Source: Eubacteriales bacterium (GTDB lineage: Bacteria > Bacillota > Clostridia > Oscillospirales > CAG-272). Taken from it: a stretch of 37,144 nucleotides of DNA. This document shows, one piece after another, positions 1 through 37,144 of the stretch. The notes below the pieces were generated by a model. It saw only the letters and a program-made list of their open reading frames with translations, searched no databases and was not told where the DNA came from. Location: assembly GCA_045633385.1 (NCBI GenBank), contig JAZQYE010000225.1:1-37144 (forward strand). The letters run 5' to 3'. How positions within the stretch are numbered: position 1 is the first letter of the stretch; each line of letters begins with the position of its first letter. The position numbers and the translations under genes were made by a program.

Positions 1-132
1 GCGCTGAGCAACCTGGTGTGCGTGCTGTGCATTGGCGGCTTGTTTGCCATTCGCAAGTTCCTCATTTCCAAGGCAGACCTTGCCAAGGAGCTTTCCGAGG
101 AGAACCCTCAAAACGAGGCAAATAAAGAGTAA
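1..132 (+). CDS. 3' end of a CDS entering from upstream (hydrophobic helix plus acidic tail; family not identifiable)
   Basis: Frame 1 is open from the window edge to TAA at 130-132 and reads ALSNLVCVLCIGGLFAIRKFLISKADLAKELSEENPQNEANKE. It is absent from the ORF track because no start lies in the window. Confidence 0.45.
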   Translation, partial: ALSNLVCVLCIGGLFAIRKFLISKADLAKELSEENPQNEANKE

Positions 133-144
133 ATCATATCAAAA

Positions 145-193
145 CAGGGCTTTGTCAAATGCAAACTGCGTTTGGTGGAGTCCTGATTTTTTG
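145..193 (+). terminator. Putative intrinsic terminator of the upstream CDS
   Basis: CAGGGCT (145-151) pairs with AGTCCTG (179-185, one G:U). An inner CAAAC/GTTTG hairpin lies at 162-174, followed by a T6 run at 187-192. Confidence 0.35.
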
Positions 194-315
194 TAAACCG
201 TACAAACAATTTAGCGTATCAAATTGTGATTTTGATAAAACTTACAAAGAGTTGTGCAATTTGTACAAAAATGGGGGGGGCTTTCGTTGAAAACGCCGAA
301 TTTTGACCAAGGTAC

Positions 316-344
316 TTGACAACGACCAAAAAATGTGGTAGAAT
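316..344 (+). promoter_or_regulatory. Sigma-A type promoter for the LRR lipoprotein gene
   Basis: TTGACA (316-321), 17-nt spacer, TAGAAT (339-344), with a TG extended -10 at 336-337. It lies 48 nt upstream of ATG 392. Confidence 0.6.
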
Positions 345-391
345 ACACTTGCGGGAGTCTCCGCAAATATATTTTGAAAGGAGAAATCAAA

Positions 392-3349
392 ATGAAGAAG
401 GTATTGATCATTGTCGTCGCTGTGCTGCTGTGTTGCTCTTTGTGCTCTTGCTTGAATATGCTAAAGGGGCTTTTGGAGTTGGAGATGACCACCGAGGAAG
501 CAGAGGAAACCACGCCCGTGGAAGAGGAAACCGAAGCACCCACGCCTCAGCCGCCTGCCGCCAAAAAGGAGAGCGTCGGCTTGGAGTATCTGTCACTTGG
601 TGACGGCACCTGCGTTGTTATGGGAATAGGAGCGTGCACCGACCGTGACGTTGTCATTCCTGCGGTTTCTCCCGAGGGAGACACCGTTGTGGGCATTCAA
701 AAAGAGGCTTTTCAGCACACGCTGATCAAATCGGTCGATATTCCGGGAACCGTTACGCGCATTGAATCGAATGCGTTTTACGCATGTAAGTCTTTGGAAA
801 CGGTTGTCATCCGCCAAGGCGTGACCGAAATTTGCGAGGATGCCTTTAAAAAGTGCTCCTCCTTGACCACGCTCTATCTTCCCGATGGTCTTGAAATCAT
901 CAGAGACAGGGCGTTCCGCGGTTGTACGGGAATCAAAGAGATCTTTTTGCCCAAGGGCTTGCAAACCATTGGAGACGAGGCGTTTGGCAAGTGCTTTGCG
1001 TTAAAGCAGGTCACGTTCTCCAACGGTCTTGAAAAGATTGGCGAAAGAGCGTTTTTGGAATGCGCCGAGCTGACCGAGGTGCTGTTGCCGAAGACTGTTT
1101 CGGCGGTAGATCCTTTAGCCTTTGTGGGATGCACCAAGCTGACCTTGCAGGTGCACGAACAAAACCCCTTTATTTACGCTTCGGAGAATCGTTTGATCAC
1201 GTACGAGGATAAAATGCTGATGCTTTCGCTCGGCAACCTTGAAATTCCCGCCGACGGCTCCGTTACCAAAATCGGACCGCGCGTATTCTATGAAAATGCA
1301 GATGCCGTTACGATGGTCATTCCCAATTCCGTAACGCATATTGGAGAGTCGGCGTTTTATCATTGTCAAAATTTGAAGACCGTACAGCTTGGAAACAGCC
1401 TGGTATTGATTGGGGAAAATGCGTTTTACCAATGCTCGGCATTGGAGCTGGCAGATCTTCCGTCCACGCTGATCTACGTTGGACCGCGCGCGTTTTATGA
1501 TTGCGTCAATTTGCAAAAGGCGGAATTGGCATCCTCGCTGACGTACCTTGGTGCGGAGGCATTTTATAACTGCTCGTCCTTGACCGAGATCACGATCCCG
1601 TCCGGCGTGAAGGCTCTGTACGCAAATACGTTTTGGAATTGCGATCATCTTACGTCCGCTACCGTTGCGGGTAGCGTTCGATCCATTGGAGAAGGTGCGT
1701 TTAATAGCTGCTCTGCCTTGAAAACGGTTATCCTGCAGGATGGAATTGTAAGCATTGAAAAGAATGCATTCTATTATTGCCAAGCCTTGGAAGAGCTTCA
1801 ACTTCCCGCTACGTTGGAGGAGATTGGAGAAAATGCCTTTTATCATGACTATTCCTTAAAAGAGTTGAATTTGCCAAATGGGCTTAAAAAGATTGGCGCG
1901 AACGCATTTGAAAATATCGGTGTGCGAGAGCTTACAATTCCCAAAAGCTTGAAAACAATAGGGAATTATGCATTTTATCATTGCTTTTCGCTTCGCTCGT
2001 TGAAGTTTGAGGGATTGACGGATAAGCTTTCTATCGGTGCGTATGCATTTGCCGGAGCACCATTTAGAGAGCTTGACCTTTGGTATGTCGGAAGCGGTTC
2101 ACTTGGAGTAGGTGCTTTTGCAGAGTGTACGCAGTTGAAAAGCGTAGAGCTCCCCGGTGTTGAGATCCTTCCCACAAAGCTGTTTGCCGATTGTACACAA
2201 TTGCAATCGATTTTGATTTCGTCTTCTACCAAGCAGATTCAGGAGGATGCATTTGTCGGCTGTGAATCATTGACCGATTTTCAGCTTGCAAGCTATACGT
2301 TCGCTTTTAGCGTTGTAAAAGGTTGCTTGATCGACGTTGAAAACAAGCACCTGATTTGGGGAAATGACCCTTCGAATATTCCCACCAACGGTAGCGTTGT
2401 CAGTATCGGTAAGGATGCTTTTCGAAACAGCAACGTGACCACGCTCGTTTTACCGAGCACCATCGTGTCTATCGGAGAGTATGCATTTGCAAACTGCAAG
2501 CAATTGGAGGAGGTCGTGCTTCCCGAAGGAATGCGCGAGATTGGAAGCTACGCATTTTATGATTGCGAAAAGTTAGCCAAAATCAATTTGCCCGACGGTA
2601 TTACAAGCATTGGTCGAGGTGCATTTCAAAGTTGTGTTGCTCTGCATGAGATCAAAATGCCCGGAGCTTGCACCGTTGTGTCTGAAGATCTGTTTTATAA
2701 TTGTACGCAATTGCAAAGCGTTACGCTTTCCCCTTATACAACACAAATCGGGGATTACGCTTTTTCAAAGACTGCGCTGGTAAATATCGATCTTCCCAAA
2801 GTGATCTTTTACGTTGGTGAGGGGGCGTTTTTCGAATGCACCGCCTTGCAGTCGATCACGTTGCCCGATGCACTTGTCGCAATCTCCAGAAGAGCCTTTT
2901 ACAATTGCGGCTCGCTTTCGTACGTTTATATTCCCGCAGACGTTACGCAAATCGATGCAACTGCCTTTTACGGATGCAAAGGGCTTGAAAAAATTGAGAT
3001 CCATTCCGCAAACAAACGGTATTTCGAATCAGGCAATTGCATTGTTGAGCGGAAAGCAAGCAATGAAATTTTGATTACCGGTTGCCTGCCTTCCATTCCT
3101 CAAAACGTCAGCAAGGTGGGAAATATGAGCAACTGCGCTCTTACTACCATTACAATTCCCAAAACAATTTCTACCATTTATGCAAATGCCTTTTCGGAGT
3201 GCAACGCCTTGCGTGAAATTGTTTATGAGGGAACGGTAGAGCAGTGGTACGCTATGAAAAAGGGAAAGAATTGGTACGGCTCTATCGATATGACCAAGCT
3301 TGTCATTCGGTGCTCTGACGGATGCGCCGACGTAGAGCGTTCAAGGTAA
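392..3349 (+). CDS. BspA-type leucine-rich-repeat (LRR_5, PF13306-like) surface lipoprotein
   Basis: ORF track 335..3349. I place the start at ATG 392 (GGAG at 381-384) because MKKVLIIVVAVLLCCSLCSC is a lipoprotein-type signal peptide. The rest is dozens of units of about 23-25 aa with the pattern I-x-x-x-AF-x-x-C-x-x-L-x-x-(I/V)-x-(L/I)P. The C-terminal cap reads YEGTVEQW...IRCSDG. Confidence 0.9.
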   Translation: MKKVLIIVVAVLLCCSLCSCLNMLKGLLELEMTTEEAEETTPVEEETEAPTPQPPAAKKESVGLEYLSLGDGTCVVMGIGACTDRDVVIPAVSPEGDTVVGIQKEAFQHTLIKSVDIPGTVTRIESNAFYACKSLETVVIRQGVTEICEDAFKKCSSLTTLYLPDGLEIIRDRAFRGCTGIKEIFLPKGLQTIGDEAFGKCFALKQVTFSNGLEKIGERAFLECAELTEVLLPKTVSAVDPLAFVGCTKLTLQVHEQNPFIYASENRLITYEDKMLMLSLGNLEIPADGSVTKIGPRVFYENADAVTMVIPNSVTHIGESAFYHCQNLKTVQLGNSLVLIGENAFYQCSALELADLPSTLIYVGPRAFYDCVNLQKAELASSLTYLGAEAFYNCSSLTEITIPSGVKALYANTFWNCDHLTSATVAGSVRSIGEGAFNSCSALKTVILQDGIVSIEKNAFYYCQALEELQLPATLEEIGENAFYHDYSLKELNLPNGLKKIGANAFENIGVRELTIPKSLKTIGNYAFYHCFSLRSLKFEGLTDKLSIGAYAFAGAPFRELDLWYVGSGSLGVGAFAECTQLKSVELPGVEILPTKLFADCTQLQSILISSSTKQIQEDAFVGCESLTDFQLASYTFAFSVVKGCLIDVENKHLIWGNDPSNIPTNGSVVSIGKDAFRNSNVTTLVLPSTIVSIGEYAFANCKQLEEVVLPEGMREIGSYAFYDCEKLAKINLPDGITSIGRGAFQSCVALHEIKMPGACTVVSEDLFYNCTQLQSVTLSPYTTQIGDYAFSKTALVNIDLPKVIFYVGEGAFFECTALQSITLPDALVAISRRAFYNCGSLSYVYIPADVTQIDATAFYGCKGLEKIEIHSANKRYFESGNCIVERKASNEILITGCLPSIPQNVSKVGNMSNCALTTITIPKTISTIYANAFSECNALREIVYEGTVEQWYAMKKGKNWYGSIDMTKLVIRCSDGCADVERSR

Positions 3350-3374
3350 AATTTTAAAAGGATTTTGTTTATCA

Positions 3375-4061
3375 ATGACCAAGCTATGTATTTTCGATTT
3401 GGACGGTACGGTGCTGGATACCGTTCCGTCCATTGCCCACTATGCCAACGGGGCGTTGGAAAAAAACGGCGTTGCACCGATTGCGGAGCACGAATACAAA
3501 TACCTTGCCGGCAAGGGAATTGCCAATTTGGTAGAGGGGATGCTGCGCTTTCGCGGCTGTTACAGCCAAGAGCTGTATGCGCGCGTGTATCACGATTACG
3601 ATACGGCGTACAATGCGGACGTTGCCTATAAAACCACCATTTTTGAGGGGCTCAAGCCCGTGCTCGATCAACTCCGCGCGCGCGGCATTCTGTTGACCAT
3701 CGTTTCCAACAAGCCCGACTTTGCCGCGCAGACCGTGGTCAAAGCGCTGTATGGGGAGGGGTATTTTGCATACGTTACGGGGCAAAAGCCGGGTGGCGTG
3801 CTCAAGCCCGATCCCTCGGTGGTGCTCTCCGTGATGGAGCAATTTGAGGCACGCCCCGCGGATTGCGTTTACGTGGGCGACACCTCCACCGATATGCTCA
3901 CGGGCAAAAACGCAAATCTCTATACCGTGGGTGTGCTTTGGGGCTTTCGCGGCCGCGAGGAGCTGGAGGAAAACGGCGCCGATGCCATTGCCGCCACTCC
4001 CGCGGAGCTTTTGGAGCTGATTTTGAAACGATTTTGTGCTTTGGGAGAAAACAATGTCTGA
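3375..4061 (+). CDS. HAD-superfamily hydrolase, phosphoglycolate-phosphatase-like (HAD-IA)
   Basis: 228-aa ORF with motif I FDLDGTVLDT, motif II VSNK and motif IV VGDTSTD. Substrate cannot be assigned from sequence alone. Confidence 0.85.
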   Translation: MTKLCIFDLDGTVLDTVPSIAHYANGALEKNGVAPIAEHEYKYLAGKGIANLVEGMLRFRGCYSQELYARVYHDYDTAYNADVAYKTTIFEGLKPVLDQLRARGILLTIVSNKPDFAAQTVVKALYGEGYFAYVTGQKPGGVLKPDPSVVLSVMEQFEARPADCVYVGDTSTDMLTGKNANLYTVGVLWGFRGREELEENGADAIAATPAELLELILKRFCALGENNV

Positions 4062-6255
4062 AATTTTTTACTATCAAAACCGCAACGGCTCGTTGACCGA
4101 GCTGTACCGCGACGGCGGATTTGTCTTTCTTTTAAAAGATGCAGAGGGGGAGCACACGCTACCGCTTTATCAAACCGATTTTCAACCCGGGCAGGCAAAA
4201 AAGCCATACCTTGGTTACTCCAAGGAGGAGGTCATGGCGTCGGGGCGCGATCTGCTTGGGGAGGCACTGTTAAAAGACGGAGATCCCGACTACGCCGCCG
4301 TCAAATCGGCTCTGCCACCTCTTGTAACCGATACCTACGCCATGCTTGGCGGTGTTACCTCGGTTGCGGGGCTGACCGTTGATGCCAACGGAACAGTGTT
4401 TCATCAGCTTTCGGGAAGGAGTCGCACCACAAGCCCGATCTTCACCCCCTCCGAATACGATCCCGATCTGGGGTCGCTCAAGCCCTATCAAGCTTTGGTG
4501 GGGAAGGAATATCCGTTGCTTTTGTCGGTTCATACCGATGGCAGCAGGACACTGGAATTCCTCTACTTTGTAGAGCCCACCGAGCCCGACCGCGATCCGA
4601 TTTGCTGGATTCGCATCAAGAGATATCAAAACGCCGCTCCGGAACGCGTTGCGATAGAATACCGTGTGGCAGCCATTGCACGCGAAGCGGACGAGCGTGA
4701 GCTGTTTGAAACGCCCCCCTCGGAAGCGTTGTTTTTGGATGCCTTGTACGATACGGTCGGCTTTTGGATCAGCTTTGCGCAGGAGGGTGCCGATTTTGTT
4801 TTGCCCGAGGAGGAGCTTGCAAGGGTTGCCAAAAGTGCGCCTGCCTTTGCGGCGCTTACCTTTACGTGTGAGCACGCGCATTATGGGCATCGCTTTTACG
4901 GCAAGGAGCTGCACGACCATTTTCCTCCCAATTATATTTTTGCATTGGATGGGTTGATCAGCGTTGGTAAGCATGCCGAAGCACGCGCCGTTTTTTTGCA
5001 TTTTCTCAAATACGTTTTGCGCTTGGACGGAAAAATCAACTATCGGCAGGGTACGGGCTTGCATTTTGGCGCAAGCGCGGCCGAATACGGTATGCTCCTT
5101 TACTTGGCGGGCAGATATCGCAACGCGCTCGGCATTGATGCGCTTGAAAAAAAGGAGCGGCAAAAGCTGATCGGCATGGGCGAGGAGCTCTTAGAGCATT
5201 TGGTCGTATGCGAGGAGCTTGACGGTCTTGTACTGATCAAAATGTGTGCCGAGGCGGATACCAACGAGCGCGTACACGTTTACCTGAACAACAATTTGTG
5301 GGCAATACGCGGTCTGGAGGCGTTGGCATCTCTGTTGGAGCAAGAGCAGGGGGCACGCTACCGTGATGCGGCAGAGCTTTTGCGTGCCAACGTGACAAAT
5401 GCTTTGAACCGTTATGCGGTACGTGATACGCGCTTTGGAACGTTGCCGCCGTTTCGTCTCGGTTATACCGCAACGCCCATGACGCTCTCCTTGTGTGAGG
5501 ACACCTTTCTTCCGCTGGATGGAGATGCCCGCGCCAAATACTTTGGTACGACGTGGCAACGGGATGACATGGGAGACGGTGAGGACGTGATTGAAAATTC
5601 GTACGCCAACTACCGATATTACCAGGAGATGCTTTCCTCGATGCTTTTGCCGAGGGAGCACGCCGATGCCATTGTCAAAATGAAGGAATCCATCGGCGGT
5701 GAAACGCTTGGCATGACGCGTCTGCTTGCGCAGATCGATGATTGGCCCGTGCTCAATTACGCACGCTTTTTGCTGGAAACGGGAAGGATCGAAAAGTATC
5801 TTTTGCTCCTTTACGCGCACGCCACGCACCACGGAGATCCCGATTTGATGACCTATTACGAGCAGGTCAATATTGAGGGGAAGGTGGTTGCTTACGATTG
5901 CATCCCGTCGCTTTGGACGGTTCCCACCATGCTTGCATGGTCGTTTGCCTACGAGGAGATGGATGGAGAATGCGTAAAGCTTCTTTCCGCGCTCCCCAAG
6001 GCGTGGTATCAGATGCCGTTTGCGGCAAAGGGGATCGGTTATTCCAATGGCAGAATCGACATCTGCTCGGACGGTGAGCAGATCGAAATCGATTTTGACC
6101 AGCCACCGCAAAAGCCTGTTGAGATCGTTTGGCGAGCAAAAGAGCGTATTTTGCCAAAGGATATTCGGGTGGGTGCCGCATACGTTGAGGATATTCGCGC
6201 CAACGTGCTGATATTGAAGGCAGGCTGCAAGCACGTAACGCTTGCGGTGCGCTGA
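4054..6255 (+). CDS. Hypothetical cytoplasmic protein, possibly (alpha/alpha)6-barrel glycoside-hydrolase-like
   Basis: ORF track 4036..6255. The preferred start is ATG 4054 (GGGAGAA at 4043-4049), overlapping the HAD stop by 8 nt, which suggests translational coupling. No signal peptide. The helix-rich C-terminal two thirds (NNNLWAIRGLEALASLL, LLLLYAHATHHGD) resemble six-hairpin glycosidases, but no catalytic motif was recognised. Confidence 0.75.
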   Translation: MSEIFYYQNRNGSLTELYRDGGFVFLLKDAEGEHTLPLYQTDFQPGQAKKPYLGYSKEEVMASGRDLLGEALLKDGDPDYAAVKSALPPLVTDTYAMLGGVTSVAGLTVDANGTVFHQLSGRSRTTSPIFTPSEYDPDLGSLKPYQALVGKEYPLLLSVHTDGSRTLEFLYFVEPTEPDRDPICWIRIKRYQNAAPERVAIEYRVAAIAREADERELFETPPSEALFLDALYDTVGFWISFAQEGADFVLPEEELARVAKSAPAFAALTFTCEHAHYGHRFYGKELHDHFPPNYIFALDGLISVGKHAEARAVFLHFLKYVLRLDGKINYRQGTGLHFGASAAEYGMLLYLAGRYRNALGIDALEKKERQKLIGMGEELLEHLVVCEELDGLVLIKMCAEADTNERVHVYLNNNLWAIRGLEALASLLEQEQGARYRDAAELLRANVTNALNRYAVRDTRFGTLPPFRLGYTATPMTLSLCEDTFLPLDGDARAKYFGTTWQRDDMGDGEDVIENSYANYRYYQEMLSSMLLPREHADAIVKMKESIGGETLGMTRLLAQIDDWPVLNYARFLLETGRIEKYLLLLYAHATHHGDPDLMTYYEQVNIEGKVVAYDCIPSLWTVPTMLAWSFAYEEMDGECVKLLSALPKAWYQMPFAAKGIGYSNGRIDICSDGEQIEIDFDQPPQKPVEIVWRAKERILPKDIRVGAAYVEDIRANVLILKAGCKHVTLAVR

Positions 6256-6345
6256 AAAAAGAGACTGTCTGTTTGACAGAATCAAAAATCCGCGGAGCTG
6301 AGAAGCTTGATTTTGAACGGATGATATTTTGAAGGGAGAAAAAAC

Positions 6346-6726
6346 ATGAAAAAGTGTATTGCAATGCTGTTGGTGTTTCTTTTTGTGCTGTCGTTTGCAA
6401 GCTGTTCGCATCAGGATGCATCCGAGTATGTTGTGAGGGATGGAGAAAATTCATATATCATTTTACCGGAATCCGGAGAGCATGTTTATTGCTATGATCT
6501 TGAACCGTATTTGGAGCATATTGATCTCAACATGCTGAAAAAAGCAGAGAGAGTATTAAAAGAGAAAGCGGAACCGTATGAAGCAAATGGGACATACTAT
6601 GAGTTGGATCTGGAAGACGAAAGGCTGTGCCTTGTTCTATTTGCGTATCTTGATTCCCATACGGGGTGTGGGAATCGTCCGGTTAAAACTTTTCAAGAAC
6701 CCATCTCTCGCGTTGTAGAGCCTTGA
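6346..6726 (+). CDS. Small lipoprotein, unknown function (paralog 1)
   Basis: RBS GGGAG at 6334-6338. Signal peptide plus lipobox MKKCIAMLLVFLFVLSFASC. Shares YIILPESGE, LKEKAEPY, CGNR and FQEPI with the next gene. Confidence 0.8.
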   Translation: MKKCIAMLLVFLFVLSFASCSHQDASEYVVRDGENSYIILPESGEHVYCYDLEPYLEHIDLNMLKKAERVLKEKAEPYEANGTYYELDLEDERLCLVLFAYLDSHTGCGNRPVKTFQEPISRVVEP

Positions 6727-6765
6727 TTTTTTTTGAACAGATGATATTTTGAAGGAAGAAAAACT

Positions 6766-7188
6766 ATGAAAAAATATCTTGCATTGTTGTTAGCGCTCAT
6801 TTGCATGTGTTCGTTTGTGGGGTGCTTTCATTATGTGAAAGCTGAGTTTGGCAGCGAGGAAGAAACGTCCGAAATGTCCGAGTTCGTTGTCAAAGAGGAG
6901 GATTTCTATTACGTGATCCTGCCGCAGTCGGGGGAGCGTGTTCTTGTGTTTCCGCAATATAACGACTATATGAACGACGTTGCCTCTGAAATGCTCAAAG
7001 CCGCAGAGCCGATCTTAAAGGAGAAAACCGAGCCGTACAAGGAATACGGCGAGCCGACCTACGGCTTTCGATTTGAGGACGGCAGATTGTATCTTCGCGC
7101 GCAGGTATATACAGAGCCTGACGGATGGTGCGGTAATCGCAACTACGAGGTCTTTCAAGAACCCATCACACCTGTGATAGAAAATTAA
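6766..7188 (+). CDS. Small lipoprotein, unknown function (paralog 2)
   Basis: MKKYLALLLALICMCSFVGC lipoprotein signal. Conserved blocks YVILPQSGE, LKEKTEPY, CGNR and FQEPI. The upstream 40 nt are nearly identical to those before 6346. Confidence 0.8.
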   Translation: MKKYLALLLALICMCSFVGCFHYVKAEFGSEEETSEMSEFVVKEEDFYYVILPQSGERVLVFPQYNDYMNDVASEMLKAAEPILKEKTEPYKEYGEPTYGFRFEDGRLYLRAQVYTEPDGWCGNRNYEVFQEPITPVIEN

Positions 7189-7202
7189 AATCATCAAAAC
7201 AA

Positions 7203-7242
7203 AAGTGGGATGTCTCAAGCAACCGTTGAGGCATCCCACTTT
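7203..7242. terminator. Bidirectional intrinsic terminator between the convergent lipoprotein gene and nagA
   Basis: AAGTGGGATGTCTCAA (7203-7218) pairs with TTGAGGCATCCCACTT (7227-7242) over 16 bp with one G:U and a 7-8 nt loop. T-rich runs follow on both strands. Confidence 0.8.
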
Positions 7243-7247
7243 GTTAT

Positions 7248-8402
7248 TTATTCAAGTTCTATTTTGTTACCGCCCACAAAAATGCTTGAGATTTGAACAT
7301 CTTCGTCAAACACGATCAGGTCGGCGTCAAAGCCTGCGCGCAATTGCCCCTTGTTCAGCTTTAAGAGGCGTGCGGGAATTTCTGTCAGCATCTTTACGCT
7401 CGTGGGCACGTCAAAGCCGCATTCCTTGGTCAAGGTGCGGATCAAAACGTCGCCCGTTGCAATACTGCCGCAAAAAGCACTGCGGTCGGGCAGCTTTGCC
7501 ACGCCATCCTCGATGATGTAAGAAACGGCAGTGTCGGAGCGTGTCTCTGTTTGCACGGTTCCTGCAAGATCAATGCTGTCGGTGGTCAACATCACGCGGT
7601 CGGTGCCTTTGATCTTGATGATCATGCAAATGAGCTCGGGCGGCAGATGCTTTCCGTCGGCAATCAGCTCGGCGTAAAGCTCGTCGCGCAAATAGGTGCT
7701 CTCGATCACACCAAGACTGCGAAATCCGTGGTCGCGCGTGACCGTGGAGGTGCAGGAGTACAAATGCGTGATCAAATTGCAACCGTTGTCAATTGCCGTG
7801 CACATATCGTCGTATTTGGCGTTGGAGTGACCCGCCGAGGCGATTACGCCGCGCTCGGTGATGTAGCGGCAAAATCTGCCGTCCTTGTCAAATTCGGGGG
7901 CGTAGGTCCATCGCTTGACCGTGTCACCGTACAGCTCCATCATTTCCTCGTAGTCCTCTTGAACGGGGGGCGTGATGTATTGCGGAGGCTGACCGCCGCA
8001 TTGCGCGGGATTGAGGTAGGGCCCCTCGATGTGCACACCGGGGGCATTGGAGCGGATCAAGCCCTGTTCGCGTGCCTGCAAAAAGGATGCAATGGTCTGT
8101 TTGGTATGTGCGTGCGGGCAGGCGAAAACGGTGGGCAGAATGGTGGTAGTGCCGTGCGAGAGGTGAAAATTGCAGGCATCGGCAATTTGCTGTGGTGTGG
8201 TCAAATAAAAGCCGTAGCCTACCGCGCCGTGCGTGTGCGTGTCAATAAAACCGGGGGAGAGATAACGCCCCGTAAAGTCGTAGCATTGATCGGCAGGATA
8301 CTCCCGCTCGGTCACCTCTGTAATTTTGCCGTCCTCGACGTACAAAAAGCCGTCAAACAAATGCTCCCCAATAATGATCTTGTCACTTTTGATCCGAATC
8401 AT
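7248..8402 (-). CDS. nagA: N-acetylglucosamine-6-phosphate deacetylase (amidohydrolase superfamily)
   Basis: 384-aa ORF with GFIDTHTHG metal-binding motif, AGHSNA, ITHLYS and YAELIADGKH blocks typical of NagA (COG1820). RBS AAGGAG precedes the start. Confidence 0.8.
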   Translation of the reverse strand: MIRIKSDKIIIGEHLFDGFLYVEDGKITEVTEREYPADQCYDFTGRYLSPGFIDTHTHGAVGYGFYLTTPQQIADACNFHLSHGTTTILPTVFACPHAHTKQTIASFLQAREQGLIRSNAPGVHIEGPYLNPAQCGGQPPQYITPPVQEDYEEMMELYGDTVKRWTYAPEFDKDGRFCRYITERGVIASAGHSNAKYDDMCTAIDNGCNLITHLYSCTSTVTRDHGFRSLGVIESTYLRDELYAELIADGKHLPPELICMIIKIKGTDRVMLTTDSIDLAGTVQTETRSDTAVSYIIEDGVAKLPDRSAFCGSIATGDVLIRTLTKECGFDVPTSVKMLTEIPARLLKLNKGQLRAGFDADLIVFDEDVQISSIFVGGNKIELE

Positions 8403-8458
8403 GGTATCGCTCCTTTTTTATCGGCATCGGCGCAAATTTGCCGTACCGTTCTGCTTTT

Positions 8459-8487
8459 ATTATAGCACACCCGCCCGGCGTTTGCAA
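8459..8487 (-). promoter_or_regulatory. Promoter of nagA
   Basis: On the minus strand: TTGCAA (8482-8487), 17-nt spacer, TATAAT (8459-8464), preceded by TGTGC (extended -10). Confidence 0.55.
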
Positions 8488-8690
8488 GAGGGAAGGGGAA
8501 AATAACGAAAAAGGGACGAAGCTTTATGCAATCGGCATAATTCTTCGCCCCTGCGCCGCGTTTGAGACGCTGTCTGATATGACCGTCGCATCGCGTGTCG
8601 CTTTGACAAAGGGACTGTTCATCCACGAAAAAGCCCTCGTTGCCAAAGCGCACCCGCGTGCGTCTGTTCAGCTTGCGCCCGTAACACGGC

Positions 8691-8720
8691 GTTTTGCAAA
8701 AAGAGGATGACCATCACTCT
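8691..8720 (-). terminator. Possible terminator downstream of the SASP gene
   Basis: Imperfect hairpin AGAGTGATGGTCATCCTCT (minus strand, 8702-8720) followed by TTTTGCAAAAC. The stem is short with a bulge. Confidence 0.3.
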
Positions 8721-8774
8721 TTTTACATCTTGCGGCTATCATCCGCAAACGGAATTTTGGAAAAAAAGCTTTCC

Positions 8775-8972
8775 TTATTTCGTCTTAATGGAGTTCTCGT
8801 AGGACTCGATCATCTTCTTGACCATCTGTCCGCCAACAGAACCAGCCTGCTTGGAAGTGAGATCGCCGTTGTAGCCTTGCTTCAGGTTTACACCGACCTC
8901 ATTTGCAGCTTCCATCTTGAATCTTTCCAGGGCTTCCTTAGCCTCGGGAACAAGAGTCTTGTTGCTTGCCAT
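8775..8972 (-). CDS. Alpha/beta-type small acid-soluble spore protein (SASP, PF00269-like)
   Basis: 65 aa: MASNKTLVPEAKEALERFKMEAANEVGVNL...GSVGGQMVKKMIE. Both conserved SASP blocks and a GPR-type cleavage region (EAANE) are present. RBS GAGGAG lies 8 nt upstream. Confidence 0.9.
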   Translation of the reverse strand: MASNKTLVPEAKEALERFKMEAANEVGVNLKQGYNGDLTSKQAGSVGGQMVKKMIESYENSIKTK

Positions 8973-8991
8973 AGCTTGATTTCTCCTCTTC

Positions 8992-9025
8992 TGAACGGTT
9001 TTTAAATATTATGTAAAACCGTTCA
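8992..9025. repeat. Perfect 11-bp inverted repeat abutting the SASP ribosome-binding site
   Basis: TGAACGGTTTT (8992-9002) and AAAACCGTTCA (9015-9025) separated by a 12-nt AT-rich loop. Confidence 0.7.
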
Positions 9026-9340
9026 TGCCTTCAAATCGCTCGCTTGCGGCAAGCTCTCTTTTGAATGGAACCGCTTTACATAACGTTGTTTTCCGCTCGT
9101 TTATCTATATCCTCGAGTCGCGTTGTCCGCGGCTCTGTCATTATTGTGAACCGCAGTCGCTGTTTTATGAATGGAATTTTTTGTAGAAAAATCGGCAATT
9201 GAAAGCAAAGAAAAATCATTGCAGCGCAACGCACTGACATTATATTCAAATAATTTTGAATTGTCAATACGCCCACCATCATATATGGTAGTAGGCATAT
9301 TTCTTGACACAAAATGTTTTGTTAGAATGGAAGGTTGTAA

Positions 9341-9372
9341 CAAAAAGAGCGCCCACCATATGGTGAGCGCTC
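9341..9372 (-). terminator. Intrinsic terminator of the low-GC LRR gene
   Basis: On the minus strand, GAGCGCTCACCATATGGTGGGCGCTC hairpin (9347-9372) followed by TTTTTG, 21 nt after the stop at 9393. Confidence 0.75.
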
Positions 9373-9392
9373 GGGGAAGTATTTGGTTTAGC

Positions 9393-10856
9393 TTAACATA
9401 CCTGTGTTCCGTCGGAGCAGAAGATTTTGATTGCAGGGGTTTTATAGTTCCAACTGCTTGCAAATTTTATAGTTCTCCATTGTGCAACAGTTCCTTGAAA
9501 TTCGATGGTATTAAGATTACTACAATTGCGAAATGCATAGGATTCTAAGCTTTCTATGCTGGCGGGAAGTGTGATGTTCGTAATGTTACTACAGTCTTCA
9601 AATGCATGATCACCGATGCTTGTTCCACCTGTAATTACAACGGTTTTCAGCGATGTAGGAACACAATTTGCATTATCATAATATGTTGATGCACCAAAAA
9701 TAAAGCCCAAATGGTGATATGGTGTTCCGTTTTTGGTTTGTCCCCCAACAAACGGAATCGTGATACTTGTAAGGCTACTGCAATTCTCAAATGCTCCCCC
9801 TCTAATGTTGGTTACACTATCTGGAATCTTGAGGCTTGTCAACCCGCTGCAATTCTTAAATGCCCCCACATCAATACTCGTTAAAGTATCTGAAAATGTA
9901 ATACTTTCCATCGCGGTACAATCGGCGAATGCAGATTCTTCGATAACTGTTACGCTATTGGGAAGCGTTATACTTGTAAGCGCTACGCAACCTTCAAAAG
10001 TGGACTTTTTGATATTTTGCACGCTATTTGACATTGTGACGTTTTGTAAAGCGGTGCAACCGGTGAACGCTGATTCGCCGATTGATGTTACACTATCGGG
10101 AAGCGTTATATTCGTAAGAGCGGTGCAACCAGAGAATGCGAATGCTCCAATGTTTTTCATATTATTCGATATTGTTACACTCGTTAAAGCGGTACACTCC
10201 GCAAAAGTATAGTCACCGATGCCCGTCAATCTGTCGGGTGTTGTAATGCTTGTCAAGGATGTGCAACCATAAAATGCAGCATCGTTGATGGATTTTAAAT
10301 TGTTTGGCAGAGTGATGCTTTCTAAAGAAGTGCAATTTGCGAATGCGTAAATTCCGATGGTGGTTGCGCTAGGCATTGTTATGTTTGACAATGCGGTGCA
10401 ATTGTAGAATGCCATCGAGCCAATATTCATTACCCCTTTACCAAGAGAGATATGAGTTAAAGCATTACATTCATAAAACGCATTATCGCCAATGGCGGTA
10501 ACGCTATCCGGAATTGTAATTTTTGCAAGGCTACTACATCCTCGGAAAGCATCTTCTTTGATGATGGCGATGTTTTTGGACAACTTAATACTAGTCAAAT
10601 TGTGACATTCAAAAAACGCGCCCACTCCTATAGCAGTAACTTTGTAGCCGTCAATTTTTTTTGGGATTTTGATATCCGTAGCTGTGCAAGTACCAATATC
10701 TATGATGGTACAGGTTTTTTCATCATCGTTAATTTTGTAAGCAAGTCCCTTAGAAGAACTGTTACAGGCAGTAAGTGCAAGGATTCCCACAAAGATGATT
10801 AGGGAGGTAAGCAATGCAATTTTAATGTTTTTTCTCACTTTACTTTCCACTTTCAC
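9393..10856 (-). CDS. BspA-type leucine-rich-repeat (LRR_5) surface lipoprotein, low-GC
   Basis: 487-aa ORF. Lipobox ILALTAC; repeated units (T/S)I(T/K)(I/L)P(D/N)SVT-IG--AF--C--L. C-terminal cap FQGTVAQW...IFCSDG. The start is ambiguous between GTG 10856 and GTG 10838 (MRKNIKIALL...). GC is about 40 % against about 52 % in the neighbours. Confidence 0.88.
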   Translation of the reverse strand: MKVESKVRKNIKIALLTSLIIFVGILALTACNSSSKGLAYKINDDEKTCTIIDIGTCTATDIKIPKKIDGYKVTAIGVGAFFECHNLTSIKLSKNIAIIKEDAFRGCSSLAKITIPDSVTAIGDNAFYECNALTHISLGKGVMNIGSMAFYNCTALSNITMPSATTIGIYAFANCTSLESITLPNNLKSINDAAFYGCTSLTSITTPDRLTGIGDYTFAECTALTSVTISNNMKNIGAFAFSGCTALTNITLPDSVTSIGESAFTGCTALQNVTMSNSVQNIKKSTFEGCVALTSITLPNSVTVIEESAFADCTAMESITFSDTLTSIDVGAFKNCSGLTSLKIPDSVTNIRGGAFENCSSLTSITIPFVGGQTKNGTPYHHLGFIFGASTYYDNANCVPTSLKTVVITGGTSIGDHAFEDCSNITNITLPASIESLESYAFRNCSNLNTIEFQGTVAQWRTIKFASSWNYKTPAIKIFCSDGTQVC

Positions 10857-10881
10857 GTTTCAGCCCGTCGGCATTTTTTCT

Positions 10882-10910
10882 ATTATACCATATCTGTAAA
10901 ATTTTGTCAA
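10882..10910 (-). promoter_or_regulatory. Consensus sigma-A promoter of the low-GC LRR gene
   Basis: On the minus strand: TTGACA (10905-10910), 17-nt spacer, TATAAT (10882-10887), with TGG immediately upstream of the -10. Confidence 0.7.
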
Positions 10911-10917
10911 TACATTA

Positions 10918-10953
10918 ATATAATAAAGCGCCCACCGAAAGGGTGGGCGCTTT
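10918..10953 (-). terminator. Intrinsic terminator of the two-component operon
   Basis: On the minus strand, AAAGCGCCCACC-CTTTC-GGTGGGCGCTTT hairpin (10925-10953) followed by ATTATATT, 40 nt after the stop at 10993. Confidence 0.8.
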
Positions 10954-10992
10954 AGCGTTTATAAAAGCTCCGCGTTTTGATATTGCACTTTG

Positions 10993-11769
10993 TTACTTTT
11001 TAAATTGCAGCATGGCGCAGGTTTCTTCTGCCCAGCTGTATTGCGTCATGTATTCGCCGTGAAAATCGGGCTTGCCCGATTCGAGATAGCTGACGTAGTC
11101 GCACTTGATCAAGCCCGTATCAATGCGGTAGCACGGTGTTTCATGGCACAAAACGCTCTCGGCTCCTACCTTTTTTAAGGTGTTTTTCAAATCCATTACA
11201 AGCTGACGTAAATACGCCGCGTTTTTGTTATCGTCCGTGTTGTACGGGAACAAGACGGCACAGATCTGCTTTGCGGTCATGCCTGCACCGTTTCGGTCAA
11301 CCAAAAAAGCAAACAGCTCCTTGGTCTTTAAACGCTTGAATGCGAGCTGCTTGTTTTTGACGTACACCTCAAAATTGCCAAAGCACTTTACCGTAAGCAT
11401 TTTTTCTTTTTTGATAACGCCCTTGATGTTGTTGATCTCCTCTTGCACGTCCTCGGCGGAGATGGGCTTCATCAAATAGCCCGAAGCGTGAAGCTTAAAG
11501 GCGGGAATGGCGTACTCCTCGTATCCCGTGCAGAATACGATCTTGCAATCGGGGCGCATATCAATGATCTTTTTTGCAAGTGCAAGTCCGCCCATGCCGC
11601 GCATATGGATATCCAAAAAGGCAACGTCAAGCGAATGCTTTTGCACAAATTCGAGCGCTTCCTCACAGTTGGAAAATTTTGCGATCTCCGTAATATCGGG
11701 GGAAGCCTGAATTGCCGCTACCAGGGCACCGAGCATCAACGCTTCGTCATCAACTGCTATTGCAATCAT
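10993..11769 (-). CDS. Two-component response regulator: REC domain plus SARP/BTAD-like winged-helix output
   Basis: REC motifs VDDE, phospho-acceptor FLDIHM, CTGY and YLMKP. The C-terminal FGNFEVYVKNKQLAFKRLKTKELFAFLV resembles the wHTH of SARP-type activators, not LytTR, OmpR or NarL outputs. Confidence 0.85.
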   Translation of the reverse strand: MIAIAVDDEALMLGALVAAIQASPDITEIAKFSNCEEALEFVQKHSLDVAFLDIHMRGMGGLALAKKIIDMRPDCKIVFCTGYEEYAIPAFKLHASGYLMKPISAEDVQEEINNIKGVIKKEKMLTVKCFGNFEVYVKNKQLAFKRLKTKELFAFLVDRNGAGMTAKQICAVLFPYNTDDNKNAAYLRQLVMDLKNTLKKVGAESVLCHETPCYRIDTGLIKCDYVSYLESGKPDFHGEYMTQYSWAEETCAMLQFKK

Positions 11770-13625
11770 TTTTGTACCTCCTTTGGAATGGTGATCAGAA
11801 CCTTGGTTCCAACACCTATCGTGCTTTCAATATTGAGCGTGCCGTTTACCATTACCTTGAGTCGCTCGCGAATATTTCGCAGTCCCACGTGCTTTCGGTC
11901 GTTATCCTGCAAGGTGTTGGTGTCAAAGCCTGCACCGTCATCGGTTACCGAAATACAATAAGCCTTGTCGGTCTCGTACGAGAGTACGCGGATCGTTCCG
12001 CCGTGGGGCAGCTTCATCAGTCCGTGCTTGATCGCGTTTTCGACGATGGGCTGAACGGTAAGGGCGGGGATGTGAAAATCGTTGGAGCTCATTTCAAAGG
12101 TAAAGGTCATATCGGGAAAGCGCACCCTTTCGATGCTGACGTAGTGGTGCACGTGCTCCATTTCCCGTGACATTAAAATGGGCTTGTGGTTATCCAGCTC
12201 GCCAAAATTTCCGCGCAGATATTTTGCAAAGCTGTGTACCAGCTCGGCGGCTTTTGGCGGATCCAGCTTGCAGAGCTGCTCGATGCTGCCCAGCGTGTTG
12301 TAAACAAAGTGGGGGCGGATCTGGCTGATCATGGTGGAGATCCTGGTTTCGCTCAGCTGTGCGTCAAGTGCTATTTTTTCATTCTCCAATTCACGTGCTC
12401 TTGCCGCCGCGTTGATGCTGTGTGGAATGAGGCGGAGCACCATGATCATAGCAAGGGCAAACAAAATGACAAACACGTATTGCGAAATAATGCCGCCCTT
12501 CCAAGCACCGAGCACGTTTCCGATCACGTCAACGGCAAAGGCGATCAGGGGGAGAAGTGCGCCGATATAGATCCAACGCTCTTTTTTTCTCATGCATACA
12601 AACTCTTTTATCAGGCAGAATGCCAGCAGGACGTTTGCAAGGAGCTGTACGGCGATCCAATAGATCAGCATATCGTAAAAGAGAAGGTTGGCAACGATAG
12701 GCAATACGAGGAACACGGCGGTCGAAGCCCCCAAAATGAGGACAGTAACAAGTCCGATCCTTTTGGTCGAGTGAAGGAAAGTGGCAATGACCAGAGAAAG
12801 GAAGAACATATAAAACATCATGGAGATGCCTGAGATCGTGGTGTTGAAAACAATGGACTCACTCCAAAAGGAAACGCCGCTTGCGCTGTATGCAAAGTAA
12901 GCGCCTGCAAACAAAACGGTAAAGCCGAGTAACCAGATCAGGCGGTCGTTTTTGATATGGATCAAGCTCGAAAACAGGGCAATTCCCAAAAATACGATGG
13001 CAACCAGTATCAGCAAAATTCCCGTTTCCCGTTGCTGTTCTCCGCCTGTGATAGCACCCTTTTCAAAATCGATGTTATCCCAAATTGCCACACCCGAAAG
13101 CATTTCGTCAATGGCTGTCTCGTTTCCAAAGTGGTGCGGGTTGTGGATCCGGATTTCAACGAGGTCGGTCTTTTGACTGACAAAGGAATAACCGCCCCAG
13201 CCCTCGCCGCAGGCAGATCTGCCGAACAAGGGGTTCTCCATATCCATCACAAAGGGCTCGCTTCCAACCTCGTAAATCGTCAGACTGATGTGATCCGTGT
13301 AAAACGCAAGCGGTGCTTCCTCACGGTAAACGCCTGCGTAATTCCCAAGGGGATCCAGCATGTGAAAGTTGCCGCGGAGTGTTACGTCGCCCTTGGTAGC
13401 GGGAATATGCTCGCCGTTTGTAACGCTGTGCCACTCGCCGTCACCGATTCGGTATTCACCCTCAAAATAGATGTCCGCCACGAAAGGGGGGAGGGCTTGT
13501 ACGCTGGTGCTCTCGCCAAACCACAAAAGCGCTACGGCAAGCAACAACAGCAACAACACGCCTATTATCGGCAGGTGCGATTTTTGAAATATACGTGTAT
13601 GAAATCCGTTTTTTTGCTTCGGCAT
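11766..13625 (-). CDS. Sensor histidine kinase, LytS/YesM type (His_kinase PF06580 + HATPase_c) with ectodomain and 7 TM segments
   Basis: ORF track 11766..13640. ATG 13625 is preferred (GGAGG 8 nt upstream). An ectodomain of about 170 aa is followed by seven hydrophobic segments, then IRPHFVYNTLGSI (H-box of PF06580) and the ATPase blocks NAIKHG and DDGAGF. There is a 4-nt overlap with the regulator gene. Confidence 0.88.
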   Translation of the reverse strand: MPKQKNGFHTRIFQKSHLPIIGVLLLLLLAVALLWFGESTSVQALPPFVADIYFEGEYRIGDGEWHSVTNGEHIPATKGDVTLRGNFHMLDPLGNYAGVYREEAPLAFYTDHISLTIYEVGSEPFVMDMENPLFGRSACGEGWGGYSFVSQKTDLVEIRIHNPHHFGNETAIDEMLSGVAIWDNIDFEKGAITGGEQQRETGILLILVAIVFLGIALFSSLIHIKNDRLIWLLGFTVLFAGAYFAYSASGVSFWSESIVFNTTISGISMMFYMFFLSLVIATFLHSTKRIGLVTVLILGASTAVFLVLPIVANLLFYDMLIYWIAVQLLANVLLAFCLIKEFVCMRKKERWIYIGALLPLIAFAVDVIGNVLGAWKGGIISQYVFVILFALAMIMVLRLIPHSINAAARARELENEKIALDAQLSETRISTMISQIRPHFVYNTLGSIEQLCKLDPPKAAELVHSFAKYLRGNFGELDNHKPILMSREMEHVHHYVSIERVRFPDMTFTFEMSSNDFHIPALTVQPIVENAIKHGLMKLPHGGTIRVLSYETDKAYCISVTDDGAGFDTNTLQDNDRKHVGLRNIRERLKVMVNGTLNIESTIGVGTKVLITIPKEVQK

Positions 13626-13673
13626 TTCCGTTTCCTCCAAAGGGCGATAGATTATTTTGTATCAGCACTTATT

Positions 13674-13702
13674 ATTATAGCACAACGTTGCCCGTCTTGC
13701 AA
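13674..13702 (-). promoter_or_regulatory. Promoter of the kinase/regulator operon
   Basis: On the minus strand: TTGCAA (13697-13702), 17-nt spacer, TATAAT (13674-13679), preceded by TGTGC. Confidence 0.55.
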
Positions 13703-13761
13703 GACCTTGGCACAACTTATTCTGCTTTGTTTGTTAAAATAGCGGTAACGGCTGTTTGCTT

Positions 13762-13835
13762 AAAAAAAAACGACAAAAAACAGAATTTTTTTGATTTTTT
13801 TGATTTTTTTTGATTTTTTGTAACGCTTTTGTAAC
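13762..13835. repeat. Phased homopolymer A/T tracts (A9, A6, then T7-GA, T7-GA, T8-GA, T6, T4)
   Basis: Read directly: AAAAAAAAACGACAAAAAACAGAATTTTTTTGATTTTTTTGATTTTTTTTGATTTTTTGTAACGCTTTTGTAAC. T-runs start at 13786, 13795, 13804, 13814 and 13827, a period of 9-10 bp. Confidence 0.85.
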
Positions 13836-13843
13836 CCGGAAGT

Positions 13844-13852
13844 TGATATAAT
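13844..13852 (+). promoter_or_regulatory. Extended -10 promoter candidate for the diguanylate cyclase gene
   Basis: TGATATAAT (TG at 13844-13845, TATAAT at 13847-13852). No good -35 is present; the upstream T-tracts could act as an UP-like element. This leaves a leader of about 150 nt. Confidence 0.4.
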
Positions 13853-14005
13853 ATAGCTTATTATGGGTTCAACGAACGTATCGTTAACGTGTAAGCACCA
13901 CGGTTACGCGGTGTAAACGTAAGCTTTGAGAATTCGTTTCAAACGCAGGTCGGCAGGATAAGCGCCTGCTTTTACCGCGATTTACAAAAGAGGGGAGGGC
14001 ATTTT

Positions 14006-15580
14006 ATGAAATCCATAAAAAGCAAAATTCTTTTTATTGTTATTTTTGCTTTGGTTACGGTATCGGCTTCAGTTGGTTTTGTCAGTTATTATTTAACGCA
14101 TGAGATCATGCACAATAACGCAGATGAAATGTTAGATTTAGTCAGCCATGAAAAGGCAGCTGACGTTAACTCCATTCTGCAAAGTATGGAGGATACGGTG
14201 CATTTTGTCAATATTTATGCAACGGCACTGTTGTCGGACGTGGAACAACTTCAGGATATAGACTTTTTAACGCGTTATACGCAAGACCTCGAAAGCGTAT
14301 TTACAGAGGCAGCGAAAGAGACCGAGGGTGTCGTTGGTTATTATTTTCGACTTGCCCCCGAGCTGAGCACGCCTCGCTCCGGCTTCTTCTATGACAAGAG
14401 CGCGATTGGAGGTGCCTTTAAGGTTCAGCAGGTCACCGACCTTTCGCAGTACGCCCCCGACGACCGCGAGCACGTGGGCTGGGATTATGAGCCCCTGCAG
14501 GCAGGCAAGGCGATTTGGATGGAACCGTACGATAACCTCAATAACGGCATTCGTATGATCTCCTACGTCATTCCCGTGTACTGTGACGGCACGTTTATCG
14601 GCGTTTTGGGAATGGATCTTGCGTTCGATTTTCTGGCAGCCACTATCGACGATATTTCGGTTTACAAAAGCGGCTTTGCTTATTTGAGTGATGACGAGGG
14701 AGAACTTGTTTACAGCTCACGGGAGATTGGCGACGATGTGGAGAACGGTCGTTCTACTTATACCGAGGCTTCTGCTATGCTGGATAACGGAATGAGGCTG
14801 ACCGTTCGTGTAGGATATCAGGACATCCAGGGAGAGAGTCGCATTCTGTTGCAGAGTATTATTATTATCGACAGCATTCTTGCCGTCGTTTTCATTCTCG
14901 CCACGATCTATTGTGCCGACCATATCATCAAGCCGCTCAAAAAGCTGACCAAAATGGCAAAGGCGTTGGTGGATGGCGAAAAGATCACCGAATTGGCAAG
15001 CGACGCCAAGGACGAGGTGGGAATCCTTTCCCGCATCTTTATGGAGACTTCCGAAAAGCTGCAGGAAAACATGAGCTACATTACGGCGTTGGCATACCGC
15101 GATACCTTAACGGGGGTTAAGAATACCACCGCTTATAACGAAGCGATTGCCGACGTAGAAAAGCAGATGAATTGCGGTCGCCCGCAGTTTGGTGTGCTTG
15201 TGGCAGACGTAAACGATTTGAAGCTGGTCAACGATACCTACGGTCACGATGCGGGAAATCAAATGATCCAGCACGCCTCCCGTTTGCTGGGCGGTACCTT
15301 CCGTTACAGTCCGTTGTTCCGTATCGGCGGTGATGAATTTGCCGTTATTTTGACGGGCTTGGATTTTGAAAACTACCGTCAGCGACTCAAGCAGCTTGAC
15401 GAGATGTGCGAGCAGGACGTGATCCCGATCGACGGAACCGACATTTGTTTGTCGCTGGCAAGAGGCGTTGCAATTTATGATCCCGAAATTGACCGCACCT
15501 TTAACGACGTATTCAATCATGCCGATCAAGCCATGTATATGCATAAGCAGAGCATGAAGCAGTCGCAGAATGATATTTAA
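14006..15580 (+). CDS. Membrane sensor diguanylate cyclase (Cache-like ectodomain, HAMP, GGDEF)
   Basis: RBS GGGGAGGG. TM1 at aa 9-30, a periplasmic region of about 250 aa with Cache-like blocks (WMEPY, MISYVIPVY.DGTFIGVLGMD), TM2, HAMP (IIKPLKKLTKMA), RDTLTGVKN and an intact RIGGDEF (GGDEF at 15326-15340). No RxxD I-site occupies the canonical position. Confidence 0.9.
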   Translation: MKSIKSKILFIVIFALVTVSASVGFVSYYLTHEIMHNNADEMLDLVSHEKAADVNSILQSMEDTVHFVNIYATALLSDVEQLQDIDFLTRYTQDLESVFTEAAKETEGVVGYYFRLAPELSTPRSGFFYDKSAIGGAFKVQQVTDLSQYAPDDREHVGWDYEPLQAGKAIWMEPYDNLNNGIRMISYVIPVYCDGTFIGVLGMDLAFDFLAATIDDISVYKSGFAYLSDDEGELVYSSREIGDDVENGRSTYTEASAMLDNGMRLTVRVGYQDIQGESRILLQSIIIIDSILAVVFILATIYCADHIIKPLKKLTKMAKALVDGEKITELASDAKDEVGILSRIFMETSEKLQENMSYITALAYRDTLTGVKNTTAYNEAIADVEKQMNCGRPQFGVLVADVNDLKLVNDTYGHDAGNQMIQHASRLLGGTFRYSPLFRIGGDEFAVILTGLDFENYRQRLKQLDEMCEQDVIPIDGTDICLSLARGVAIYDPEIDRTFNDVFNHADQAMYMHKQSMKQSQNDI

Positions 15581-15627
15581 AGGTTTTGAAAAAACTTGCA
15601 AAAAAATGCATTTTTTTACAAAAGCTA

Positions 15628-15656
15628 TTGACTTTTTCCATGGAATGTATTACAAT
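15628..15656 (+). promoter_or_regulatory. Sigma-A promoter driving the riboswitch-controlled operon
   Basis: TTGACT (15628-15633), 17-nt spacer, TACAAT (15651-15656). Confidence 0.65.
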
Positions 15657-15667
15657 ATAGGAAATTG

Positions 15668-15755
15668 ATTATTTTGGCAAATCTGTCGAAAGGCAGAGAC
15701 GCAAAGCTTGGTGGCTAAGCAAAGGATATTTGTATGCTCGACCGGTTGCAAACTG
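15668..15755 (+). promoter_or_regulatory. Cyclic-di-GMP-I (GEMM-I, Rfam RF01051-type) riboswitch aptamer
   Basis: GGCAAATCTGTCGAAAGGCAGAGACGCAAAGC (15676-15707) matches the invariant GEMM-I core: GGCAAA, a hairpin capped by a GAAA tetraloop, then GACGCAAAGC. The second hairpin carries a tetraloop-receptor-like GCTAAG...TATGC. Confidence 0.85.
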
Positions 15756-15784
15756 TTTTTGTTTTGCAACCGGTCTTTTATTTT
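15740..15784 (+). terminator. Intrinsic terminator forming the riboswitch expression platform
   Basis: 13-bp perfect stem GACCGGTTGCAAA (15740-15752) / TTTGCAACCGGTC (15763-15775), 10-nt loop, then TTTTATTTT. The 5' arm overlaps the 3' strand of the aptamer. Confidence 0.85.
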
Positions 15785-15802
15785 GAAAGGATGTGACCCA
15801 GA

Positions 15803-16501
15803 TTGAACCGAGTGTATCGGGAAGAGAAAAAGTTTTTGATCAACGTTGAAGATTTCCGCAGGCACGCACATCACCTGGAGCAGGTCTTAACACAGGACGA
15901 ACACAACGGCGCATTCGGTTACCGCGTTCGGTCGCTGTATTTTGATACGATATACGATAACGATTATTTTGAAAAGCTGGACGGCGTGGAGCTGCGGCGA
16001 AAGATCCGTCTTCGTATTTACGATCCGAGCAACGACTTTGCACTGTTGGAAATGAAGCAAAAGCAGGGGCAATATCAGCTCAAGCGCTCGCTCCGAGTCA
16101 CACGCGCGGATGCCGAGGAGCTGATCATGGGCAATTACACGCCGCTTTTAAAATACCGCGAGGATTTTGCCGCCGAGTGCTACGCGTTGATGCAGTCGCA
16201 GATCTATCGCCCCAAAACGGTGGTGGAATACAACCGCAAGGCGTTTGTGGCAAAGGAGAACAAGATCCGCATCACCTTTGACAATCAGATCGTATCTACC
16301 GAGAGCGATTGGAATATTTTTGCCAAGGATCTGAACATGAACGCCGTGCTGGATCCCTTCCACGTGGTGTTGGAGGTCAAATTCAACGGCTTTTTGCTGG
16401 ATTATATCAAGGATCTTTTGGCAAGCACGCAAAAAAGCGAGCTTTCTGTCAGTAAGTATATGCTTGTACGCCAAGCATCATATAAATACAACGTATTATA
16501 A
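15803..16501 (+). CDS. VTC-domain protein (PF09359-like, polyphosphate-polymerase / CYTH-like tunnel fold)
   Basis: 232 aa with a TTG start (alternative GTG at 15812). YREEKKFLI, YRVRSLYFDT, ELRRKIRLRIYD and LEMKQKQG match the conserved basic-tunnel strands of VTC domains. No TM segment or signal peptide. Confidence 0.8.
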   Translation: MNRVYREEKKFLINVEDFRRHAHHLEQVLTQDEHNGAFGYRVRSLYFDTIYDNDYFEKLDGVELRRKIRLRIYDPSNDFALLEMKQKQGQYQLKRSLRVTRADAEELIMGNYTPLLKYREDFAAECYALMQSQIYRPKTVVEYNRKAFVAKENKIRITFDNQIVSTESDWNIFAKDLNMNAVLDPFHVVLEVKFNGFLLDYIKDLLASTQKSELSVSKYMLVRQASYKYNVL

Positions 16502-16519
16502 CAAGGAGTTTACAGTAGC

Positions 16520-17197
16520 ATGAATGACAAGATTTTAGAGCTGTTTGGGGGACAAAATAATTTGACCTGGCAGGTTATTTTGATGAATATCCTGTTTTCT
16601 GCCTTTTTGGGCGTAATCATTTACCTCTCTTATTACCTGACGCATCGCGGAACCATTTACAGCAAAAAGTTTAACGTTTCGCTGGTGGTGCTCACCGTTC
16701 TCACGGGTACGGTCATGACGGTCATCGGCAACAACCTGGCGCTCTCGCTCGGTATGGTCGGTGCGCTCTCTATCGTTCGTTTCCGTACGGCGATCAAGGA
16801 TGCGCGCGATACGATGTATATCTTTTGGGCGATCATCGTTGGTATCTGCTGCGGTGTCAGCGACTTTTTGGTATCCTCCATCGGCAGTGCCGTTGTTTTT
16901 CTCATTCTGTTTATCTTCCATTCGATCAAAAACGACAAGAGAATGCTGTTGATCATTCGTGCAAAGCGCGATCTCGGCGAGCCGATCCAAGCCGCAGTAT
17001 TCAATTTGTTTGACCGCAAGGCTGTTTTGCGCGTGCGCAACACCACACAGGATCGCGTGGAGATGATCTACGAGATCTCCTCCGAGCTGTTGCAACACGC
17101 CGAAAGAGGTAAGCACAGCGTATGCGATAAGATCTATGAGCTTGGCGAGATCGAATACGTCAACATCGTCATGCAAAACGACGAGATCTCCGGTTGA
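16520..17197 (+). CDS. DUF4956-family integral membrane protein
   Basis: 225 aa with 4-5 hydrophobic segments. GALSIVRFRTAIKDARDTMYIFWAIIVGICCG is the hallmark DUF4956 block. The soluble C-terminal tail is about 90 aa. Confidence 0.8.
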   Translation: MNDKILELFGGQNNLTWQVILMNILFSAFLGVIIYLSYYLTHRGTIYSKKFNVSLVVLTVLTGTVMTVIGNNLALSLGMVGALSIVRFRTAIKDARDTMYIFWAIIVGICCGVSDFLVSSIGSAVVFLILFIFHSIKNDKRMLLIIRAKRDLGEPIQAAVFNLFDRKAVLRVRNTTQDRVEMIYEISSELLQHAERGKHSVCDKIYELGEIEYVNIVMQNDEISG

Positions 17198-17201
17198 TTG
17201 A

Positions 17202-18689
17202 ATGAAATACCGTATTTTAGGAATTGTGATCGCGCTCTCCCTGTGTCTTTCCGTGTTTGGTGCATTTGCGTATGCACAGTATCAGCCAACGGGGAACGGG
17301 ACGCGATACCATCAGCATTTGGAGGCAGAGCAAAAGCCTGCCTGCGAGCATACCGACGGCAGCTTTTGTACGCACTTGCCCTTGATCGAGATCAATACCG
17401 AGGGTGGGGAAGAGGTGCCCGGTAAATTCTATATTGACGAAAACCAAAAGGAGCAACCGACCCTTTCCGCAAGCGGCGAAACCTACGTGATGGCAAGCGT
17501 CAATATTTTTGATAACGCCACGCAAAACAATCACCTGACCGATGCGGCAAGCGACACGGGAAGCGTGCGCATCAAGGTGCGCGGAAACTCCTCGCGCTAC
17601 CACGATAAGCTCGGATACACTCTGACCTTTGTGGATGAGGCAGGCGAAAACGAATCCCACGCCGTTATGGGCATGGACGCACACCACGAGTGGGCAATGC
17701 ACGGCCCTTTTCTGGATAAAACGCTCATTCGCAACTATATGTGGTACAACATTTCGGGCGAGCTGATGGACTATGCGCCCAACGTCCGCTTTTGCGAGGC
17801 GTTTCTCAACGGCGAATACATTGGCGTGTACGTGATGGTGGAGACCATTACGGCAGGGCAGGTGGCGGACTCGCGCCTGGATCTGTCGGTTCAAAAAAAG
17901 GATCAGACCTTTACGGGCTACTGCATTCGTATGGACCGCGGAAGCTCCGAGCTGAAGAATCTGGACACCTTTTTAAACTACACCCTGCGCAATCGGCAGA
18001 CCATTGATATCGTATATCCCGGAACCTCCAATCTCACGCCCGAGATCAAGCGTGCGATCGAGCAGGATTTTTCTCACTTTGAGCGCAACTTGTACTCCTT
18101 TGACTACGGCGACGAGACCTACGGCTACCCGAGCTTTATCGACGTTGATTCCTTTGTGGATTATTTTTTGATCAACGAGTTCACCTCAAACTACGATGCG
18201 GGCTGGCTCTCGACCTACGTTTACAAGGATATTGACGGCAAGCTTGACCTGTGCGTATGGGATTTTAACTCGGCGTGCGATAACTACAAGGACGGCGCAA
18301 TGGATCTGACCGATTTTCAAACGCATTATCAACTATGGTTCGTTATGCTGGTCAAATCTCCCGAATTTACCGAGCGGATCATCGAGCGGTACAAGGAGCT
18401 GCGCCGTACCTATTTCAGCGAGGAGTATCTCAACCGCTACATCGAACAGACCGTTGCGTATCTGGGAGATGCGGTCGAGCGCAATTTTGAAAAGTGGGGC
18501 TACACCTTTGAGGAGGGCAATGGACTGCTCGTTCCCGCAGAGCGCAACGTTCACTCCTACGAGGAGGCGTTGGAGCAGCTGCGCTCCTACATTGAGGTGC
18601 GCGGAGAATGGATGGATGCCAATATCGACAGCCTGCGCCAATACTCGAGCGAATCCAGAAACAAAAAACAAAACGAATCGAGGCGGTGA
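17202..18689 (+). CDS. CotH-family atypical kinase-fold protein (PF08757-like), secreted or membrane-anchored
   Basis: Starts 4 nt after the previous stop. N-terminal signal/anchor MKYRILGIVIALSLCLSVFGAFAYA. IKVRGNSSR, DKTLIRNYMWY, LNGEYIGVYVMVE and VWDFNSACDN match CotH family blocks. Confidence 0.85.
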   Translation: MKYRILGIVIALSLCLSVFGAFAYAQYQPTGNGTRYHQHLEAEQKPACEHTDGSFCTHLPLIEINTEGGEEVPGKFYIDENQKEQPTLSASGETYVMASVNIFDNATQNNHLTDAASDTGSVRIKVRGNSSRYHDKLGYTLTFVDEAGENESHAVMGMDAHHEWAMHGPFLDKTLIRNYMWYNISGELMDYAPNVRFCEAFLNGEYIGVYVMVETITAGQVADSRLDLSVQKKDQTFTGYCIRMDRGSSELKNLDTFLNYTLRNRQTIDIVYPGTSNLTPEIKRAIEQDFSHFERNLYSFDYGDETYGYPSFIDVDSFVDYFLINEFTSNYDAGWLSTYVYKDIDGKLDLCVWDFNSACDNYKDGAMDLTDFQTHYQLWFVMLVKSPEFTERIIERYKELRRTYFSEEYLNRYIEQTVAYLGDAVERNFEKWGYTFEEGNGLLVPAERNVHSYEEALEQLRSYIEVRGEWMDANIDSLRQYSSESRNKKQNESRR

Positions 18690-18697
18690 TCTGAGAC

Positions 18698-20866
18698 ATG
18701 AAAAAATATCTGATACTTGTCGCCGTACTGATCGCACTCGTTTTGCTCGGAGACGCGCTTTATTACCGCGTGGGACTGTATATTCCTTGCAGTACCAATG
18801 AGCCGGTCAGCGTGATCTCCAAGATCGAGGACGGGCAGATCACGCAAAAAAAGCCCGACGGCAGCTACGAGATCATTGAGATCAAGGGCGTGAATATGGG
18901 TTCGGGTGTTCCGGGCTACTGGTCCACCGAGTTCCATATTGACAAGGAGACCTATTTGCGTTGGTTTGGTATGATCCAGGATATGGGGGCAAACGTTATT
19001 CGCGTTTACACCATTTTGTCGGAGGATTTTTACAACGCCTTTTACGAGTACAACAACGGGCGTGAGGAGCCGCTGTATCTGATCCAAGGCGTTTGGGTCA
19101 ACGATTACGTGCTGAACTCGCACCACAACATTTACGACGATGCTTTTTGTGAAAACTTTTACACCCACTGCAAAACGGTGGTGGACGTGATTCACGGAGA
19201 AAAAAAGATCTATAAAAATCAATTGCACAGTGCCGGCTACGGCTCTTACCTCAACGACGTTTCGGATTGGGTGCTGGGCTATATCTGGGGCGTTGAATGG
19301 GAGGACCTGACGGTTGCCTATTCCAACGACTATTACAAGGAGCAATCCGAATACAACTCCTATGCGGGAAAGTATCTGTCTTCCTCCGAGGACGCAAACG
19401 CCTTTGAGGTCATGCTTACCATGGTGGGCGACCGCACGCTCGAGTACGAGATGAAGCGCTACCGTGAGCAACGCGTGTTTGCATTTTCCAACTGGGTGAC
19501 TACCGACCCCTTTGATTATCCCGAAGAGGTCGCACGGCAGTTTTCCAAGTGTAGCAAGGTGGATATCGAAAACATTCAATGCAGTAACGAGGTTTTGTCG
19601 GGTCAGTTTGCATCCTACCACGTTTACCCCTACTATCCCGACTATTTGAATCTGTTCAGCGACGAGGAGTGGGAAACGCTTGAGATCGGAGACCGCTCCC
19701 TGTACGCCACCGAGGACGGCAAGACCAACACCTATCTTGCCTACCTGCAATGCCTGACCAATTACCACACCGTTCCCGTGCTGATTTCTGAGTTTGGCGT
19801 TTCGACGGGTCGCGGCATTGCCCAAATCGACCCCAACACGGGCAGAAACCAGGGTAATATGTCCGAGCAGGAGCAGGGCGAGGCTTTGGTCTCCTGTTAT
19901 CAGGATATTATGAAGAGCGGCTGTATCGGCGGTTGTGCCTTTATCTGGCAGGACGAGTGGTTCAAGCGTACGTGGAATACCATGTACTCGGTCGATCTCG
20001 AACGCACGCCGTATTGGTCGGATTATCAAACAAACGAGCAATACTTCGGTCTGCTTTCCTTTGACCCCGGCGAGGAGAAAAGCGTTTGCTACGTGGACGG
20101 TGATATTTCGGAATGGACCGAGCGTGACGTTGTTGCGCAAAACGCCGACGGCAGCAGTATTTCGATGAAGTACGATGAAAGATTCGTATATCTGATGGTG
20201 AAAAAGAGCGGATTTTCGATCGATAACGACAAGCTCTATATCCCCATTGACACCACGCAAAAGTCGGGAAGCAACTATGCCGCAGGCGAGAACGTTAAAT
20301 TTGATCGCGCCGCCGACTTTTTGCTGGTGCTGGACGGAAAAGAGAACTCGCGCTTGCTGGTGCAGGAGCGTTATGAAGCACTGCGCGCCAACTATTCCAA
20401 AGAGGTGTACGGCTTTAACACCTATTACGAGGGCAACGTTCCCGCCGCAGATTCGCCGCAATTTCGCGAGATCTATCTTGTTTTGCAGCTGGAGTCGGAG
20501 GAGGGAACCGAAAACAGCAAATTCCATACGGGTCTTTTGACCTACGGAAATGCAAATCCCGTTTCGGACGAGTTTAATTCGCTTGCCGATTTTTGCGCAG
20601 GTGACGGCTACGTTGAGATCAAGCTCCCGTGGCAGCTGCTCAACTTTATGGATCCTTCCCGTATGATGATCCATGACGATTACTACGAGCACTACGGTTT
20701 GGAGGCAATTGCAATCGACCGTATTTATCTTGGTCTTGGCGACGGTACGGAATCGCGTATCGAAATGAAAGACACCAAATTGAAGGCGTGGGATAACAAG
20801 GTAACCTCCCACGAGCGCCTCAAGGCGTCTTATTACATCTTACAAGCCTTTTGGAAAGAGGACTAA
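18698..20866 (+). CDS. Membrane-anchored extracytoplasmic (beta/alpha)8 glycoside-hydrolase-like protein (clan GH-A-like motifs)
   Basis: 722 aa. N-terminal TM anchor LILVAVLIALVLLG. IKGVNMG, MGANVIRVYTI, CSNEV...SYHVYPYYP and LISEFGVS follow the order of GH-A strand-end motifs (NE acid/base, H-x-Y, E nucleophile). The family was not identified. Confidence 0.7.
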   Translation: MKKYLILVAVLIALVLLGDALYYRVGLYIPCSTNEPVSVISKIEDGQITQKKPDGSYEIIEIKGVNMGSGVPGYWSTEFHIDKETYLRWFGMIQDMGANVIRVYTILSEDFYNAFYEYNNGREEPLYLIQGVWVNDYVLNSHHNIYDDAFCENFYTHCKTVVDVIHGEKKIYKNQLHSAGYGSYLNDVSDWVLGYIWGVEWEDLTVAYSNDYYKEQSEYNSYAGKYLSSSEDANAFEVMLTMVGDRTLEYEMKRYREQRVFAFSNWVTTDPFDYPEEVARQFSKCSKVDIENIQCSNEVLSGQFASYHVYPYYPDYLNLFSDEEWETLEIGDRSLYATEDGKTNTYLAYLQCLTNYHTVPVLISEFGVSTGRGIAQIDPNTGRNQGNMSEQEQGEALVSCYQDIMKSGCIGGCAFIWQDEWFKRTWNTMYSVDLERTPYWSDYQTNEQYFGLLSFDPGEEKSVCYVDGDISEWTERDVVAQNADGSSISMKYDERFVYLMVKKSGFSIDNDKLYIPIDTTQKSGSNYAAGENVKFDRAADFLLVLDGKENSRLLVQERYEALRANYSKEVYGFNTYYEGNVPAADSPQFREIYLVLQLESEEGTENSKFHTGLLTYGNANPVSDEFNSLADFCAGDGYVEIKLPWQLLNFMDPSRMMIHDDYYEHYGLEAIAIDRIYLGLGDGTESRIEMKDTKLKAWDNKVTSHERLKASYYILQAFWKED

Positions 20867-20891
20867 AACGTGATTTTGGAAAGGAGCTATT

Positions 20892-22157
20892 ATGATTGAA
20901 ACACTGCTATGGATCTATATTGCGGTCTGTTTGTCGCTGATTTTTTTTCAATGCCTGTTTATTGCAATCATCGCGCTCCGTTCCTATTTTGACCGTCGCG
21001 TGATAGAGCGCAGGTATCGGGAGATCGTCGGTCAGCTTGAGCGGATCTCCCTCAACCAGCCCGTTGCCGACGAGCATCAAAGCTTTTTGAAAAAAGAGCT
21101 CTTTCTTACCCCTTCGCTCTATTGCTACGAAAAGGCGTTGCGTCGGGTGTTTGACGAGATTGAAAACGGTACGCTTGCTTTGCGCGACCCGAACGAGATC
21201 ACAAACGTGATCATCGATATTCGTCACCGTGCCAAAAAAGGGGACGAGAGATCCAGAGGACACTCTAAGATCCGCATGAAGCTGCGCCCCAAAAAGTCGC
21301 TGATCCAACCGCTTGCCAAGGAGCTTGCGGAGCGCTATTTGGGTGAATATGTTCGCCAAACCGCCCCTGCCATCGTTTCTTTGACCGCATCCTATCGCAA
21401 AAAGGACAATATCGTTCACCTGTTTTACATATTCATGCTCAAAAAGTACGGCTATTTACGCCATTGCTACACGTCTGAGCTGGTTGCAAATTTGCGCGAT
21501 TTGTTAGACGACGGCGATTCGGTTTGCGCCGAGGGAATCCTGTTGGCAGTGTATCAGATCGGAGATCCCCACATTACGCTGGACGTTTTACGGCAGGTCG
21601 ATCAAATAGACCGATTCCTGCACCCCAAAATCGTCAGTGACGGATTGCTTTCGTTTGCGGGCGATGCGCTGTCTTGGCAAAAGCTGATGCTGGAGCACTT
21701 GCACGAGTTTTCGGAAACGATGCAGGTCAATCTGCTCAACTACCTGCGCTTTGCGTCGGGTGACCACTGCGAGCGCGTTTTGCAGATGCTTCAAAACGAA
21801 GAGACTTATGACGAGGTGCGTTTTTCCTGCATTCGTTATTTCGGCAAATATCCCTATGAGCCCGCTTACGATCTGCTTGCCGCGTTTGCCGCAGGCATTC
21901 CCGAACAGCGCATCGAATACGCTATCGTTGCGCTTGCCGTTCTCCGACGCTACCCGCGTCAGCGAACGATCGATATTTTGCGTGCACAAATCGGCAGCTT
22001 CAATTGGTTCGTTCGTTACAACGCGACCGAAAGTCTGGAGACCCTTGGCATCGAATATCAGGATCTGGTCGATATTTTTGACGGTAAGGATCGCTTTGCA
22101 AGAGATATGCTGCAATATCAATTCGACCAAAGATATATTCTTGACGGGGAGGTTTGA
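20892..22157 (+). CDS. Membrane-anchored hypothetical protein with HEAT/PBS-lyase-like repeats (tentative)
   Basis: RBS AAAGGAG. N-terminal TM LLWIYIAVCLSLIFFQCLFIAIIAL. Helical-repeat character, e.g. NWFVRYNATESLETLG resembles the VRxxAAxALG HEAT-like unit. Confidence 0.7.
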   Translation: MIETLLWIYIAVCLSLIFFQCLFIAIIALRSYFDRRVIERRYREIVGQLERISLNQPVADEHQSFLKKELFLTPSLYCYEKALRRVFDEIENGTLALRDPNEITNVIIDIRHRAKKGDERSRGHSKIRMKLRPKKSLIQPLAKELAERYLGEYVRQTAPAIVSLTASYRKKDNIVHLFYIFMLKKYGYLRHCYTSELVANLRDLLDDGDSVCAEGILLAVYQIGDPHITLDVLRQVDQIDRFLHPKIVSDGLLSFAGDALSWQKLMLEHLHEFSETMQVNLLNYLRFASGDHCERVLQMLQNEETYDEVRFSCIRYFGKYPYEPAYDLLAAFAAGIPEQRIEYAIVALAVLRRYPRQRTIDILRAQIGSFNWFVRYNATESLETLGIEYQDLVDIFDGKDRFARDMLQYQFDQRYILDGEV

Positions 22158-22159
22158 GA

Positions 22160-23575
22160 GTGAAATACGATTTTATCAACGCCGTGGCGGAATTTTTAAA
22201 GGGTATTACGGTTGGCTACGGTACGTATCTTGTTCTTTATTCCACCTTTCTGTTCGTTGCGGTCATCGTAGGTGCGCTGGTTCTGTATTACCGTAATAAG
22301 CGCATGCGGTACCAGAACGTAGTGGAGAATGAGTATCAGATCCCCATTACCATCGTCGTTCCCGCTTATAACGAGGAGGTCACGGTCGTAGAGACGGTAA
22401 AGTCTCTTTTGACGCTTGAGTATCGCTCCTACGAGATCATCGTTGTGGACGATGGCTCCAAGGATAATACCTCGGGCGTTTTGCGCGAGGCATTCGATAT
22501 GCACCCCGTGCGCCGACCGATCCGCAAGCAGATACCCTGTAAGGACGTTGACACGATTTACGAGTGCTTTACCGAAAAGGTTCCGCTCGTGCTGGTCAGA
22601 AAGATCAACGGCGGAAAGGCAGACGCCTTGAATATGGGAATCAACGCCTCCAGATTTCCGTACTTTATTTGTATGGACGCCGACTCCGTTTTGCAGGCAG
22701 ATTCCTTAATTCGCATTACCCGTCCCGTAATCGAAAACGACGATATCGTTGCCGTTGGCGGCGTGGTACGTCCCTGTAACGACGTCGAATTGGAGGGCGG
22801 ACGCGTCAAGCACTATCAGCTCCCCAAAAACCTGGTGGCTTGTATGCAGGTCGTGGAGTACGACCGCTCGTTTTTGGCTACCCGTATCCTCTTTGACCAA
22901 TTCAACGGCTCTCTCATTATTTCGGGCGCGTTTGGATTGTTCAAAAAAGAAGCCGTCATTGCCGTGGGTGGCTACGACAGCAAAACGATGGGTGAGGATA
23001 TGGAGCTTGTAGTCGATCTTCACAAATACTGTACGGCAAACAAAAAGCCCTACGCGATCAAGTATGCAACCGATGCGGTTTGCTGGACGCAAGCTCCCGA
23101 ACGCTTAAAGGACCTTTGTAAGCAACGCAAGCGTTGGCATCTCGGACTTTTTCAAACGCTGATGAAGCATCGCTCCATGGCAACCGATTTCAAAAGCGGC
23201 CCCGTCAGCTTTATTTCCTATGCGTATTTCTTTATTTACGAGTTTTTGTCACCCTTTATCGAGTTTTTCGGCTTGATCGTTACGTTCTTATCTCTTGTTG
23301 CCAAGCTGATCAACTTTAAATTCTTTTTGATGTTTACCGCAATTTACGCATTGTTTGGCGCGGCACTGACGCTGACCTCGTTTTTTGCGCGAACACAGAC
23401 CTCCGAGATCAAGCTGACCGTGCGCGACGTTGCAAAAGCGGCTTTGATGTGTTTGCTGGAGATCGTTTTTATGCACAACGTTATGACGTACGTGCGCGCC
23501 ACCGCCTTTATCGGCTACCGTAAAAAGAAGCTGCAATGGGGACGGATCGAGCGAAAGAAAATCAACTTAAAGTAA
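22160..23575 (+). CDS. Processive family-2 glycosyltransferase (IcaA/PgaC/BcsA-like polysaccharide synthase)
   Basis: ORF track 22154..23575 (TTG). GTG 22160 is preferred (GGGGAGG 7 nt upstream). VVDDGSKDNT, CMDADS, GEDMEL and QRKRW (23123-23137) form the D,D,D,QxxRW signature. N-terminal TM plus about four C-terminal TM segments; no PilZ domain. Confidence 0.88.
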   Translation: MKYDFINAVAEFLKGITVGYGTYLVLYSTFLFVAVIVGALVLYYRNKRMRYQNVVENEYQIPITIVVPAYNEEVTVVETVKSLLTLEYRSYEIIVVDDGSKDNTSGVLREAFDMHPVRRPIRKQIPCKDVDTIYECFTEKVPLVLVRKINGGKADALNMGINASRFPYFICMDADSVLQADSLIRITRPVIENDDIVAVGGVVRPCNDVELEGGRVKHYQLPKNLVACMQVVEYDRSFLATRILFDQFNGSLIISGAFGLFKKEAVIAVGGYDSKTMGEDMELVVDLHKYCTANKKPYAIKYATDAVCWTQAPERLKDLCKQRKRWHLGLFQTLMKHRSMATDFKSGPVSFISYAYFFIYEFLSPFIEFFGLIVTFLSLVAKLINFKFFLMFTAIYALFGAALTLTSFFARTQTSEIKLTVRDVAKAALMCLLEIVFMHNVMTYVRATAFIGYRKKKLQWGRIERKKINLK

Positions 23576-23587
23576 GGAGGAGAGACC

Positions 23588-26500
23588 ATGCAAAACAAAC
23601 GGCTTTTATGGCTTATGCCGATGATGATCGTCCTGCTGATCTCCATGCTTACGGTTACGGCGGGTGCCGCGGTTTCCTTTTCCGAGGAGAACCGAGGCGA
23701 CAGTCAAAGCGTGTTTATTGCGGGCAACCCCGACCTGTATCCCATCGAATACTTCAACCCCAATACCAAACGCTACGAGGGCGTAATGCCGATTTTGTTC
23801 GAGCGTATTTCCGAGGAGTGCGGACTTGATTTTACCTACATCTACGCATCTGCCGAAAACAAGCAGCAGTATCTGGCGCAAAACGGGCAGGTAGATATCG
23901 TATCCGCGTACGTCAACGATCGCATCGATACGCAGTACGTTCCGCAGGAGAGTGCGTTGCTTCACTTTACCTATAACGGGCGCACCCAAACGGCAGTCAT
24001 TGGCTTTACGTCGGTTTGTGACCAAACGGTAAAAGAGAAGATCAGTACGTATCTGGAGGCGTTGAGCGAGGAGGAGCTGACGGCAATTACCGTTTCCTAC
24101 GTTATGACGCACCAAAGAGAGAGCGCCAAAAACGCATGGATCTTGCCAACCGTTATCGCGGTGATATTGGTCGCGCTTGTCGTTTTGGGCTTGCTGTTCT
24201 ACCGCAATCAAAAGAGGACGGTGGAGCAAAAAAAAATCAACCCCAAAAGCGGACTGTACAACAAGAGCTATCTGGACGTTATTTTGTATTCCTTGATCCA
24301 CGATTTCGTCCGCAAGCGCTATTATGCGGTTTACGTCTCCGCAAATTATGAAAACCTGCTCAAATACTACACCAAGCCCCAATTGGTCGCGCTGTCGGAT
24401 TATATATCGCGCACCTTGCAGGCTGAATTGCAGGATCGCGAGTTTGGCATTCACGTAGGTGAAGACGTTACCTTTTTGCTGTTGATACAAGCCCCCAATC
24501 AGGGGCAGGCAGAGCAAAGGGTTGACGCGCTGATTCAAAGGCTGAACCTTGAAAACGAGATCTTGAGCGACGATTATCGCGTAACGATCTCGGCAGGCTG
24601 TTACGGACTTTCGCAGGCACGCGAGAGCGGCGAACGCATTCTCGACGTAACGAGCGAGGCATATCTTTACGCCGAGGAAAACGCGCTTCGGTACTTCTTT
24701 ATCGACCCTGTATTCCTGAAGCGGGTGGATCGTAAGGCGCTTTTGCAAAAGGAGACCGTTCAAGCGATCAAAAAGGATCAGATCCTGTTCTATCTGCAAT
24801 ATATTGTGGATATTCAAAGAAACGTCATCATCGGTGCAGAGTCGCTCTCCCGTTGGGAGCACCCGCGTGAGGGACTGCTGTTCCCGGGGGCTTACATACA
24901 GCTGATGCAGCACGCAAACAACATTCATTTGTTGGATTTTTACATGCTTGAAAAAAGCTGTCAACAGCTTGCACGCTGGAACACGGACGAAGCGAACGGC
25001 TTGAAGATCTCCTGCAACTTTGACCGACAAACCGTTGCACGGGAAGATTTTTACGACCGTGTCATGGAGATCACCGAAAAATACGGCGTCGATCGCAGTC
25101 GCCTCGTTTTGGAGATCACCGAGGATACCTTTGTTTACAACAAAGAAAACGTGATGCAAAACACGGGCAGACTGCGTAAGGAAGGCTTTAACATAGCCCT
25201 TGACGATTTTGGCAGGGGAAGCTCTTATTTCCAGAATCTGATCGAGTATCACGTCTCCCTTCTCAAGCTGGATCGCATCTTCGTTGCCATGATGAAGACC
25301 GCGCCCGGCGAAACGCTCATCCGCGGAATCGTAACGGCGGCGCACGATCTTGGACTCCACGTACTGCAAGAGGGCGTAGAGACCTACGCAGAGCTGCAAA
25401 CGTGCAAGGCGTTTGGCATTGATATGGTGCAGGGCTTTGTGTTCTCCCGCGTCATTCCCGGCATCGAGGGCGATCGCGTCAGACGCCGTTTGGCTGCTCG
25501 TCTGTTGGAGGAGGGCGCACCCCAAAACAGCTTGCAGACCTATGCCGACGTCAACCCCGACGCCGAGGAGGATAACGTTTACGAGGACGATGACGAGGAG
25601 GGAAGCGCTTACGGTACGCGCTACCGTTGGAGCTTTTTGGCTCGTTTGCACCGCGCTCCCGAGGAGATCGCCGGTTACTATTCGGAGCTGAAGAACGCAT
25701 TTTTGAAATACAAAAAGGTTCGTTCCCGTATCAGCTGGAGCTACGATACCGTCAGCTATCGCCACGCACCTGCGGCAAAATTCGTCATGCGTCAAAAATC
25801 CTTGTTGCTCTATCTTGCTCTGCCGCCCGCAGAATTTGAGGAAAGCAAGTATTTCTTTGTAGATGCATCCGAAAAGAAGAAATACGAGCAGGTTCCGCTT
25901 CGCTTAAAGATTCGCGGCAGCCGCGGCTTTAAGCACGCCTTGGAGCTGATCGAGGAGCTTGCCAAGCGGCTGGAATGGAAGGAACAGACCGATTTTACCG
26001 CACAGGATCACACCTTGCCGTTCAAAACGGTAGAGGAGCTGATCGAGGTAAAGCTGATCAAAATAAACGGCAAGGCACTTGCCGTAGAGGAGCTTCCCGC
26101 ACCGCAAAAGGTGCAAAGCAACATTTCTTATCAAGCACCGAATTTTTCAATTGTAGAGCCTGTTAAAGAGGAAACATCAATGGAGGAAAATACCATGGAA
26201 AACAATTCGACCATTACGCAAAATATTGCGGACTTTATTTACGGTACCTATTACCGTTGGAGCTTTACCGCACGCCTGCACCAAGCGCCCGAAAACGTTG
26301 CCGAGTATTACAACGATATCAAAAATGCCTTTTTGCGCTACAAAAAGGTCAAGTCGCGCATCAGCTGGAGCTGTGATACCATTACGTTTGGCAAGGAGCA
26401 GCTTGCAAAATTCGTGCTGACGCAAAAAACGCTGTACGTATATCTGGCACTCTCTCCCAAGGACTTGGAGGGAACCAAGTACTTCTTTACCGACGAGTCG

Positions 26501-27214
26501 GATATCAAAAAGTACGAAAAGGTTCCGGTTCGCGTGCGCGTTCGCAGTGAGCGCGGTGTGAAGTACACCATCGAGCTGATCGAAAAGATCGCCGCTCTCA
26601 AGGATCTGCAGCTTGCAAAGAACTTTGAGGTCACCGATTTCACGCTCCCGCACGAAAACGTTGAAACGCTGTTGGATCGTCAATTGATCAAAAAGATCGA
26701 TTTGATCGAATCCGTCGTGGTCTCCGAGGAGGAGAGCGAGGAGGAGAGCGTAGCGGCTGCTGCCGTTTTGGAGGAGGCACCCGTTGAGGAAGCACCTGCC
26801 GAGGAGCCGGTCGTTGAGGAAGCACCCGTCGAGGAAGCACCCGTCGAGGAGCCGGTCGTTGAGGAGGCACCCGTCGAGGAAACGCCTGTAGAGGAGCCGG
26901 TCGTTGAGGAGCCCGTTGTGGAAGAAACTCCCGTTCAGGAGCCCCCCGTTGAAGAGCCGGTACAGGAAGAGCCCAAAGCAGAAGAGACCGTTCCTGCGCA
27001 AGCAACGTTCACCGTGGTTGAGGAAACGCCCGCAGAGCAGATTCAAAACGCGGATCTTGCCGAGGCTGAGACCATTCACGTTGCCTTCCTGCAAAAGCTT
27101 TGCCAGCAGTTTGACGCCGACGAATTAAACGCGCACGTCAAGGTGATCTACAAAAAGAAGAGAGAAAAGAAGACGAGTATCTTCGACATCATCATGAAGA
27201 AGAACCGCTCTTGA
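23588..27214 (+). CDS. Multidomain c-di-GMP signalling protein: SBP-like ectodomain, TM, degenerate GGDEF, EAL, two copies of an unassigned module, acidic EExPV repeats
   Basis: RBS AAGGAGGAG. Signal/TM followed by IAGNPDLYPIEYF (type-3 solute-binding-like) and a TM at aa 184-205. The GGDEF position reads VGEDV (24455-24469). The EAL domain has ESLSR (24839-24847), CNF, EITE, DDFGRGSS, KLD, EGVET and QGF all present. Confidence 0.9.
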   Translation: MQNKRLLWLMPMMIVLLISMLTVTAGAAVSFSEENRGDSQSVFIAGNPDLYPIEYFNPNTKRYEGVMPILFERISEECGLDFTYIYASAENKQQYLAQNGQVDIVSAYVNDRIDTQYVPQESALLHFTYNGRTQTAVIGFTSVCDQTVKEKISTYLEALSEEELTAITVSYVMTHQRESAKNAWILPTVIAVILVALVVLGLLFYRNQKRTVEQKKINPKSGLYNKSYLDVILYSLIHDFVRKRYYAVYVSANYENLLKYYTKPQLVALSDYISRTLQAELQDREFGIHVGEDVTFLLLIQAPNQGQAEQRVDALIQRLNLENEILSDDYRVTISAGCYGLSQARESGERILDVTSEAYLYAEENALRYFFIDPVFLKRVDRKALLQKETVQAIKKDQILFYLQYIVDIQRNVIIGAESLSRWEHPREGLLFPGAYIQLMQHANNIHLLDFYMLEKSCQQLARWNTDEANGLKISCNFDRQTVAREDFYDRVMEITEKYGVDRSRLVLEITEDTFVYNKENVMQNTGRLRKEGFNIALDDFGRGSSYFQNLIEYHVSLLKLDRIFVAMMKTAPGETLIRGIVTAAHDLGLHVLQEGVETYAELQTCKAFGIDMVQGFVFSRVIPGIEGDRVRRRLAARLLEEGAPQNSLQTYADVNPDAEEDNVYEDDDEEGSAYGTRYRWSFLARLHRAPEEIAGYYSELKNAFLKYKKVRSRISWSYDTVSYRHAPAAKFVMRQKSLLLYLALPPAEFEESKYFFVDASEKKKYEQVPLRLKIRGSRGFKHALELIEELAKRLEWKEQTDFTAQDHTLPFKTVEELIEVKLIKINGKALAVEELPAPQKVQSNISYQAPNFSIVEPVKEETSMEENTMENNSTITQNIADFIYGTYYRWSFTARLHQAPENVAEYYNDIKNAFLRYKKVKSRISWSCDTITFGKEQLAKFVLTQKTLYVYLALSPKDLEGTKYFFTDESDIKKYEKVPVRVRVRSERGVKYTIELIEKIAALKDLQLAKNFEVTDFTLPHENVETLLDRQLIKKIDLIESVVVSEEESEEESVAAAAVLEEAPVEEAPAEEPVVEEAPVEEAPVEEPVVEEAPVEETPVEEPVVEEPVVEETPVQEPPVEEPVQEEPKAEETVPAQATFTVVEETPAEQIQNADLAEAETIHVAFLQKLCQQFDADELNAHVKVIYKKKREKKTSIFDIIMKKNRS
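25610..26695 (+). repeat. Intragenic tandem duplication with a 630-nt (210-aa) period
   Basis: Copy 1 starts at 25610 (YGTRYRWSFLARLHRAPEE...KNAFLKYKKVRSRISWSYDT). Copy 2 starts at 26240 (YGTYYRWSFTARLHQAPEN...KNAFLRYKKVKSRISWSCDT). About half the residues are identical across roughly 150 aa, and synonymous sites have diverged. Confidence 0.85.
26771..26986 (+). repeat. 15-nt tandem repeat encoding about 14 EE(A/T/P)PV pentapeptides
   Basis: GAGGAAGCACCCGTC / GAGGAGCCGGTCGTT units in frame: EEAPV EEAPA EEPVV EEAPV EEAPV EEPVV EEAPV EETPV EEPVV EEPVV EETPV QEPPV EEPVQ EEPKA. Confidence 0.9.
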
Positions 27215-27262
27215 TCTGCCAAAGCTTTCCACCTTCATCAAGTAAAAGGAGCGTAAGCCAAC

Positions 27263-28525
27263 TTGAAAAAGCATTTATTATTGATTGTAATTTGTTTTGC
27301 ATTGTTACTGACATCATTTGGTTGTACGGCCGATTCCACAGAAACCGAGAGCACGCAAACGCCTTCGCAAACTACCAAAGATCCTTCGTTGCAGGAGACG
27401 ACCGATCCCTCCGTTGATCAAGAGCCGACCGCCAAAGCCATTTGGCAGGACGCCAATAACGTCGTTCTTCTTTGGAGCAACGAGGCAAATCACGAGTACA
27501 GCATCTACCGAAGCAACAGCCCCGAGGGGAGCTTTGCGTATCTCGGCAAGAGCTTGACGGGCTCTTACCGCGATGCCACGGCAACCTATCCAAACGCGTA
27601 CTACTACAAAATAAAAGACAAAGATCTTAAAACACAGCAGGTACGGGAGCTTGAGCCGATCGGCGCGGTCGTTGCGCCCGAGGAGGTGGACTCTGTCAGC
27701 GTGATCATGTATCACAATTTTGTCAGCCAAGAGGATATCGAAAACGGCATTGAGTTTGAGGAATATTCCATCTCTCCCGCCGATTTTGAAGCGGATCTGA
27801 TCTGGCTGAAGGAAAACGGCTACGTTACCATCACGTCAAGAGAGCTGTTGTATTATCTGGAGAACAAAGAGCCCATTCCGCAAAAGGCGGTCATTCTGTC
27901 TATCGATGACGGCTCGTGGGGCGTATATACCAACGCTTGGCCGCTCTTGAAAAAGCACGGCATGAAGGCGGATTTCAACGTCATCGGCGCGCAGATCGAT
28001 GCTACGTGGGAGCTGCTTCATTCTGGCGGAACGCGAGAGGGCGAGCCCGCACCTTTTTGCACGTGGGAGGAGCTGATCGAAATGCAGCAAAGCGGAGAGA
28101 TTAACGTATGCTCCCATACCTACGGTATGCACGTGTATAACAAAGAAAAGCGCGTGGGCATGAGCATGATGGAAAACGAGACCCCCGAGGCGTTTGCACA
28201 AGCCGTTCAAAAGGACTACAATCTGGTTTTGAGCTGCATGGAGGGCTGGACGGGCATTATGACCGAAACGGTGGCTTATCCCTACTCCAAGAGGAGCGCG
28301 ACGGGTGACCGTATCGTTTTGGAAAACACGGGGTACAAAATTTTGATGGCGGGAAACGGCGCCAGAGGCACGGCAGGGAACTACTTTGTCAGGGGCTGTG
28401 ATTTTGTCAATCAGCTCACGCTCATGAGCCGCCCGTGCCGAATGGACGGAACCCCCATCAGCGTCTATCTTGAAAACATTCAAGTAAGGGATGCAAAAAA
28501 CGGAGTCAACGTTTCGAATGCGTAG
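27263..28525 (+). CDS. Polysaccharide deacetylase (CE4, IcaB/PgaB-like) lipoprotein with an N-terminal FN3-like module
   Basis: TTG start. MKKHLLLIVICFALLLTSFGC lipoprotein signal. VIMYHNF, SIDDGSWG (TFDDG-type motif) and CSHTYGMH (H-S/T-x-x-H motif). Confidence 0.85.
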   Translation: MKKHLLLIVICFALLLTSFGCTADSTETESTQTPSQTTKDPSLQETTDPSVDQEPTAKAIWQDANNVVLLWSNEANHEYSIYRSNSPEGSFAYLGKSLTGSYRDATATYPNAYYYKIKDKDLKTQQVRELEPIGAVVAPEEVDSVSVIMYHNFVSQEDIENGIEFEEYSISPADFEADLIWLKENGYVTITSRELLYYLENKEPIPQKAVILSIDDGSWGVYTNAWPLLKKHGMKADFNVIGAQIDATWELLHSGGTREGEPAPFCTWEELIEMQQSGEINVCSHTYGMHVYNKEKRVGMSMMENETPEAFAQAVQKDYNLVLSCMEGWTGIMTETVAYPYSKRSATGDRIVLENTGYKILMAGNGARGTAGNYFVRGCDFVNQLTLMSRPCRMDGTPISVYLENIQVRDAKNGVNVSNA

Positions 28526-28607
28526 TGGCTTAAAGACGAGGGCAGTGCCTGCATTGATAGCCCGATGCATTGGTTATACAAATGAGAAATCGGCACGATA
28601 AAACAGA

Positions 28608-28655
28608 AGAGAGAGTAACACGGAAATAAGGACCGTGAAGCTCTCTCTTTTTTTT
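28608..28655 (+). terminator. Intrinsic terminator closing the 8-gene operon
   Basis: AGAGAGAG (28608-28615) pairs with CTCTCTCT (28641-28648). An inner CACGG/CCGTG stem is present, followed by a T8 run. Confidence 0.8.
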
Positions 28656-28764
28656 CGTTTTGTGAGGCTTTTGCTATCGCAATAGTGGAGTTGCTGTGCA
28701 GTGAAGTTGAAAATCGGTGATTTTGTAAACATATTTTCAAATGCCGCTTTTTTAAAAATAAGGT

Positions 28765-28793
28765 TTGACATTTCAGGTATATTGTGCTATAAT
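28765..28793 (+). promoter_or_regulatory. Consensus sigma-A promoter of the giant surface-protein gene
   Basis: TTGACA (28765-28770), 17-nt spacer ending TGTGC, TATAAT (28788-28793). Confidence 0.7.
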
Positions 28794-28838
28794 GAATAGG
28801 TAAAATTTTGTAAAAAATCTTTTTACGAGGTGGAAAAC

Positions 28839-31800
28839 ATGAAAAGAAGTCTGTTGACCAGGATCACATCGGCATTTTTGGCGTTCGTGATGGTCTTTTT
28901 GATGATTCCCGCAAGCGTTTTTGCTTCTTTTGCGGATGCGTTGCAAAACGGCGCGGATTCCCGAAAAGACATGACGATCGTGCTTGTGTACGATGCAGAG
29001 GATTTCTACAACATTCGAAACGATCTGAAGGGTACCTATATCCTGATGAACGATATCGATCTTTCGGGCTACTCCAATTGGGAGCCGATCGGTACCGTTG
29101 AGGCGCCGTTTGACGGTGAATTGCTCGGCTCGGGATATACGGTTCGCGGATTGCAGATCACGGCCCTGCCCGAGAGCGAGGACGGCGATCCCGTTTACGT
29201 TGGCTTGTTTGGCTACAACACGGGCTTGATCCGCGATTTGCGCCTGGAGGGAAGCGTAACCGTCAATGCACAAGGCGTTCATGCGTACTTGGGCTCTTTG
29301 GTTGCGTACAATGACGGAAACGTGATCAACTGCTACGACGGCGTTGATTTTACGGAGTATGCGGTTGCCGATAATTCCCTGTACGGCGGCGTTAAGAATT
29401 TGGATAAGACATCCGGTCAGGCGTTTGAGCTGGGTGCTGACGGCACCTTGACCTTAAAGGGAAGTGGCAAGACCTATGCAAACTACACCGTTCTCATCGG
29501 TGAGAGCACGCTCTCTGCCATTTACATCTTTTTGCAAAACGTCAATCTGACCGATTTTGTGCTGGATGCAAGCGCATGGACAAAGGATATTTATATCATC
29601 AGCCAAGGCACTTCCAACAGCATTCGCGCAAAGGAGGATGCAATTGCCATCAACGCGCCCAATGCAAACGTGATCGTATTGGGTGACGCACCGCTGACGA
29701 TTTACGGCGGTAATGGTAGCAATGGAGAGGCAGGAAAAACCGAACAAAAAGACGGAACTGACGGAAAGAGCGGTAAAGCTGCGATTTCCGCAAACACGCT
29801 GACTGTATCGTTGGATAACGAGAGTGTACTTGCGCTTTACGGTGGAAACGGCGGCGTGGGTGGCAATGGTGCCGTTGGTGATAGCGGAAAAGGTGAAACT
29901 GCGGCTCCCGGTGGAACCGGAGGAAAAGGTGGAAACGGTGGAGATGGTTCAACCGCATTAACTTGCAGTTCGCTTGTTGCTGTTACTTTGATCAATTTTT
30001 ACGCCGGTGTAGGTGGTAAAGGTGGCGACGGAGGCAAAGGTGGACAAGGCGGAACCGGAAAATCTACCAGCTTCTATACAGATTTTGGGGGCGCGTTAGG
30101 TACACAGTCAGATGCTGCCAAGAATTGGGCGAATAGTTTTGAGAGTAGTGCCAAAAGTGCAAACAAAGGCGGAACCGGTGGAGACGGAGGCTATGGTGGA
30201 AAAGGAGGAGACGCATTGCCTCCGATCGTAGCATCCAATGTTGTAGGTTCATTCAATCAATTTGCAGGAACAATTGGCATTTCCGGAAATGGTGGAATGG
30301 GCGGAGCCGGTGGAAGCGGAGGTACATGCTATGTTAGTGCTTGTTATCAAAACTGGGGCGACAAATATCATAACAGAACATGGTATGGTTCTGTTGGTGA
30401 TAGTAAAGAGTCTGTACAGCGCGACAACTATGGAAATGGTATATCACAGGTATCTTGGAGCATTCAAACGATTTCCGGCGGCAAGCAATACAATCTTTAC
30501 ACGGTAGCGGACAAGATCACCTACGGTTCGGCTCTGCAAAAGGCGAACGGCTATGGCGAAAAGCTCGTGTCTGTCAACAGCGCAGAGGAGCAGGCGATCG
30601 TTGCAAAGCTGCAAGCTCTTGCGGGTGACGGACAATATTGGCTCGGTCTGACCCGTAAGGCGGTTTACCAAAACGAAGCAGCTCTTGATCTTTGGGTATG
30701 GGAGGACGGAACCGAGTTCTCCGAAAACAATCCCGCCGTTTACACCAATTGGGGGGCGGGTGAGCCGAACAACAGCGGCGAAAACGAGTGGTATGCGCAT
30801 TTGTCCACGGGAGGCTTTTGGAACGATGCCATGGGCGACTCTCTGCTTGCAGGTTTTATTACCGAAAAGGACGTTGCGGTTACCGTTGCTCCCACCATTG
30901 TCAAGACCTTTTACGGCTACCACACGGTGGATGCCGTAGAGACCTGCGCGGGGGAGACGTTGGATACCAACTATCCCACCGATATTTACGTAGATGCAAC
31001 CTCGGTGCAGGGGGCTTACTACGTTGGAACCGAAAGCAACCCCTACGCGGTCTTGCTGGCGGTCTCCTCCAAAACGGACAGCGCGTATAACGTGCACTCC
31101 AAAACCGAGTTCATTTATTTTGGCGCGTTTGGCGGTTGTACCACCGTCAAGGCGGTCAAGATCCCCGAAAACGTGCGCGGCATCGGACCTCGCGCATTCT
31201 ACGATTGCGAAAAGCTGGTGCAGGTCATTACCACCGCACCCATCAACGAAATTGCAAGATACGCGTTTGCCGAGTGCAATGCGTTGAGCGATATGAAGCT
31301 GGTCGATCACAAAGAGGATCTGCGCATCGGTCAAAACGCGTTCCAAAACTGCTCTGCCTTGACCGATATCGTCATTCCCGCAGGCACGACACAGATCGGT
31401 GCTTACGCATTTGCGGGAGCAAAGAAGCTCAAGGCGATCACCATTGCCGCAGGTATTGAGGAGCTTGGCGCACACGCCTTTGCTAACTGCGAAAAGCTGA
31501 CCACCGTAACCGTTGCGCAAAATGCCAAATTGAAGGTGATCGGTGACTTTGCGTTTGAAAATTGCGTATCGCTCACGGGCGTTCGTTTTCCCGATACCCT
31601 GGAGCGCATTGGCATAAGCGCGTTCCAAAACAACACCTCGTTGCAGTACATCTACGTTCCCGCGGCGGTCTCCTTTATTGGTGCAAAGGCGTTTTACGCT
31701 TGCCCTGCGGTGACCTCTATCGTAGTAGCCGAGGGGAACGAGACCTATTATTCCGGCACCTCCAACTGCTTGGTGGAGCGTGCGAGCGGACGTATTTTCG

Positions 31801-34800
31801 TCGGCTGTCAGTACAGTGATATTCGTCTGTCGGGCGGAACGCTGGTCGAGTCCGAGGTCTTTATGGACTTGAACTTTACCCAGCCCATCGAAATTCCCGA
31901 AAACGTCACCTTAGAGCAACACGCGTTCGTGCGCTGCACGGGTGAGATCATCTTTTTGGCGTATGCTCCCGAGGTGCCCAAGGCATACGAGGGTGAGACA
32001 GAGGCGGAGCAGGCAGACCGCGAGGCAAAGCAAGCGGAGCTTGACCAATATATTGCAACCTACACCTCCGTGCTGCAGGATTGCAACGGCTTGACCATTT
32101 ATGCGTATGCAAATTTGGGCGAGCTTTGGCAGGGTGCAGGCTCCGGCTTTGCCCCCAACTATAACCAGATCAAGGATAGTGGTACCTGCGGCGACGCAAG
32201 ATACGTCCTGATCAAAACCATTGATCGATATTATAACAAGGCGCTTGGCGTTTTGCTTTGCTACGGCGACGGCACACTCGGCTCCTTTGATCCCAAGGGA
32301 AAGAATTCCTACCACGATTACACCACCGACCAATTGGGCGTTAGTATCAAAGAGGCGATCGTCAGCAACGGCATCGACGTCATTGGTGCAAATTCGTTCG
32401 TCAATTTTGGTATGATTACGTCCCTGCGTTTGGGTAAGGACGTGCAAAAAATTGAGGCAGGTGCCATTTACGGCAACATTCAGCTTGCAAGTATCTTCTT
32501 TGAGGGCGACTGTCCCTTGATCGACAAGCACGCGTTTACGAGCGACCCGAGCAAGAGCCAGGGCAATGACTCCCATTTGAAGATCGCATACGATAAGGAT
32601 TCGCACGGCTGGAGCTATAACGGCAAGGCTTATCAGTCCTTTATCCACGGCGAGGGTCTTTCGGTCAAGGAGTACGTGGACGGCACGACCTATCTGGTCA
32701 CCACCGATATGGATCTGACGCCGATCGACCGTAACAACACCGACCGCTACGGTATCATTTACGAGATCCAATACAACCCCCACAGACCCGAGGAGGCTGT
32801 ATCGGCTATCGTCAGCGGCTACAACCCCGTTACTAGCACCGAGAAGGATATCGTCATTCCGTTGCGCATTCTGAGCGGTACCGATCCGCTCCCCGTTATC
32901 GGAATCAAGGAGTCTGCCTTTGGTGCGGGAATCAGCAAAACAGAGCTTGAGACCATTACCATCCAAACGCAAAACATCGAAAGCATTGGCTCCAAGGCGT
33001 TTACCAAGTGCGAGGCACAAATTTATTTTGTTGGCGATAACGTCAAAGTGGTTGATGATAAAGAGGTTCCCAAAATAGAGGTTGCCGCCGATGCGTTTGA
33101 CCAAGGCTCTTACATTGTGGTCAACCAGAGCGCTAAGGGCTGGGGCAGTACGCTTCAAAGCGCTACGGTCTACCAATCTGCCGTTCTGACGGGAACGCAG
33201 GATCAAAACGGCGTTTATTACACCGTCGATCTGCAAAACAACACGGCGATCGTAGGTAAAAAGTCCTCGCAAAGCGACGAGGAAAGCTCGGTCAACACCA
33301 GCAACGCGACCCTGCGTAACGTCGTCATTCCCGCATTCGTTACCTACAACGACCGCCTTTACATGGTAGTCGGCTTTGACCGCTACGCATTTTACGGCAA
33401 CAAGAACGTAGAAAGCATTACGTTCAGCCGCTTTGTAGGTGAGGGACAGAGCGAGGCAGTTCCCGCAATTTGGGATTGCACCTTCCGCGATACCGATCAC
33501 CTCAAGAGCATTACGGTAGATGGAACCAACCTGCGCAACTACGTTGCCGTTGACGGCGTTTTGTACGGCAACGCGCTGGAGGCAGAGGGCGAAAATCTTG
33601 TCTTTACCCGACTGATCAAGTATCCCGAGGCAAAGGCGCCTGCAAACGGCGTTGTCAACCTTCCTTCCGATGCGACCTACAATATTACGGTCATTGAAAC
33701 CTACGCCTTTGCAGGAAACGAGAATATCAAGACCGTAAACCTTGCTTCGGTCAACGTTATCGGTTCTCACGCATTCTGGAACTGCACCGCCCTGACCACG
33801 CTGAGCGGCAATTATCAGATCCACGACGTGGGCGACTCCGCGTTTGAAAACACGGCGCTCACCAAATTCCAATTCTCCGATACGCTTGCCACCATCGGCA
33901 CGCGCGCCTTCTACGACTCCAAGCTTTCGGGCGTGCAGGAGATCAACCACAACGTCATTTCGATCGGTGACGGCGCGTTTGGAAGATGTACCGATATTTC
34001 GGGCTTTGTATTCCGCGATTACGGTGCAGGCGAATCGGTGCGTTACCTGACCCAAAGCATTACGGGCAACTACCGCGTTGACCTGCAAGGCGAGGGCAAC
34101 GTTTACGGCGTACTGTTTGATTTCAGCAATGCGCACCTGCCCGTTTTGTTGCAGTATGCAATCACGTTTAAGCAAGGGGAAAACGAGTCTATCGTTTACG
34201 ATATGAGCGATGGCACGCATCTGGTTCCTTACCAGATCGCGTCCGAGGCATTCTGGGGCTCCCGTTACCTCAAGGAAGTGATCCTGCACGACGATACCAA
34301 GCTGGTTGGCAGCCAGGCGTTTGCCGACTGTGCAAAATTGGAGTACGTCAAGTTTGGTGCAGGCTACTACGGCAGCAGCACCGACCCCGTCTCCGGTATT
34401 TACAGCTACAACCTCTTTATCGATAGCTCCGCGCTCGATTACATCGAGGTATCTAAGGATAACCCGTACTTCTGCAACGATAGCAACGGCGTATTGTATT
34501 CCAAGGATCTTTCCGTCCTTTACTGCTATCCCGCAGGTATTCAACGCGTCAGCTACAACGTTCCCGCATCTGTTACAAAGATCTACGATTCCGCCTTTTA
34601 CGGCAACACCAACGTCAAGCAGATCGTTGTGGGCACTACACAGCACATCTACATCGGTTCCCGTGCGTTTGGTAACTGTACCAATTTGAATACGGTTTAC
34701 TACGTGTGCGAAACCGTTCCCACCGTGGGTGAAAAGATCTACGATAACACCCCCGATACGCTTTACACGCGCTTTAAGTCGAGCTTTGCACAAGAGGGCT

Positions 34801-37144
34801 GGAAGGGCTTTGAGGGCGGTAAAAACAACGCGGAGGTGCGTTGGTGCGAGCGCAAGATCGGCTCTTACGAGGTGATCAACGAGGTACCCAACGGCTCGGT
34901 CGAGACCAACGATTACCTGATGTTCATCAAGGGCACCGACGGCTCGGCGCTCAGCGACGTTTACCTCATCGTTACCGTTTACGCCATCGATTTTTACACC
35001 GAGGGCGAGGGCGAGGATGCGGTAGAGGTCATGACGCTCATTCCGCACAAGTTCTACTTTTACACCGACGACCTTGGCAGGATCAATTTCTCCACCGTGA
35101 TCAACGATAAAACGCTTGACCGCCTGATCCACGTTTACGCGCAAAAGGAAGGCTACTACACCTACGATCAGGATATGTATATCGACAACGATATGCTCAT
35201 CTCCTATCTGACCCTGACGCAAGAGCCCGACGTATTTGGCGTTAGCTGTGGAAACAAGGACATCAACAGCCAAACGGCAGACCTCAACCTGTCGCTCTAC
35301 CGCGAGAGCTACACCTACACCGTAAACGACGGCACGACCTCTACCGAAATGGAAAAGATCGTGTACGAGAGCATTACCATCAAGGTTCTCGGCTTCTGGG
35401 ATCCTGCCTGCACCGATCCGAGCTTCTCGCTCATTCAATGCGGCAAAAAGCTGGATGCCATTGTAGAGGTGGACGGCAACAACTGCACCTTTACGGTCAG
35501 TGCCGATCAATTGGTCAAGGATATGCCCATCGAGGCGCGCGTTGCCGTGAAGAACGGCAAGGATATTTTGGAGTGCCGCAAGGTGCTCAATATCAACGTC
35601 ATCGATTTTGAATTGGACGAGAACAACGTCAAGTTCGACTTTGGCACCAATATCTCCTTGGCTGACGGTCCGGAGCTGTTTAAGATGCTCTTTGGCTCGG
35701 CAGAGTTTGAGCTGGAGCTCTCCAAAAACGTCAAGTTCAAGACCGAGATCAACGAAAGTCAGGTCATTTTGAGCCTGACCGCCAAGTATTCCACCCCCGG
35801 AAACAAGGATAACCCCAAAAAGGGCTACGAATCCAATTTGAAGCCGCACGGAAAGGGAAGCTACTTCTACCAATACTACGACGGTTTCTTTACCTACAAT
35901 ATTCGCTTTGTGCAATCCGAGGCAGACCACTTCTTCTATTATCGCATCTACGTTTACCGCGGCTTGCCGGGTATGGACTACGGAGATTCGATCATCGAGG
36001 CATACGGCTCTGTCAACCTCTCTCCGTTTGAGGCACAGCTCATCGGACGCGAAAAGGTGCGCGCACGTGCGCTGATGATCTTTGGTACGACGAGAAACAA
36101 GATCGTTGAGACCATTACCGACAAGTGGGAGGAGACCTTTGACGGTACGCTGGATCTGAACAAGCTGTTTGAGGATGGACTGCCGCACGAGTGGAACCTT
36201 AAGGATCTGTTAGAGGATTACAAGCCGATCAAGGAAGATTTTGTTGAGATCAAGAACGACGGCAAAACGCAGGTCAGCAACAGCCACAAGTTTGATGCAA
36301 GCGTTGAGGGTAAGCTGGTATTTGAATACTCGCGCGAGGATGGTATTCATCTGGCGTCCGGCTCGGTAAAGGGCGCGGTCAAATACACCTTTAAGCACAA
36401 TTCCCAATACGTCATTTGGACCATTCCCGTTATTTTGGAGGTCGAGGTATCGGTCAGCGGCGAGGTCAATTTGAAGCTGCGCTTTGACAGCGAGGAAAAG
36501 CCCGTTGACTTAGAGGAGCTTTCGGTCAAGCTTGCCGCAGATCTGAACGCATCCCTTGGTATCGGATGCTCCATTGCTTCCATCGGTCTTTACGGCAACG
36601 TCGGTACGGTGGTGATCTTTGATATTCTTCCCGAAACCGACGTTCGCTCCTGGGAGATCCACGGTGAGTTTGGCGCATACGTCAAAATTTTGTGGTACAC
36701 CAAAAAATTTGCCATCTGGTCGGGTAAAAAGTACATCATCGGCGGTGAGGAGCAAGCCGTGGCGGCAAACACCTGGAGATTTGCACGCGCCGCAATGTTC
36801 TTAGCCGACACCTACGAATACTCTACCGACTGTGAAGAAAACGCACAGATCATATCCTTTGGAAACGAGCATTATAAGATCTACTTCCATACGCAAATGG
36901 AAGGGGACGTGTACGACGAGTACAACTGCATCAAGCTCGTGATGTCCAAGTGGGATGGCAGTCAATGGGGTGAGCCCGTTGTCATCGACACAGCGGACGG
37001 CTACAGCGATGCCGCATACACGGTATTTACGGATGCCAAGAACGTATATATCGCCTACACCCAGCAAACCAAGTACATGACTGCCGAAACCATCAACGAT
37101 ACCGAGGCAGGTGCCGAGGGGTTGTCTCTCAAGCTGATCACGCT
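28839..37144 (+). CDS. Giant secreted multidomain protein (more than 2768 aa, 3' end outside the window): GLUG-like, Gly-rich, C-type lectin, BspA LRR_5 blocks, further unassigned domains
   Basis: Not in the ORF track because there is no in-window stop. I translated the frame by eye. ATG 28839 follows RBS GAGGTGG, and an in-frame TAG at 28797-28799 bounds it upstream. No stop occurs through 37144, and the reading ends with exactly 2 leftover nt. The N-terminus MKRSLLTRITSAFLAFVMVFLMIPASVFASFADA is a signal peptide, and recognisable domains occur throughout. Confidence 0.88.
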   Translation, partial: MKRSLLTRITSAFLAFVMVFLMIPASVFASFADALQNGADSRKDMTIVLVYDAEDFYNIRNDLKGTYILMNDIDLSGYSNWEPIGTVEAPFDGELLGSGYTVRGLQITALPESEDGDPVYVGLFGYNTGLIRDLRLEGSVTVNAQGVHAYLGSLVAYNDGNVINCYDGVDFTEYAVADNSLYGGVKNLDKTSGQAFELGADGTLTLKGSGKTYANYTVLIGESTLSAIYIFLQNVNLTDFVLDASAWTKDIYIISQGTSNSIRAKEDAIAINAPNANVIVLGDAPLTIYGGNGSNGEAGKTEQKDGTDGKSGKAAISANTLTVSLDNESVLALYGGNGGVGGNGAVGDSGKGETAAPGGTGGKGGNGGDGSTALTCSSLVAVTLINFYAGVGGKGGDGGKGGQGGTGKSTSFYTDFGGALGTQSDAAKNWANSFESSAKSANKGGTGGDGGYGGKGGDALPPIVASNVVGSFNQFAGTIGISGNGGMGGAGGSGGTCYVSACYQNWGDKYHNRTWYGSVGDSKESVQRDNYGNGISQVSWSIQTISGGKQYNLYTVADKITYGSALQKANGYGEKLVSVNSAEEQAIVAKLQALAGDGQYWLGLTRKAVYQNEAALDLWVWEDGTEFSENNPAVYTNWGAGEPNNSGENEWYAHLSTGGFWNDAMGDSLLAGFITEKDVAVTVAPTIVKTFYGYHTVDAVETCAGETLDTNYPTDIYVDATSVQGAYYVGTESNPYAVLLAVSSKTDSAYNVHSKTEFIYFGAFGGCTTVKAVKIPENVRGIGPRAFYDCEKLVQVITTAPINEIARYAFAECNALSDMKLVDHKEDLRIGQNAFQNCSALTDIVIPAGTTQIGAYAFAGAKKLKAITIAAGIEELGAHAFANCEKLTTVTVAQNAKLKVIGDFAFENCVSLTGVRFPDTLERIGISAFQNNTSLQYIYVPAAVSFIGAKAFYACPAVTSIVVAEGNETYYSGTSNCLVERASGRIFVGCQYSDIRLSGGTLVESEVFMDLNFTQPIEIPENVTLEQHAFVRCTGEIIFLAYAPEVPKAYEGETEAEQADREAKQAELDQYIATYTSVLQDCNGLTIYAYANLGELWQGAGSGFAPNYNQIKDSGTCGDARYVLIKTIDRYYNKALGVLLCYGDGTLGSFDPKGKNSYHDYTTDQLGVSIKEAIVSNGIDVIGANSFVNFGMITSLRLGKDVQKIEAGAIYGNIQLASIFFEGDCPLIDKHAFTSDPSKSQGNDSHLKIAYDKDSHGWSYNGKAYQSFIHGEGLSVKEYVDGTTYLVTTDMDLTPIDRNNTDRYGIIYEIQYNPHRPEEAVSAIVSGYNPVTSTEKDIVIPLRILSGTDPLPVIGIKESAFGAGISKTELETITIQTQNIESIGSKAFTKCEAQIYFVGDNVKVVDDKEVPKIEVAADAFDQGSYIVVNQSAKGWGSTLQSATVYQSAVLTGTQDQNGVYYTVDLQNNTAIVGKKSSQSDEESSVNTSNATLRNVVIPAFVTYNDRLYMVVGFDRYAFYGNKNVESITFSRFVGEGQSEAVPAIWDCTFRDTDHLKSITVDGTNLRNYVAVDGVLYGNALEAEGENLVFTRLIKYPEAKAPANGVVNLPSDATYNITVIETYAFAGNENIKTVNLASVNVIGSHAFWNCTALTTLSGNYQIHDVGDSAFENTALTKFQFSDTLATIGTRAFYDSKLSGVQEINHNVISIGDGAFGRCTDISGFVFRDYGAGESVRYLTQSITGNYRVDLQGEGNVYGVLFDFSNAHLPVLLQYAITFKQGENESIVYDMSDGTHLVPYQIASEAFWGSRYLKEVILHDDTKLVGSQAFADCAKLEYVKFGAGYYGSSTDPVSGIYSYNLFIDSSALDYIEVSKDNPYFCNDSNGVLYSKDLSVLYCYPAGIQRVSYNVPASVTKIYDSAFYGNTNVKQIVVGTTQHIYIGSRAFGNCTNLNTVYYVCETVPTVGEKIYDNTPDTLYTRFKSSFAQEGWKGFEGGKNNAEVRWCERKIGSYEVINEVPNGSVETNDYLMFIKGTDGSALSDVYLIVTVYAIDFYTEGEGEDAVEVMTLIPHKFYFYTDDLGRINFSTVINDKTLDRLIHVYAQKEGYYTYDQDMYIDNDMLISYLTLTQEPDVFGVSCGNKDINSQTADLNLSLYRESYTYTVNDGTTSTEMEKIVYESITIKVLGFWDPACTDPSFSLIQCGKKLDAIVEVDGNNCTFTVSADQLVKDMPIEARVAVKNGKDILECRKVLNINVIDFELDENNVKFDFGTNISLADGPELFKMLFGSAEFELELSKNVKFKTEINESQVILSLTAKYSTPGNKDNPKKGYESNLKPHGKGSYFYQYYDGFFTYNIRFVQSEADHFFYYRIYVYRGLPGMDYGDSIIEAYGSVNLSPFEAQLIGREKVRARALMIFGTTRNKIVETITDKWEETFDGTLDLNKLFEDGLPHEWNLKDLLEDYKPIKEDFVEIKNDGKTQVSNSHKFDASVEGKLVFEYSREDGIHLASGSVKGAVKYTFKHNSQYVIWTIPVILEVEVSVSGEVNLKLRFDSEEKPVDLEELSVKLAADLNASLGIGCSIASIGLYGNVGTVVIFDILPETDVRSWEIHGEFGAYVKILWYTKKFAIWSGKKYIIGGEEQAVAANTWRFARAAMFLADTYEYSTDCEENAQIISFGNEHYKIYFHTQMEGDVYDEYNCIKLVMSKWDGSQWGEPVVIDTADGYSDAAYTVFTDAKNVYIAYTQQTKYMTAETINDTEAGAEGLSLKLIT
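30445..30870 (+). other. C-type lectin-like domain (Lectin_C, PF00059-like) inside the giant CDS
   Basis: GEKLVSVNSAEEQAIV, YWLGLT, GEPNN (EPN at 30762-30770) and FWNDA (WND at 30819-30827), in the canonical order and spacing of Ca-dependent carbohydrate-recognition domains. Confidence 0.75.

Follow-up and report, generated by a model that had tools for sequence, protein, structure and literature searches.

A putative c-di-GMP-controlled exopolysaccharide cassette with a VTC/DUF4956/CotH triad in gut Clostridia

The ydaJKLMN genes of B. subtilis form a c-di-GMP-dependent exopolysaccharide operon around a GT2 synthase, with the same general make-up as pssA-E of Listeria. The latter is a Firmicute GT2 operon that encodes a glycoside hydrolase and a c-di-GMP-sensing membrane protein, and it is induced or activated by c-di-GMP (PMC4125290). 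In both systems a receptor with a degenerate GGDEF domain and an I-site acts post-translationally, together with a BcsB-like partner. The PNAG systems icaADBC and pgaABCD combine a processive membrane GT2 carrying Q(R/Q)xRW with an extracytoplasmic CE4 de-N-acetylase.

Gram-positive Pel loci carry accessory genes for CotH, a polyphosphate polymerase, DUF4956 and DUF4832 (Whitfield 2020, PMC7112168; PMC12345266). In S. intermedius, mutants deleted for the homologue of CotH or of DUF4956 make less Pel and aggregate less, and synteny of the VTC/DUF4956/CotH triad was not found outside Pel loci in the same 2025 paper (PMC12345266). Further, Lepp et al. 2010 list a chromosomal locus with signs of mobility in C. 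perfringens, NELoc-2 (CP4_0460-0468), where the DUF4956 protein is annotated 'tubulin/FtsZ' and the GT2 'chitin synthase' (PMC2879425).

Here we describe an eight-gene operon that is switched on by a c-di-GMP riboswitch. It lies in a window (the whole stretch of DNA analysed) of 37,144 nucleotides from an Eubacteriales bacterium. The features are collected in Table 1, and the products are called p1 to p8. We hold it reasonably probable that the operon forms a self-contained cassette for synthase-dependent exopolysaccharide production under c-di-GMP control.

Table 1. Features of the cassette and its upstream neighbour in the window.
Feature	Description	Position	Strand	Support
Sensor diguanylate cyclase	dCache_1-HAMP-GGDEF, 524 aa	14006..15580	+	Pfam GGDEF 7e-26, dCache_1 4e-13
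Promoter	sigma-70-type, TTGACT-17-TACAAT	15628..15656	+	10/12 consensus matches
c-di-GMP-I (GEMM-I) aptamer		15666..15753	+	RF01051, 72.6 bits vs gathering score 35, E = 1.6e-12
Expression platform	terminator hairpin 15740-15775 + U-tract 15776-15784		+	overlaps aptamer
Operon p1-p8	eight CDSs	15803-28525	+	promoter and c-di-GMP-I aptamer on 5' side, strong terminator on 3' side
p1	soluble VTC-domain protein (triphosphate-tunnel, polyphosphate-polymerase-like), 232 aa	15803..16501	+	PF09359, 7e-41
p2	DUF4956 membrane protein, MgtC-like TM region + cytoplasmic C-terminal domain, 225 aa	16520..17197	+	PF16316, 7e-13
p3	exported CotH-family kinase, signal peptide ending AYA/Q, 495 aa	17202..18689	+	PF08757, 3e-58, full profile
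p4	membrane-anchored extracytoplasmic clan GH-A-like (beta/alpha)8 protein + beta-sandwich domain, 722 aa	18698..20866	+	
p5	N-terminal TM helix + cytoplasmic HEAT/ARM repeats, 421 aa	20892..22157	+	HEAT_2, 3e-8
p6	integral-membrane GT2 synthase, QRKRW motif, 473 aa	22154..23575	+	Glycos_transf_2, 3e-26
p7	membrane sensor, degenerate GGDEF + intact EAL phosphodiesterase domain, 1208 aa	23588..27214	+	EAL E = 1.6e-54
p8	CE4 polysaccharide deacetylase, IcaB/PgaB type, 420 aa	27263..28525	+	PF01522, 1e-13
Closing intrinsic terminator	12-bp stem AGAAGAGAGAGU/GCUCUCUCUU, then U8	28605..28655	+	~ -27 kcal/mol

NELoc-2 shares with the cassette a six-gene core in the same order and of near-identical sizes (VTC 232/230 aa, membrane protein 226/222, CotH 497, hypothetical 685, HEAT 377, GT2 466), the orthology being read from the published table and not from sequence. 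Unlike in the cassette, its VTC/DUF4956 pair is duplicated with a resolvase between, and a sigma factor lies upstream. EAL and CE4 genes are not among its listed members and a riboswitch is not reported (PMC2879425). The annotations given there to the six-gene core are misannotations.

As in the cassette, the triad of the Gram-positive Pel loci is contiguous with a synthase-dependent EPS operon and a GH-like accessory enzyme; in bifidobacterial Pel loci a cyclase/phosphodiesterase gene takes the place of that enzyme. However, the Pel synthase machinery (PelF, a GT4, with PelG, PelD, PelE and PelA) is unrelated to the GT2, the HEAT protein and p4. The triad is a portable add-on that is also found beside Gram-positive Pel loci, and its position beside GT2, HEAT and p4 contradicts the claimed Pel-only synteny (PMC12345266). 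The original prediction held that no characterised system couples the two modules; it overlooked both the Pel-locus triad with its S. intermedius knockout phenotypes (PMC7112168, PMC12345266) and the match of the six-gene core to NELoc-2 (PMC2879425). Compared with pssA-E and ydaJKLMN, the cassette has an RNA switch, an intact EAL enzyme, a HEAT partner and the phosphate triad instead.

Related cassettes were recognised by p4, which served as the marker protein. There are at least 600 p4-bearing loci in species-representative genomes, and the cassette is present in hundreds of gut Clostridia species. In a synteny sample of 80 p4 loci, the order VTC-DUF4956-CotH-p4-HEAT-GT2-EAL is collinear in all complete loci (58/58), and the triad is present at 60 of the 61 loci with enough flank. 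The collinear cassette spans many Clostridia families and also occurs in Planococcus: it is not a one-off fusion, and the recurrent co-occurrence on which the prediction had staked itself was found. Both Deinococcus and Paenibacillus carry p4-HEAT-GT2 without the triad, in Paenibacillus behind a c-di-GMP-I riboswitch, and these distant relatives confirm two separable modules, p4-HEAT-GT2 and the triad. Such separability, like some weak terminator-like and promoter-like matches within the region, would fit two unrelated modules that are neighbours by chance, each with its own expression. We regard this as barely credible given the frequency of the triad, the collinearity across so many families and intergenic gaps of 4-48 nt without an intergenic terminator.

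From p1 to p8, successive coding regions are spaced by 18, 4, 8, 25, -4, 12 and 48 nt, so the predicted range of -1 to 48 nt is upheld except that the one overlap (p5/p6) measures 4 nt. Judging from this spacing, p1-p8 would be read as a single transcript. The near-consensus promoter, the GEMM-I aptamer and the strong end terminator were all found, with the predicted transcription start immediately 5' of the aptamer, and a Pfam search of the products confirmed the VTC, DUF4956, CotH, GT2 and CE4 domains. A consensus scan of the operon revealed no intergenic or convincing internal terminator. It did give 29 weak terminator-like matches within coding regions, where 19.2 +/- 3.8 are expected, and the claim that there is no internal terminator is therefore reasonable but short of proof.

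The glycan module encodes, as claimed, a synthase-type GT2 and extracytoplasmic glycan-modifying enzymes. In p6, residues 64-415 can be aligned with BcsA. The p5 stop overlaps the p6 start by 4 nt, and a spacing of -4 or -1 is seen in 44 of 69 relatives. Since p5 is retained with p4 and the GT2 in Deinococcus, Paenibacillus and Planococcus, it may well be an obligate partner of the synthase. Together p6 and its translationally coupled TM-HEAT partner would polymerise and export a beta-linked glycan, which in the window's cassette would probably contain GlcNAc.

No Pfam match to p4 exists even at E <= 5, and p4 is not DUF4832. Its profile matches GH157 (9FZ9) at 2.8e-5, the invariant E365 (ISEFG) aligning with the catalytic E224, and the best Foldseek matches of the predicted model (pLDDT 65.7) are GH157, GH5 and GH2. 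More than 4,468 homologues were found. From profile and model, p4 is a putative clan GH-A-like glycanase or transglycosylase, which would trim or transglycosylate the glycan extracellularly. A PgaB- or dispersin-like enzyme was rejected, as p4 resembles clan GH-A beta-glucanases instead. The CE4 enzyme p8 is a probable lipoprotein, with IcaB 4WCJ (9e-18) and PgaB/BpsB as best PDB matches, and it may partly de-N-acetylate the polymer.

A surface sugar polymer is the most likely product of the cassette, and sequence resemblance tentatively suggests a PNAG-like chemistry. The best named matches are PgaC_IcaA for p6 and IcaB/PgaB for p8, but both are far below the equivalog cutoffs (152.6 bits against 422 for p6). 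Unlike the PNAG systems, the cassette has no IcaD/PgaD, IcaC or PgaA, its synthase partner is a HEAT-repeat protein, and its hydrolase-like enzyme belongs to clan GH-A and not to GH153 or GH20. Further, among 80 related cassettes a neighbouring CE4 gene was detected in only about 12, at variable position; it is an accessory gene of the cassette. This scarcity and the beta-glucanase-like character of p4 weaken the predicted PNAG-like glycan, and the polymer may not be PNAG-like. It is quite possible, if somewhat doubtful, that a beta-glucan or a chitin-like glycan is made instead, which some lineages would optionally deacetylate. The top structural and sequence matches of p4 (GH157 endo-beta-1,3-glucanase and GH5), weak GH72 matches in a few of its relatives, the rarity of CE4 and the low score of p6, which also matches Chitin_synth_2, all point that way. 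However, PgaC_IcaA is by far the top named family for p6 (CelA reaches 42 bits and NodC 32), and the CE4 of the window is nearest to IcaB and PgaB.

A cell-wall-associated or spore-surface glycan, in place of a biofilm matrix polymer, is distinctly improbable. In Bacillus, CotH is a kinase of the spore coat, and many of the host taxa sporulate; GH72-like enzymes are wall transglycosylases, and a DivIVA-like gene within about 25 related cassettes hints at polar or septal placement. On the other hand, c-di-GMP control that has its own cyclase and phosphodiesterase typically governs sessility and matrix traits, and the triad also serves Pel in non-sporulating streptococci and bifidobacteria.

In the triad, the p1 family profile matches yeast Vtc4 (3G3Q, E = 2e-4), and the invariant K10, R69/R71 and K85 align with Vtc4 K200, R264/R266 and K281. 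p1 is a member of the tunnel-domain family of Vtc4 and retains the catalytic Lys and Arg residues, which implies real tunnel-enzyme chemistry. In yeast, too, the catalytic domain acts with a membrane component. However, p1 is a stand-alone soluble domain without SPX or a fused TM domain, and its membrane partner is the MgtC-like DUF4956 protein, unrelated to the TM domains of yeast Vtc. We know of no bacterial VTC-domain protein for which polyphosphate production has been demonstrated. Besides PF16316, p2 has a weak MgtC match; its gene adjoins the VTC gene in most relatives, and where they are apart a CE4 gene lies between. For p3, the family profile matches B. cereus CotH (5JD9) at 1e-5, and the conserved D332 (SNYDAG) and D354 (VWDFN) have a spacing like that of D228 and D251, the catalytic residues in B. 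subtilis CotH. To our knowledge, CotH activity is known only as that of an ATP-using protein Ser kinase.

Our best guess is that p1 and p2 act with the exported kinase p3 in a surface phosphoryl-transfer or polyphosphate step, on which full output of the polymer or assembly of the matrix would depend. Alternatively, the triad could be a regulatory protein-kinase module that does not modify the polymer: the phosphorylation targets of CotH would be ectodomains within the machinery (p4, p7, p8) or matrix or host proteins, while VTC and DUF4956 merely tune phosphate or energy status. Characterised CotH proteins do phosphorylate protein Ser (PMC7821199), phosphorylation was put forward by Whitfield et al. 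as a means of regulating Pel, and the MgtC-like region of DUF4956 recalls a family of regulators. Still, we find such a module unlikely: the invariant Vtc4-type residues speak against it, and the triad accompanies two unrelated synthase systems (Pel and GT2/HEAT) with differing proteins, which favours a shared substrate class or matrix role over a specific protein target.

The operon proved, as predicted, to be under riboswitch control, and its expression platform points to induction by c-di-GMP. In an alignment of 43 cassette-linked aptamers, 92.7% of the cells are paired and 17 of 22 pairs show compensatory changes; none of 500 shuffled alignments matched the observed values. The leader terminator competes with the aptamer, as its 5' arm shares nucleotides with the aptamer's 3' strand, which makes this an ON (anti-termination) switch. 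By default the leader folds into the terminator (-40.5 kcal/mol; -28.8 with the aptamer enforced). When c-di-GMP stabilises the aptamer, the terminator 5' arm would be sequestered, so that RNA polymerase would read through into the operon. The frequency of RF01051 ahead of the cassettes was surveyed as the prediction had proposed: it is found at 42 of 66 assessable loci, nearly all with the same overlapping layout. The other 24 lack it, the close relative L081 among them, so that RNA-level control by c-di-GMP is common without being obligatory.

The prediction described the aptamer correctly but overlooked two c-di-GMP enzymes, the adjoining GGDEF cyclase, whose gene falls outside the coordinates it gave, and the co-transcribed EAL phosphodiesterase p7, with which the locus becomes a complete c-di-GMP circuit. 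The cyclase has an intact RIGGDEF site, the motif being read directly, and no RxxD I-site. It is the probable source of the signal, and would raise c-di-GMP. Of 42 upstream neighbours on the same strand in relatives, 30 are GGDEF proteins, while in L081 the cyclase gene sits downstream of the operon.

In p7, an SBP-like ectodomain, a TM helix, a degenerate GGDEF and the EAL domain occupy residues 1 to about 640. The EAL catalytic residues are kept in 56-62 of 62 orthologues, among which the GGDEF motif is degenerate and a conserved RxxD is absent. By degrading c-di-GMP, p7 would act as negative feedback or a local sink. It could instead be chiefly a receptor or trigger enzyme, which on binding its ligand would activate the synthase at the post-translational level, as PelD, PssE, YdaK or LapD do in other systems. 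Its gene adjoins the GT2 at 55 of 59 loci, its GGDEF is degenerate, and dedicated membrane receptors are known from other EPS systems of Firmicutes. We nevertheless consider this role rather doubtful, since every EAL catalytic residue is strongly conserved, unlike in receptor-type EAL domains, no I-site is conserved, and the six-gene core does without p7 in Planococcus and NELoc-2. The remainder of p7 is a clade-specific C-terminal extension of two repeats of about 150 aa and PVEE repeats; the median length of the orthologues is 631 aa, and the long form recurs in L081.

The cassette is a run of eight genes on the forward strand (p1 to p8, 15803-28525), with a promoter and an aptamer in front and a terminator behind, as the original prediction had described. 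The spacings between the genes are 18, 4, 8, 25, -4, 12 and 48 nt. In a consensus scan of the region no terminator-like match falls in an intergenic space between p1 and p8, while 29 weak matches lie within coding sequence (19.2 +/- 3.8 expected). Gene content was assigned from Pfam and NCBIfam, followed by profile and structure searches. In order, the proteins are a VTC protein (p1), a weakly MgtC-like DUF4956 protein (p2; Pfam 7e-13), a CotH protein (p3), a marker resembling GH-A enzymes (p4), a protein with an N-terminal transmembrane helix and HEAT repeats (p5; Pfam 3e-8), a GT2 synthase (p6), a GGDEF/EAL protein (p7) and a CE4 protein (p8). We refer to p1-p3 as the triad and to p1-p6 as the six-gene core.

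The best reading of the cassette is a c-di-GMP-induced, synthase-dependent exopolysaccharide system. The original interpretation, a c-di-GMP-gated surface-polymer operon in which a glycan is coupled to a phosphate module, holds in part: its regulatory logic and the exopolysaccharide assignment are well supported, while for the chemistry of the phosphate module we can only infer.

Features of the window outside the eight cassette genes
Feature	Position	Strand	Remarks
BspA-type leucine-rich-repeat surface protein	335-3349	+	
739-aa ORF, no Pfam family	4036-6255	+	downstream of a HAD hydrolase gene
BspA-type leucine-rich-repeat surface protein	9393-10856	-	
Two-component pair	10993-13640	-	His_kinase/HATPase sensor (624 aa) and response regulator (258 aa); divergent from the cyclase gene
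Sensor cyclase, dCache-HAMP-GGDEF	14006-15580		directly upstream of the operon; RIGGDEF site intact
Promoter TTGACT-17-TACAAT	15628-15656	+	upstream of the aptamer
Aptamer, c-di-GMP-I (RF01051)	15666-15753		
Leader terminator	hairpin 15740-15775, U-tract 15776-15784		5' arm coincides with the aptamer's 3' strand
Closing terminator	28605-28655	+	12-bp stem and U8; operon end
Perfect sigma-70 promoter TTGACA-17-TATAAT with TG	28765-28793	+	precedes the giant open frame
Giant open frame	from 28839, past the window end (37144)	+	at least 2,768 aa; signal peptide, Gly-rich repeats, BspA-type LRR domains

The cassette is very widespread and not an isolated oddity, and parts of it have been glimpsed twice in the literature. 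A scan using one genome per species gave at least 600 loci, mostly from gut and rumen Clostridia, and 80 of these, from many Clostridia families, were kept for comparison. Of the 61 kept loci with adequate flank 60 have the triad, and HEAT, GT2 and EAL are found in 55 of 59. Gene order is collinear in all 58 complete loci, and the stop of p5 overlaps the start of p6 in 44/69. It is a strictly conserved surface-polymer cassette, with a marker that belongs to no Pfam family. Carriers of the cassette or the six-gene core that would be practicable for laboratory work include necrotic-enteritis strains of Clostridium perfringens, Zongyangia hominis NSJ-54 and Planococcus maritimus XJ11.

At about 25 loci a gene for a DivIVA-like coiled-coil protein of roughly 150-185 aa is inserted between GT2 and EAL (for example L004:9046-9510 and L006:14837-15298, and about 23 others). 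It is absent from the window, where p6 and p7 are 12 nt apart. The insert carries the N-terminal motif LKKGFFGYKKxSVYxYI, and 13 of 26 copies match Pfam DivIVA. Its presence hints that the machinery is placed at the pole or septum.

Control of the operon by c-di-GMP is predicted from its leader. The aptamer scores 72.6 bits against RF01051 (gathering threshold 35, E = 1.6e-12) and covers the full model, 1-87. In an alignment of 43 cassette-linked aptamers 92.7% of the cells are paired, and 17 of the 22 pairs show compensatory changes on both sides. None of 500 shuffles reaches the observed values, and slid controls are paired at 16-42%. The minimum-energy fold of the leader is the terminator, at -40.5 kcal/mol, compared to -28.8 when the aptamer is enforced. 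Since a ligand-stabilised aptamer would shut out the overlapping terminator, the riboswitch in the window is predicted to work as an ON switch.

We searched the 80 related loci with a covariance model for which five aptamers had served as input. An aptamer is found just upstream of the cassette, on the operon strand, in 42 of them, which corresponds to 42 of the 66 with sufficient upstream sequence, and nearly all of the 42 have an overlapping leader terminator as well. The riboswitch is therefore not a universal feature of the cassette: 24 of the 66 assessable loci lack it, including L081, a close relative of the window. No other riboswitch class was detected in two related loci, L010 and L050, with Rfam at the gathering threshold. 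The proteins of L081 are 69-93% identical to those of the window, so the riboswitch has been gained or lost among near relatives. In place of the c-di-GMP aptamer the L081 leader (L081:6823-7114) contains inverted TGTTACAAA/TTTGTAACA repeats, a possible operator for a protein.

The sensor cyclase in front of the operon has counterparts elsewhere: the same-strand upstream neighbour in relatives is a GGDEF protein in 30/42. In L081 the cyclase gene is located downstream of the operon instead of upstream.

The original account of p7 was incomplete, as an EAL domain (PF00563; 185 bits, 1.6e-54) in this 1208-aa protein had gone unreported. The domain has the full complement of catalytic and metal-binding residues: E418, R422, N477, E509/E512, D539/D540, K560, E595/E598 and Q615 are each kept in 56-62 of 62 orthologues. 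In the GGDEF domain the signature is degenerate, and no I-site is conserved. Together, a cyclase, an RNA ON switch and p7 as a sensor phosphodiesterase would make up a complete c-di-GMP circuit at one locus, and thereby a compact model of how anaerobes signal locally by c-di-GMP.

The p7 protein of the window is also extended at its C-terminus by about 570 aa (residues ~640-1208; window 25500-27214), a part which has no Pfam match and is missing from most orthologues, whose median length is 631 aa. The extension starts with a pair of repeats, each about 150 aa long (YRWSF..RLH.APE...YY...KNAFL.YKKV.SRISW...), after which come acidic, proline-rich repeats of PVEE type. The long form is found in L081 too, at 1199 aa.

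What does the system make? The best named family for p6 is PgaC_IcaA (TIGR03937), at 152.6 bits, well under the equivalog cutoff of 422.3 bits. In translation p6 carries the processive GT2 signature QRKRW and C-terminal hydrophobic segments, and BcsA aligns to its residues 64-415. By Pfam p8 is a CE4 domain, and its nearest solved structures are IcaB 4WCJ (9e-18) and PgaB/BpsB; it too falls below the equivalog cutoffs of PgaB/IcaB, with 110.8 against 321.9 bits (TIGR03938) and 59.1 against 248.35 bits (TIGR03933). We infer that the polymer is a beta-linked glycan, probably with GlcNAc. The CE4 enzyme was considered as a core component of the cassette and rejected: it is detected near only about 12 of the 80 cassettes, in variable positions, and is best described as accessory.

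With the limit relaxed to E <= 5, the marker protein p4 still has no Pfam match. By the same search it is not DUF4832, the GH-like accessory protein of Pel loci. A profile built from p4 orthologues does match the GH157 endo-beta-1,3-glucanase 9FZ9, with E = 2.8e-5, and here the invariant Glu365 (ISEFG) is aligned to the catalytic E224 of LaGH157. p4 is a candidate for the (beta/alpha)8 fold of clan GH-A: its AlphaFold model, which is moderate in quality (pLDDT 65.7), has matches in this clan only, namely GH157, GH5 and GH2; the Foldseek probability is 1.0, yet the TM-scores are just 0.28-0.37. Homologues of p4 are abundant, with more than 4,468 in a 90%-clustered collection and 571 representatives at E <= 1e-30 in a 50%-clustered library.

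For p1 and p3, PDB searches with single sequences gave no matches, and profiles built from orthologues were required. The VTC domain of p1 scores 140.7 bits (PF09359; cutoff 23, 7e-41), and the orthologue profile reaches yeast Vtc4 (3G3Q) with E = 2e-4. In this profile alignment K10, R69, R71 and K85, all invariant in 27 orthologues, are aligned to Vtc4 K200, R264, R266 and K281; by this alignment p1 has the catalytic residues of the Vtc4 tunnel. The 232 aa of p1 make up a VTC domain and nothing else. In Vtc4 the catalytic domain is fused to an SPX domain and a Vtc-type transmembrane channel, whereas p1 has neither, and its membrane neighbour in the cassette is the DUF4956/MgtC-like protein.

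The exported p3 is a full-length CotH domain (PF08757; 198.2 bits, 3e-58, profile 1-322 of 322) with a signal peptide, and its orthologue profile reaches B. cereus CotH (5JD9). D332 (conserved in at least 90%) and the invariant D354 lie in QNxDG-like and WDxD-like motifs and are possible equivalents of the catalytic D228/D251 of B. subtilis CotH. They are 22 residues apart, compared to 23 in B. subtilis CotH, in a part where the alignment of the profile with 5JD9 is weak.

The six-gene core has been tabulated before, under the name NELoc-2, in necrotic-enteritis strains of C. perfringens, where its function was not studied (Lepp et al. 2010, PMC2879425). The annotation given there is tubulin/FtsZ for the DUF4956 protein and chitin synthase for the GT2 (PMC2879425). 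Two NELoc-2 genes are down-regulated in vivo. Compared via the published Table 4 (PMC2879425), not by sequence, the order VTC-DUF4956-CotH-hypothetical (~700 aa)-HEAT-GT2 is the same as in the window and the sizes match. One related cassette has a resolvase gene immediately upstream (L066:6221-6877), and a resolvase is also found within NELoc-2. The former, together with a plasmid copy in Planococcus maritimus, suggests that the cassette moves horizontally.

The second appearance is in Gram-positive Pel operons, which are adjoined by accessory genes for CotH, a polyphosphate polymerase, DUF4956 and DUF4832 (Whitfield et al. 2020, PMC7112168). In S. intermedius the loss of the CotH or DUF4956 homologue leads to less Pel and less aggregation (2025, PMC12345266). 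That the operon is itself a Pel locus (pelDEADAFG) can be rejected: PelF (GT4), PelG, PelD (GAF and degenerate GGDEF), PelE and PelA are all unmatched among the eight proteins, and the synthase of the cassette is a GT2 where Pel loci have the GT4 PelF. The S. intermedius study states that synteny of the triad is absent outside Pel loci (PMC12345266). The cassette contradicts this: the triad is not Pel-specific but portable, and serves at least two unrelated synthases. Two literatures that were unconnected, on NELoc-2 in necrotic enteritis and on the accessory genes of Gram-positive Pel, are hereby joined. Searches of open-access papers and bioRxiv for DUF4956, for the VTC domain with a riboswitch, and for CotH with c-di-GMP gave no paper on what the cassette does.

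Further, the cassette comes apart in distant carriers. The P. maritimus plasmid has VTC-DUF4956-CotH-p4-HEAT-GT2 and no EAL, and Deinococcus radiophilus pRadio2 has only a TPR-p4 fusion, HEAT and GT2. Paenibacillus cellulosilyticus has, behind a c-di-GMP-I riboswitch, p4, a p4 paralogue, HEAT and GT2, and no triad. Judged by these arrangements, the ancestral synthase module is p4-HEAT-GT2, to which the triad is a separable add-on; P. cellulosilyticus could be a natural control. Its operon (NZ_CP054613; L082 7506-16631) also has an unassigned ORF of about 300 aa, and the p4 paralogue is 1033 aa long. The record is labelled as a 2.7-Mb 'plasmid' and is barely annotated.

In the proposed function GT2 and HEAT would synthesise and export the beta-linked glycan, which p4, and CE4 where present, would process outside the cell. 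The portable triad would provide a phosphate-related step required for full matrix function, and the EAL enzyme p7 would give feedback. A more specific scheme can be drawn for the phosphate step, though we regard it as rather unlikely to be right. Here VTC and DUF4956 would be a minimal bacterial polyphosphate synthase and translocase that delivers its product on the outer side of the membrane, where CotH would phosphorylate the nascent glycan with polyphosphate as the donor in place of ATP; alternatively, polyphosphate itself, being anionic, would cross-link a polymer that is cationic and in part deacetylated. If true, the portable module, itself widespread in gut Clostridia, would turn a Pel or a GT2/HEAT polymer into a phospho-glycan or polyphosphate composite matrix. 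The cassette is a defined system for asking where an exported kinase of a Gram-positive bacterium finds its phosphoryl donor once it is outside the cell.

Counting the giant gene that follows the operon, the window has three BspA-type surface proteins in 37 kb. On the minus strand the ORFs 30444-31628 and 31911-36188 were rejected as genes: they have no Pfam match and are shadows of the giant gene. Nor are the antisense ORFs 18587-20812 (-) and 23606-25795 (-), of 741 and 729 aa, opposite p4 and p7, genes. They are this long because TTA, CTA and TCA codons are nearly absent (1 in p4, 5 in p7), so that the codon-complement frame stays open.

Follow-up and report, generated by a model that had tools for sequence, protein, structure and literature searches.

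A single c-di-GMP-I riboswitch probably acts as the transcriptional ON switch of a 12.7-kb operon of eight tightly spaced genes in the window, that is, in the whole stretch of 37,144 nucleotides that was analysed; we put the probability of this reading at roughly 85%. The aptamer sits in the 5' leader of the operon, on the same strand as the first gene, which encodes a VTC-domain protein, and 3' of a predicted promoter (Table 1). As an object of RNA biology this riboswitch adds nothing new, since its class has been characterised well, and so has this type of ON switch. Its main value is that of a functional pointer for an uncharacterised group of genes, the VTC-DUF4956-CotH operon: among the best 80 of the 524 relatives found, this operon lies behind a predicted c-di-GMP-I ON switch in 72, often directly after a sensor GGDEF gene. 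The resulting prediction is that, in many Clostridia of the gut and rumen that are not in culture, the operon may be a surface or matrix system induced by c-di-GMP.

An earlier note on this DNA, written from the sequence alone, had proposed a c-di-GMP-I (GEMM-I) riboswitch and had named as its check a match to RF01051 above the gathering cutoff. A scan with cmscan and Rfam 15 returned such a match at 15666-15753 of the forward strand, with a score of 72.6 bits, the gathering cutoff being 35, and an E-value of 1.6e-12, which is far beyond chance. The alignment runs the full length of the family model (positions 1-87 of 87), and a family-specific covariance model, R1, described below, scores the aptamer of the window at 87.8 bits. 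The coordinates given in that note were all right, the Rfam match merely beginning 2 nt earlier, at 15666. When the 37-kb window was scanned with all 4227 families, none of the others, c-di-GMP-II (RF01786) included, gave a match above its gathering threshold.

The resemblance to the Vc2 aptamer of Vibrio cholerae that had been pointed out extends over GGCAAATCTGTCGAAAGGCAGAGACGCAAAGC (15676-15707), where 25 of 32 positions are identical to the Vc2 string as it was quoted there. The seven differences all fall in the P2 stem and keep its pairing, and the same core likeness is seen in the Rfam consensus alignment. The GAAA-capped hairpin CUGUC/GGCAG is present at 15683-15696, and GCUAAG (15714-15719) with UAUGC (15733-15737) forms a tetraloop receptor of the 11-nt type, as had been suggested; the closing pair is its sole difference from the canonical 11-nt receptor, and the helices are backed by covariation. 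The label "type 1", for RNAs with a GNRA-capped P2 and a receptor in P3, reportedly goes back to the work of Weinberg and colleagues in 2007. The contact between L2 and P3 that joins the tetraloop to its receptor has been described for GEMM RNAs (bioRxiv 10.1101/2024.05.28.596103).

Two pairs, G15677-C15702 and C15678-G15701, are formed at the junction. By alignment, the positions that contact the ligand are G20 (15676), A47 (15703) and C92 (15749), of which A47 is the base that we take to stack between the two bases of the ligand. Roles in ligand recognition are documented for G20 and C92 (PMC6140456), and the presence of all three bases points to c-di-GMP as the ligand. The P1 helix is weak, with three A-U pairs possible between three A of the terminator 5' arm and U15673-15675, and the bound aptamer must therefore owe most of its stability to P3 and to tertiary contacts.

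Table 1. Positions of the riboswitch elements, the neighbouring signals and the genes in the window.
Feature	Position	Strand	Details
dCache-HAMP-GGDEF sensor cyclase gene	14006-15580	+	Pfam; upstream of aptamer
Sigma-A-type promoter TTGACT-17-TACAAT	15628-15656	+	Predicted, 10/12 matches
P2 hairpin UCUGUC-GAAA-GGCAGA	15682-15697	+	GNRA tetraloop 15688-15691; Rfam alignment
P3	15705-15747	+	RF01051 alignment
Tetraloop-receptor internal loop in P3 and apical hairpin between its strands	15714-15737	+	Read directly; Rfam consensus CUAAg...uAuG
Intrinsic terminator hairpin	15740-15775	+	13 perfect pairs, 15740-15752 (GACCGGTTGCAAA) with 15763-15775 (TTTGCAACCGGTC), then TTTTATTTT (15776-15784); loop 15753-15762 (10 nt)
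U-tract UUUUAUUUU	15776-15784	+	Read directly
Shine-Dalgarno-like GAAAGGA	15785-15791	+	Beyond terminator
TTG start codon of VTC gene	15803-15805	+	Beyond terminator
Operon, 8 tightly spaced genes, 12.7 kb	15803-28525	+	
Gene 1, VTC domain	15803-16501	+	
Gene 2, DUF4956	16520-17197	+	
Gene 3, CotH	17202-18689	+	
Gene 4, 722 aa	18698-20866	+	No family match
Gene 5, HEAT repeats	20892-22157	+	
Gene 6, GT2 synthase, PgaC/IcaA-like	22154-23575	+	Best NCBIfam match, below family cut-off
Gene 7, EAL protein, 1208 aa	23588-27214	+	
Gene 8, CE4 deacetylase, PgaB/IcaB-like	27263-28525	+	Best match, below family cut-off

The aptamer is closely interlaced with the terminator that follows it, a hairpin with a calculated energy, when folded alone, of -20.6 kcal/mol. 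Three elements make up the 5' arm of this terminator: the final 7 paired bases of the P3 3' strand, then G91-C92, then the P1 3' strand. The motifs ACCGG (15741-15745) and GCAAA (15748-15752) had been described as the nucleotides that close the aptamer and that also belong to this arm; they do lie within the arm, but they do not make up one closing helix, ACCGG being part of the P3 3' strand and GCAAA corresponding to G91-C92 plus the 3-bp P1. The central claim, that the aptamer 3' strand doubles as the terminator 5' arm, stands; 71 of 73 orthologous leaders show the same overlap, and their arms co-vary. Given that the terminator 5' arm lies wholly inside the aptamer 3' strand, the two folds are mutually exclusive. 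In the terminator, C15749, the presumed pairing partner of the ligand, is bound to G15766, and with the aptamer intact at most 5 terminator pairs are possible, which are too few for a terminator. The hairpin had not been listed by a simple terminator scan, whose loop limit of 8 nt is shorter than the 10-nt loop found here, and folding and direct pairing were used instead.

The energies indicate which of the two folds is the default. The minimum-free-energy fold of 15660-15790 (-38.6 kcal/mol) includes the terminator, and this 131-nt leader has a folding z of -2.96 against dinucleotide shuffles. By nearest-neighbour energy, the aptamer secondary structure reaches -18.3 kcal/mol and the combination of P2 and the terminator -31.6 kcal/mol. 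With the terminator fold 13-20 kcal/mol more stable than the aptamer secondary structure, the default state would be termination, which nothing but an aptamer stabilised by its ligand could prevent, and the switch would work only if the ligand binds fast enough during transcription. Once the predicted terminator has formed, the P3 5' strand is released and can form a small hairpin, GCUUGG-UGG-CUAAGC (15706-15720), which uses the receptor sequence; judged by eye, on one relative, this hairpin does not look conserved and may be incidental.

The signals on either side of these structures were also located. The inferred start of transcription, at about 15663, is 2-3 nt before the aptamer, and in most orthologous loci TTGACA-17-TAnAAT occurs with a comparable spacing to the aptamer, often with the extended -10 motif TGTG. 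The start assigned to the VTC gene gives the N-terminus MNRVYREE, which agrees with the MNQVYREE of homologues. A translational mechanism was considered and ruled out, the ribosome-binding site being outside both folds; with the Shine-Dalgarno-like sequence and the TTG codon both located there, control would be transcriptional.

The same layout bears on the direction of the switch. OFF switches are frequent among riboswitches of this class, an example being Cd1 of Clostridioides difficile (PMC9262584), but we regard a design in which the bound ligand favours termination or prevents translation as hardly credible in this leader. It would need a separate anti-terminator competing with the aptamer, for which the leader leaves no space, as the entire 5' arm of the terminator is the aptamer 3' strand, C92 included, in the window and in 71 of the 73 leaders; the position of the ribosome-binding site, outside both structures, speaks against a block of translation.

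The ON switch that we favour would work as follows. Transcription would begin near 15663, at a promoter that belongs to the operon itself, although some transcripts may also read through from the GGDEF gene; the first part to be made would be the aptamer (15666-15753). The binding of c-di-GMP at the three-helix junction (15676, 15703, 15749) would lock P3 and the short P1, leaving 15740-15752 unavailable; the 13-bp terminator would be blocked and RNA polymerase would enter the 12.7-kb operon. If no ligand is bound, the 3' arm (15763-15775) would displace the P3 3' strand and pair with G91-C92, the more stable terminator would form, and transcription would stop in the U-tract. The aptamer itself would be the anti-terminator, and the decision would be a kinetic one, with a ligand-binding window of about 20-30 nt between the completion of the aptamer at about 15753 and that of the terminator at 15775. 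The sequences show that the RNA belongs to the family, how its parts are laid out, that the two folds exclude each other and that both are conserved and co-vary; we infer the direction of regulation, the identity of the ligand (from G20, A47 and C92), the kinetic nature of the decision and the function of the operon as a surface polysaccharide system induced by c-di-GMP.

The closest parallel in design is the pilM riboswitch of Geobacter metallireducens, a GEMM-Ib RNA that has been characterised as a transcriptional ON switch. There the aptamer and the terminator exclude each other, the cytosine that forms a Watson-Crick pair with the ligand is sequestered in the terminator, and the ligand has about 25 nt of transcription in which to bind (PMC9262584). 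The two leaders share the exclusive folds, the presence of the ligand-pairing C in the terminator, the absence of a separate anti-terminator and a short binding window (about 25 nt in pilM and about 20-30 nt here), and the ON-switch logic proposed for the window is supported by this analogy. They differ at the equivalent of position 20, where pilM, a sensor of 3'3'-cGAMP, has an A and the window a G; the organism is another one, and the genes controlled are those of pili rather than a VTC/CotH/GT2 operon. With Vc2 the window shares the three-helix junction, the GGCAAA...GACGCAAAGC core, the GAAA tetraloop of P2, the receptor in P3 and, by alignment, G20, A47 and C92. It departs from Vc2 in a P2 stem altered by compensatory changes, in a receptor (GCUAAG/UAUGC) that is nearer to the canonical 11-nt receptor than that of Vc2, in a P1 of only about 3 A-U pairs and in an expression platform that is an intrinsic terminator of the Gram-positive style.

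Two further members of the class come from Firmicutes. Bc2 of Bacillus thuringiensis, upstream of cap, is a c-di-GMP-I genetic ON switch (PMC4933901). It resembles the window in being a Firmicute c-di-GMP-I aptamer that holds back a surface or adhesion gene as long as c-di-GMP is low, and it differs in its target, a collagen adhesion protein there and an 8-gene operon of polysaccharide type here. Cd1 of C. difficile, upstream of flgB, is a c-di-GMP-I OFF switch (PMC9262584). It has in common with the window the aptamer class, the control of transcription termination and a clostridial lineage; in Cd1, however, there is a separate anti-terminator and the ligand favours termination, while here the anti-terminator would be the aptamer itself.

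The conservation of this arrangement was evaluated in orthologous leaders. Relatives of the VTC protein were sought with one genome per species; 524 were found and the best 80 were kept (L001-L080), nearly all of them metagenome-assembled genomes of gut or rumen Clostridia. A regular expression for the aptamer core recognised 69 of these best 80 loci, and the covariance model R1, built from 20 of their leaders, raised the number to 72, with the aptamer, there and in the window, about 125 nt upstream of the VTC gene. Together with that of the window, these make 73 leaders with 69 distinct sequences. In the distinct sequences, 93.3% of cells are paired, compared with 14-42% when the partners are slid, and compensatory changes on both sides are seen in 15 of the 20 aptamer base pairs; P2 has them at all 6 of its pairs, with 99.3% of cells paired. 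As the alignment was fitted to the model, these covariation counts lean slightly toward structure. A47, G91 and C92 are invariant in all 73 leaders. Extra hairpins of 30-40 nt are inserted at the tip of P3 in L035 (2846-2963) and L072 (2815-2941), which still score 72.9 bits with R1.

The terminator is conserved along with the aptamer. When the longest contiguous stem with C92 in it is taken from each leader, it extends over 4-10 nt of the P3 3' strand and has a U-rich tail behind it in 71 of 73. The terminator arms make up 47 distinct pairs, compensatory changes are seen at offsets -6 to -2 and also at +2 to +4, and the median stem is 13 bp when a leader is paired with its own downstream region, 7 bp when that region is swapped between leaders with different arms and 6 bp when it is shuffled. 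Some relatives have a long hairpin whose overlap with the aptamer is limited to the bottom 6 pairs, beside the U-tract. It is well known that the pairs next to the U-tract are those that intrinsic termination needs. The ON design appears, from these alignments, to be conserved across 72 species-level genomes of the best 80 of 524.

The other 8 of the best 80 loci (L005, L012, L018, L019, L021, L031, L046 and L052) had no Rfam match in the approximately 250 nt upstream of the VTC gene; the scan with all Rfam families found neither a class II riboswitch nor another leader RNA there. The 3' end of the terminator (GCAGCCGGTTTTTAC) is all that remains in L018, L019 and L021, a degenerate P3-like segment and a hairpin remain in L012, and in L031 and L046 the VTC gene directly follows the GGDEF gene. 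These eight loci look like independent losses of the switch.

Such losses, some of them with fragments left behind, could also be taken as a sign that the aptamer is a decaying, non-regulatory relic and that the hairpin does no more than terminate transcripts of the GGDEF gene constitutively. This gene stops 85 nt upstream, and no other convincing terminator is seen between it and the hairpin. The relic explanation nevertheless seems extremely improbable: the aptamer has a full-length score, ligand-contact bases are invariant, its helices co-vary in 69 distinct sequences, the terminator arms co-vary with the aptamer 3' strand, and the stretch from the GGDEF stop codon to the aptamer holds a conserved promoter. 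Taken together, the full score, the covariation and the promoter imply selection on a linked aptamer-terminator pair. A role as a conditional terminator for transcripts reading through from the GGDEF gene is compatible with the ON-switch explanation.

The identity of the ligand deserves a separate discussion, given that position 20 (alignment column 11) varies among the leaders: it is G in 29 of 73, the window included, and A in 44. Even the nearest relatives differ, with A in L001 (the closest), L003 and L004 and G in L002. An A at this position is the signature of GEMM-Ib RNAs, which sense cGAMP or are bispecific, and the G20A change makes Vc2 bind both c-di-GMP and 3'3'-cGAMP (PMC6140456). 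By this signature, an A at the equivalent of Vc2 G20, the window lies outside GEMM-Ib, with G at 15676.

The neighbouring cyclase shows a variation of its own. The GGDEF protein of the window has GHDAGN, and its Asn418 (15257-15259) aligns with the Asp of solved diguanylate cyclases; this position is Asp, specifying guanine, in canonical cyclases and Ser/Thr in the cGAMP-making Hypr enzymes (PMC6456294). The same Asn is found in L001 and in L006-L009, and all five have A20 aptamers. Of the 66 loci, among the best 80 of 524, that have enough upstream sequence, 43 have a GGDEF ORF on the same strand whose end lies shortly before the aptamer.

The Asn of the adjacent cyclase and the A20 of 44 leaders raise some doubt about which cyclic dinucleotide this neighbourhood uses. 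An aptamer that senses another one, either 3'3'-cGAMP or that together with c-di-GMP, by the same anti-termination would account for the GEMM-Ib signature in the majority of the leaders, that of L001 among them, and for a cyclase with neither the canonical nor the Hypr residue. For the window itself we consider this very unlikely, since its combination of G20, C92 and A47 is the one by which Vc2 discriminates against cGAMP (PMC6140456), the Hypr signature that has been described is a different one from Asn (PMC6456294), and the EAL domain encoded in the operon, with all its catalytic motifs, fits the turnover of c-di-GMP. The variation at the Asn and at position 20 does not appear to alter the assignment of c-di-GMP to the window, based on G20, A47 and C92, with a small chance of more than one dinucleotide. 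For the neighbourhood in a wider sense, an outside chance exists that it uses a cyclic dinucleotide other than, or besides, c-di-GMP, which would amount to the ligand re-wiring of one riboswitch-operon pair. If true, this would be a case among uncultured gut Clostridia, and the G20 copy of the window would represent either the c-di-GMP-specific state or a recent reversion.

An accessory group made up of the polyphosphate-polymerase (VTC), DUF4956 and CotH genes has been described directly next to pel polysaccharide loci of Gram-positive bacteria (PMC7112168). Among the best 80 of 524 loci, DUF4956 follows VTC in 77 and CotH was found in 69, the shortfall being due mostly to contig ends. In seven of them (L017, L025, L038, L050, L056, L069 and L072) about 1.7 kb of extra sequence, presumably one gene, stands between VTC and DUF4956 (approximately 3700-5450).

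The core of the operon is also found elsewhere. The published gene list of the NELoc-2 locus of Clostridium perfringens (PMC2879425) gives a VTC protein of 230 aa, a protein of 222 aa, CotH (497), a hypothetical protein (685), a HEAT protein (377) and a "chitin synthase" of 466 aa; compared by this list alone, the gene order is that of the window and the sizes are similar. In a plasmid collection, tblastn gave three matches, and the C. perfringens NELoc-2 copy was not among them. The best plasmid match, from Planococcus maritimus (L081 5389-12824), has the same six-gene core, VTC-DUF4956-CotH-~700 aa-HEAT-GT2, and this plasmid cassette had no Rfam match. The six-gene cassette looks like a mobile, conserved module.

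Considering the riboswitch, the GT2 synthase and the deacetylase, the last two with domain matches below the curated family cut-offs, as well as these parallels, it is reasonable, if unproven, to regard the operon as a c-di-GMP-induced surface polysaccharide system with a link to the matrix. A literature search that included DUF4956, the VTC domain and NELoc-2 found no paper linking a c-di-GMP riboswitch to VTC/DUF4956/CotH genes, and none of the genes of this operon is among the listed class I riboswitch targets of C. difficile.

The EAL protein adds a possible element of feedback. Its EAL domain keeps the ESL, N, EITE, DDFG, K, EGVE and QG motifs; with these catalytic motifs retained, the protein is probably an active phosphodiesterase. 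If so, an operon induced by c-di-GMP would lower the level of its own inducer, which suggests a self-limiting loop. The same protein also has a proline-rich, extensin-like C-terminal region.

The surroundings of the operon and its cyclase are made up of genes on the opposite strand. Downstream (31911-36188, reverse strand) there is an ORF of 1425 aa without a Pfam match, and upstream (9393-13640, reverse strand) there are genes for a sensor kinase (His_kinase/HATPase), a response regulator and a BspA-type leucine-rich-repeat protein.

Follow-up and report, generated by a model that had tools for sequence, protein, structure and literature searches.

A conserved VTC, DUF4956 and CotH gene set at the head of a riboswitch-preceded exopolysaccharide operon: a possible trans-membrane phosphoryl relay in a Eubacteriales bacterium

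Introduction

In yeast, the VTC complex (Vtc4/Vtc3/Vtc1) couples the synthesis of polyphosphate to its translocation and is controlled by inositol pyrophosphates; among the yeast proteins, K458 sets the active Vtc4 apart from Vtc2 and Vtc3, which are inactive. Enzymes of the triphosphate-tunnel superfamily carry out varied chemistry. CotH of Bacillus is a spore-coat Ser/Thr kinase (5jd9, 5jda), and the characterised CotH enzymes use ATP. Proteins of the MgtC/SapB family (Salmonella, M. tuberculosis MgtC) have a five-helix block followed by a C-terminal ACT-like domain; MgtC is generally seen as a regulator and not as a transporter, and we know of no transport function for the family. Synthase-made polysaccharides can be modified by trans-membrane relays, such as O-acetylation by AlgI/AlgJ/AlgX and the making of phosphoethanolamine cellulose by BcsG. 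In the alginate system, the pair of MBOAT and AlgX-like proteins is described as handing acetyl groups through the membrane and on to the polymer.

Genes for VTC, DUF4956 and CotH proteins have already been published as a set. cotH, a 'poly-phosphate polymerase' gene and DUF4956, in some cases with DUF4832, accompany the pelDEADAFG loci of Gram-positive bacteria as accessory genes (Whitfield 2020, PMC7112168), and SIR_1592-1594 of S. intermedius are the same accessory set (PMC12345266). The CotH of the Pel set is secreted, and its DUF4956 protein is described as combining a TM domain like that of MgtC with an ACT domain. In S. intermedius, deletion of the DUF4956 or the CotH gene alters aggregation and the level of Pel, the latter in opposite directions, while no phenotype was reported for deletion of the VTC gene; the authors did not find the trio outside Pel loci (PMC12345266). 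The gene set is also held by NELoc-2 of C. perfringens (CP4_0463-0468) (Lepp 2010, PMC2879425), where neither a riboswitch nor a function is reported. This literature was not picked up in the initial annotation of the DNA studied here.

In this paper we analyse a window of 37,144 nucleotides (the whole of the stretch examined, contig JAZQYE010000225.1 of assembly GCA_045633385.1) from a Eubacteriales bacterium, and compare its VTC-DUF4956-CotH trio with related loci. New here are the non-Pel contexts of the trio, with PgaC-like and BcsA-like synthases, the riboswitch, and evidence at the level of single residues.

Results

The trio forms the first three genes of an eight-gene operon with a c-di-GMP-I riboswitch ahead of it (Table 1). 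The three open reading frames, all on the forward strand, have exactly the coordinates given in the initial annotation. Gaps across the eight genes are 18, 4, 8, 25, -4, 12 and 48 nt, the first two being those between VTC and DUF4956 and between DUF4956 and CotH.

Table 1. Features of the operon and its upstream region in the window.
Feature	Coordinates	Strand	Basis
dCache-HAMP-GGDEF diguanylate cyclase	14006..15580	+	Pfam GGDEF 7e-26, dCache_1 4e-13, HAMP
Sigma-70-like promoter, TTGACT-17 nt-TACAAT	15628..15656	+	Consensus scan, 10/12 matches; pattern match only
c-di-GMP-I (GEMM-I) riboswitch aptamer	15666..15753	+	Rfam RF01051, full-length
Intrinsic terminator hairpin and U-run	15740..15784	+	Folding energy against shuffles
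Soluble VTC-domain (Vtc4-type triphosphate tunnel) protein, 232 aa, TTG start	15803..16501	+	Pfam VTC
DUF4956 membrane protein, 225 aa	16520..17197	+	Pfam DUF4956 E 7e-13
Predicted secreted or membrane-anchored CotH-family kinase, 495 aa	17202..18689	+	Pfam CotH
Membrane-anchored extracytoplasmic protein, 722 aa	18698..20866	+	N-terminal TM segment; no Pfam family
HEAT-repeat protein, 421 aa, N-terminal TM segment	20892..22157	+	Pfam HEAT_2 3e-8
Processive membrane GT2 synthase, PgaC/IcaA-like, 473 aa	22154..23575	+	Pfam GT2 families
Membrane EAL-domain protein, 1208 aa	23588..27214	+	Pfam EAL 1.6e-54; NCBIfam phosphodiesterase families
CE4 polysaccharide deacetylase, PgaB/IcaB-like	27263..28525	+	Pfam Polysacc_deac_1 1e-13

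The riboswitch scores 72.6 bits with the covariance model (gathering score 35, E 1.6e-12) and was found at the same position in 9/9 close loci tested. The terminator hairpin has a folding energy of -22 kcal/mol (z-score -4.8), a stability equalled by 0/200 shuffles. In the Rfam alignment, the 5' arm of this hairpin shares bases with the 3' strand of an aptamer helix, and the riboswitch is therefore predicted to be an ON switch. The riboswitch had not been picked up in the initial annotation, although it lies just upstream of the trio. The diguanylate cyclase gene just upstream of the operon is a transcription unit of its own, with an intact GGDEF motif (residue 441), and 25 related loci have a homologue ahead of their VTC gene; the enzyme is likely to be a local source of c-di-GMP.

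Among the genes that follow the trio in the operon are those for a PgaC-like synthase, for an EAL protein and, last, for a deacetylase. The synthase reaches 152.6 bits against TIGR03937 PgaC_IcaA (equivalog cut-off 422) and the deacetylase 110.8 bits against TIGR03938 (PgaB; cut-off 321.9). Both being under the cut-offs, a PNAG system (pgaABCD / icaADBC) was rejected at the equivalog level and the operon is PNAG-like only. The deacetylase carries a lipoprotein-like signal, and its gene closes the operon; 3' of it are a terminator-like site (28550-28569) and then a strong promoter (28765). The EAL protein, with ESL, DDFG and EGVE motifs and a long repeat-containing C-terminus, is predicted to be a c-di-GMP phosphodiesterase or receptor. 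The 722-aa protein has no Pfam match, DUF4832 included. Its profile matches the GH2 catalytic domain 9fz9 (E 2.4e-4), and GH72 matches were obtained for 4/14 of its homologues, weak signals that hint at a glycoside-hydrolase-like barrel of clan GH-A. The gene comes after CotH in 39 loci, and the HEAT-repeat gene is syntenic in 33.

The VTC protein matches Pfam VTC over profile positions 2-229 of 235 (E 7e-41, 140.7 bits, cut-off 23), and its profile matches yeast Vtc4 3g3q (E 7e-13). Residues R6, K10, R69, R71, K85, K94, Y143, R145 and R156 are invariant in 29 bacterial VTC sequences and correspond, in order, to Vtc4 R196, K200, R264, R266, K281, K294, Y359, R361 and R373, so that the tunnel domain is shared with yeast Vtc4 and every alignable triphosphate-binding or catalytic residue is kept. 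The tunnel residues, whose loss would have spoken against the polyphosphate synthesis proposed in the initial annotation, are therefore preserved. An LEVK motif that is invariant in the bacterial sequences (E191, K193) meets the LEVK of Vtc4 (Mn-binding E426) only in a non-significant stretch of the alignment. An invariant S217-K218-Y219, outside the alignable region, may plausibly be the equivalent of Vtc4 S457-K458. Three other invariant bacterial residues differ from Vtc4, namely E8 (T198), K67 (A262) and K87 (H283), with E8 nearer than Thr198 to the motif by which CYTH triphosphatases bind metal. The sequence of the first tunnel strand is R-x-E-x-K, an Arg as in Vtc4 standing where the CYTH ExExK has its first Glu. 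By hydropathy the protein has no TM-like segment, as the initial annotation had stated, and it has no other Pfam domain; an N-terminal hydrophobic or TM segment is present in 1/79 homologues and absent from 78/79. Unlike the yeast system, the 232-aa protein has neither an N-terminal SPX domain nor a fused C-terminal TM channel domain, and its partner is a separate, MgtC-like protein.

That partner, polytopic as had been described, has 4-5 TM-like segments and then a soluble C-terminus by hydropathy; an AF2 model (pLDDT 85.6) has five helices and, at its C-terminus, an ACT-like domain. Foldseek ranks the MgtC C-terminal domain 2lqj first among the matches of the model (E 3.6e-3, TM-score 0.59 on target), Pfam MgtC gives 18.5 bits (under the cut-off of 31.4), and weak sub-threshold MgtC matches occur in 18/30 members of the DUF4956 family. 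On this model, the architecture resembles that of MgtC/SapB proteins, from which DUF4956 differs in falling under the Pfam cut-off, in its own invariant SLGMVGALSIVRFRT motif and in being almost always paired with VTC. No VTC chain stood among the 50 best Foldseek matches listed (all E >0.001), and a DUF4956 profile search of PDB sequences, in a library holding VTC complex entries, gave no match to the yeast VTC TM subunits. The view of DUF4956 as the counterpart of the yeast channel, put forward in the initial annotation, thus found no backing in sequence or fold, and the protein is MgtC-like instead. Among the 150 best DUF4956 representatives there was no full-length VTC-DUF4956 fusion and one partial fusion fragment of 282 aa. 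An invariant basic RFRT loop is predicted by positive-inside analysis to face the cytoplasm, the side on which the soluble VTC enzyme could dock.

The CotH protein matches Pfam CotH with E 3e-58 (198.2 bits), and its profile matches B. cereus CotH 5jd9 (E 1e-16). The counterparts of B. subtilis D228 (catalytic) and D251 (metal-binding) are D332 and D354, kept in 66/72 and 67/72 sequences, respectively. The N-terminus, MKYRILGIVIALSLCLSVFGAFAYA followed by Q, is signal-peptide-like by hydropathy, and an N-terminal hydrophobic segment is present in 73/76 homologues. The sequences thus favour an exported protein over one retained in the cytoplasm, in line with the signal or anchor noted at the outset. 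Compared with Bacillus CotH, with which it shares the Pfam family and both catalytic aspartates, the protein has this N-terminal signal and an extension of ~120 aa, and belongs to a polysaccharide operon, with no sign of a part in sporulation.

Species-representative genomes were scanned with a DUF4956 alignment; at least 600 matches were listed and 80 loci were kept, each from a species-level genome, with several orders represented. VTC adjoins DUF4956 in 79/80 of these loci, on the same strand in 79/79 with a median gap of ~17 nt, and precedes it in 76/79. CotH is directly adjacent in 68/70 loci holding both CotH and the pair, and a few loci (L062, L075, L077) have the pair without a nearby CotH. 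This adjacency is far beyond chance. At some loci the genes stand in a permuted order, and this points to a link through function more than to the inheritance of one arrangement. The trio adjoins PgaC-like synthase operons in ~39 loci and BcsA-like GT2 and PilZ synthases in 12, where MBOAT and AlgX-like genes stand beside it (L042, L044). Comparison of the loci supports the view that VTC, DUF4956 and CotH function as one conserved unit, linked to an exopolysaccharide operon.

Discussion

The window agrees with the Gram-positive Pel loci in having the same three families, contiguous, at a synthase-dependent exopolysaccharide locus, with a GH-like gene alongside. It differs in its synthase, a PgaC-like GT2 with HEAT, EAL and CE4 partners, in the order VTC-DUF4956-CotH, in the position of the trio at the start of the operon and in c-di-GMP riboswitch control. 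No pel genes were found, and no GT4 PelF-like or PelG-like protein was present among the 18 window ORFs compared with Pfam, three of which had no match. Confinement of the trio to Pel loci is contradicted by the window and by 51 loci with non-Pel synthases. NELoc-2 agrees with the window in order and has similar sizes: its VTC measures 230 aa, the membrane protein, annotated 'tubulin/FtsZ', 222 aa and CotH 497 aa. The next genes parallel those of the window and encode a hypothetical protein (685 aa), one with HEAT repeats (377 aa) and a GT2 'chitin synthase' (466 aa). This likeness is drawn from the gene order, sizes and annotations of a published table and not from sequence alignment. NELoc-2 has the pair of VTC and membrane protein twice, flanking a resolvase gene, whereas the window has it once.

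We tentatively read the trio, with a probability of roughly 0.38, as the leading accessory module of a c-di-GMP-induced exopolysaccharide operon that works as a three-part trans-membrane phosphoryl relay. In this reading, c-di-GMP made by the local sensor diguanylate cyclase would act on the riboswitch, which would block termination and allow all eight genes to be transcribed. The PgaC-like GT2 synthase would make and extrude a polymer, to be processed outside the cell by the CE4 deacetylase and the GH-like 722-aa protein. Fed by ATP and docked on the MgtC-like DUF4956 protein, the Vtc4-type enzyme would assemble, on the cytoplasmic side of the membrane, either polyphosphate or a short chain of phosphoanhydrides. 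The Arg-rich loop of DUF4956 would face the cytoplasm, and DUF4956 would pass or present the product to the outside. There the secreted CotH may phosphorylate the polysaccharide or a protein of the matrix or synthase complex. What the analysis shows is the gene content and layout of the operon, the riboswitch, the kept catalytic residues, the predicted topologies and close synteny at three sorts of synthase locus. We infer the synthesis of polyphosphate by VTC, its translocation by DUF4956, and the donor and substrate of CotH from an anatomy which a model of polyphosphate export and use would fit. As in yeast, association of the VTC enzyme with a membrane protein would be obligatory, to judge from the gene pairing with DUF4956. 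Unlike in yeast, the product would be destined for the outside of the cell, and a c-di-GMP riboswitch takes the place of inositol pyrophosphates in control.

The relay is favoured by the short operon gaps, the riboswitch with its overlapping terminator, the VTC-DUF4956 pairing and the adjacency of CotH, and by the fact that the trio accompanies PgaC-like, BcsA-like and, in the literature, Pel synthases, with the pair doubled in NELoc-2. It is also favoured by the conserved Vtc4 residues, CotH aspartates and export signal, by the predicted cytoplasmic position of the basic loop, and by the effects of S. intermedius DUF4956 or CotH deletion on Pel level and aggregation. The MBOAT and AlgX-like acetyl relay beside the trio would offer a parallel of the same three-part logic, shared by AlgI/AlgJ/AlgX and BcsG: a donor in the cytoplasm or membrane, a component within the membrane and, outside it, a transferase that decorates synthase-made polymer. 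With these systems the trio has an analogy only and no homology, and phosphate on the polymer is hypothetical. Against the relay stand the lack of similarity of DUF4956 to the yeast channel and the standing of MgtC as a regulator, the lack of a full-length fusion among the 150 representatives, E8 and the presumed equivalence of S217-K218, the use of ATP by characterised CotH enzymes and the few loci with the pair but no nearby CotH. The opposite shifts of Pel level on deletion of DUF4956 and CotH also disfavour it, and the S. intermedius VTC deletion, for which no phenotype was reported, speaks against an obligate pathway. The interpretation given in the initial annotation, synthesis and export of a phosphoryl donor for CotH, therefore stands in part: the conserved unit with its exopolysaccharide operon, the tunnel residues, the CotH aspartates and export signal and the predicted cytoplasmic side of the DUF4956 loop support it, and the dissimilarity of DUF4956 to the yeast channel, the lack of a full-length fusion and the S. 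intermedius deletions do not.

These same deletion effects, with the MgtC-like architecture and fold of DUF4956, would suit a regulatory module, and the authors of the Pel work themselves proposed regulation through phosphorylation. Here DUF4956, a membrane regulator in the manner of MgtC, would bind and modulate the synthase complex, or modulate phosphate/ATP homeostasis, through its ACT-like domain, VTC would be a triphosphate or polyphosphate sensor or hydrolase tuning DUF4956, as E8, so like the metal-binding Glu of CYTH hydrolases, might suggest, and CotH would set output by phosphorylating external parts of the synthase complex, with no donor exported. Strict conservation of the full alignable Vtc4 triphosphate-binding set is, however, unexpected for a mere sensor, an extracytoplasmic kinase would still need a donor, and specific protein-protein regulation would be hard to maintain in a trio that moves among three unrelated synthases (Pel, PgaC-like, BcsA-like). 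We consider this explanation unlikely, but one to be taken seriously. That VTC might instead perform some other tunnel chemistry, as a triphosphatase, a nucleotide cyclase or an enzyme phosphorylating lipid or sugar carriers, with DUF4956 merely its membrane anchor and polyphosphate uninvolved, is in keeping with the diversity of the superfamily and with the invariant E8, K67 and K87, and no assay of a bacterial VTC-domain member was found in the literature searched. We regard it as improbable, since it is the VTC/Vtc4 subfamily in particular that gives the best Pfam and PDB matches and the first strand carries the Vtc4-type Arg.

Polyphosphate could also be the end product, made and exported by VTC and DUF4956 as a polyanionic matrix component that cross-links a partly deacetylated, cationic polysaccharide ionically, much as tripolyphosphate gels chitosan, with CotH acting independently on matrix proteins with external ATP. 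The deacetylases of the window operon and of Pel loci would make the polymer cationic, the catalytic residues of VTC are kept, and the VTC-DUF4956 pair is the invariant core, found at some loci with no CotH nearby. The adjacency of CotH in 68/70 loci suggests that it serves the same process, however, the BcsA-like loci have genes for acetylation and not deacetylation, export by DUF4956 is unsupported by the fold and profile searches, and no phenotype was reported for the S. intermedius VTC mutant; this outcome seems to us quite unlikely. Chance adjacency of three unrelated genes can be dismissed as next to impossible, being refuted by synteny over 80 species-level genomes of several orders with permuted gene orders.

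Within the phosphoryl relay, the boldest form would be a bacterial two-protein polyphosphate synthase-translocase, a Vtc4-like enzyme docked on an MgtC-like protein, that arose independently of the eukaryotic channel and brings phosphoanhydride energy to the cell surface, where a secreted CotH would spend it on phosphorylating an exopolysaccharide or a matrix protein. We hold this form to be rather unlikely. If true, it would explain the export of polyphosphate by bacteria as well as the source of the phosphoryl donor for a kinase outside the cytoplasm.

Methods

Loci related to the window were collected through DUF4956, whose family comprised 5616 clusters at E <= 0.001 among the 1.84 billion representative proteins searched. 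The locus scan was run with one genome per species and a DUF4956 alignment; the 30-sequence alignment was too diverse for the scan and a 12-sequence subset was used, and the best 80 loci of at least 600 matches were kept. HMMs were built from the window proteins and then iterated over the 80 loci. Searches of PDB sequences with the single VTC and CotH sequences returned noise only, and profiles of syntenic homologues were needed. Modelling of DUF4956 by AlphaFold from the single sequence gave an unusable model (pLDDT 45), and the 30-sequence alignment a confident one (pLDDT 85.6).

Results

The VTC, DUF4956 and CotH genes (the trio) are three open reading frames on the same strand, lying where the initial annotation had placed them, with gaps of 18 nt between VTC and DUF4956 and 4 nt between DUF4956 and CotH. 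A hydropathy scan agreed with its description of the products: the VTC protein is soluble, with no membrane segment; DUF4956 is polytopic, with four to five membrane segments and then some 85 aa of soluble tail; and the CotH protein has a signal-peptide-like N-terminus, MKYRILGIVIALSLCLSVFGAFAYA followed by Q. The trio heads an eight-gene operon in which the junctions are very short or overlapping, and the coordinates of these and the other features of the window are collected in the table.

Features of the window, in order along the forward strand
Feature	Position	Strand	Details
BspA-type leucine-rich-repeat surface protein	335-3349	+	large; LRR_5, E 7e-191
Long ORF	4036-6255	+	739 aa; no Pfam match at E <= 0.001
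Region of lower G+C	9001-11000		0.40 vs ~0.50 elsewhere in the window
BspA-type leucine-rich-repeat surface protein	9393-10856	-	large; LRR_5, E 7e-105
Two-component pair	10993-13640	-	624-aa histidine kinase with PF06580 His_kinase domain, and response regulator; divergently upstream of cyclase gene
Promoter-like TTGACT-17-TACAAT			directly upstream of VTC gene
c-di-GMP-I riboswitch	15666-15753	+	full-length Rfam match, 72.6 bits vs gathering score 35, E 1.6e-12
Strong hairpin and U-run (intrinsic terminator)	15740-15784	+	-22 kcal/mol, z-score -4.8
VTC ORF	15803-16501	+	232 aa; TTG start, AAAGGA before start; Pfam VTC E 7e-41, nearly full-length
DUF4956 ORF	16520-17197	+	225 aa; Pfam DUF4956 E 7e-13, MgtC sub-threshold
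CotH ORF	17202-18689	+	495 aa; Pfam CotH E 3e-58
722-aa protein			after trio; membrane-anchored, without Pfam family
HEAT-repeat protein			next in operon; N-terminal TM segment
GT2 synthase			next in operon; PgaC/IcaA-like
EAL membrane protein	23588-27214	+	next in operon; 1208 aa
CE4 deacetylase			last of the five following the trio; PgaB/IcaB-like
Long ORF	30444-31628	-	394 aa; no Pfam match at E <= 0.001
Long ORF	31911-36188	-	1425 aa; no Pfam match at E <= 0.001

Both the synthase and the deacetylase score far under the NCBIfam equivalog cut-offs, so that the polymer is PNAG-like at most and a true PNAG locus is ruled out; identity as a Pel locus was likewise ruled out by membership tests. 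The profile of the 722-aa protein reached a GH2 catalytic domain weakly (E 2.4e-4) and GH72 was matched by 4 of its 14 homologues, signals that point to an extracytoplasmic barrel of clan GH-A. In the EAL protein the EAL motif is replaced by ESL, and the protein could therefore be either an active phosphodiesterase or a c-di-GMP receptor. Past its EAL domain a second domain of some 200 aa (YRWSF.ARLH.APE...ISWS.DT...KYFF.D), which has no match in Pfam, occurs twice, and then comes an acidic, PVEE-rich, low-complexity tail.

Before the promoter lies a gene for a dCache-HAMP-GGDEF cyclase whose GGDEF motif is intact. The 5' arm of the terminator hairpin, ACCGGUU, is in the Rfam alignment the 3' strand of an aptamer helix; since the two structures share this arm, ligand should block termination and the riboswitch should act as an ON switch. 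It is present at the same position in 9/9 close loci and in none of nine more distant loci scanned with Rfam, and is thus a trait of one clade rather than of the module. The window provides a clean model operon, with a simple read-out from the riboswitch.

The 80 best loci come mostly from Clostridia, with some Bacilli, one Spirochaetales MAG and some Tenericutes-like MAGs, and the closest are from gut or rumen Clostridia MAGs. VTC adjoins DUF4956 on the same strand in 79/80 of them and comes first in 76 of these 79 pairs (median gap ~17 nt), and CotH is an immediate neighbour in 68 of the 70 that have CotH as well as the pair. The synteny data rule out chance adjacency; the association of the three genes is real and far exceeds what chance would give. 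The orders CotH-VTC-DUF4956, DUF4956-CotH-VTC and CotH-DUF4956-VTC were also seen, which indicates that the linkage is functional and not merely an inherited order. Because the pair persists without a nearby CotH in several complete loci (L062, where a CE4 deacetylase lies near the pair, L075 and L077), we take VTC and DUF4956 to be the module's core, with CotH as its usual client.

About 39 loci share the arrangement of the window (trio, 722-aa protein, HEAT, GT2 and often EAL), and in 12 the trio adjoins BcsA-like GT2+PilZ synthases. In two loci, L042 (11140-13837) and L044 (3252-4685), genes for MBOAT and AlgX-like SGNH proteins, which are polysaccharide O-acetylation machinery, stand between CotH and the BcsA-like synthase, so that the trio coexists there with a second membrane-spanning polymer-modification system.

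Several variants of the locus were observed. In L075 (Sediminibacillus terrae) the CotH-less pair is followed by a 707-aa carbohydrate-binding protein of the Cthe_2159 family (8617-10740), which may be an alternative extracellular partner. The only split pairs among the 80 best loci are those of L007 (6202-7998) and L008 (4977-6722), where a gene of about 1.7 kb matching the CE4 deacetylase HMM lies between VTC and DUF4956. Two consecutive CotH genes, one of about 470-490 aa and the other of about 710-780 aa, follow the pair in some Lachnospiraceae loci (L067 and L068, ~8657-12400, and also L071 and L072), and further copies are near in L067. A search for VTC-DUF4956 fusions among long DUF4956 representatives yielded no full fusion, one HEPN chimera and one partial case, the 282-aa P0136, which joins the C-terminal part of VTC to most of the DUF4956 domain and is probably a fragment or frameshift product.

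A profile of 29 syntenic VTC proteins matched yeast Vtc4 (3g3q) with E 7e-13. Fifteen window residues align with Vtc4 positions (R6 with R196, K10 with K200, S44 with S239, Y46 with Y241, D48 with D243, R69 with R264, R71 with R266, Y73 with Y268, E83 with E279, K85 with K281, K94 with K294, Y143 with Y359, R145 with R361, R156 with R373 and D160 with D377), and all 15 are invariant in the bacterial alignment. The tunnel Lys and Arg residues that could be aligned, on which the proposed polyphosphate synthesis depends, are therefore kept, and this residue-by-residue match to the Vtc4 active site is new here. According to a published cryo-EM study, K200, R264, R266, K281, R361, K458, S457 and Y359 bind the triphosphate and E426 binds Mn, and K458 sets active Vtc4 apart from inactive Vtc2 and Vtc3. 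Near the C-terminus the bacterial proteins have invariant LEVK (E191, K193) and S217-K218-Y219, which are plausible equivalents of E426, K428, S457 and K458, although the HMMER alignment of this part is not significant and does not confirm the S457-K458 equivalence; in the C-terminal third only a Y-x-R...R-x-T-x-D strand aligned, and to Vtc2 and Vtc3 alone.

The CotH profile matched B. cereus CotH (5jd9) with E 1e-16. D332 and D354 of the window protein align with D228 and D251 of B. subtilis CotH, whose mutation abolishes activity, and are kept in 66/72 and 67/72 homologues, respectively. An N-terminal hydrophobic segment is found in 73 of 76 homologues, and this conserved export signal predicts an exported kinase, as had been proposed.

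The DUF4956 model has five helices (17-134) followed by a beta-alpha-beta-beta-alpha-beta domain (141-218). Its top Foldseek match in the PDB was the C-terminal domain of M. tuberculosis MgtC, followed by the P. aeruginosa MgtC domain and ACT or NikR-type folds, and weak Pfam MgtC matches were obtained for 18/30 family members. Chains of the yeast VTC complex were absent both from the Foldseek matches listed and from the profile search of PDB sequences, and DUF4956 is thus an MgtC-like protein that lacks homology to the eukaryotic channel. Conservation is highest in SLGMVGALSIVRFRTAIKD, in which R87 and R89 are nearly invariant (at least 90% of 30 sequences). Across the family the N-terminus is acidic, the loop 87-97 carries a mean of 3.5 K+R and the segment past the fifth helix is basic; these charge counts predict an N-out, C-in topology, new here, in which both the Arg loop and the ACT-like domain would be cytoplasmic, on the side of VTC.

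Discussion

As a gene set the trio has been described before. Whitfield et al. 2020 (PMC7112168) reported cotH, 'poly-phosphate polymerase', DUF4956 and DUF4832 as contiguous accessory genes of pelDEADAFG loci in Gram-positive bacteria, and C. perfringens NELoc-2 (Lepp et al. 2010, PMC2879425) has the same order and sizes as the window, with DUF4956 mis-annotated as 'tubulin/FtsZ' and the pair of VTC and membrane protein occurring twice, flanking a resolvase gene. In S. intermedius each trio gene was deleted singly (2025 mBio, PMC12345266); the authors left the mechanism open and did not find the trio outside Pel loci. What is new is the trio in non-Pel loci, PgaC-like and BcsA-like, and its control by a riboswitch. 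On the best-supported view, the trio serves as a portable module that modifies synthase-dependent exopolysaccharides under c-di-GMP control.

The trio would place one part in the membrane and one on each side of it. Conservation of the Vtc4 active site points to a cytoplasmic part that works on ATP and a phosphate chain, the strict pairing and the invariant basic loop facing VTC point to a membrane-coupled step, and the conserved export of an apparently active CotH kinase points to phosphorylation outside the cell. A parallel in design is the acetyl relay of AlgI/AlgJ/AlgX, whose MBOAT and AlgX-like components are encoded next to the trio in some loci. The full relay, in which VTC makes polyphosphate, DUF4956 passes it out and CotH uses it, has in our estimate a probability of a little under 0.4. 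The interpretation of the initial annotation stands in part: the alignable tunnel residues and the CotH export signal are kept, whereas an MgtC-like DUF4956 and the silent VTC deletion in S. intermedius speak against it.

In that species (PMC12345266) loss of the VTC homologue caused no reported change, while the Pel signal rose without the DUF4956 homologue and fell without the CotH homologue, effects opposite in sign that also count against the relay; in artificial sputum, loss of either of the latter two cut aggregation by over 50%. With the non-channel ancestry of DUF4956, these data sit more easily with a purely regulatory MgtC-like module, a reading that we nevertheless consider unlikely beside the invariant active site and the exported kinase. 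A further point against the relay is that nothing indicates that CotH accepts polyphosphate. Polyphosphate might instead be exported as a matrix polyanion, with CotH acting independently; pairs without CotH fit this reading and the near-constant adjacency of CotH does not, and we hold it to be rather improbable. Least probable of these three is a different tunnel chemistry for the VTC enzyme, for which one may cite the invariant departures from Vtc4 at E8 (T198), K67 (A262) and K87 (H283), E8 resembling the metal-binding Glu of CYTH enzymes, and against which stand the best Pfam and PDB matches, to VTC and Vtc4.

In the polyphosphate literature VTC polymerases are treated as eukaryotic; a 2023 review of polyphosphate evolution discusses VTC across eukaryotes only and assigns PPK1 and PPK2 to bacteria. 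In the literature searched, which covered part of the journals, we found no assay of a bacterial VTC or DUF4956 protein and no proposal of polyphosphate export. Here a large bacterial family keeps the Vtc4 catalytic residues and is nearly always paired with one membrane protein. If the pair does make and export polyphosphate, it would be a second, independently evolved coupling of synthesis to membrane transit, would supply a missing exporter for bacterial surface polyphosphate and would reveal what fuels a secreted kinase; the mechanism is testable and potentially important. Regardless of export, the module is a portable accessory, linked to c-di-GMP, that accompanies biofilm polysaccharide synthases of at least three kinds and is carried by gut commensals, abscess-forming streptococci and C. 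perfringens strains that cause necrotic enteritis, and it therefore probably affects matrix properties that bear on colonisation and virulence.

Follow-up and report, generated by a model that had tools for sequence, protein, structure and literature searches.

A degenerate-GGDEF/EAL membrane protein encoded next to a polysaccharide synthase behind a c-di-GMP-I riboswitch: a candidate negative-feedback module in uncultured Eubacteriales

Membrane proteins combining an extracytoplasmic sensor, a transmembrane (TM) part, a degenerate GGDEF domain and an EAL domain are exemplified by PdeK (YhjK) of E. coli and HmsP of Yersinia pestis. Each of them acts on one synthase-dependent polysaccharide, i.e., pEtN-cellulose in the case of PdeK and the PNAG-like Hms polymer in the case of HmsP; pdeK adjoins the bcs genes, and HmsP partners a dedicated cyclase, HmsT. 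The tandem of a degenerate GGDEF and an EAL domain, with the c-di-GMP site residing in the latter, is also found in LapD and FimX, and in PdeA (CC3396) the EAL domain is activated by GTP. Constitutively active EAL domains are accompanied by a loop 6 of the form DFG(T/A)GYSS, a motif associated with the names of Rao/Liang and Romling.

On the RNA level, c-di-GMP riboswitches are associated with genes of both c-di-GMP production and degradation (PMC7266159). Two kinds of Gram-positive gene clusters are also relevant here. The NELoc-2 locus of necrotic-enteritis C. perfringens contains genes coding for a VTC protein, a DUF4956 protein (“tubulin/FtsZ”), CotH (497 aa), a hypothetical protein (685 aa), a HEAT protein (377 aa) and a family-2 glycosyltransferase (GT2; “chitin synthase”, 466 aa) (Lepp et al. 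2010, PMC2879425). The Gram-positive Pel loci possess cotH, polyP-polymerase and DUF4956 accessory genes, to which bifidobacteria add a gene for a dual diguanylate cyclase/phosphodiesterase (DGC/PDE), and their c-di-GMP input is the degenerate GGDEF receptor PelD (Whitfield et al. 2020, PMC7112168).

The window analyzed here (the whole stretch of DNA, 37,144 nucleotides) harbors an operon of eight same-strand genes (Table 1) separated by gaps of 18, 4, 8, 25, −4, 12 and 48 nt, the negative value reflecting the overlap of the gene 5 stop with the synthase start (22154–22157). According to the Pfam matches and coordinates, its first six genes follow the NELoc-2-type order VTC–DUF4956–CotH–~700 aa–HEAT–GT2, with similar sizes (cf. 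Table 4 in PMC2879425). Unlike NELoc-2 as described, which ends at the synthase and for which no EAL protein, deacetylase, riboswitch or adjacent DGC was reported, the window operon continues with the EAL gene, i.e., the seventh of the eight, directly after the synthase gene, and with a deacetylase gene. NELoc-2 differs further in carrying a resolvase and a duplicated VTC–DUF4956 pair (PMC2879425). The next transcription unit, with a 12/12 consensus promoter at 28765, lies downstream of the operon. The host of the EAL gene represents an uncultured Eubacteriales MAG lineage.

Table 1. Coordinates of the features discussed, in the numbering of the window
Feature	Position	Strand	Support
Neighboring diguanylate cyclase gene (dCache_1-HAMP-GGDEF, 524 aa)	14006..15580	+	Pfam GGDEF E = 7.1e-26, dCache_1, HAMP
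Sigma-70-type promoter, TTGACT-17-TACAAT	15628..15656	+	consensus scan, 10/12
c-di-GMP-I (GEMM-I) aptamer	15666..15753	+	Rfam RF01051, 72.6 bits vs. gathering 35, E = 1.6e-12
Intrinsic terminator (putative expression platform)	15740..15784	+	sequence; MFE and centroid folds both form the hairpin
Gene 1, cytoplasmic VTC-domain protein, polyphosphate-polymerase-like	15803..16501	+	Pfam VTC E = 7.1e-41; no hydrophobic segment
Gene 2, polytopic DUF4956 membrane protein	16520..17197	+	Pfam DUF4956 E = 7.3e-13; several hydrophobic segments
Gene 3, CotH-family kinase-like, N-terminal signal/anchor	17202..18689	+	Pfam CotH E = 3.2e-58; hydrophobic aa 1-27
Gene 4, 722 aa, secreted/anchored, possibly glycoside-hydrolase-like	18698..20866	+	hydrophobic aa 1-29
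Gene 5, membrane-anchored HEAT-repeat protein	20892..22157	+	Pfam HEAT_2 E = 3.1e-8
Gene 6, family-2 processive glycosyltransferase, PgaC/IcaA-like	22154..23575	+	Pfam Glycos_transf_2, Glyco_tranf_2_3
Gene 7, degenerate-GGDEF/EAL membrane protein, 1208 aa	23588..27214	+	uninterrupted ORF
Gene 7: single-lobe family-3 SBP-like ectodomain, aa 28-182	23669..24133	+	AF2 model pLDDT 82, Foldseek
Gene 7: degenerate GGDEF-fold domain, aa 212-368	24221..24691	+	hhalign vs. canonical GGDEF domains
Gene 7: EAL domain, aa 391-621	24758..25450	+	Pfam EAL (PF00563), E = 1.6e-54
Gene 7: tail module 1, cytoplasmic, aa 674-832, net +10	25607..26083	+	phmmer internal repeat; AF2 pLDDT 89.8
Gene 7: tail module 2, cytoplasmic, basic (net +6), aa 884-1040	26237..26707	+	phmmer internal repeat
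Gene 7: acidic Glu/Pro/Val-rich low-complexity linker, aa 1041-1150, net -38	26708..27037	+	sequence
Gene 7: C-terminal tail, highly conserved, aa 1151-1208, ends ...IHVAFLQKLCQQFDADELNAHVKVIYKKKREKKTSIFDIIMKKNRS	27038..27211	+	alignment
Gene 8, secreted/lipoprotein-like polysaccharide deacetylase, PgaB/IcaB-like CE4	27263..28525	+	Pfam Polysacc_deac_1 E = 9.7e-14; hydrophobic aa 1-26

The synthase displays hydrophobic segments at both its N- and C-termini. Neither it nor the deacetylase reached the PNAG equivalog cut-offs (152.6 vs. 422.3 bits for TIGR03937 PgaC_IcaA and 110.8 vs. 321.9 bits for TIGR03938, respectively); by these scores, the products of genes 6 and 8 are related to PgaC/IcaA and PgaB/IcaB but are not their equivalogs. 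The families of PgaD/IcaD found no match among the eight operon products, which also lack PilZ domains as judged by Pfam and NCBIfam. The product of gene 4 has no Pfam or NCBIfam match, and it weakly matches a GH2 catalytic-domain chain (E = 2.8e-4). The operon shares with the Gram-positive Pel loci the same accessory trio attached to a synthase-dependent exopolysaccharide locus; it differs from them in having a PgaC/IcaA-like GT2 instead of PelF/PelG, in the absence of pelDEA genes and in that its c-di-GMP protein is an EAL protein lacking an I-site. The DGC encoded beside the operon retains an intact RIGGDEF signature and lacks the RxxD I-site (motif scan).

The placement of the EAL gene within a riboswitch-controlled operon, proposed in the preliminary description, is supported by the tight train of same-strand genes behind a c-di-GMP-I aptamer with an overlapping terminator. 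The aptamer match is full-length (RF01051 model positions 1–87), and orthologous aptamers scoring 66.6–73 bits precede the operon in three relatives (L003, L005 and L008), in which the −35 TTGAC and the −10 hexamer of the promoter are kept as well. The terminator is composed of the arms GACCGGTTGCAAA (15740–15752) and TTTGCAACCGGTC (15763–15775) followed by TTTTATTTT, and its 5′ arm overlaps the 3′ strand of the aptamer helix P3 (shared positions 15740–15753). The terminator stem is retained with variable loops in the same three relatives, so the overlap architecture is common to four loci including the window. Since the 5′ arm of the terminator is at the same time the 3′ strand of P3, ligand binding should prevent termination; from this mutual exclusivity of aptamer and terminator we infer that the riboswitch is an ON switch. 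In the Vc2 c-di-GMP-I riboswitch, ligand-contact roles belong to G20, C92 and A47 (PMC5888326); the candidate counterparts in the window, on a reconstructed Vc2 mapping, are the G before the GC pair of GGCAAA, the adenines of ACGCAAAGC and the GC after ACCGGUU. Compared with the known c-di-GMP-I riboswitches on turnover genes, the EAL gene here is the seventh in a polysaccharide operon, ~7.8 kb downstream of the riboswitch, rather than immediately after the aptamer.

The EAL gene itself is preceded by a strong ribosome-binding site (AAGGAGGAG, 7 nt 5′ of the ATG). Its extent had been given as 23588–25560, which proved to be wrong: no stop occurs before 27214, so only the first 657 residues of the 1208 had been covered. 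The overlooked C-terminal 550 residues comprise two basic modules, acidic linkers and a conserved tail. Likewise, the single TM segment assumed previously should be replaced by two hydrophobic segments, aa 4–33 (a signal peptide or anchor) and aa 179–208, which flank the ectodomain.

As for the ectodomain, its description as an SBP-type domain holds with regard to the fold, which is family-3 SBP-like, and fails with regard to completeness. The top Foldseek matches of the AF2 model are the isolated domain 1 of TmArgBP and domain A of LAO (E = 3.7e-5; TM 0.58–0.64 by target length for lobe 1), and Pfam SBP_bac_3 (PF00497) matched it at 15.6 bits, below the cut-off of 26.4, covering profile positions 3–64 only. 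With its ~155 aa and top structural matches to isolated lobe 1, the ectodomain represents one lobe rather than the two-lobed Venus flytrap of PF00497. The suggested gating by an extracellular ligand fares similarly: the SBP-like domain is there, but it consists of a single lobe, and its arginine near the position of LAO Arg77, which we take to be the carboxylate-binding arginine, is not conserved among the aligned relatives. The only match of the ectodomain profile to PDB sequences, a designed kelch repeat protein, was discarded as spurious.

The cytoplasmic part begins with a domain in which the GGDEF fold is recognizable by profile–profile alignment (hhalign probability 96.6%, E = 5.5e-10, 155 columns), whereas Pfam GGDEF (PF00990) gives 15.4 bits on this protein, under the cut-off of 23.8. 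The replacement of the GGDEF signature by VGEDV was confirmed (aa 290–294, nt 24455–24469), and VGEDV aligns to the GG(D/E)EF position both in the alignments with MorA and 5m3c and in the profile–profile alignment. Five residues upstream, where the I-site RxxD was reported as missing, the local sequence LQDREFGIHVGED indeed contains R-E-F-G; the only RxxD of the whole protein is at aa 350, and none of the 51 family members has it at the I-site position. In the hhalign alignment, the metal-binding Asp, the guanine-binding Asn/Asp, the signature acidic pair and RxxD are all replaced. With the signature, the GTP-binding residues and RxxD lost, the earlier expectation of neither cyclase activity nor I-site binding stands, and this domain is, as judged from its residues, unable to serve as a cyclase or an I-site receptor. 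The absence of RxxD at this position sets the protein apart from PelD, YdaK, PssE and other c-di-GMP receptors of the I-site kind. Since the GTP-binding residues of the fold are gone, an effect of GTP on the EAL activity is probably moot, and a GTP-activated EAL of the PdeA/CC3396 type was judged unlikely.

The EAL domain scores far beyond chance with Pfam (185.2 bits vs. the cut-off of 31.3), and the motifs listed in the preliminary description were all found: E418 (ESL), N477 (CNF), E509/E512 (EITE), D539/D540 (DDFGRG), K560 with D562 (KLD), E595/E598 (EGVET) and Q615 (QGF), along with R422. In RocR, the catalytic and metal-binding residues are E175, N233, E265, E268, D295, K316 and E352, and c-di-GMP is recognized by Q161, R179, D296 and D318 (PMC2952852). 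All seven of the former (E418, N477, E509, E512, D539, K560 and E595) and all four of the latter (Q404, R422, D540 and D562) are kept here, at a consistent residue offset to the RocR chain 3sy8. By these criteria, the domain is catalytically complete, and its closest solved relatives, MorA, DosP, MucR, RocR and PdeL, are active PDEs. Q404, R422 and D562 are invariant in the alignment (A1), whereas D540 is changed to N or H in a clade of ~744-aa proteins. At the same time, loop 6 is atypical, DFGRGSSY against the canonical DFG(T/A)GYSS (DFGSGYAS or DFGNGFSS in relatives), and due to this departure the EAL domain of the window could be silent or need activation.

HmsP is among the best NCBIfam matches of the protein, albeit at 135.5 vs. 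733 bits, with all equivalog cut-offs being far from reached. The protein shares the general domain layout of PdeK and HmsP and differs from them in the lack of HAMP or GAPES (the ectodomain being a single SBP-like lobe), in the addition of two tail modules and a conserved C-terminal peptide, and in the location of its gene, which belongs to a Gram-positive lineage and lies within an operon downstream of a riboswitch. It resembles LapD and FimX in its domain tandem, and an analogous loss of catalytic residues has taken place in the ~744-aa clade; however, the window protein itself loses no catalytic residue, unlike the dead EAL domains of the LapD/FimX type, lacks HAMP and the LapG-binding periplasmic domain, and matches NCBIfam LapD at 70.6 bits vs. 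the cut-off of 1020.

In all relatives examined, the EAL gene directly follows the GT2 synthase gene, with syntenic EAL proteins being as little as ~35–40% identical to that of the window. The order VTC–DUF4956–CotH–~720 aa–HEAT–GT2–EAL was found in L001, L003, L005/6, L008 and L009, and the order CotH–...–GT2–EAL in L015–L018; the contigs from which the ~744-aa clade originates (L007, L015–L018) end before reaching the VTC gene. An intact DGC gene is situated beside the operon in four loci (the window, L001, L003 and L008), and in L005 a second aptamer directly precedes a PAS-GGDEF-EAL gene. Two loci that are otherwise syntenic, L001 and L009, lack the riboswitch, and the feedback loop is therefore not an invariable trait of the system. 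A degenerate riboswitch in L001 was considered and concluded to be absent, as the permissive Rfam search gave only miRNA-like matches stemming from a long palindrome.

The catalytic residues, too, vary within the family. All catalytic residues are kept in 44 of the 51 members, the window protein included; the remaining seven (P0046–P0051 and P0040) lost the equivalent of E512, and six of them also that of D540. In the ~744-aa clade, E512A and D540N/H are combined with a wrecked loop 6, and the gene is still found directly after the synthase gene, which argues that hydrolysis is not what holds it there. This loss of catalytic residues with the kept gene position favors the alternative already raised in the preliminary description, i.e., a local c-di-GMP receptor and synthase partner, as the role common to the family. 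Overall, the conserved role looks like association with the synthase plus c-di-GMP binding, with hydrolysis and riboswitch control being frequent but dispensable.

For the window operon, we propose that the protein is a c-di-GMP module of the inner membrane which serves specifically the polysaccharide synthase of the preceding gene and hydrolyzes c-di-GMP as negative feedback, a proposal to which we assign about an even chance. c-di-GMP, e.g., from the adjacent I-site-less dCache-GGDEF cyclase, would stabilize the aptamer, preclude termination and thereby induce all genes of the polysaccharide operon. The EAL protein, made together with the synthase, would bind c-di-GMP at the membrane beside it and hydrolyze it to pGpG, thereby operating as a local sink or a “trigger-type” phosphodiesterase. 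Removal of c-di-GMP would then curb not only synthase complex activation but also continued transcription past the riboswitch, and the one-lobe SBP-like ectodomain could modulate the protein from outside the cell. A negative feedback of this broadly known kind is plausible from the gene arrangement and the residues retained.

It is possible, though in our estimate rather doubtful, that the EAL domain binds c-di-GMP without appreciable turnover, like LapD, FimX or YkuI, and activates or assembles the HEAT/GT2 complex, providing a post-translational c-di-GMP input to the synthase as a second layer over the riboswitch rather than a brake. The gene position fixed in every relative, even in the clade with the ruined active site, speaks in favor of such a receptor or scaffold, as do the atypical loop 6 of the window protein itself and the very conserved C-terminal peptide, which, on its long acidic tether, resembles a docking element. 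Moreover, since the operon encodes neither a PgaD/IcaD-like partner nor PilZ, the c-di-GMP input to the synthase would otherwise be missing. Still, retention of the full catalytic set by most of the members would be difficult to account for if catalysis were not under selection. In addition, the nearest proteins of solved structure are active enzymes, and C. perfringens NELoc-2 functions, or is at any rate maintained, in the absence of an EAL protein.

Two further explanations were considered. An ordinary PDE acting on the global pool, an operon hitch-hiker with no specific tie to the synthase or the riboswitch dynamics, could be imagined given the abundance of GGDEF-EAL phosphodiesterases in Clostridia and the other GGDEF/EAL genes adjoining the related loci L005 and L017; in addition, C. 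difficile was suggested to buffer raised c-di-GMP via modestly higher expression of several PDE genes (McKee et al., PMC6200980). We nevertheless regard it as distinctly improbable, because the strict order after the synthase, held down to ~35% identity and across three C-terminal architectures, is unexpected for a passenger gene. Least probable, and very much so, seems the lack of effective riboswitch control, where internal promoters or attenuation within the 7.8 kb would uncouple the gene and leave no feedback even if the PDE is active. Promoter-like sites (e.g., 21381 and 22893) and a terminator-like hairpin (16836–16863) do occur inside the operon, and the riboswitch-less relatives still express the same gene set from another control region; however, there is too little intergenic space to accommodate regulatory regions, and the internal sites are weak, with their numbers in the consensus scan near chance (23 promoter-like vs. 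16.5 ± 4.1 expected, 31 terminator-like vs. 20.9 ± 4.5).

If the proposed feedback holds, uncultured gut Clostridia would possess a compact, self-contained c-di-GMP circuit, in which a sensor cyclase is combined with an RNA switch that turns on a polysaccharide operon, and the inducer is removed by an EAL protein from the same operon. The locus further places the CotH/VTC/DUF4956/HEAT/GT2 cassette, otherwise known only as NELoc-2, in a regulatory context; the CotH/VTC/DUF4956 trio is known as the Gram-positive Pel accessory set. As the family naturally includes members that have or lack the riboswitch and members that have or lack the catalytic residues, the question of PDE vs. receptor is directly testable.

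The C-terminal part of the protein deserves separate consideration. Docking, to either a polyanion or a partner, is the probable function of its two basic tail modules and of the conserved C-terminal peptide, the latter being nearly identical even among members only ~42% identical overall. A broader reading, which we consider unlikely, portrays the EAL protein as a c-di-GMP-sensing organizer of a new kind of synthase complex: EAL would read c-di-GMP, hydrolysis would only reset it, and the tail modules with the C-terminal peptide would link the HEAT/GT2 synthase to a partner or polyanion in the cytoplasm, a candidate for the latter being polyphosphate from the co-encoded VTC/DUF4956 pair. Were this true, the tail module would define a general, so far unrecognized anchoring or localization system of membrane proteins. 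Phosphorylation of the basic tail by CotH was dropped from consideration, as CotH has a signal/anchor and the tail is cytoplasmic. A Pfam “Extensin_1” match on the acidic linker was below threshold and compositional.

No usable match to the tail modules was obtained in Pfam, NCBIfam (searched with the whole protein only) or PDB sequences. The model of module 1 shows a weak YjbR/DUF1801-like fold, with no Foldseek match at E ≤ 0.001; this weak similarity being the only one, the module was not assigned to the c-di-GMP-binding folds (PilZ, MshEN). The idea that the C-terminal peptide is a truncated uL15-like domain was rejected (hhalign probability 0.2%). The overlooked module belongs to a large family of ~3,500 clusters lacking a Pfam model and a close solved structure, and giant Firmicute surface proteins bear the same modules at their cytoplasmic ends, followed by a uL15-like domain.

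The gene of the degenerate-GGDEF/EAL protein is the seventh of eight same-strand genes packed downstream of a c-di-GMP-I aptamer (gaps of 18, 4, 8, 25, −4, 12, and 48 nt), the only such aptamer found with Rfam in the window (15666–15753, 72.6 bits). The aptamer is preceded by a promoter, TTGACT-17-TACAAT, and followed by a perfect 13-bp hairpin with a T-run (15740–15784), whose 5′ arm takes in the 3′ strand of the aptamer helix P3; hence, aptamer and terminator are mutually exclusive. The same arm contains the base which, by our own reconstruction, we take to be the ligand-pairing C92. In the computed ligand-free fold, the terminator forms, and the same layout with other loop sequences recurs in three related loci on other contigs (L003, L005, and L008). 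Judging by its sequence, the leader is a putative ON switch. Promoter-like and terminator-like sites inside the operon are weak and their numbers are near chance; presumably, the 7.8 kb are co-transcribed. The arrangement proposed in the preliminary description, an EAL gene inside an operon behind a c-di-GMP riboswitch, is supported by the aptamer, the terminator overlap, and the eight packed genes.

Genes of the operon, the adjacent cyclase gene, and motifs of the EAL protein
Feature	Position	Strand	Description
Cyclase gene	14006–15580		dCache-HAMP-GGDEF, directly upstream of the operon; intact RIGGDEF
Gene 1	15803–16501	+	VTC, cytoplasmic
Gene 2	16520–17197	+	DUF4956, polytopic membrane protein
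Gene 3	17202–18689	+	CotH with signal or anchor
Gene 4	18698–20866	+	722-aa anchored protein, weak GH2-type match
Gene 5	20892–22157	+	HEAT-repeat protein, anchored
Gene 6	22154–23575	+	GT2 synthase, PgaC/IcaA-like
Gene 7	23588–27214	+	EAL protein
Gene 8	27263–28525	+	Deacetylase, PgaB/IcaB-like
ESLSR	E418, R422		EAL protein motif
CNF	N477		EAL protein motif
EITE	E509, E512		EAL protein motif
DDFG	D539, D540		EAL protein motif
KLD	K560, D562		EAL protein motif
EGVET	E595, E598		EAL protein motif
QGF	Q615		EAL protein motif

The protein turned out to be longer than first described. The feature had been closed at 25560, covering only residues 1–657, but the reading frame, which opens with an ATG 7 nt downstream of the ribosome-binding site AAGGAGGAG, runs stop-free to a length of 1208 aa. 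Likewise, two hydrophobic segments (aa 4–33 and 179–208) were found in place of the proposed single transmembrane segment. The earlier observation was otherwise largely correct: all the motifs named in it, including VGEDV (aa 290–294, nt 24455–24469), were found where it had placed them.

The EAL domain (aa 391–621) gives a strong Pfam match (E = 1.6e-54), and the catalytic set said to be kept is indeed complete. By the RocR-based criterion of Seshasayee et al., comprising seven catalytic and four recognition positions (PMC2952852), 11 of the 11 positions are present (catalytic E418, N477, E509, E512, D539, K560, and E595; recognition Q404, R422, D540, and D562). The nearest solved relatives of the domain are active phosphodiesterases (MorA, DosP, MucR, RocR, and PdeL). 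Its loop 6 reads DFGRGSSY versus DFG(T/A)GYSS; according to work by Rao/Liang and Romling, departure from the latter can reportedly mark EAL domains requiring activation. The full residue set is retained by 44 of the 51 family members, whereas six members of ~744 aa (P0046–P0051) carry E512A, D540N/H, and a disrupted loop 6, and one member (P0040) carries E512M.

The GGDEF-like domain remains below the Pfam threshold (15.4 vs. 23.8 bits). Still, when 45 family members were combined into a profile of this region, it aligned with a canonical GGDEF profile, which took in the window's own cyclase, at 96.6% probability (E = 5.5e-10, 155 columns), so the fold is kept. The functional residues are lost: in the DxD/FK.VND segment, the metal-binding Asp is replaced and three residues are deleted, the guanine-binding Asn and Asp are missing, and the acidic pair of GG(D/E)EF gives way to hydrophobic or small residues, all these losses being common to 51 of 51 members. 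The RxxD I-site, reported earlier as absent, is absent in all 51 as well (the window protein reads R-E-F-G in its position). Cyclase activity and canonical I-site binding, already not expected in the preliminary description, thus appear unlikely from the residues present, as does GTP-dependent allostery. With no HAMP linker in between, it follows directly on the transmembrane helix and is most readily seen as a structural adaptor.

As to the ectodomain (aa 28–184), described earlier as SBP-type, its AlphaFold model (pLDDT 82) supports a fold like that of the family-3 solute-binding proteins, but of one lobe only, and Pfam SBP_bac_3 stays sub-threshold (15.6 vs. 26.4 bits). The best Foldseek matches are the isolated lobe 1 of the Thermotoga arginine-binding protein and domain A of the binding protein LAO (E = 3.7e-5, TM 0.58–0.64 by target length), and full-length binding proteins align over ~90 columns only; hence, the fold is that of a one-lobe "half" family-3 SBP. 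An arginine lies near the position of Arg77, which we take to be the carboxylate-binding residue of LAO. This arginine is not conserved across the family, and an amino-acid ligand is not implied for any sensory role the ectodomain might have.

The EAL protein belongs to a family of ~50 protein clusters of uncultured Eubacteriales/Clostridia, mainly recovered from gut metagenomes. Its members show three C-terminal architectures: two modules and the tail in proteins of ~1150–1250 aa, a single divergent module in those of ~785–815 aa, and a different, short end in those of ~744 aa. Wherever the flanks are long enough, the EAL gene lies directly 3′ of the GT2 synthase gene in the same cassette. 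The deacetylase gene was seen only in the window and L001, which is the closest of the relatives with long contigs; the adjoining dCache cyclase gene occurs in the window, L001, L003, and L008. The window, L003, L005/6, and L008 have the riboswitch, which is absent from L001 and L009. The ~744-aa catalytically degenerate clade keeps the synteny, and its contigs end before the leader.

The feedback interpretation is of a known type, partly supported, and plausible. According to this scheme, c-di-GMP would open the riboswitch, allowing transcription of the whole polysaccharide operon; the EAL protein, co-produced with the synthase in the same membrane, would bind c-di-GMP and probably hydrolyze it, and its removal, likely local, would limit both synthase activation and further read-through. 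The adjacent cyclase has no RxxD I-site and, therefore, is predicted to lack the usual product inhibition; the in-operon phosphodiesterase could supply this missing negative control. The alternative raised in the preliminary description, i.e., the EAL domain as a c-di-GMP receptor, deserves real weight, and so does a combined "trigger phosphodiesterase" reading. Both draw on the same evidence: the riboswitch is missing in some relatives, and one clade has lost catalytic residues yet keeps the EAL gene in place. For this reason, c-di-GMP binding or partnering is more likely than feedback as such to be the function holding the EAL gene beside the synthase.

Phosphodiesterases of the membrane-bound degenerate-GGDEF/EAL type that each serve a single exopolysaccharide machine are known, e.g., PdeK for the E. 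coli cellulose synthase and HmsP (with HmsT) for the Yersinia Hms polymer. By analogy, PdeK and HmsP/HmsT may be regarded as the nearest characterized functional counterparts of the window protein, which is the equivalog of no named enzyme. The six-gene core of the operon matches NELoc-2 of necrotic-enteritis C. perfringens, although the latter ends at its synthase gene and lacks the EAL gene (PMC2879425). In Gram-positive Pel loci, cotH, polyP-polymerase, and DUF4956 genes have been described by Whitfield et al. as an accessory set, to which a DGC/PDE gene is added in bifidobacteria (PMC7112168); the VTC/DUF4956/CotH trio is common to the three systems. The association of c-di-GMP-I riboswitches with genes of c-di-GMP synthesis and degradation is known (PMC7266159). 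The link of a c-di-GMP circuit with a NELoc-2-type cassette was unexpected.

Equally unexpected was the C-terminal half missed at first, which belongs to a large uncharacterized module family. Residues 674–832 (25607–26083) and 884–1040 (26237–26707) are two copies of one basic module (net charge +10 and +6, respectively) separated by strongly acidic linkers, the last of which (aa 1041–1150) has a net charge of −38. Pfam and PDB sequence searches with the module gave no match; its model (pLDDT 89.8) is an alpha/beta sandwich weakly similar to YjbR (2fki, E = 0.014) and YdhG/DUF1801. When 1.84 billion representative proteins were searched with its profile, the module was found in 3,478 clusters (defined at 50% identity), mostly in 2–7 tandem copies. 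Among its hosts are giant surface proteins of Firmicutes (Flg_new, MBG, beta-helix), in which extracellular repeats are followed by transmembrane segments, an acidic linker, and three modules on the cytoplasmic tail, in some cases with a uL15-like end domain; cytoplasmic DUF2357 proteins; and small stand-alone proteins, encoded beside RNase J genes. Since no hydrophobic segment was found in the window protein beyond aa 208, its modules are predicted to be cytoplasmic. The final 58 residues (27038–27211; IHVAFLQKLCQQFDADELNAHVKVIYKKKREKKTSIFDIIMKKNRS), at the end of the 110-aa acidic Glu/Pro/Val linker, are nearly identical in relatives ~42% identical overall and are more strongly conserved than any other part of the long-form proteins; they look like a tethered docking peptide. 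A truncated uL15-like domain was ruled out by test as the identity of this tail.

In the orthologous aptamers L003:2083–2170, L005:2211–2297, and L008:2050–2137, an A stands where the window has G, directly 5′ of GC in (G/A)GCAAA, a position presumably equivalent, by our reconstruction, to Vc2 G20. In GEMM-I RNAs, a G-to-A change there goes along with altered selectivity between c-di-GMP and cGAMP, so ligand preference may differ between the relatives. A second c-di-GMP-I aptamer (L005:14615–14703, minus strand, 59.4 bits), directly 5′ of a PAS-GGDEF-EAL gene beside the related operon, provides a further, separate example from this lineage of a c-di-GMP turnover gene controlled by a riboswitch. 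The L001 leader (1977–2082) harbors, where the riboswitch lies in others, a long near-perfect palindrome, gttacaaatgtgttacaaa ... tttgtaacacatttgtaac, which might be a protein operator that takes the place of the RNA switch. A match to the enterobacterial Hfq-binding sRNA STnc490 on a Clostridia contig (L003:17446–17564, 59.2 bits vs. gathering 56) is probably chance or compositional.

In the window, the topology of the cytoplasmic polyphosphate-polymerase-like VTC and polytopic DUF4956 proteins heading the operon suggests that polyphosphate is synthesized intracellularly and then exported, and that of the signal-bearing CotH kinase-like protein suggests an extracellular kinase, which could target the polymer or the wall. 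A LytS-type histidine kinase (His_kinase and HATPase_c) and response regulator, encoded beside the locus at 10993–13640 (minus strand) and as a similar pair at L003:14769–17389, might also take part in regulating the region. No Pfam match at E ≤ 1e-5 was obtained for the large reading frames at 31911–36188 (minus strand, 1425 aa) and 4036–6255 (plus strand, 739 aa); genes for BspA-type LRR surface proteins lie at 335–3349 and 9393–10856.

Follow-up and report, generated by a model that had tools for sequence, protein, structure and literature searches.

Which strand is coding over the last 8.3 kb of the window (the whole analysed stretch of DNA, 37,144 nucleotides), and what kind of product would be made from it? 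The list of open reading frames, which by design drops ORFs running off the source, offered two long ORFs on the minus strand; the sequence-only reading had held these to be shadows of a plus-strand frame that starts at ATG 28839, stays open to the window end and was left out solely for want of an in-window stop. The features concerned are:

28839..37144, plus strand: partial coding sequence for a giant surface protein (stop-free over 2768 codons plus 2 nt; 3' end beyond the window)
31911..36188, minus strand: 1425-aa shadow ORF, not a gene (codon-aligned antisense frame)
30444..31628, minus strand: 394-aa shadow ORF, not a gene (codon-aligned antisense frame; its 3' bound is the sense TCA at 30444)

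Translation confirmed the open frame of 2768 codons and revealed no overlooked in-frame stop, and the design of the list accounts for its omission. Over 28839-37144, 0 stops are present in the coding frame, 90 and 112 in the remaining plus-strand frames, and 142, 154 and 11 in the three minus-strand frames. Traced back to the in-frame TAG at 28797-28799 (plus strand), the open stretch comprises 2781 codons; its first ATG is that at 28839, and the N-terminus encoded from there corresponds residue by residue to the N-terminus of the homologues (MKR..TRITSAFLAFVMVFLMIPASVF). The plus-strand frame is judged to be a real gene because it contains Pfam domains, has nine homologues colinear with it and scores highest in codon usage among the frames compared; by these sequence criteria, the window holds its first ~2768 codons, i.e. 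its 5' two-thirds. In all likelihood, the locus is thus a single, independently transcribed gene for a cell-surface protein of ~4,000 aa from an uncultured member of the Clostridia/Eubacteriales, and the minus-strand ORFs are by-products of its codon usage.

The region upstream of the start codon is consistent with this assignment:

28605..28655, plus strand: intrinsic terminator closing the preceding operon (long hairpin, then a run of U8)
28765..28793, plus strand: sigma-70-type promoter (TTGACA at 28765-28770, 17-nt spacer, TATAAT ending at 28793)
28827..28833, plus strand: ribosome binding site GAGGTGG, separated from the ATG by 5 nt (read in the sequence)

The terminator fold (28598-28662) has a calculated stability of -24.9 kcal/mol (z = -5.5), which was reached by 0 of 200 shuffled sequences; since this strong terminator closes the operon upstream, the giant gene is regarded as a transcription unit of its own. 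The promoter, described beforehand as perfect, indeed scores 12 of 12 and carries in addition the TG of an extended -10 element before TATAAT, and the ribosome binding site proposed with it was found in place. In the one homologue neighbourhood examined (L001, encoding P0001), the linkage to the upstream polysaccharide locus is absent and the genomic context differs from that of the window.

Nine homologues (P0001-P0009; 3724-4195 aa, 39-60% identity) are colinear with the window protein over aa ~670-2767: BLASTP returned single alignments of ~2,100 aa for eight of them and two consecutive segments for P0006, and a phmmer comparison of aa 2000-2768 gave 513-1270 bits for P0001-P0009. The first ~300-550 aa are matched by the homologues as well, and the stretch of aa ~334-670 is variable. 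The homologues continue for 1154-1488 aa past the point that corresponds to the window end, from which a full-length protein of ~3,900-4,250 aa is estimated; their C-terminal parts carry Cys-rich repeats, a transmembrane helix and a basic tail, and all nine possess a signal peptide together with the C-terminal transmembrane helix and its Lys/Arg-rich tail. MBQ9797130.1, a member of the P0001 cluster, is named by NCBI "leucine-rich repeat protein [Clostridia bacterium]", and a further locus (L002, 57% identical) was found in a Eubacteriales MAG by a protein-guided scan of genome and metagenome contigs. The window protein therefore shares the colinear core and the same putative signal peptide with a family of giant LRR proteins from Clostridia MAGs (P0001-P0009, MBQ9797130.1 and the JAZRLS010000016.1 locus). 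No experimental study of any P0001-P0009 family member was found in the literature searched.

The N-terminal part of the protein is composed of the following elements:

28839..28925, plus strand: putative Sec-type signal peptide, aa 1-29 (inspection of the translation and conservation)
28971..29708, plus strand: N-terminal beta-rich module, aa ~45-290 (AF2 pLDDT mostly 85-97, many short strands)
29706..30308, plus strand: Gly-rich segment of the GGxGGxGG type, aa ~290-490 (over aa 301-500, 29-30 Gly per 100 aa)
30498..30854, plus strand: C-type lectin-like domain, aa ~554-672 (Pfam Lectin_C PF00059; WLGL, EPN and WND motifs)

The putative signal peptide shows basic residues (K2, R3, R8), a hydrophobic stretch of ~20 aa with the core ITSAFLAFVMVFLMIPA, and VFA before S30; it is kept in all nine homologues and also in MACPF/dockerin proteins, so that the earlier call stands on inspection and conservation. 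Of the GLUG-like module claimed for the following region, the confidently modelled beta-rich fold was retained, whereas the family assignment fell below threshold (Pfam Glug, PF07581, at aa 150-166: 18.3 bits versus a cut-off of 20.5, E = 0.003); the module is tentatively read as a GLUG-type beta-helix, and PF07581 appears in the precomputed lists of some proteins that share it. It is 38% identical over 317 aa to P0019 and recurs within MACPF/dockerin/cohesin proteins of ~1,600 aa. A Foldseek search of the head model against the PDB gave no match at E <= 1e-3, the similarity to the beta-helix of IgA1 protease (E = 1.3) being not significant. The Gly-rich segment, whose presence was borne out by its composition, is modelled with pLDDT values mostly of 75-97 up to ~aa 410 and lower values beyond, and with long stretches lacking both helices and strands; it possibly forms a polyglycine/polyproline-II-type bundle packed on the N-terminal module, the top Foldseek match being the PPII-bundle antifreeze protein 7jjv at a non-significant E of 0.011 (probability 0.54). 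The two AF2 models of parts of the protein have mean pLDDT values of 61 and 66, i.e. moderate overall confidence, and no NCBIfam family (0) was matched by the head and tail parts.

The profile search of the translated frame placed Lectin_C and LRR_5 above their cut-offs. Lectin_C was matched at aa ~565-664 with 40.5 bits (cut-off 22.6; E = 5.1e-10), and sequence matches in the PDB comprise the carbohydrate recognition domains (CRDs) of langerin and DC-SIGN (E down to 2.8e-08), in agreement with the C-type lectin domain proposed before. The motifs are located at position 601 (WLGL), 642-644 (EPN) and 661-663 (WND); the EPN/WND spacing is the same in 19 related bacterial proteins, and QPD replaces EPN in two others. 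The principal Ca2+/sugar site of animal CRDs is built from the EPN and WND motifs, which are associated with a specificity of the mannose/GlcNAc/fucose type. The resemblance to animal CRDs (langerin/CD207, DC-SIGN/CD209, CD23) extends across the domain and includes the WIGL-like WLGL; in contrast to these, the domain of the window protein is bacterial, lies inside a giant multidomain protein and lacks the conserved disulfide cysteines of the C-type lectin fold (no cysteine in aa 535-690), and its Ca2+ and sugar binding is putative. The AF2 model has pLDDT values below 50 over this domain. The same domain is also present in the ~1,600-aa proteins with MACPF, dockerin, cohesin and Big_3 domains; none of the nine orthologues P0001-P0009 contains the EPN/WND lectin according to precomputed Pfam lists and motif search (0 of 9). 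Judged from these sequences, the cysteine-free EPN-type lectin is a graft peculiar to the window protein relative to the nine orthologues and a modest novelty.

The lectin domain is followed by the leucine-rich repeats:

31116..34829, plus strand: region of BspA-type LRR blocks, aa ~760-1997 (~1,200 aa, Pfam LRR_5, with non-LRR spacers between)

The repeats of ~23 aa carry the motif IGxxAFxxCxxL, of which 21 motif-like copies were mapped, and are arranged in blocks at about aa 780-1040, 1180-1200, 1380-1430, 1615-1725, 1800-1840 and 1937-1996. LRR_5 (PF13306) was matched in six stretches with 313.7 bits (cut-off 27.7; E = 9e-95), the top ones being aa 830-957 and 1615-1720, and the two central pieces of the protein scored 197 and 124 bits when scanned by themselves; the several BspA-type blocks expected from the letters alone were thereby substantiated. 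The window protein shares the LRR class and the ~23-aa repeats with the BspA-like proteins, whose prototype for LRR_5 is BspA of Tannerella forsythia and which also occur in Treponema, Trichomonas and Entamoeba; in both cases, secretion, surface exposure and a ligand-binding role are presumed. In contrast to BspA, the window protein has separated LRR blocks, a beta-rich head module, a Gly-rich segment, a lectin domain and unnamed beta modules, and its homologues have a transmembrane helix at the C-terminus as their anchor; with ~4,000 aa, it is presumably several times the size of BspA.

The ~770 aa after the LRR region are filled by unannotated beta-rich sequence, and the AF2 model of aa 2000-2768 upheld the further beta-rich regions that had been claimed there:

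34836..36266, plus strand: unannotated beta-rich region, aa 2000-2476 (AF2 model, mean pLDDT 61)
36267..37142, plus strand: conserved unnamed module, aa ~2477-2768 (phmmer conservation, AF2 secondary structure)

According to the model, aa 2000-2476 probably form spacer domains of the beta-sandwich type and, after these, a long helix. This region has no Pfam, NCBIfam or PDB sequence match and no Foldseek match at E <= 1e-3; for the tail as a whole, the PDB sequence search gave nothing meaningful, and Foldseek matches to usher, autotransporter and Ig-like structures lie above E 1e-3 and are suggestive only. The module of aa ~2477-2768 comprises seven strands of 15-25 residues and then the start of a beta-rich region that runs past the window, and no other part of aa 2000-2768 proved as widely conserved when these residues were searched with phmmer against 1.84 billion representatives. 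This search yielded only 90 matches at E <= 1e-3, nearly all of them proteins of 1,200-5,200 aa; a word-indexed homologue search with the same residues returned nothing, which reflects a limit of the index, since phmmer found the 90 including P0002. Among 16 distant relatives with the C-terminal module that were scanned with Pfam, six contain a dockerin and four a CBM_X2 domain. Being rare and unnamed, this module towards the C-terminal end of the fragment is a modest novelty. It is conceivable, if tentatively, that aa ~2477-2768 represent an undescribed domain family of ~90 clusters (50% identity) of giant surface proteins with no counterpart in Pfam, NCBIfam, PDB or Foldseek, and, as a separate matter, that the window protein is unique in carrying a grafted EPN lectin on this scaffold. 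If true, the C-terminal module could be a new device of monoderm giant adhesins, e.g. a wall-spanning or barrel-like stalk element, and the lectin graft would make the protein a bacterial adhesin recognising glycans of the mannose/fucose type through an animal-like CRD.

Inferred from the domain types only, the gene product is probably a glycan- and ligand-binding adhesin. The putative N-terminal signal peptide would direct export by the Sec pathway, and retention in the membrane would probably be due to a C-terminal transmembrane helix and its cytoplasmic tail rich in Lys/Arg, both encoded beyond the window and predicted after the nine homologues. The long ectodomain with its beta-rich domains as stalk would hold the N-terminal binding head (beta-rich module, Gly-rich bundle, lectin of the EPN or mannose/GlcNAc/fucose class and several LRR blocks) away from the cell, likely for adhesion to glycans or proteins of the host, the substrate or other microbes. 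This plan resembles in general that of Ebh of Staphylococcus aureus, an exported protein whose very long ectodomain is set on a C-terminal transmembrane segment, and, with regard to an LRR head that binds ligands at the Gram-positive cell surface, that of the Listeria internalins. However, no sequence relationship to either was detected: the LRR are of the BspA type and not of the internalin type, FIVAR/GA modules are missing, and the anchor of the window protein is predicted from its homologues only.

Rather unlikely, albeit with observations in its favor, is a real protein that is not a membrane-anchored adhesin and binds plant or microbial polysaccharide or is cellulosome-associated or released, its head acting with or like the MACPF/dockerin/cohesin proteins. 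The head module and the lectin domain are indeed common to those ~1,600-aa proteins, dockerin and CBM_X2 domains occur among the relatives of the C-terminal module, and the C-terminus of the window protein itself lies past position 37144; however, the transmembrane helix and basic tail form the end of each of the nine close, colinear homologues, their precomputed Pfam lists contain LRR families only and no dockerin, and no catalytic or carbohydrate-binding module was found in the 2768 aa present. Far less probable is an open frame that represents a decaying or chimeric pseudogene or misassembled repetitive LRR DNA: the contig stops inside the gene, repeats abound in LRR genes and easily lead to misassembly, and the N-terminal third deviates in composition (GC3 0.57 versus 0.69) and holds seven of the 11 rare TTA/CTA/TCA codons, but 8.3 kb are free of stops, no tandem DNA repeats were detected in the gene by a tandem-repeat search, the frame is colinear end to end with nine independent homologues, its expression signals are intact, and a head module subject to domain shuffling would explain the shift in composition equally well.

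With the membrane-anchored adhesin as the preferred reading of the plus strand, the minus-strand ORFs have still to be accounted for. A stop in the codon-aligned antisense frame can only arise opposite TTA, CTA or TCA codons of the sense strand, so that a GC3-rich gene almost without these leaves the antisense frame open; the long minus-strand ORFs exist because the sense gene has only 11 such codons in 2768 (none between codons 1025 and 2458). Shadows of this kind in frame -1, arising from rare Leu and Ser codons, are a described phenomenon, and selection as a rule does not act on ORFs of this type (bioRxiv 10.1101/724807). Two further genes of the window have shadow ORFs of 729-741 aa as well.

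The comparison of codon usage on both strands put the sense strand clearly ahead (0.44 bits/codon versus 0.08-0.12 in the antisense frame; over 31911-36188, 0.50 versus 0.12; antisense over 30444-31628, 0.10). Neither the 1425-aa nor the 394-aa ORF has a Pfam match; the 1425-aa product would contain no Trp, 0.1% Met (one internal) and 14.6% Val, and by eye no clear ribosome binding site was seen in the 40 nt before its GTG start. The antisense frame is broken in the homologous genes, that of P0001 by 12 stops, one of them in the corresponding region opposite sense codon 1759, and that of P0003 by 62 stops, which lie at most 278 codons apart. The classification of both ORFs as shadows was thus sustained by the missing Pfam matches, the codon score and the interrupted frames in P0001 and P0003.

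The antisense frame is, at the same time, freer of stops than codon usage would predict: over the 1432 codons at its centre there are 0 antisense stops versus 11.3 expected from the usage of neighbouring genes (P = 8.6e-6), and the stop-free run has a probability of 3e-3 by the gene's own usage and was reached by 0.2% of synonymous shuffles. Part of this excess results from the stronger codon bias of the segment (GC3 0.69, other rare A-ending codons depleted) and from its post-hoc choice. That one or both minus-strand ORFs are genuine overlapping antisense genes whose stops are selected against, for which this stop avoidance would speak, is hardly credible in view of the lacking Pfam matches, codon scores far under those of the sense strand, the odd Trp and Met content, the unclear translation start, the depletion of other rare A-ending codons in the same segment, the similar shadows over two further genes and the general view of such ORFs in the literature, and it was rejected on the interrupted frames of the orthologues.

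For annotation, the practical point is that ORF listings that drop contig-end frames miss the largest genes and offer long antisense shadows instead, and in GC3-rich genomes such codon-aligned shadows can exceed 1,400 aa. The gene opens no long-standing question: it belongs to a common type and extends by one the set of giant surface proteins with BspA-type LRR from uncultured Clostridia. Its modest interest lies in the disulfide-free, animal-like EPN/WND lectin at the distal end of the protein, in the head module exchanged with MACPF/dockerin proteins and in the rare unnamed beta module.

The plus-strand interval 28839-37144 was shown to hold part of a genuine gene that is transcribed on its own and encodes a giant multidomain protein; the observation of the sequence-only reading was thus confirmed and its interpretation supported. 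Translation from ATG 28839, the first ATG in frame, yielded 2768 sense codons without a stop up to the window end, and a search for an overlooked in-frame stop found none (stops across the same interval: 90 and 112 in the other two plus frames; 142, 154 and 11 in the minus frames). The open frame spans 2781 codons back to TAG 28797-28799. The promoter, earlier described as perfect, matched at 12/12 positions and also contains the TG of an extended -10, and the proposed RBS was present:

~28605-28655, +: hairpin followed by U8 (fold -24.9 kcal/mol, z = -5.5)
28765-28793, +: promoter, TTGACA from 28765, 17-nt spacer, TATAAT to 28793
28827-28833, +: RBS GAGGTGG, 5 nt 5' of ATG 28839

Because the hairpin separates the upstream gene (stop 28525) from the gene's own promoter, the giant gene forms its own transcription unit. 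The ORF listing contains two minus-strand ORFs instead, 31911-36188 (1425 aa) and 30444-31628 (394 aa). As had been claimed, the missing in-window stop is the only reason for this omission, since by design the listing leaves out ORFs that run past the source end.

When codons were scored by log-odds, with the 15 remaining genes of the window as training set, the sense frame reached 0.44 bits/codon, compared with 0.08-0.12 for the antisense ORFs and -0.70 and -0.73 for the two shifted plus frames. A Pfam profile scan recognised LRR_5 and Lectin_C domains in the sense frame; the two minus-strand ORFs matched no Pfam family, not even at an E-value limit of 1. Both antisense ORFs occupy the codon-aligned frame of the giant gene, in which each stop needs TTA, CTA or TCA in the sense strand; these codons occur 7, 0 and 4 times, respectively (11 in 2768 codons), and never between codons 1025 and 2458. 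The hypothetical 1425-aa product would contain no Trp, a single internal Met and 14.6% Val. In the gene of the homologue P0001 (60% identical, GC3 0.58), the equivalent antisense frame is interrupted by 12 stops, one of them opposite sense codon 1759 and hence within the region matching the 1425-aa ORF; in that of P0003 (49% identical, GC3 0.41) there are 62, never more than 278 codons apart. The orthologous antisense frames being broken, the strand question is settled in favor of the sense strand: a real antisense gene was rejected on account of these stops together with the missing Pfam matches, the odd composition and the low codon score, and the minus-strand calls are wrong, as the sequence-only reading had argued. 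Frame -1 shadows arising from rare Leu/Ser codons have already been described, and as a rule such ORFs are not subject to selection (bioRxiv 10.1101/724807). Further antisense shadows, 18587-20812 (-, 741 aa) and 23606-25795 (-, 729 aa), overlie the plus-strand genes 18698-20866 and 23588-27214, whose TTA/CTA/TCA usage is 0.14% and 0.41%, respectively; the phenomenon therefore touches several genes of the window.

The central segment (sense codons 1026-2457, 31914-36209, +) avoids these codons in excess: the codon usage of the neighbours predicts 11.3, and none was observed (P 8.6e-6; P 3e-3 on the giant gene's own codon usage, both to be read in view of the post hoc choice of the segment), and a stop-free run of 1432 codons was reached in only 0.2% of synonymous shuffles. 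The segment has the highest GC3 (0.69), and further rare A-ending codons are depleted (ATA 1 versus 5.6 expected, CCA 0 versus 1.9). Local codon bias, which accounts for only part of the excess, was preferred over an antisense gene as its cause.

The encoded protein is organized as follows (residues counted from ATG 28839):

aa 1-29 (28839-28925, +): signal peptide with basic residues, hydrophobic core and VFA before S30 (by inspection and conservation in homologues)
aa ~45-290, +: beta-rich module (predicted model, pLDDT mostly 85-97)
aa ~290-490 (29706-30308, +): GGxGGxGG-rich segment (Gly 29-30%)
aa ~554-672, +: C-type lectin-like domain (Lectin_C 40.5 bits, cut-off 22.6)
aa ~760-1997, +: BspA-type LRR blocks and spacers (LRR_5 E 9e-95, 6 stretches)
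aa 2000-2768, +: beta-rich sequence (AF2 model of moderate quality, pLDDT 61)

The domain order proposed from sequence was borne out, except that the Glug match of the GLUG-like module stayed just under the Pfam threshold (18.3 bits, threshold 20.5); this module was modeled as beta-rich with high confidence and is read here as a beta-helix. The glycine-rich segment, modeled with pLDDT mostly 75-97 to ~aa 410 and lower beyond, has extended stretches without helix or strand and may form a polyglycine-II-type bundle; its best Foldseek match, antifreeze protein 7jjv with its polyproline-II helical bundle (E 0.011, probability 0.54), and the sixth, a phage gp38 receptor-binding domain (E 1.9), were not significant. 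The lectin domain matched the langerin and DC-SIGN CRDs (E down to 2.8e-08) and contains WLGL, EPN (642) and WND (661) motifs and no cysteine. The LRR region displays 21 IGxxAFxxCxxL-like motifs. For aa 2000-2768, there were no Pfam, NCBIfam or PDB sequence matches; the model showed beta-sandwich-like units, a helix of ~30 residues and seven strands, each 15-25 residues long, with no Foldseek match at E <= 1e-3.

Nine homologues (P0001-P0009; 3724-4195 aa) from metagenomes and Clostridia/Eubacteriales MAGs align colinearly with the first ~300-550 aa and, at 39-60% identity, with aa ~670-2767. At NCBI, a member of the P0001 cluster bears the name 'leucine-rich repeat protein [Clostridia bacterium]'. 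The nine homologues run 1154-1488 aa past the window-end point; therefore, the full protein should comprise ~3,900-4,250 aa, with ~3.5-4.5 kb of the gene missing. The N-terminal signal peptide is the same in all nine, and each has at its C-terminus a hydrophobic helix with a Lys/Arg-rich tail behind it; in P0001, more beta-rich sequence, a Listeria-Bacteroides-type repeat and Cys-rich CxxC repeats come before this helix. None of the nine contains the lectin domain, so that the window protein represents a variant of the giant family that carries a lectin.

An exhaustive phmmer search with aa 2000-2768 against 1.84 billion representative proteins retrieved no more than 90 relatives at E <= 1e-3, of which 61 reached 1e-10; almost all measure 1,200-5,200 aa, and the part in common is mostly query residues ~480-766. 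This part (aa ~2479-2765) is a module, rare and as yet without a name, of giant surface proteins in Clostridia; among 16 relatives scanned with Pfam, LRR_5 was found in 14, dockerin in six, CBM_X2 in four, and MucBP, Big_3 and Glug each in single members.

A separate set of ~1,550-1,950-aa proteins with MACPF, dockerin, cohesin and Big_3 domains also has the lectin domain and, at 38% identity over 317 aa, the N-terminal module. Their lectin domains retain EPN...WND (QPD...WND in two cases), which speaks in favor of functional sugar sites. These otherwise different proteins (P0018, P0019) and the giant LRR family have a nearly identical signal peptide, MK..TRI.SAFLAFVMVFLMIPA, which may represent a lineage-specific or pathway-specific export signal. 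The first 1024 codons of the giant gene have a GC3 of 0.57 (versus 0.69) and hold 7 of its 11 rare codons, consistent with module exchange.

The other loci of the window comprise:

335-3349, +: BspA-type LRR_5 gene, 1004 aa
9393-10856, -: BspA-type LRR_5 gene, 487 aa
14006-15580, +: dCache-HAMP-GGDEF
15803-16501, +: VTC domain
16520-17197, +: DUF4956
17202-18689, +: CotH kinase
18698-20866, +: 722-aa protein without Pfam match
20892-22157, +: HEAT-repeat protein
22154-23575, +: GT2 synthase-like glycosyltransferase
23588-27214, +: 1208-aa EAL protein (weak extensin-like match near the C-terminus, under the Pfam cut-off)
27263-28525, +: polysaccharide deacetylase

The co-directional genes 14006-28525, closed by the 28605-28655 terminator, resemble a c-di-GMP-linked exopolysaccharide or envelope locus, which was not present around P0001 (L001), the single homologue neighbourhood looked at. 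Gene 9393-10856 is situated in a patch of low GC (0.40 at 9-11 kb; GC3 0.37 versus ~0.6 elsewhere) and uses TTA/CTA/TCA for 2.9% of its codons, which suggests recent acquisition. ORFs of 739, 126, 140 and 304 aa in 4036-6255, 6346-7188 and 7551-8465 (+) had no Pfam matches, the 739-aa ORF also no NCBIfam match.

As to function, adhesion is the most likely role. The giant protein would be exported via the Sec pathway and, like all its close homologues, kept in place by a TM anchor at the C-terminus; a long stalk of beta-rich sequence would place the binding head at a distal position, and this head would bind glycans by its EPN C-type lectin and other ligands by the BspA-type LRRs. The chief functional rival is a role tied to substrate or the cellulosome, favored by the dockerin of the relatives.

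Follow-up and report, generated by a model that had tools for sequence, protein, structure and literature searches.

A cysteine-free C-type lectin-like domain with a predicted Ca2+/sugar site in a giant BspA-type protein of an Eubacteriales bacterium

C-type lectins and bacterial adhesin modules related to the window domain

In C-type lectins the EPN tripeptide is the determinant of mannose-type specificity. Many C-type lectin-like domains (CTLDs) bind proteins or other non-sugar ligands, and non-lectin CTLDs typically lack the EPN/QPD and WND ligands. The domain described here lies near the N-terminus of a giant protein encoded in the window, which is the whole analysed stretch of 37,144 nucleotides (contig JAZQYE010000225.1 of assembly GCA_045633385.1, from an uncultured, Oscillospiraceae-like gut bacterium of the Clostridia). 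The closest PDB match to this domain, by both sequence (30% identity, E 2.7e-8) and structure (TM 0.74-0.84), was human langerin (CD207; PDB 3kqg, 3p7f, 4ak8), with which it shares the EPN, Glu and WND ligands, the WIGL core and non-acidic auxiliary positions (Lys and His in langerin, Arg606 and Trp651 in the window domain). Langerin differs in having both canonical disulfides and in sitting in animal cell membranes as a trimeric type II receptor, whereas the window domain contains no cysteine, has a longer loop after its WLGL motif and forms a single module within a secreted bacterial protein of at least 2768 aa. The window domain also has the five-residue site and the spacing EPNN-x4-E-x-(Cys/Tyr) ... 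WND of the carbohydrate-recognition domains (CRDs) of rat MBP-C and MBP-A (PDB 1rdi, 2msb), the prototype EPN lectins. Collectins differ in carrying the acids of the auxiliary Ca2+ site (the Asp of TD and the residue after Glu) and two disulfides, at which positions the window domain has Arg, Trp, Ala, Tyr, Gly and Thr.

EPN/WND domains with few or no cysteines are found, as here, in very large multidomain secreted bacterial proteins with a Lectin_C domain, including WP_423055595.1 of Acetobacterium carbinolicum (named 'lectin-like protein'), WP_013334653.1 of Gloeothece verrucosa, WP_179051983.1 of Nostoc, and the metagenomic proteins P0076, P0078 and P0082. The lectin domains of P0078 and P0082 are 44-51% identical to that of the window protein and, as in the window protein, have a Gly-rich segment directly upstream. 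These bacterial proteins differ from the window protein in their partner domains (ChW, M23, Flg_new, MACPF, Calx-beta, Ig-like and cohesin/dockerin) and have low identity to it outside the common modules. No characterised bacterial PF00059 domain or binding data were found in the limited collection of literature that was searched.

A likeness in working, as a Ca2+-dependent module of a giant bacterial adhesin, is seen with MpPA14 of the Marinomonas primoryensis RTX adhesin, which coordinates vicinal hydroxyls of sugars and attaches cells to surfaces or to each other (PMC8092209); binding by the window domain is predicted. MpPA14 is not homologous, however; it has an unrelated PA14 beta-sandwich fold and is part of an adhesin that a Gram-negative bacterium exports by type I secretion. 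The C-terminal CTLD of intimin/invasin forms a bacterial adhesin tip and has a distantly related CTLD fold (PMC8286594), but it lacks the EPN/WND Ca2+ site, binds proteins (Tir, integrins) and gives no PF00059 match.

The lectin-like domain and its host protein

The host gene lies in a + strand reading frame open between 28800 and 37142, with a start ATG at 28839 and the Shine-Dalgarno sequence GAGGTGG ahead of it. Its features are as follows.

28839..37142, + strand: gene of the giant secreted protein, incomplete, running past the window end
28839..28925, + strand: signal peptide MKRSLLTRITSAFLAFVMVFLMIPASVFA, read from the translation
28944..30458, + strand: N-terminal module, comprising a GLUG-like segment, a solenoid-like part rich in beta strands, and repeats of the Gly-rich GGxGGxGG type, and abutting the lectin domain
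30459..30872, + strand: C-type lectin-like domain, aa 541-678, from the PF00059 match and the model
30564..30593, + strand: LVSVNSAEEQ, from the translation
30639..30650, + strand: WLGL core motif (the WIGL block), aa 601-604
31326..31709, + strand: best-scoring BspA-type leucine-rich repeat unit, aa 830-957, PF13306 LRR_5

Profile analysis showed a match to Lectin_C (Pfam PF00059) of 41 bits (E 3.6e-10), relative to a gathering cut-off of 22.6, covering profile positions 7-96 of 107, a score by which the signature far exceeds chance. The AlphaFold model of the domain (pLDDT 92.8, pTM 0.88) has helices at residues 22-31 and 42-55 and strands placed as in CRDs, indicating a predicted CTLD alpha/beta fold. 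Foldseek analysis of this model matched the langerin, CD23 and DC-SIGN CRDs at E values of about 1e-9 and TM 0.74-0.84, and the best 50 of the 511 PDB matches at E<=0.001 were all animal C-type CRDs. A phmmer search against PDB sequences likewise placed langerin first, followed by CD23, DC-SIGN, SRCL and MBP-C. In the columns of the WLGL motif, Trp is present in 58 and Gly in all 69 of the 69 top domains; the long loop that follows contains an unusual insertion, KAVYQNEAALDL, modelled with a pLDDT of 74-86. The profile match and the model together identify a genuine C-type lectin-like domain in a giant secreted protein. The first-pass annotation had reported such a signature at 30445-30870 (residues about 535-680), in good agreement with the modelled interval, and all of the peptides that it quoted were found in the frame open from 28800. 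It had proposed hmmscan with PF00059 and structure prediction as checks, and on both the domain call held, the latter as regards the fold.

C-type-lectin folds are the usual targets of diversity-generating retroelements (DGRs) in gut bacteria and phages (PMC10743442, PMC6642488), which raises the reading that the domain is a hypervariable receptor-binding fold diversified by a DGR. However, the 37-kb window contains neither a further copy of the domain DNA nor a template-like repeat of it; the best off-diagonal blastn match was 23 nt (E 0.64), and a DGR variable protein was rejected within the window due to the lack of a template repeat. No reverse transcriptase was seen among the ORFs scanned, and the domain is an internal, canonical PF00059 match, as opposed to a C-terminal domain of the FGE/Mtd-type fold. 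We give this reading practically no chance.

Pfam analysis of the whole protein showed seven stretches of PF13306 (LRR_5; E 9e-95), all located after the lectin domain, and the multiple LRR_5 stretches and the signal peptide mark it, at the sequence level, as a BspA-type leucine-rich-repeat surface protein. We infer surface anchoring, since the C-terminus lies off the window. The N-terminal module was modelled with a pLDDT of 75.8 (above 90 over much of model residues 10-370), and its fold was left unnamed due to its Foldseek matches (beta-helix proteins and polyproline-II bundles) all being weak, with E above 0.001. Segments of this module have homologues in MACPF, cytolysin and dockerin proteins. 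PDB sequence searches with the first 520 aa and with the C-terminal 751 aa returned nothing meaningful, and NCBIfam gave no match for the N- or C-terminal part or for the lectin domain. No orthologue of the giant protein was found when genome contigs were scanned with its N-terminal 687 aa. When the lectin domain was the query, a word-indexed protein search yielded only 4 matches, and with aa 1-754 all matches were partial-module ones, not exceeding 40% identity over 39% of the query. Look-ups with the exact sequences of two other window proteins, the CE4 deacetylase and a HEAT protein, gave no recorded match. Only one protein with the architecture of the window protein turned up, P0076, which has the N-terminal module, CTLD and LRR_5 repeats in the same order and ends in cohesin and dockerin. 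A recent insertion was rejected, as GC content is uniform (0.50-0.54).

The Ca2+/sugar site and a cysteine-free bacterial subgroup

The residues of the putative Ca2+/sugar site are encoded in three short motifs.

30762..30770, + strand: EPN tripeptide (E642, P643, N644), of which E642 and N644 are two primary Ca2+-site ligands by alignment
30786..30794, + strand: E650-W651-Y652 of NEWY, aligned with NEHC of langerin, in which Glu650 (30786-30788) is a Ca2+ ligand by alignment
30819..30827, + strand: WND motif (W661, N662, D663), of which N662 and D663 are the remaining two primary Ca2+-site ligands by alignment

All five primary ligands (E642, N644, E650, N662 and D663) are kept, so that the EPN/Glu/WND site proposed in the first-pass annotation is intact in the alignment. 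These residues align column by column with those of langerin and MBP-C, and are the majority residues among 752 related domains. The acidic auxiliary-site positions of collectins are replaced by Arg606 and Trp651, the latter occupying the collectin Asp/Asn position, and loss of these acids could reduce the stability of the long loop.

The absence of disulfide cysteines was also borne out, with no cysteine present in aa 521-700, and the domain falls outside the four-cysteine framework with two disulfides (C1-C4, C2-C3). The canonical cysteine positions hold Ala569 (30543), Tyr652 (30792), Gly666 (30834) and Thr675 (30861). They had correctly been annotated as non-Cys, but the alignment with langerin and the column counts place the second cysteine at the Tyr of NEWY and not at its Trp; this column holds Cys in 479, Tyr in 148 and Phe in 44 of the 752 related domains.

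The nearest relatives of the window domain are in bacterial multidomain proteins, which scored 80-82 bits relative to 37 bits for langerin, the best animal structure. The arrangement of these proteins is varied: P0078 combines 13 Flg_new repeats with MACPF and Lectin_C, ChW repeats stand beside the lectin domain in P0100 and P0133, and P0041 has a T9SS tail. All four canonical cysteines are missing from 155 of the 752 related domains, and EPN and WND are both kept in 88 of these 155. The commonest non-Cys residues at the canonical columns are Ala, Tyr/Phe, Gly and Val/Ile, and the window domain fits a pattern of Ala, Tyr or Phe, Gly, and Val, Ile or Thr together with EPN and WND. RefSeq proteins from Gloeothece verrucosa and Nostoc also contained cysteine-free EPN..EDY..WND domains. 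Judged from these alignments, the cysteine-free state is a recurrent trait of a disulfide-free subgroup of bacterial CTLDs, delimited from the present data, and no oddity of the window protein, whose domain is a further member of an already occurring bacterial type. The label 'animal-type' given to the domain earlier was therefore dropped, as its closest relatives are bacterial and the cysteine-free state recurs among them.

From sequence and model, we assign a probability of roughly 0.6 to the reading that this is a Ca2+-dependent module for mannose-, glucose-, GlcNAc- or fucose-type sugars, located near the N-terminus of a giant BspA-type LRR protein whose gene is its own transcription unit. 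The domain would bind one Ca2+ and, through it, a terminal sugar of one of these types would be ligated at its equatorial 3-OH and 4-OH. The domain may thereby be the head that directs a surface or adhesion protein to glycans, with an external candidate ligand: host mucus, dietary or plant glycans, or the surface of another microbe.

The intact site could also be read as that of a structural or protein-binding CTLD (intimin/invasin or NK-receptor-type) devoid of lectin activity, in which EPN and WND are kept only for a structural Ca2+. Sugar binding is absent in most members of the CTLD superfamily (Zelensky & Gready 2005, cited in PMC8092209); in a domain that has no disulfides and has lost its auxiliary-site acids, Ca2+ may chiefly stabilise the long loop. 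However, the window domain keeps all five ligands, unlike typical non-lectin CTLDs, EPN/E/WND is also kept in both P0078 and P0082 and EPN with WND in over half of the cysteine-free domains, and langerin, with Lys/His-type auxiliary positions, still works as a lectin, its complexes with mannose and GlcNAc having been solved. A non-lectin role is considered unlikely, although it retains an appreciable minor share of the probability.

Going by the aligned residues, the canonical Ca2+/sugar site of C-type lectins persists in a sizeable bacterial subgroup in which both disulfides have been swapped for a fixed residue set (Ala, Tyr, Gly, Val/Ile). If sugar binding holds for the domains of this subgroup, they are C-type lectins that naturally do without disulfides; they should then be easily made in the bacterial cytoplasm and useful as glycan probes, and would give the surface proteins of gut bacteria an additional class of glycan-binding head.

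The neighbouring polysaccharide operon

A polysaccharide operon (15803-28525), with a c-di-GMP-I riboswitch at its head, lies upstream of the lectin gene and is separated from it by a gap of 313 nt that contains two predicted transcription signals.

28605..28659, + strand: intrinsic terminator downstream of the CE4 deacetylase gene (12+5 bp hairpin, then 8 U), ending the polysaccharide operon
28765..28793, + strand: promoter-like site of the lectin gene, TTGACA, 17 nt, TG-n-TATAAT, 12/12 consensus, 46 nt upstream of ATG 28839

The GT2 enzyme of the operon is most similar to PgaC/IcaA (TIGR03937 score of 152.6, cut-off 422.3) and the CE4 deacetylase to PgaB/IcaB (TIGR03938 score of 110.8, cut-off 321.9). 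These best matches make a PNAG-like operon producing a GlcNAc polymer plausible, in line with the first-pass annotation; both scores are far under the equivalog cut-offs, and the identity of the polymer is therefore uncertain. The adjoining position of the genes, the similarity of the enzymes and the riboswitch on the operon favour the reading that the matrix is tethered to the cell by binding of the lectin domain to the PNAG-like, partly deacetylated GlcNAc polymer that the cell itself makes under c-di-GMP induction. Docking of the domain on a GlcNAc polymer is chemically possible: each residue of beta-1,6-linked GlcNAc would have its equatorial 3-OH and 4-OH free, as recognised by EPN sites according to C-type lectin chemistry.

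Against this own-polymer reading stand the uncertain identity of the polymer and the gene arrangement. The terminator is strong, with a predicted fold (28603-28672) of -23.8 kcal/mol and a z of -3.28, and due to this terminator and the 12/12 consensus promoter between them, the lectin gene and the operon are predicted to be separate transcription units, with the lectin gene forming its own unit outside the neighbouring operon. No riboswitch was found ahead of the lectin gene. About 20 related loci of gut Clostridia keep the operon, whereas a homologue of the giant protein, or any CTLD, was found at 0 of 31 related operon loci; at the closest operon relative (L001), the downstream genes are different, consisting of a GGDEF gene and ordinary-sized ORFs. 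The gene of P0076 is set among housekeeping genes with no such operon adjoining. Two further BspA-type LRR genes are present in the window, indicating that such genes are simply frequent here. Binding of the own polymer is thus rated very improbable. The functional link between lectin protein and operon that had been suggested from their proximity finds no support in these observations, and the adjacency is not to be taken for functional coupling.

A wider proposal was rated hardly any higher. It takes the cysteine-free, single-Ca2+ lectin domain as the receptor for the cell's own c-di-GMP-induced PNAG-like matrix and, more broadly, the Gly-rich module with the disulfide-free CTLD as a portable glycan-targeting head common to giant adhesins of gut Clostridia and to pore-forming proteins of the MACPF / cholesterol-dependent-cytolysin type. 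If true, the portable head would represent a bacterial counterpart of lectin-guided effector targeting.

The lectin domain and its predicted Ca2+/sugar site

A + strand reading frame without a stop codon extends from position 28800 to the window end and encodes a predicted BspA-type LRR surface protein of at least 2768 amino acids, which is incomplete, with its C-terminus beyond the window. The probable start is ATG 28839, with GAGGTGG located just 5′, and the translation reads directly into a typical signal peptide (MKRSLLTRITSAFLAFVMVFLMIPASVFA). All of the peptides cited by the first-pass annotation as a C-type lectin signature are present in this frame:

30459-30872, + strand: C-type lectin-like domain, residues 541-678
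30564-30593, + strand: LVSVNSAEEQ
30639-30650, + strand: WLGL
30762-30770, + strand: EPN
30786-30788, + strand: Glu of NEWY
30819-30827, + strand: WND

Checking of the translation confirmed that residues 521-700 contain no cysteine. Judged by sequence and predicted fold, 30459-30872 is a C-type lectin domain, as had been proposed. The domain matched Pfam PF00059 with 41 bits (E 3.6e-10; gathering cut-off 22.6), and a phmmer search of all PDB sequences matched 102 C-type domains, the best being langerin (E 2.7e-8), followed by CD23, DC-SIGN, SRCL, MBP-C, SP-D and the mannose receptor. An AlphaFold2 model built from a 31-sequence alignment of the domain (mean pLDDT 92.8, pTM 0.88) has the strand order and both helices of a carbohydrate-recognition domain. 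Compared with the PDB by Foldseek, this model had 511 matches at E <= 0.001; animal C-type domains filled all of the first 50 places, with a TM-score for langerin of 0.74 (query-normalised) and 0.83 (target-normalised). Of the outcomes that the first-pass annotation had named as refuting, a missing Pfam match and an incompatible fold did not occur.

Site residues were aligned to langerin and rat MBP-C, the MBP-C sequence being confirmed against PDB 1rdi. In animal domains, five positions ligate the primary Ca2+ and, via Ca2+, the 3-OH and 4-OH of the sugar; in these alignments they are filled by E642 and N644 (EPN), E650, and N662 and D663 (WND), so that the site residues noted in the first pass are retained, and the EPNN-x4-E-x-(Cys2) spacing is identical to that of the animal reference domains. 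The acidic positions of the collectin auxiliary Ca2+ site correspond to Arg606 (aligned with the Asp in the 'TD' that follows WIGL) and Trp651 (the residue separating the Glu from the second cysteine), where langerin has Lys and His. Since these positions are non-acidic in both, the domain appears to be langerin-like, with a single Ca2+. A non-lectin domain with a purely structural or protein-binding role is the less probable reading, given that this domain and its nearest relatives retain all five Ca2+/sugar ligands.

Bacterial relatives and loss of the canonical cysteines

The nearest relatives by per-domain score are the bacterial proteins P0078 (82 bits, 44% identity), which carries a MACPF domain and 13 Listeria-Bacteroides repeats, and P0082 (80 bits, 51%), compared with 37 bits for the best animal structure. 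Because its nearest relatives are bacterial, the 'animal-type' label is wrong as a statement of origin; the parts of the earlier interpretation that stand are the identification of the domain and the retention of its site residues. Among other related proteins, clostridial ChW repeats occur in P0100 and P0133, and P0041 has a type IX secretion tail; P0133 (WP_423055595.1, Acetobacterium carbinolicum) is named 'lectin-like protein'. Plasmid sequences searched by tblastn encode further domains of this type: those of Gloeothece verrucosa PCC 7822 (GEPNNAGNEDYAVF...RWNDAPPN) and Nostoc lack the canonical cysteines, and another belongs to a Clostridioides plasmid protein. By sequence, the window domain joins a known bacterial subgroup of C-type lectin-like domains, already caught by Pfam and NCBI naming; literature searches brought up no experimental work on its members.

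Scanning 1.84 billion representative proteins with HMMER yielded 1850 matches at E <= 0.001; the best 152 proteins supplied 752 full-length domains, which were re-aligned to the profile of the 31-sequence alignment for a tally of cysteines. All four canonical cysteines were present in 444 of the 752 domains and none in 155; of the latter, 88 have EPN as well as WND. Where cysteine is absent, the residues seen most often across the 752 domains were Ala at C1, Tyr or Phe at C2, Gly at C3 and Val or Ile at C4; their counterparts in the window domain are Ala, Tyr, Gly and Thr. Cysteine loss in this alignment is thus a family trait and not an oddity of the window domain, and the main wider interest is a predicted natural, disulfide-free C-type lectin scaffold. 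A diversity-generating-retroelement target was ruled out within the window, because the domain DNA has no template-like repeat there.

Architecture of the giant protein

The lectin domain is preceded by a module of approximately 500 residues (28944-30458, + strand), comprising a GLUG-like segment, a beta-strand-rich part and GGxGGxGG repeats, and is followed by seven BspA-type LRR_5 stretches (Pfam). Segments homologous to this N-terminal module recur alongside MACPF, thiol-activated-cytolysin or dockerin domains in other proteins (including P0166-P0190); in P0078, P0082 and P0186 a cysteine-free lectin domain at the C-terminus comes straight after the Gly-rich part. The predicted model of the module was of moderate quality (pLDDT 75.8), with no more than weak Foldseek matches; for the Gly-rich part there was a weak resemblance to polyproline-II helix bundles (7jjv; phage gp38 9v85). 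P0076, a metagenomic protein of 3412 aa, is ordered like the window protein (N-terminal module, two Lectin_C, LRR_5) and, since it ends in cohesin and dockerin, hints by analogy at a cellulosome-like or cell-surface assembly. GC content gave no sign of recent acquisition.

The neighbouring operon and its proposed link to the lectin

Upstream of the lectin gene on the + strand, beginning with a dCache-HAMP-GGDEF gene, and in the first part of the window are:

14006-15580, + strand: dCache-HAMP-GGDEF cyclase gene, just before the riboswitch
15666-15753, + strand: c-di-GMP-I riboswitch RF01051 (72.6 bits; gathering score 35), immediately 5′ of the VTC gene
15803-28525, + strand: riboswitch-headed operon VTC, DUF4956, CotH, 722-aa unknown, HEAT, GT2, EAL, CE4
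18698-20866, + strand: 722-aa operon protein, no Pfam match
23588-27214, + strand: 1208-aa EAL protein (EAL at residues 391-621; C-terminal proline-rich, extensin-like stretch at 1064-1132)
4036-6255, 6346-6726, 6766-7188 and 7551-8465, + strand: ORFs without a Pfam match

The GT2 resembles PgaC/IcaA most closely (152.6 bits; cut-off 422.3) and the CE4 deacetylase PgaB/IcaB (110.8; cut-off 321.9); a reasonable guess is that the operon makes a PNAG-like polymer under c-di-GMP control. Searching with the CE4 protein identified 31 loci in genomes of uncultured Clostridia, Oscillospiraceae and Eubacteriales; the names of several refer to goat, yak and water-deer gut samples. The operon is present in about 20 of these (for example L001 2-11257 and L010 9301-19990) in two gene orders, with CE4 last, after the EAL gene, in close relatives such as L001, and between VTC and DUF4956 in more distant ones, where only the first ~620 residues of the EAL protein are conserved. 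The 722-aa protein is a real conserved gene, being 56-84% identical across related loci.

The first-pass annotation had suggested that the two loci could be linked through docking of the lectin domain onto this polymer, which is chemically possible in that the equatorial 3-OH and 4-OH groups of beta-1,6-GlcNAc are exposed. However, the link was not borne out and is very improbable. Between the CE4 stop (28525) and ATG 28839 stand two features:

28605-28659, + strand: terminator-type hairpin (-23.8 kcal/mol), then eight U
28765-28793, + strand: 12/12 consensus promoter with extended -10

There is no riboswitch in front of the lectin gene. Neither the N-terminal module nor the lectin domain has a homologue in any of the 31 loci, six-frame translation revealed no C-type lectin domain in them, and the repeat region was weakly matched in only one (L030, 34% over 114 aa). 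The closest locus (78% CE4 identity) has a GGDEF gene and ordinary ORFs downstream, and the P0076 gene, despite encoding the same architecture, sits among housekeeping genes (L032 8472-18710). Two further BspA-type LRR_5 proteins, both lacking a lectin domain, are encoded in the window (335-3349, + strand, 1004 aa; 9393-10856, - strand, 487 aa), making adjacency of the operon to one such gene unremarkable.
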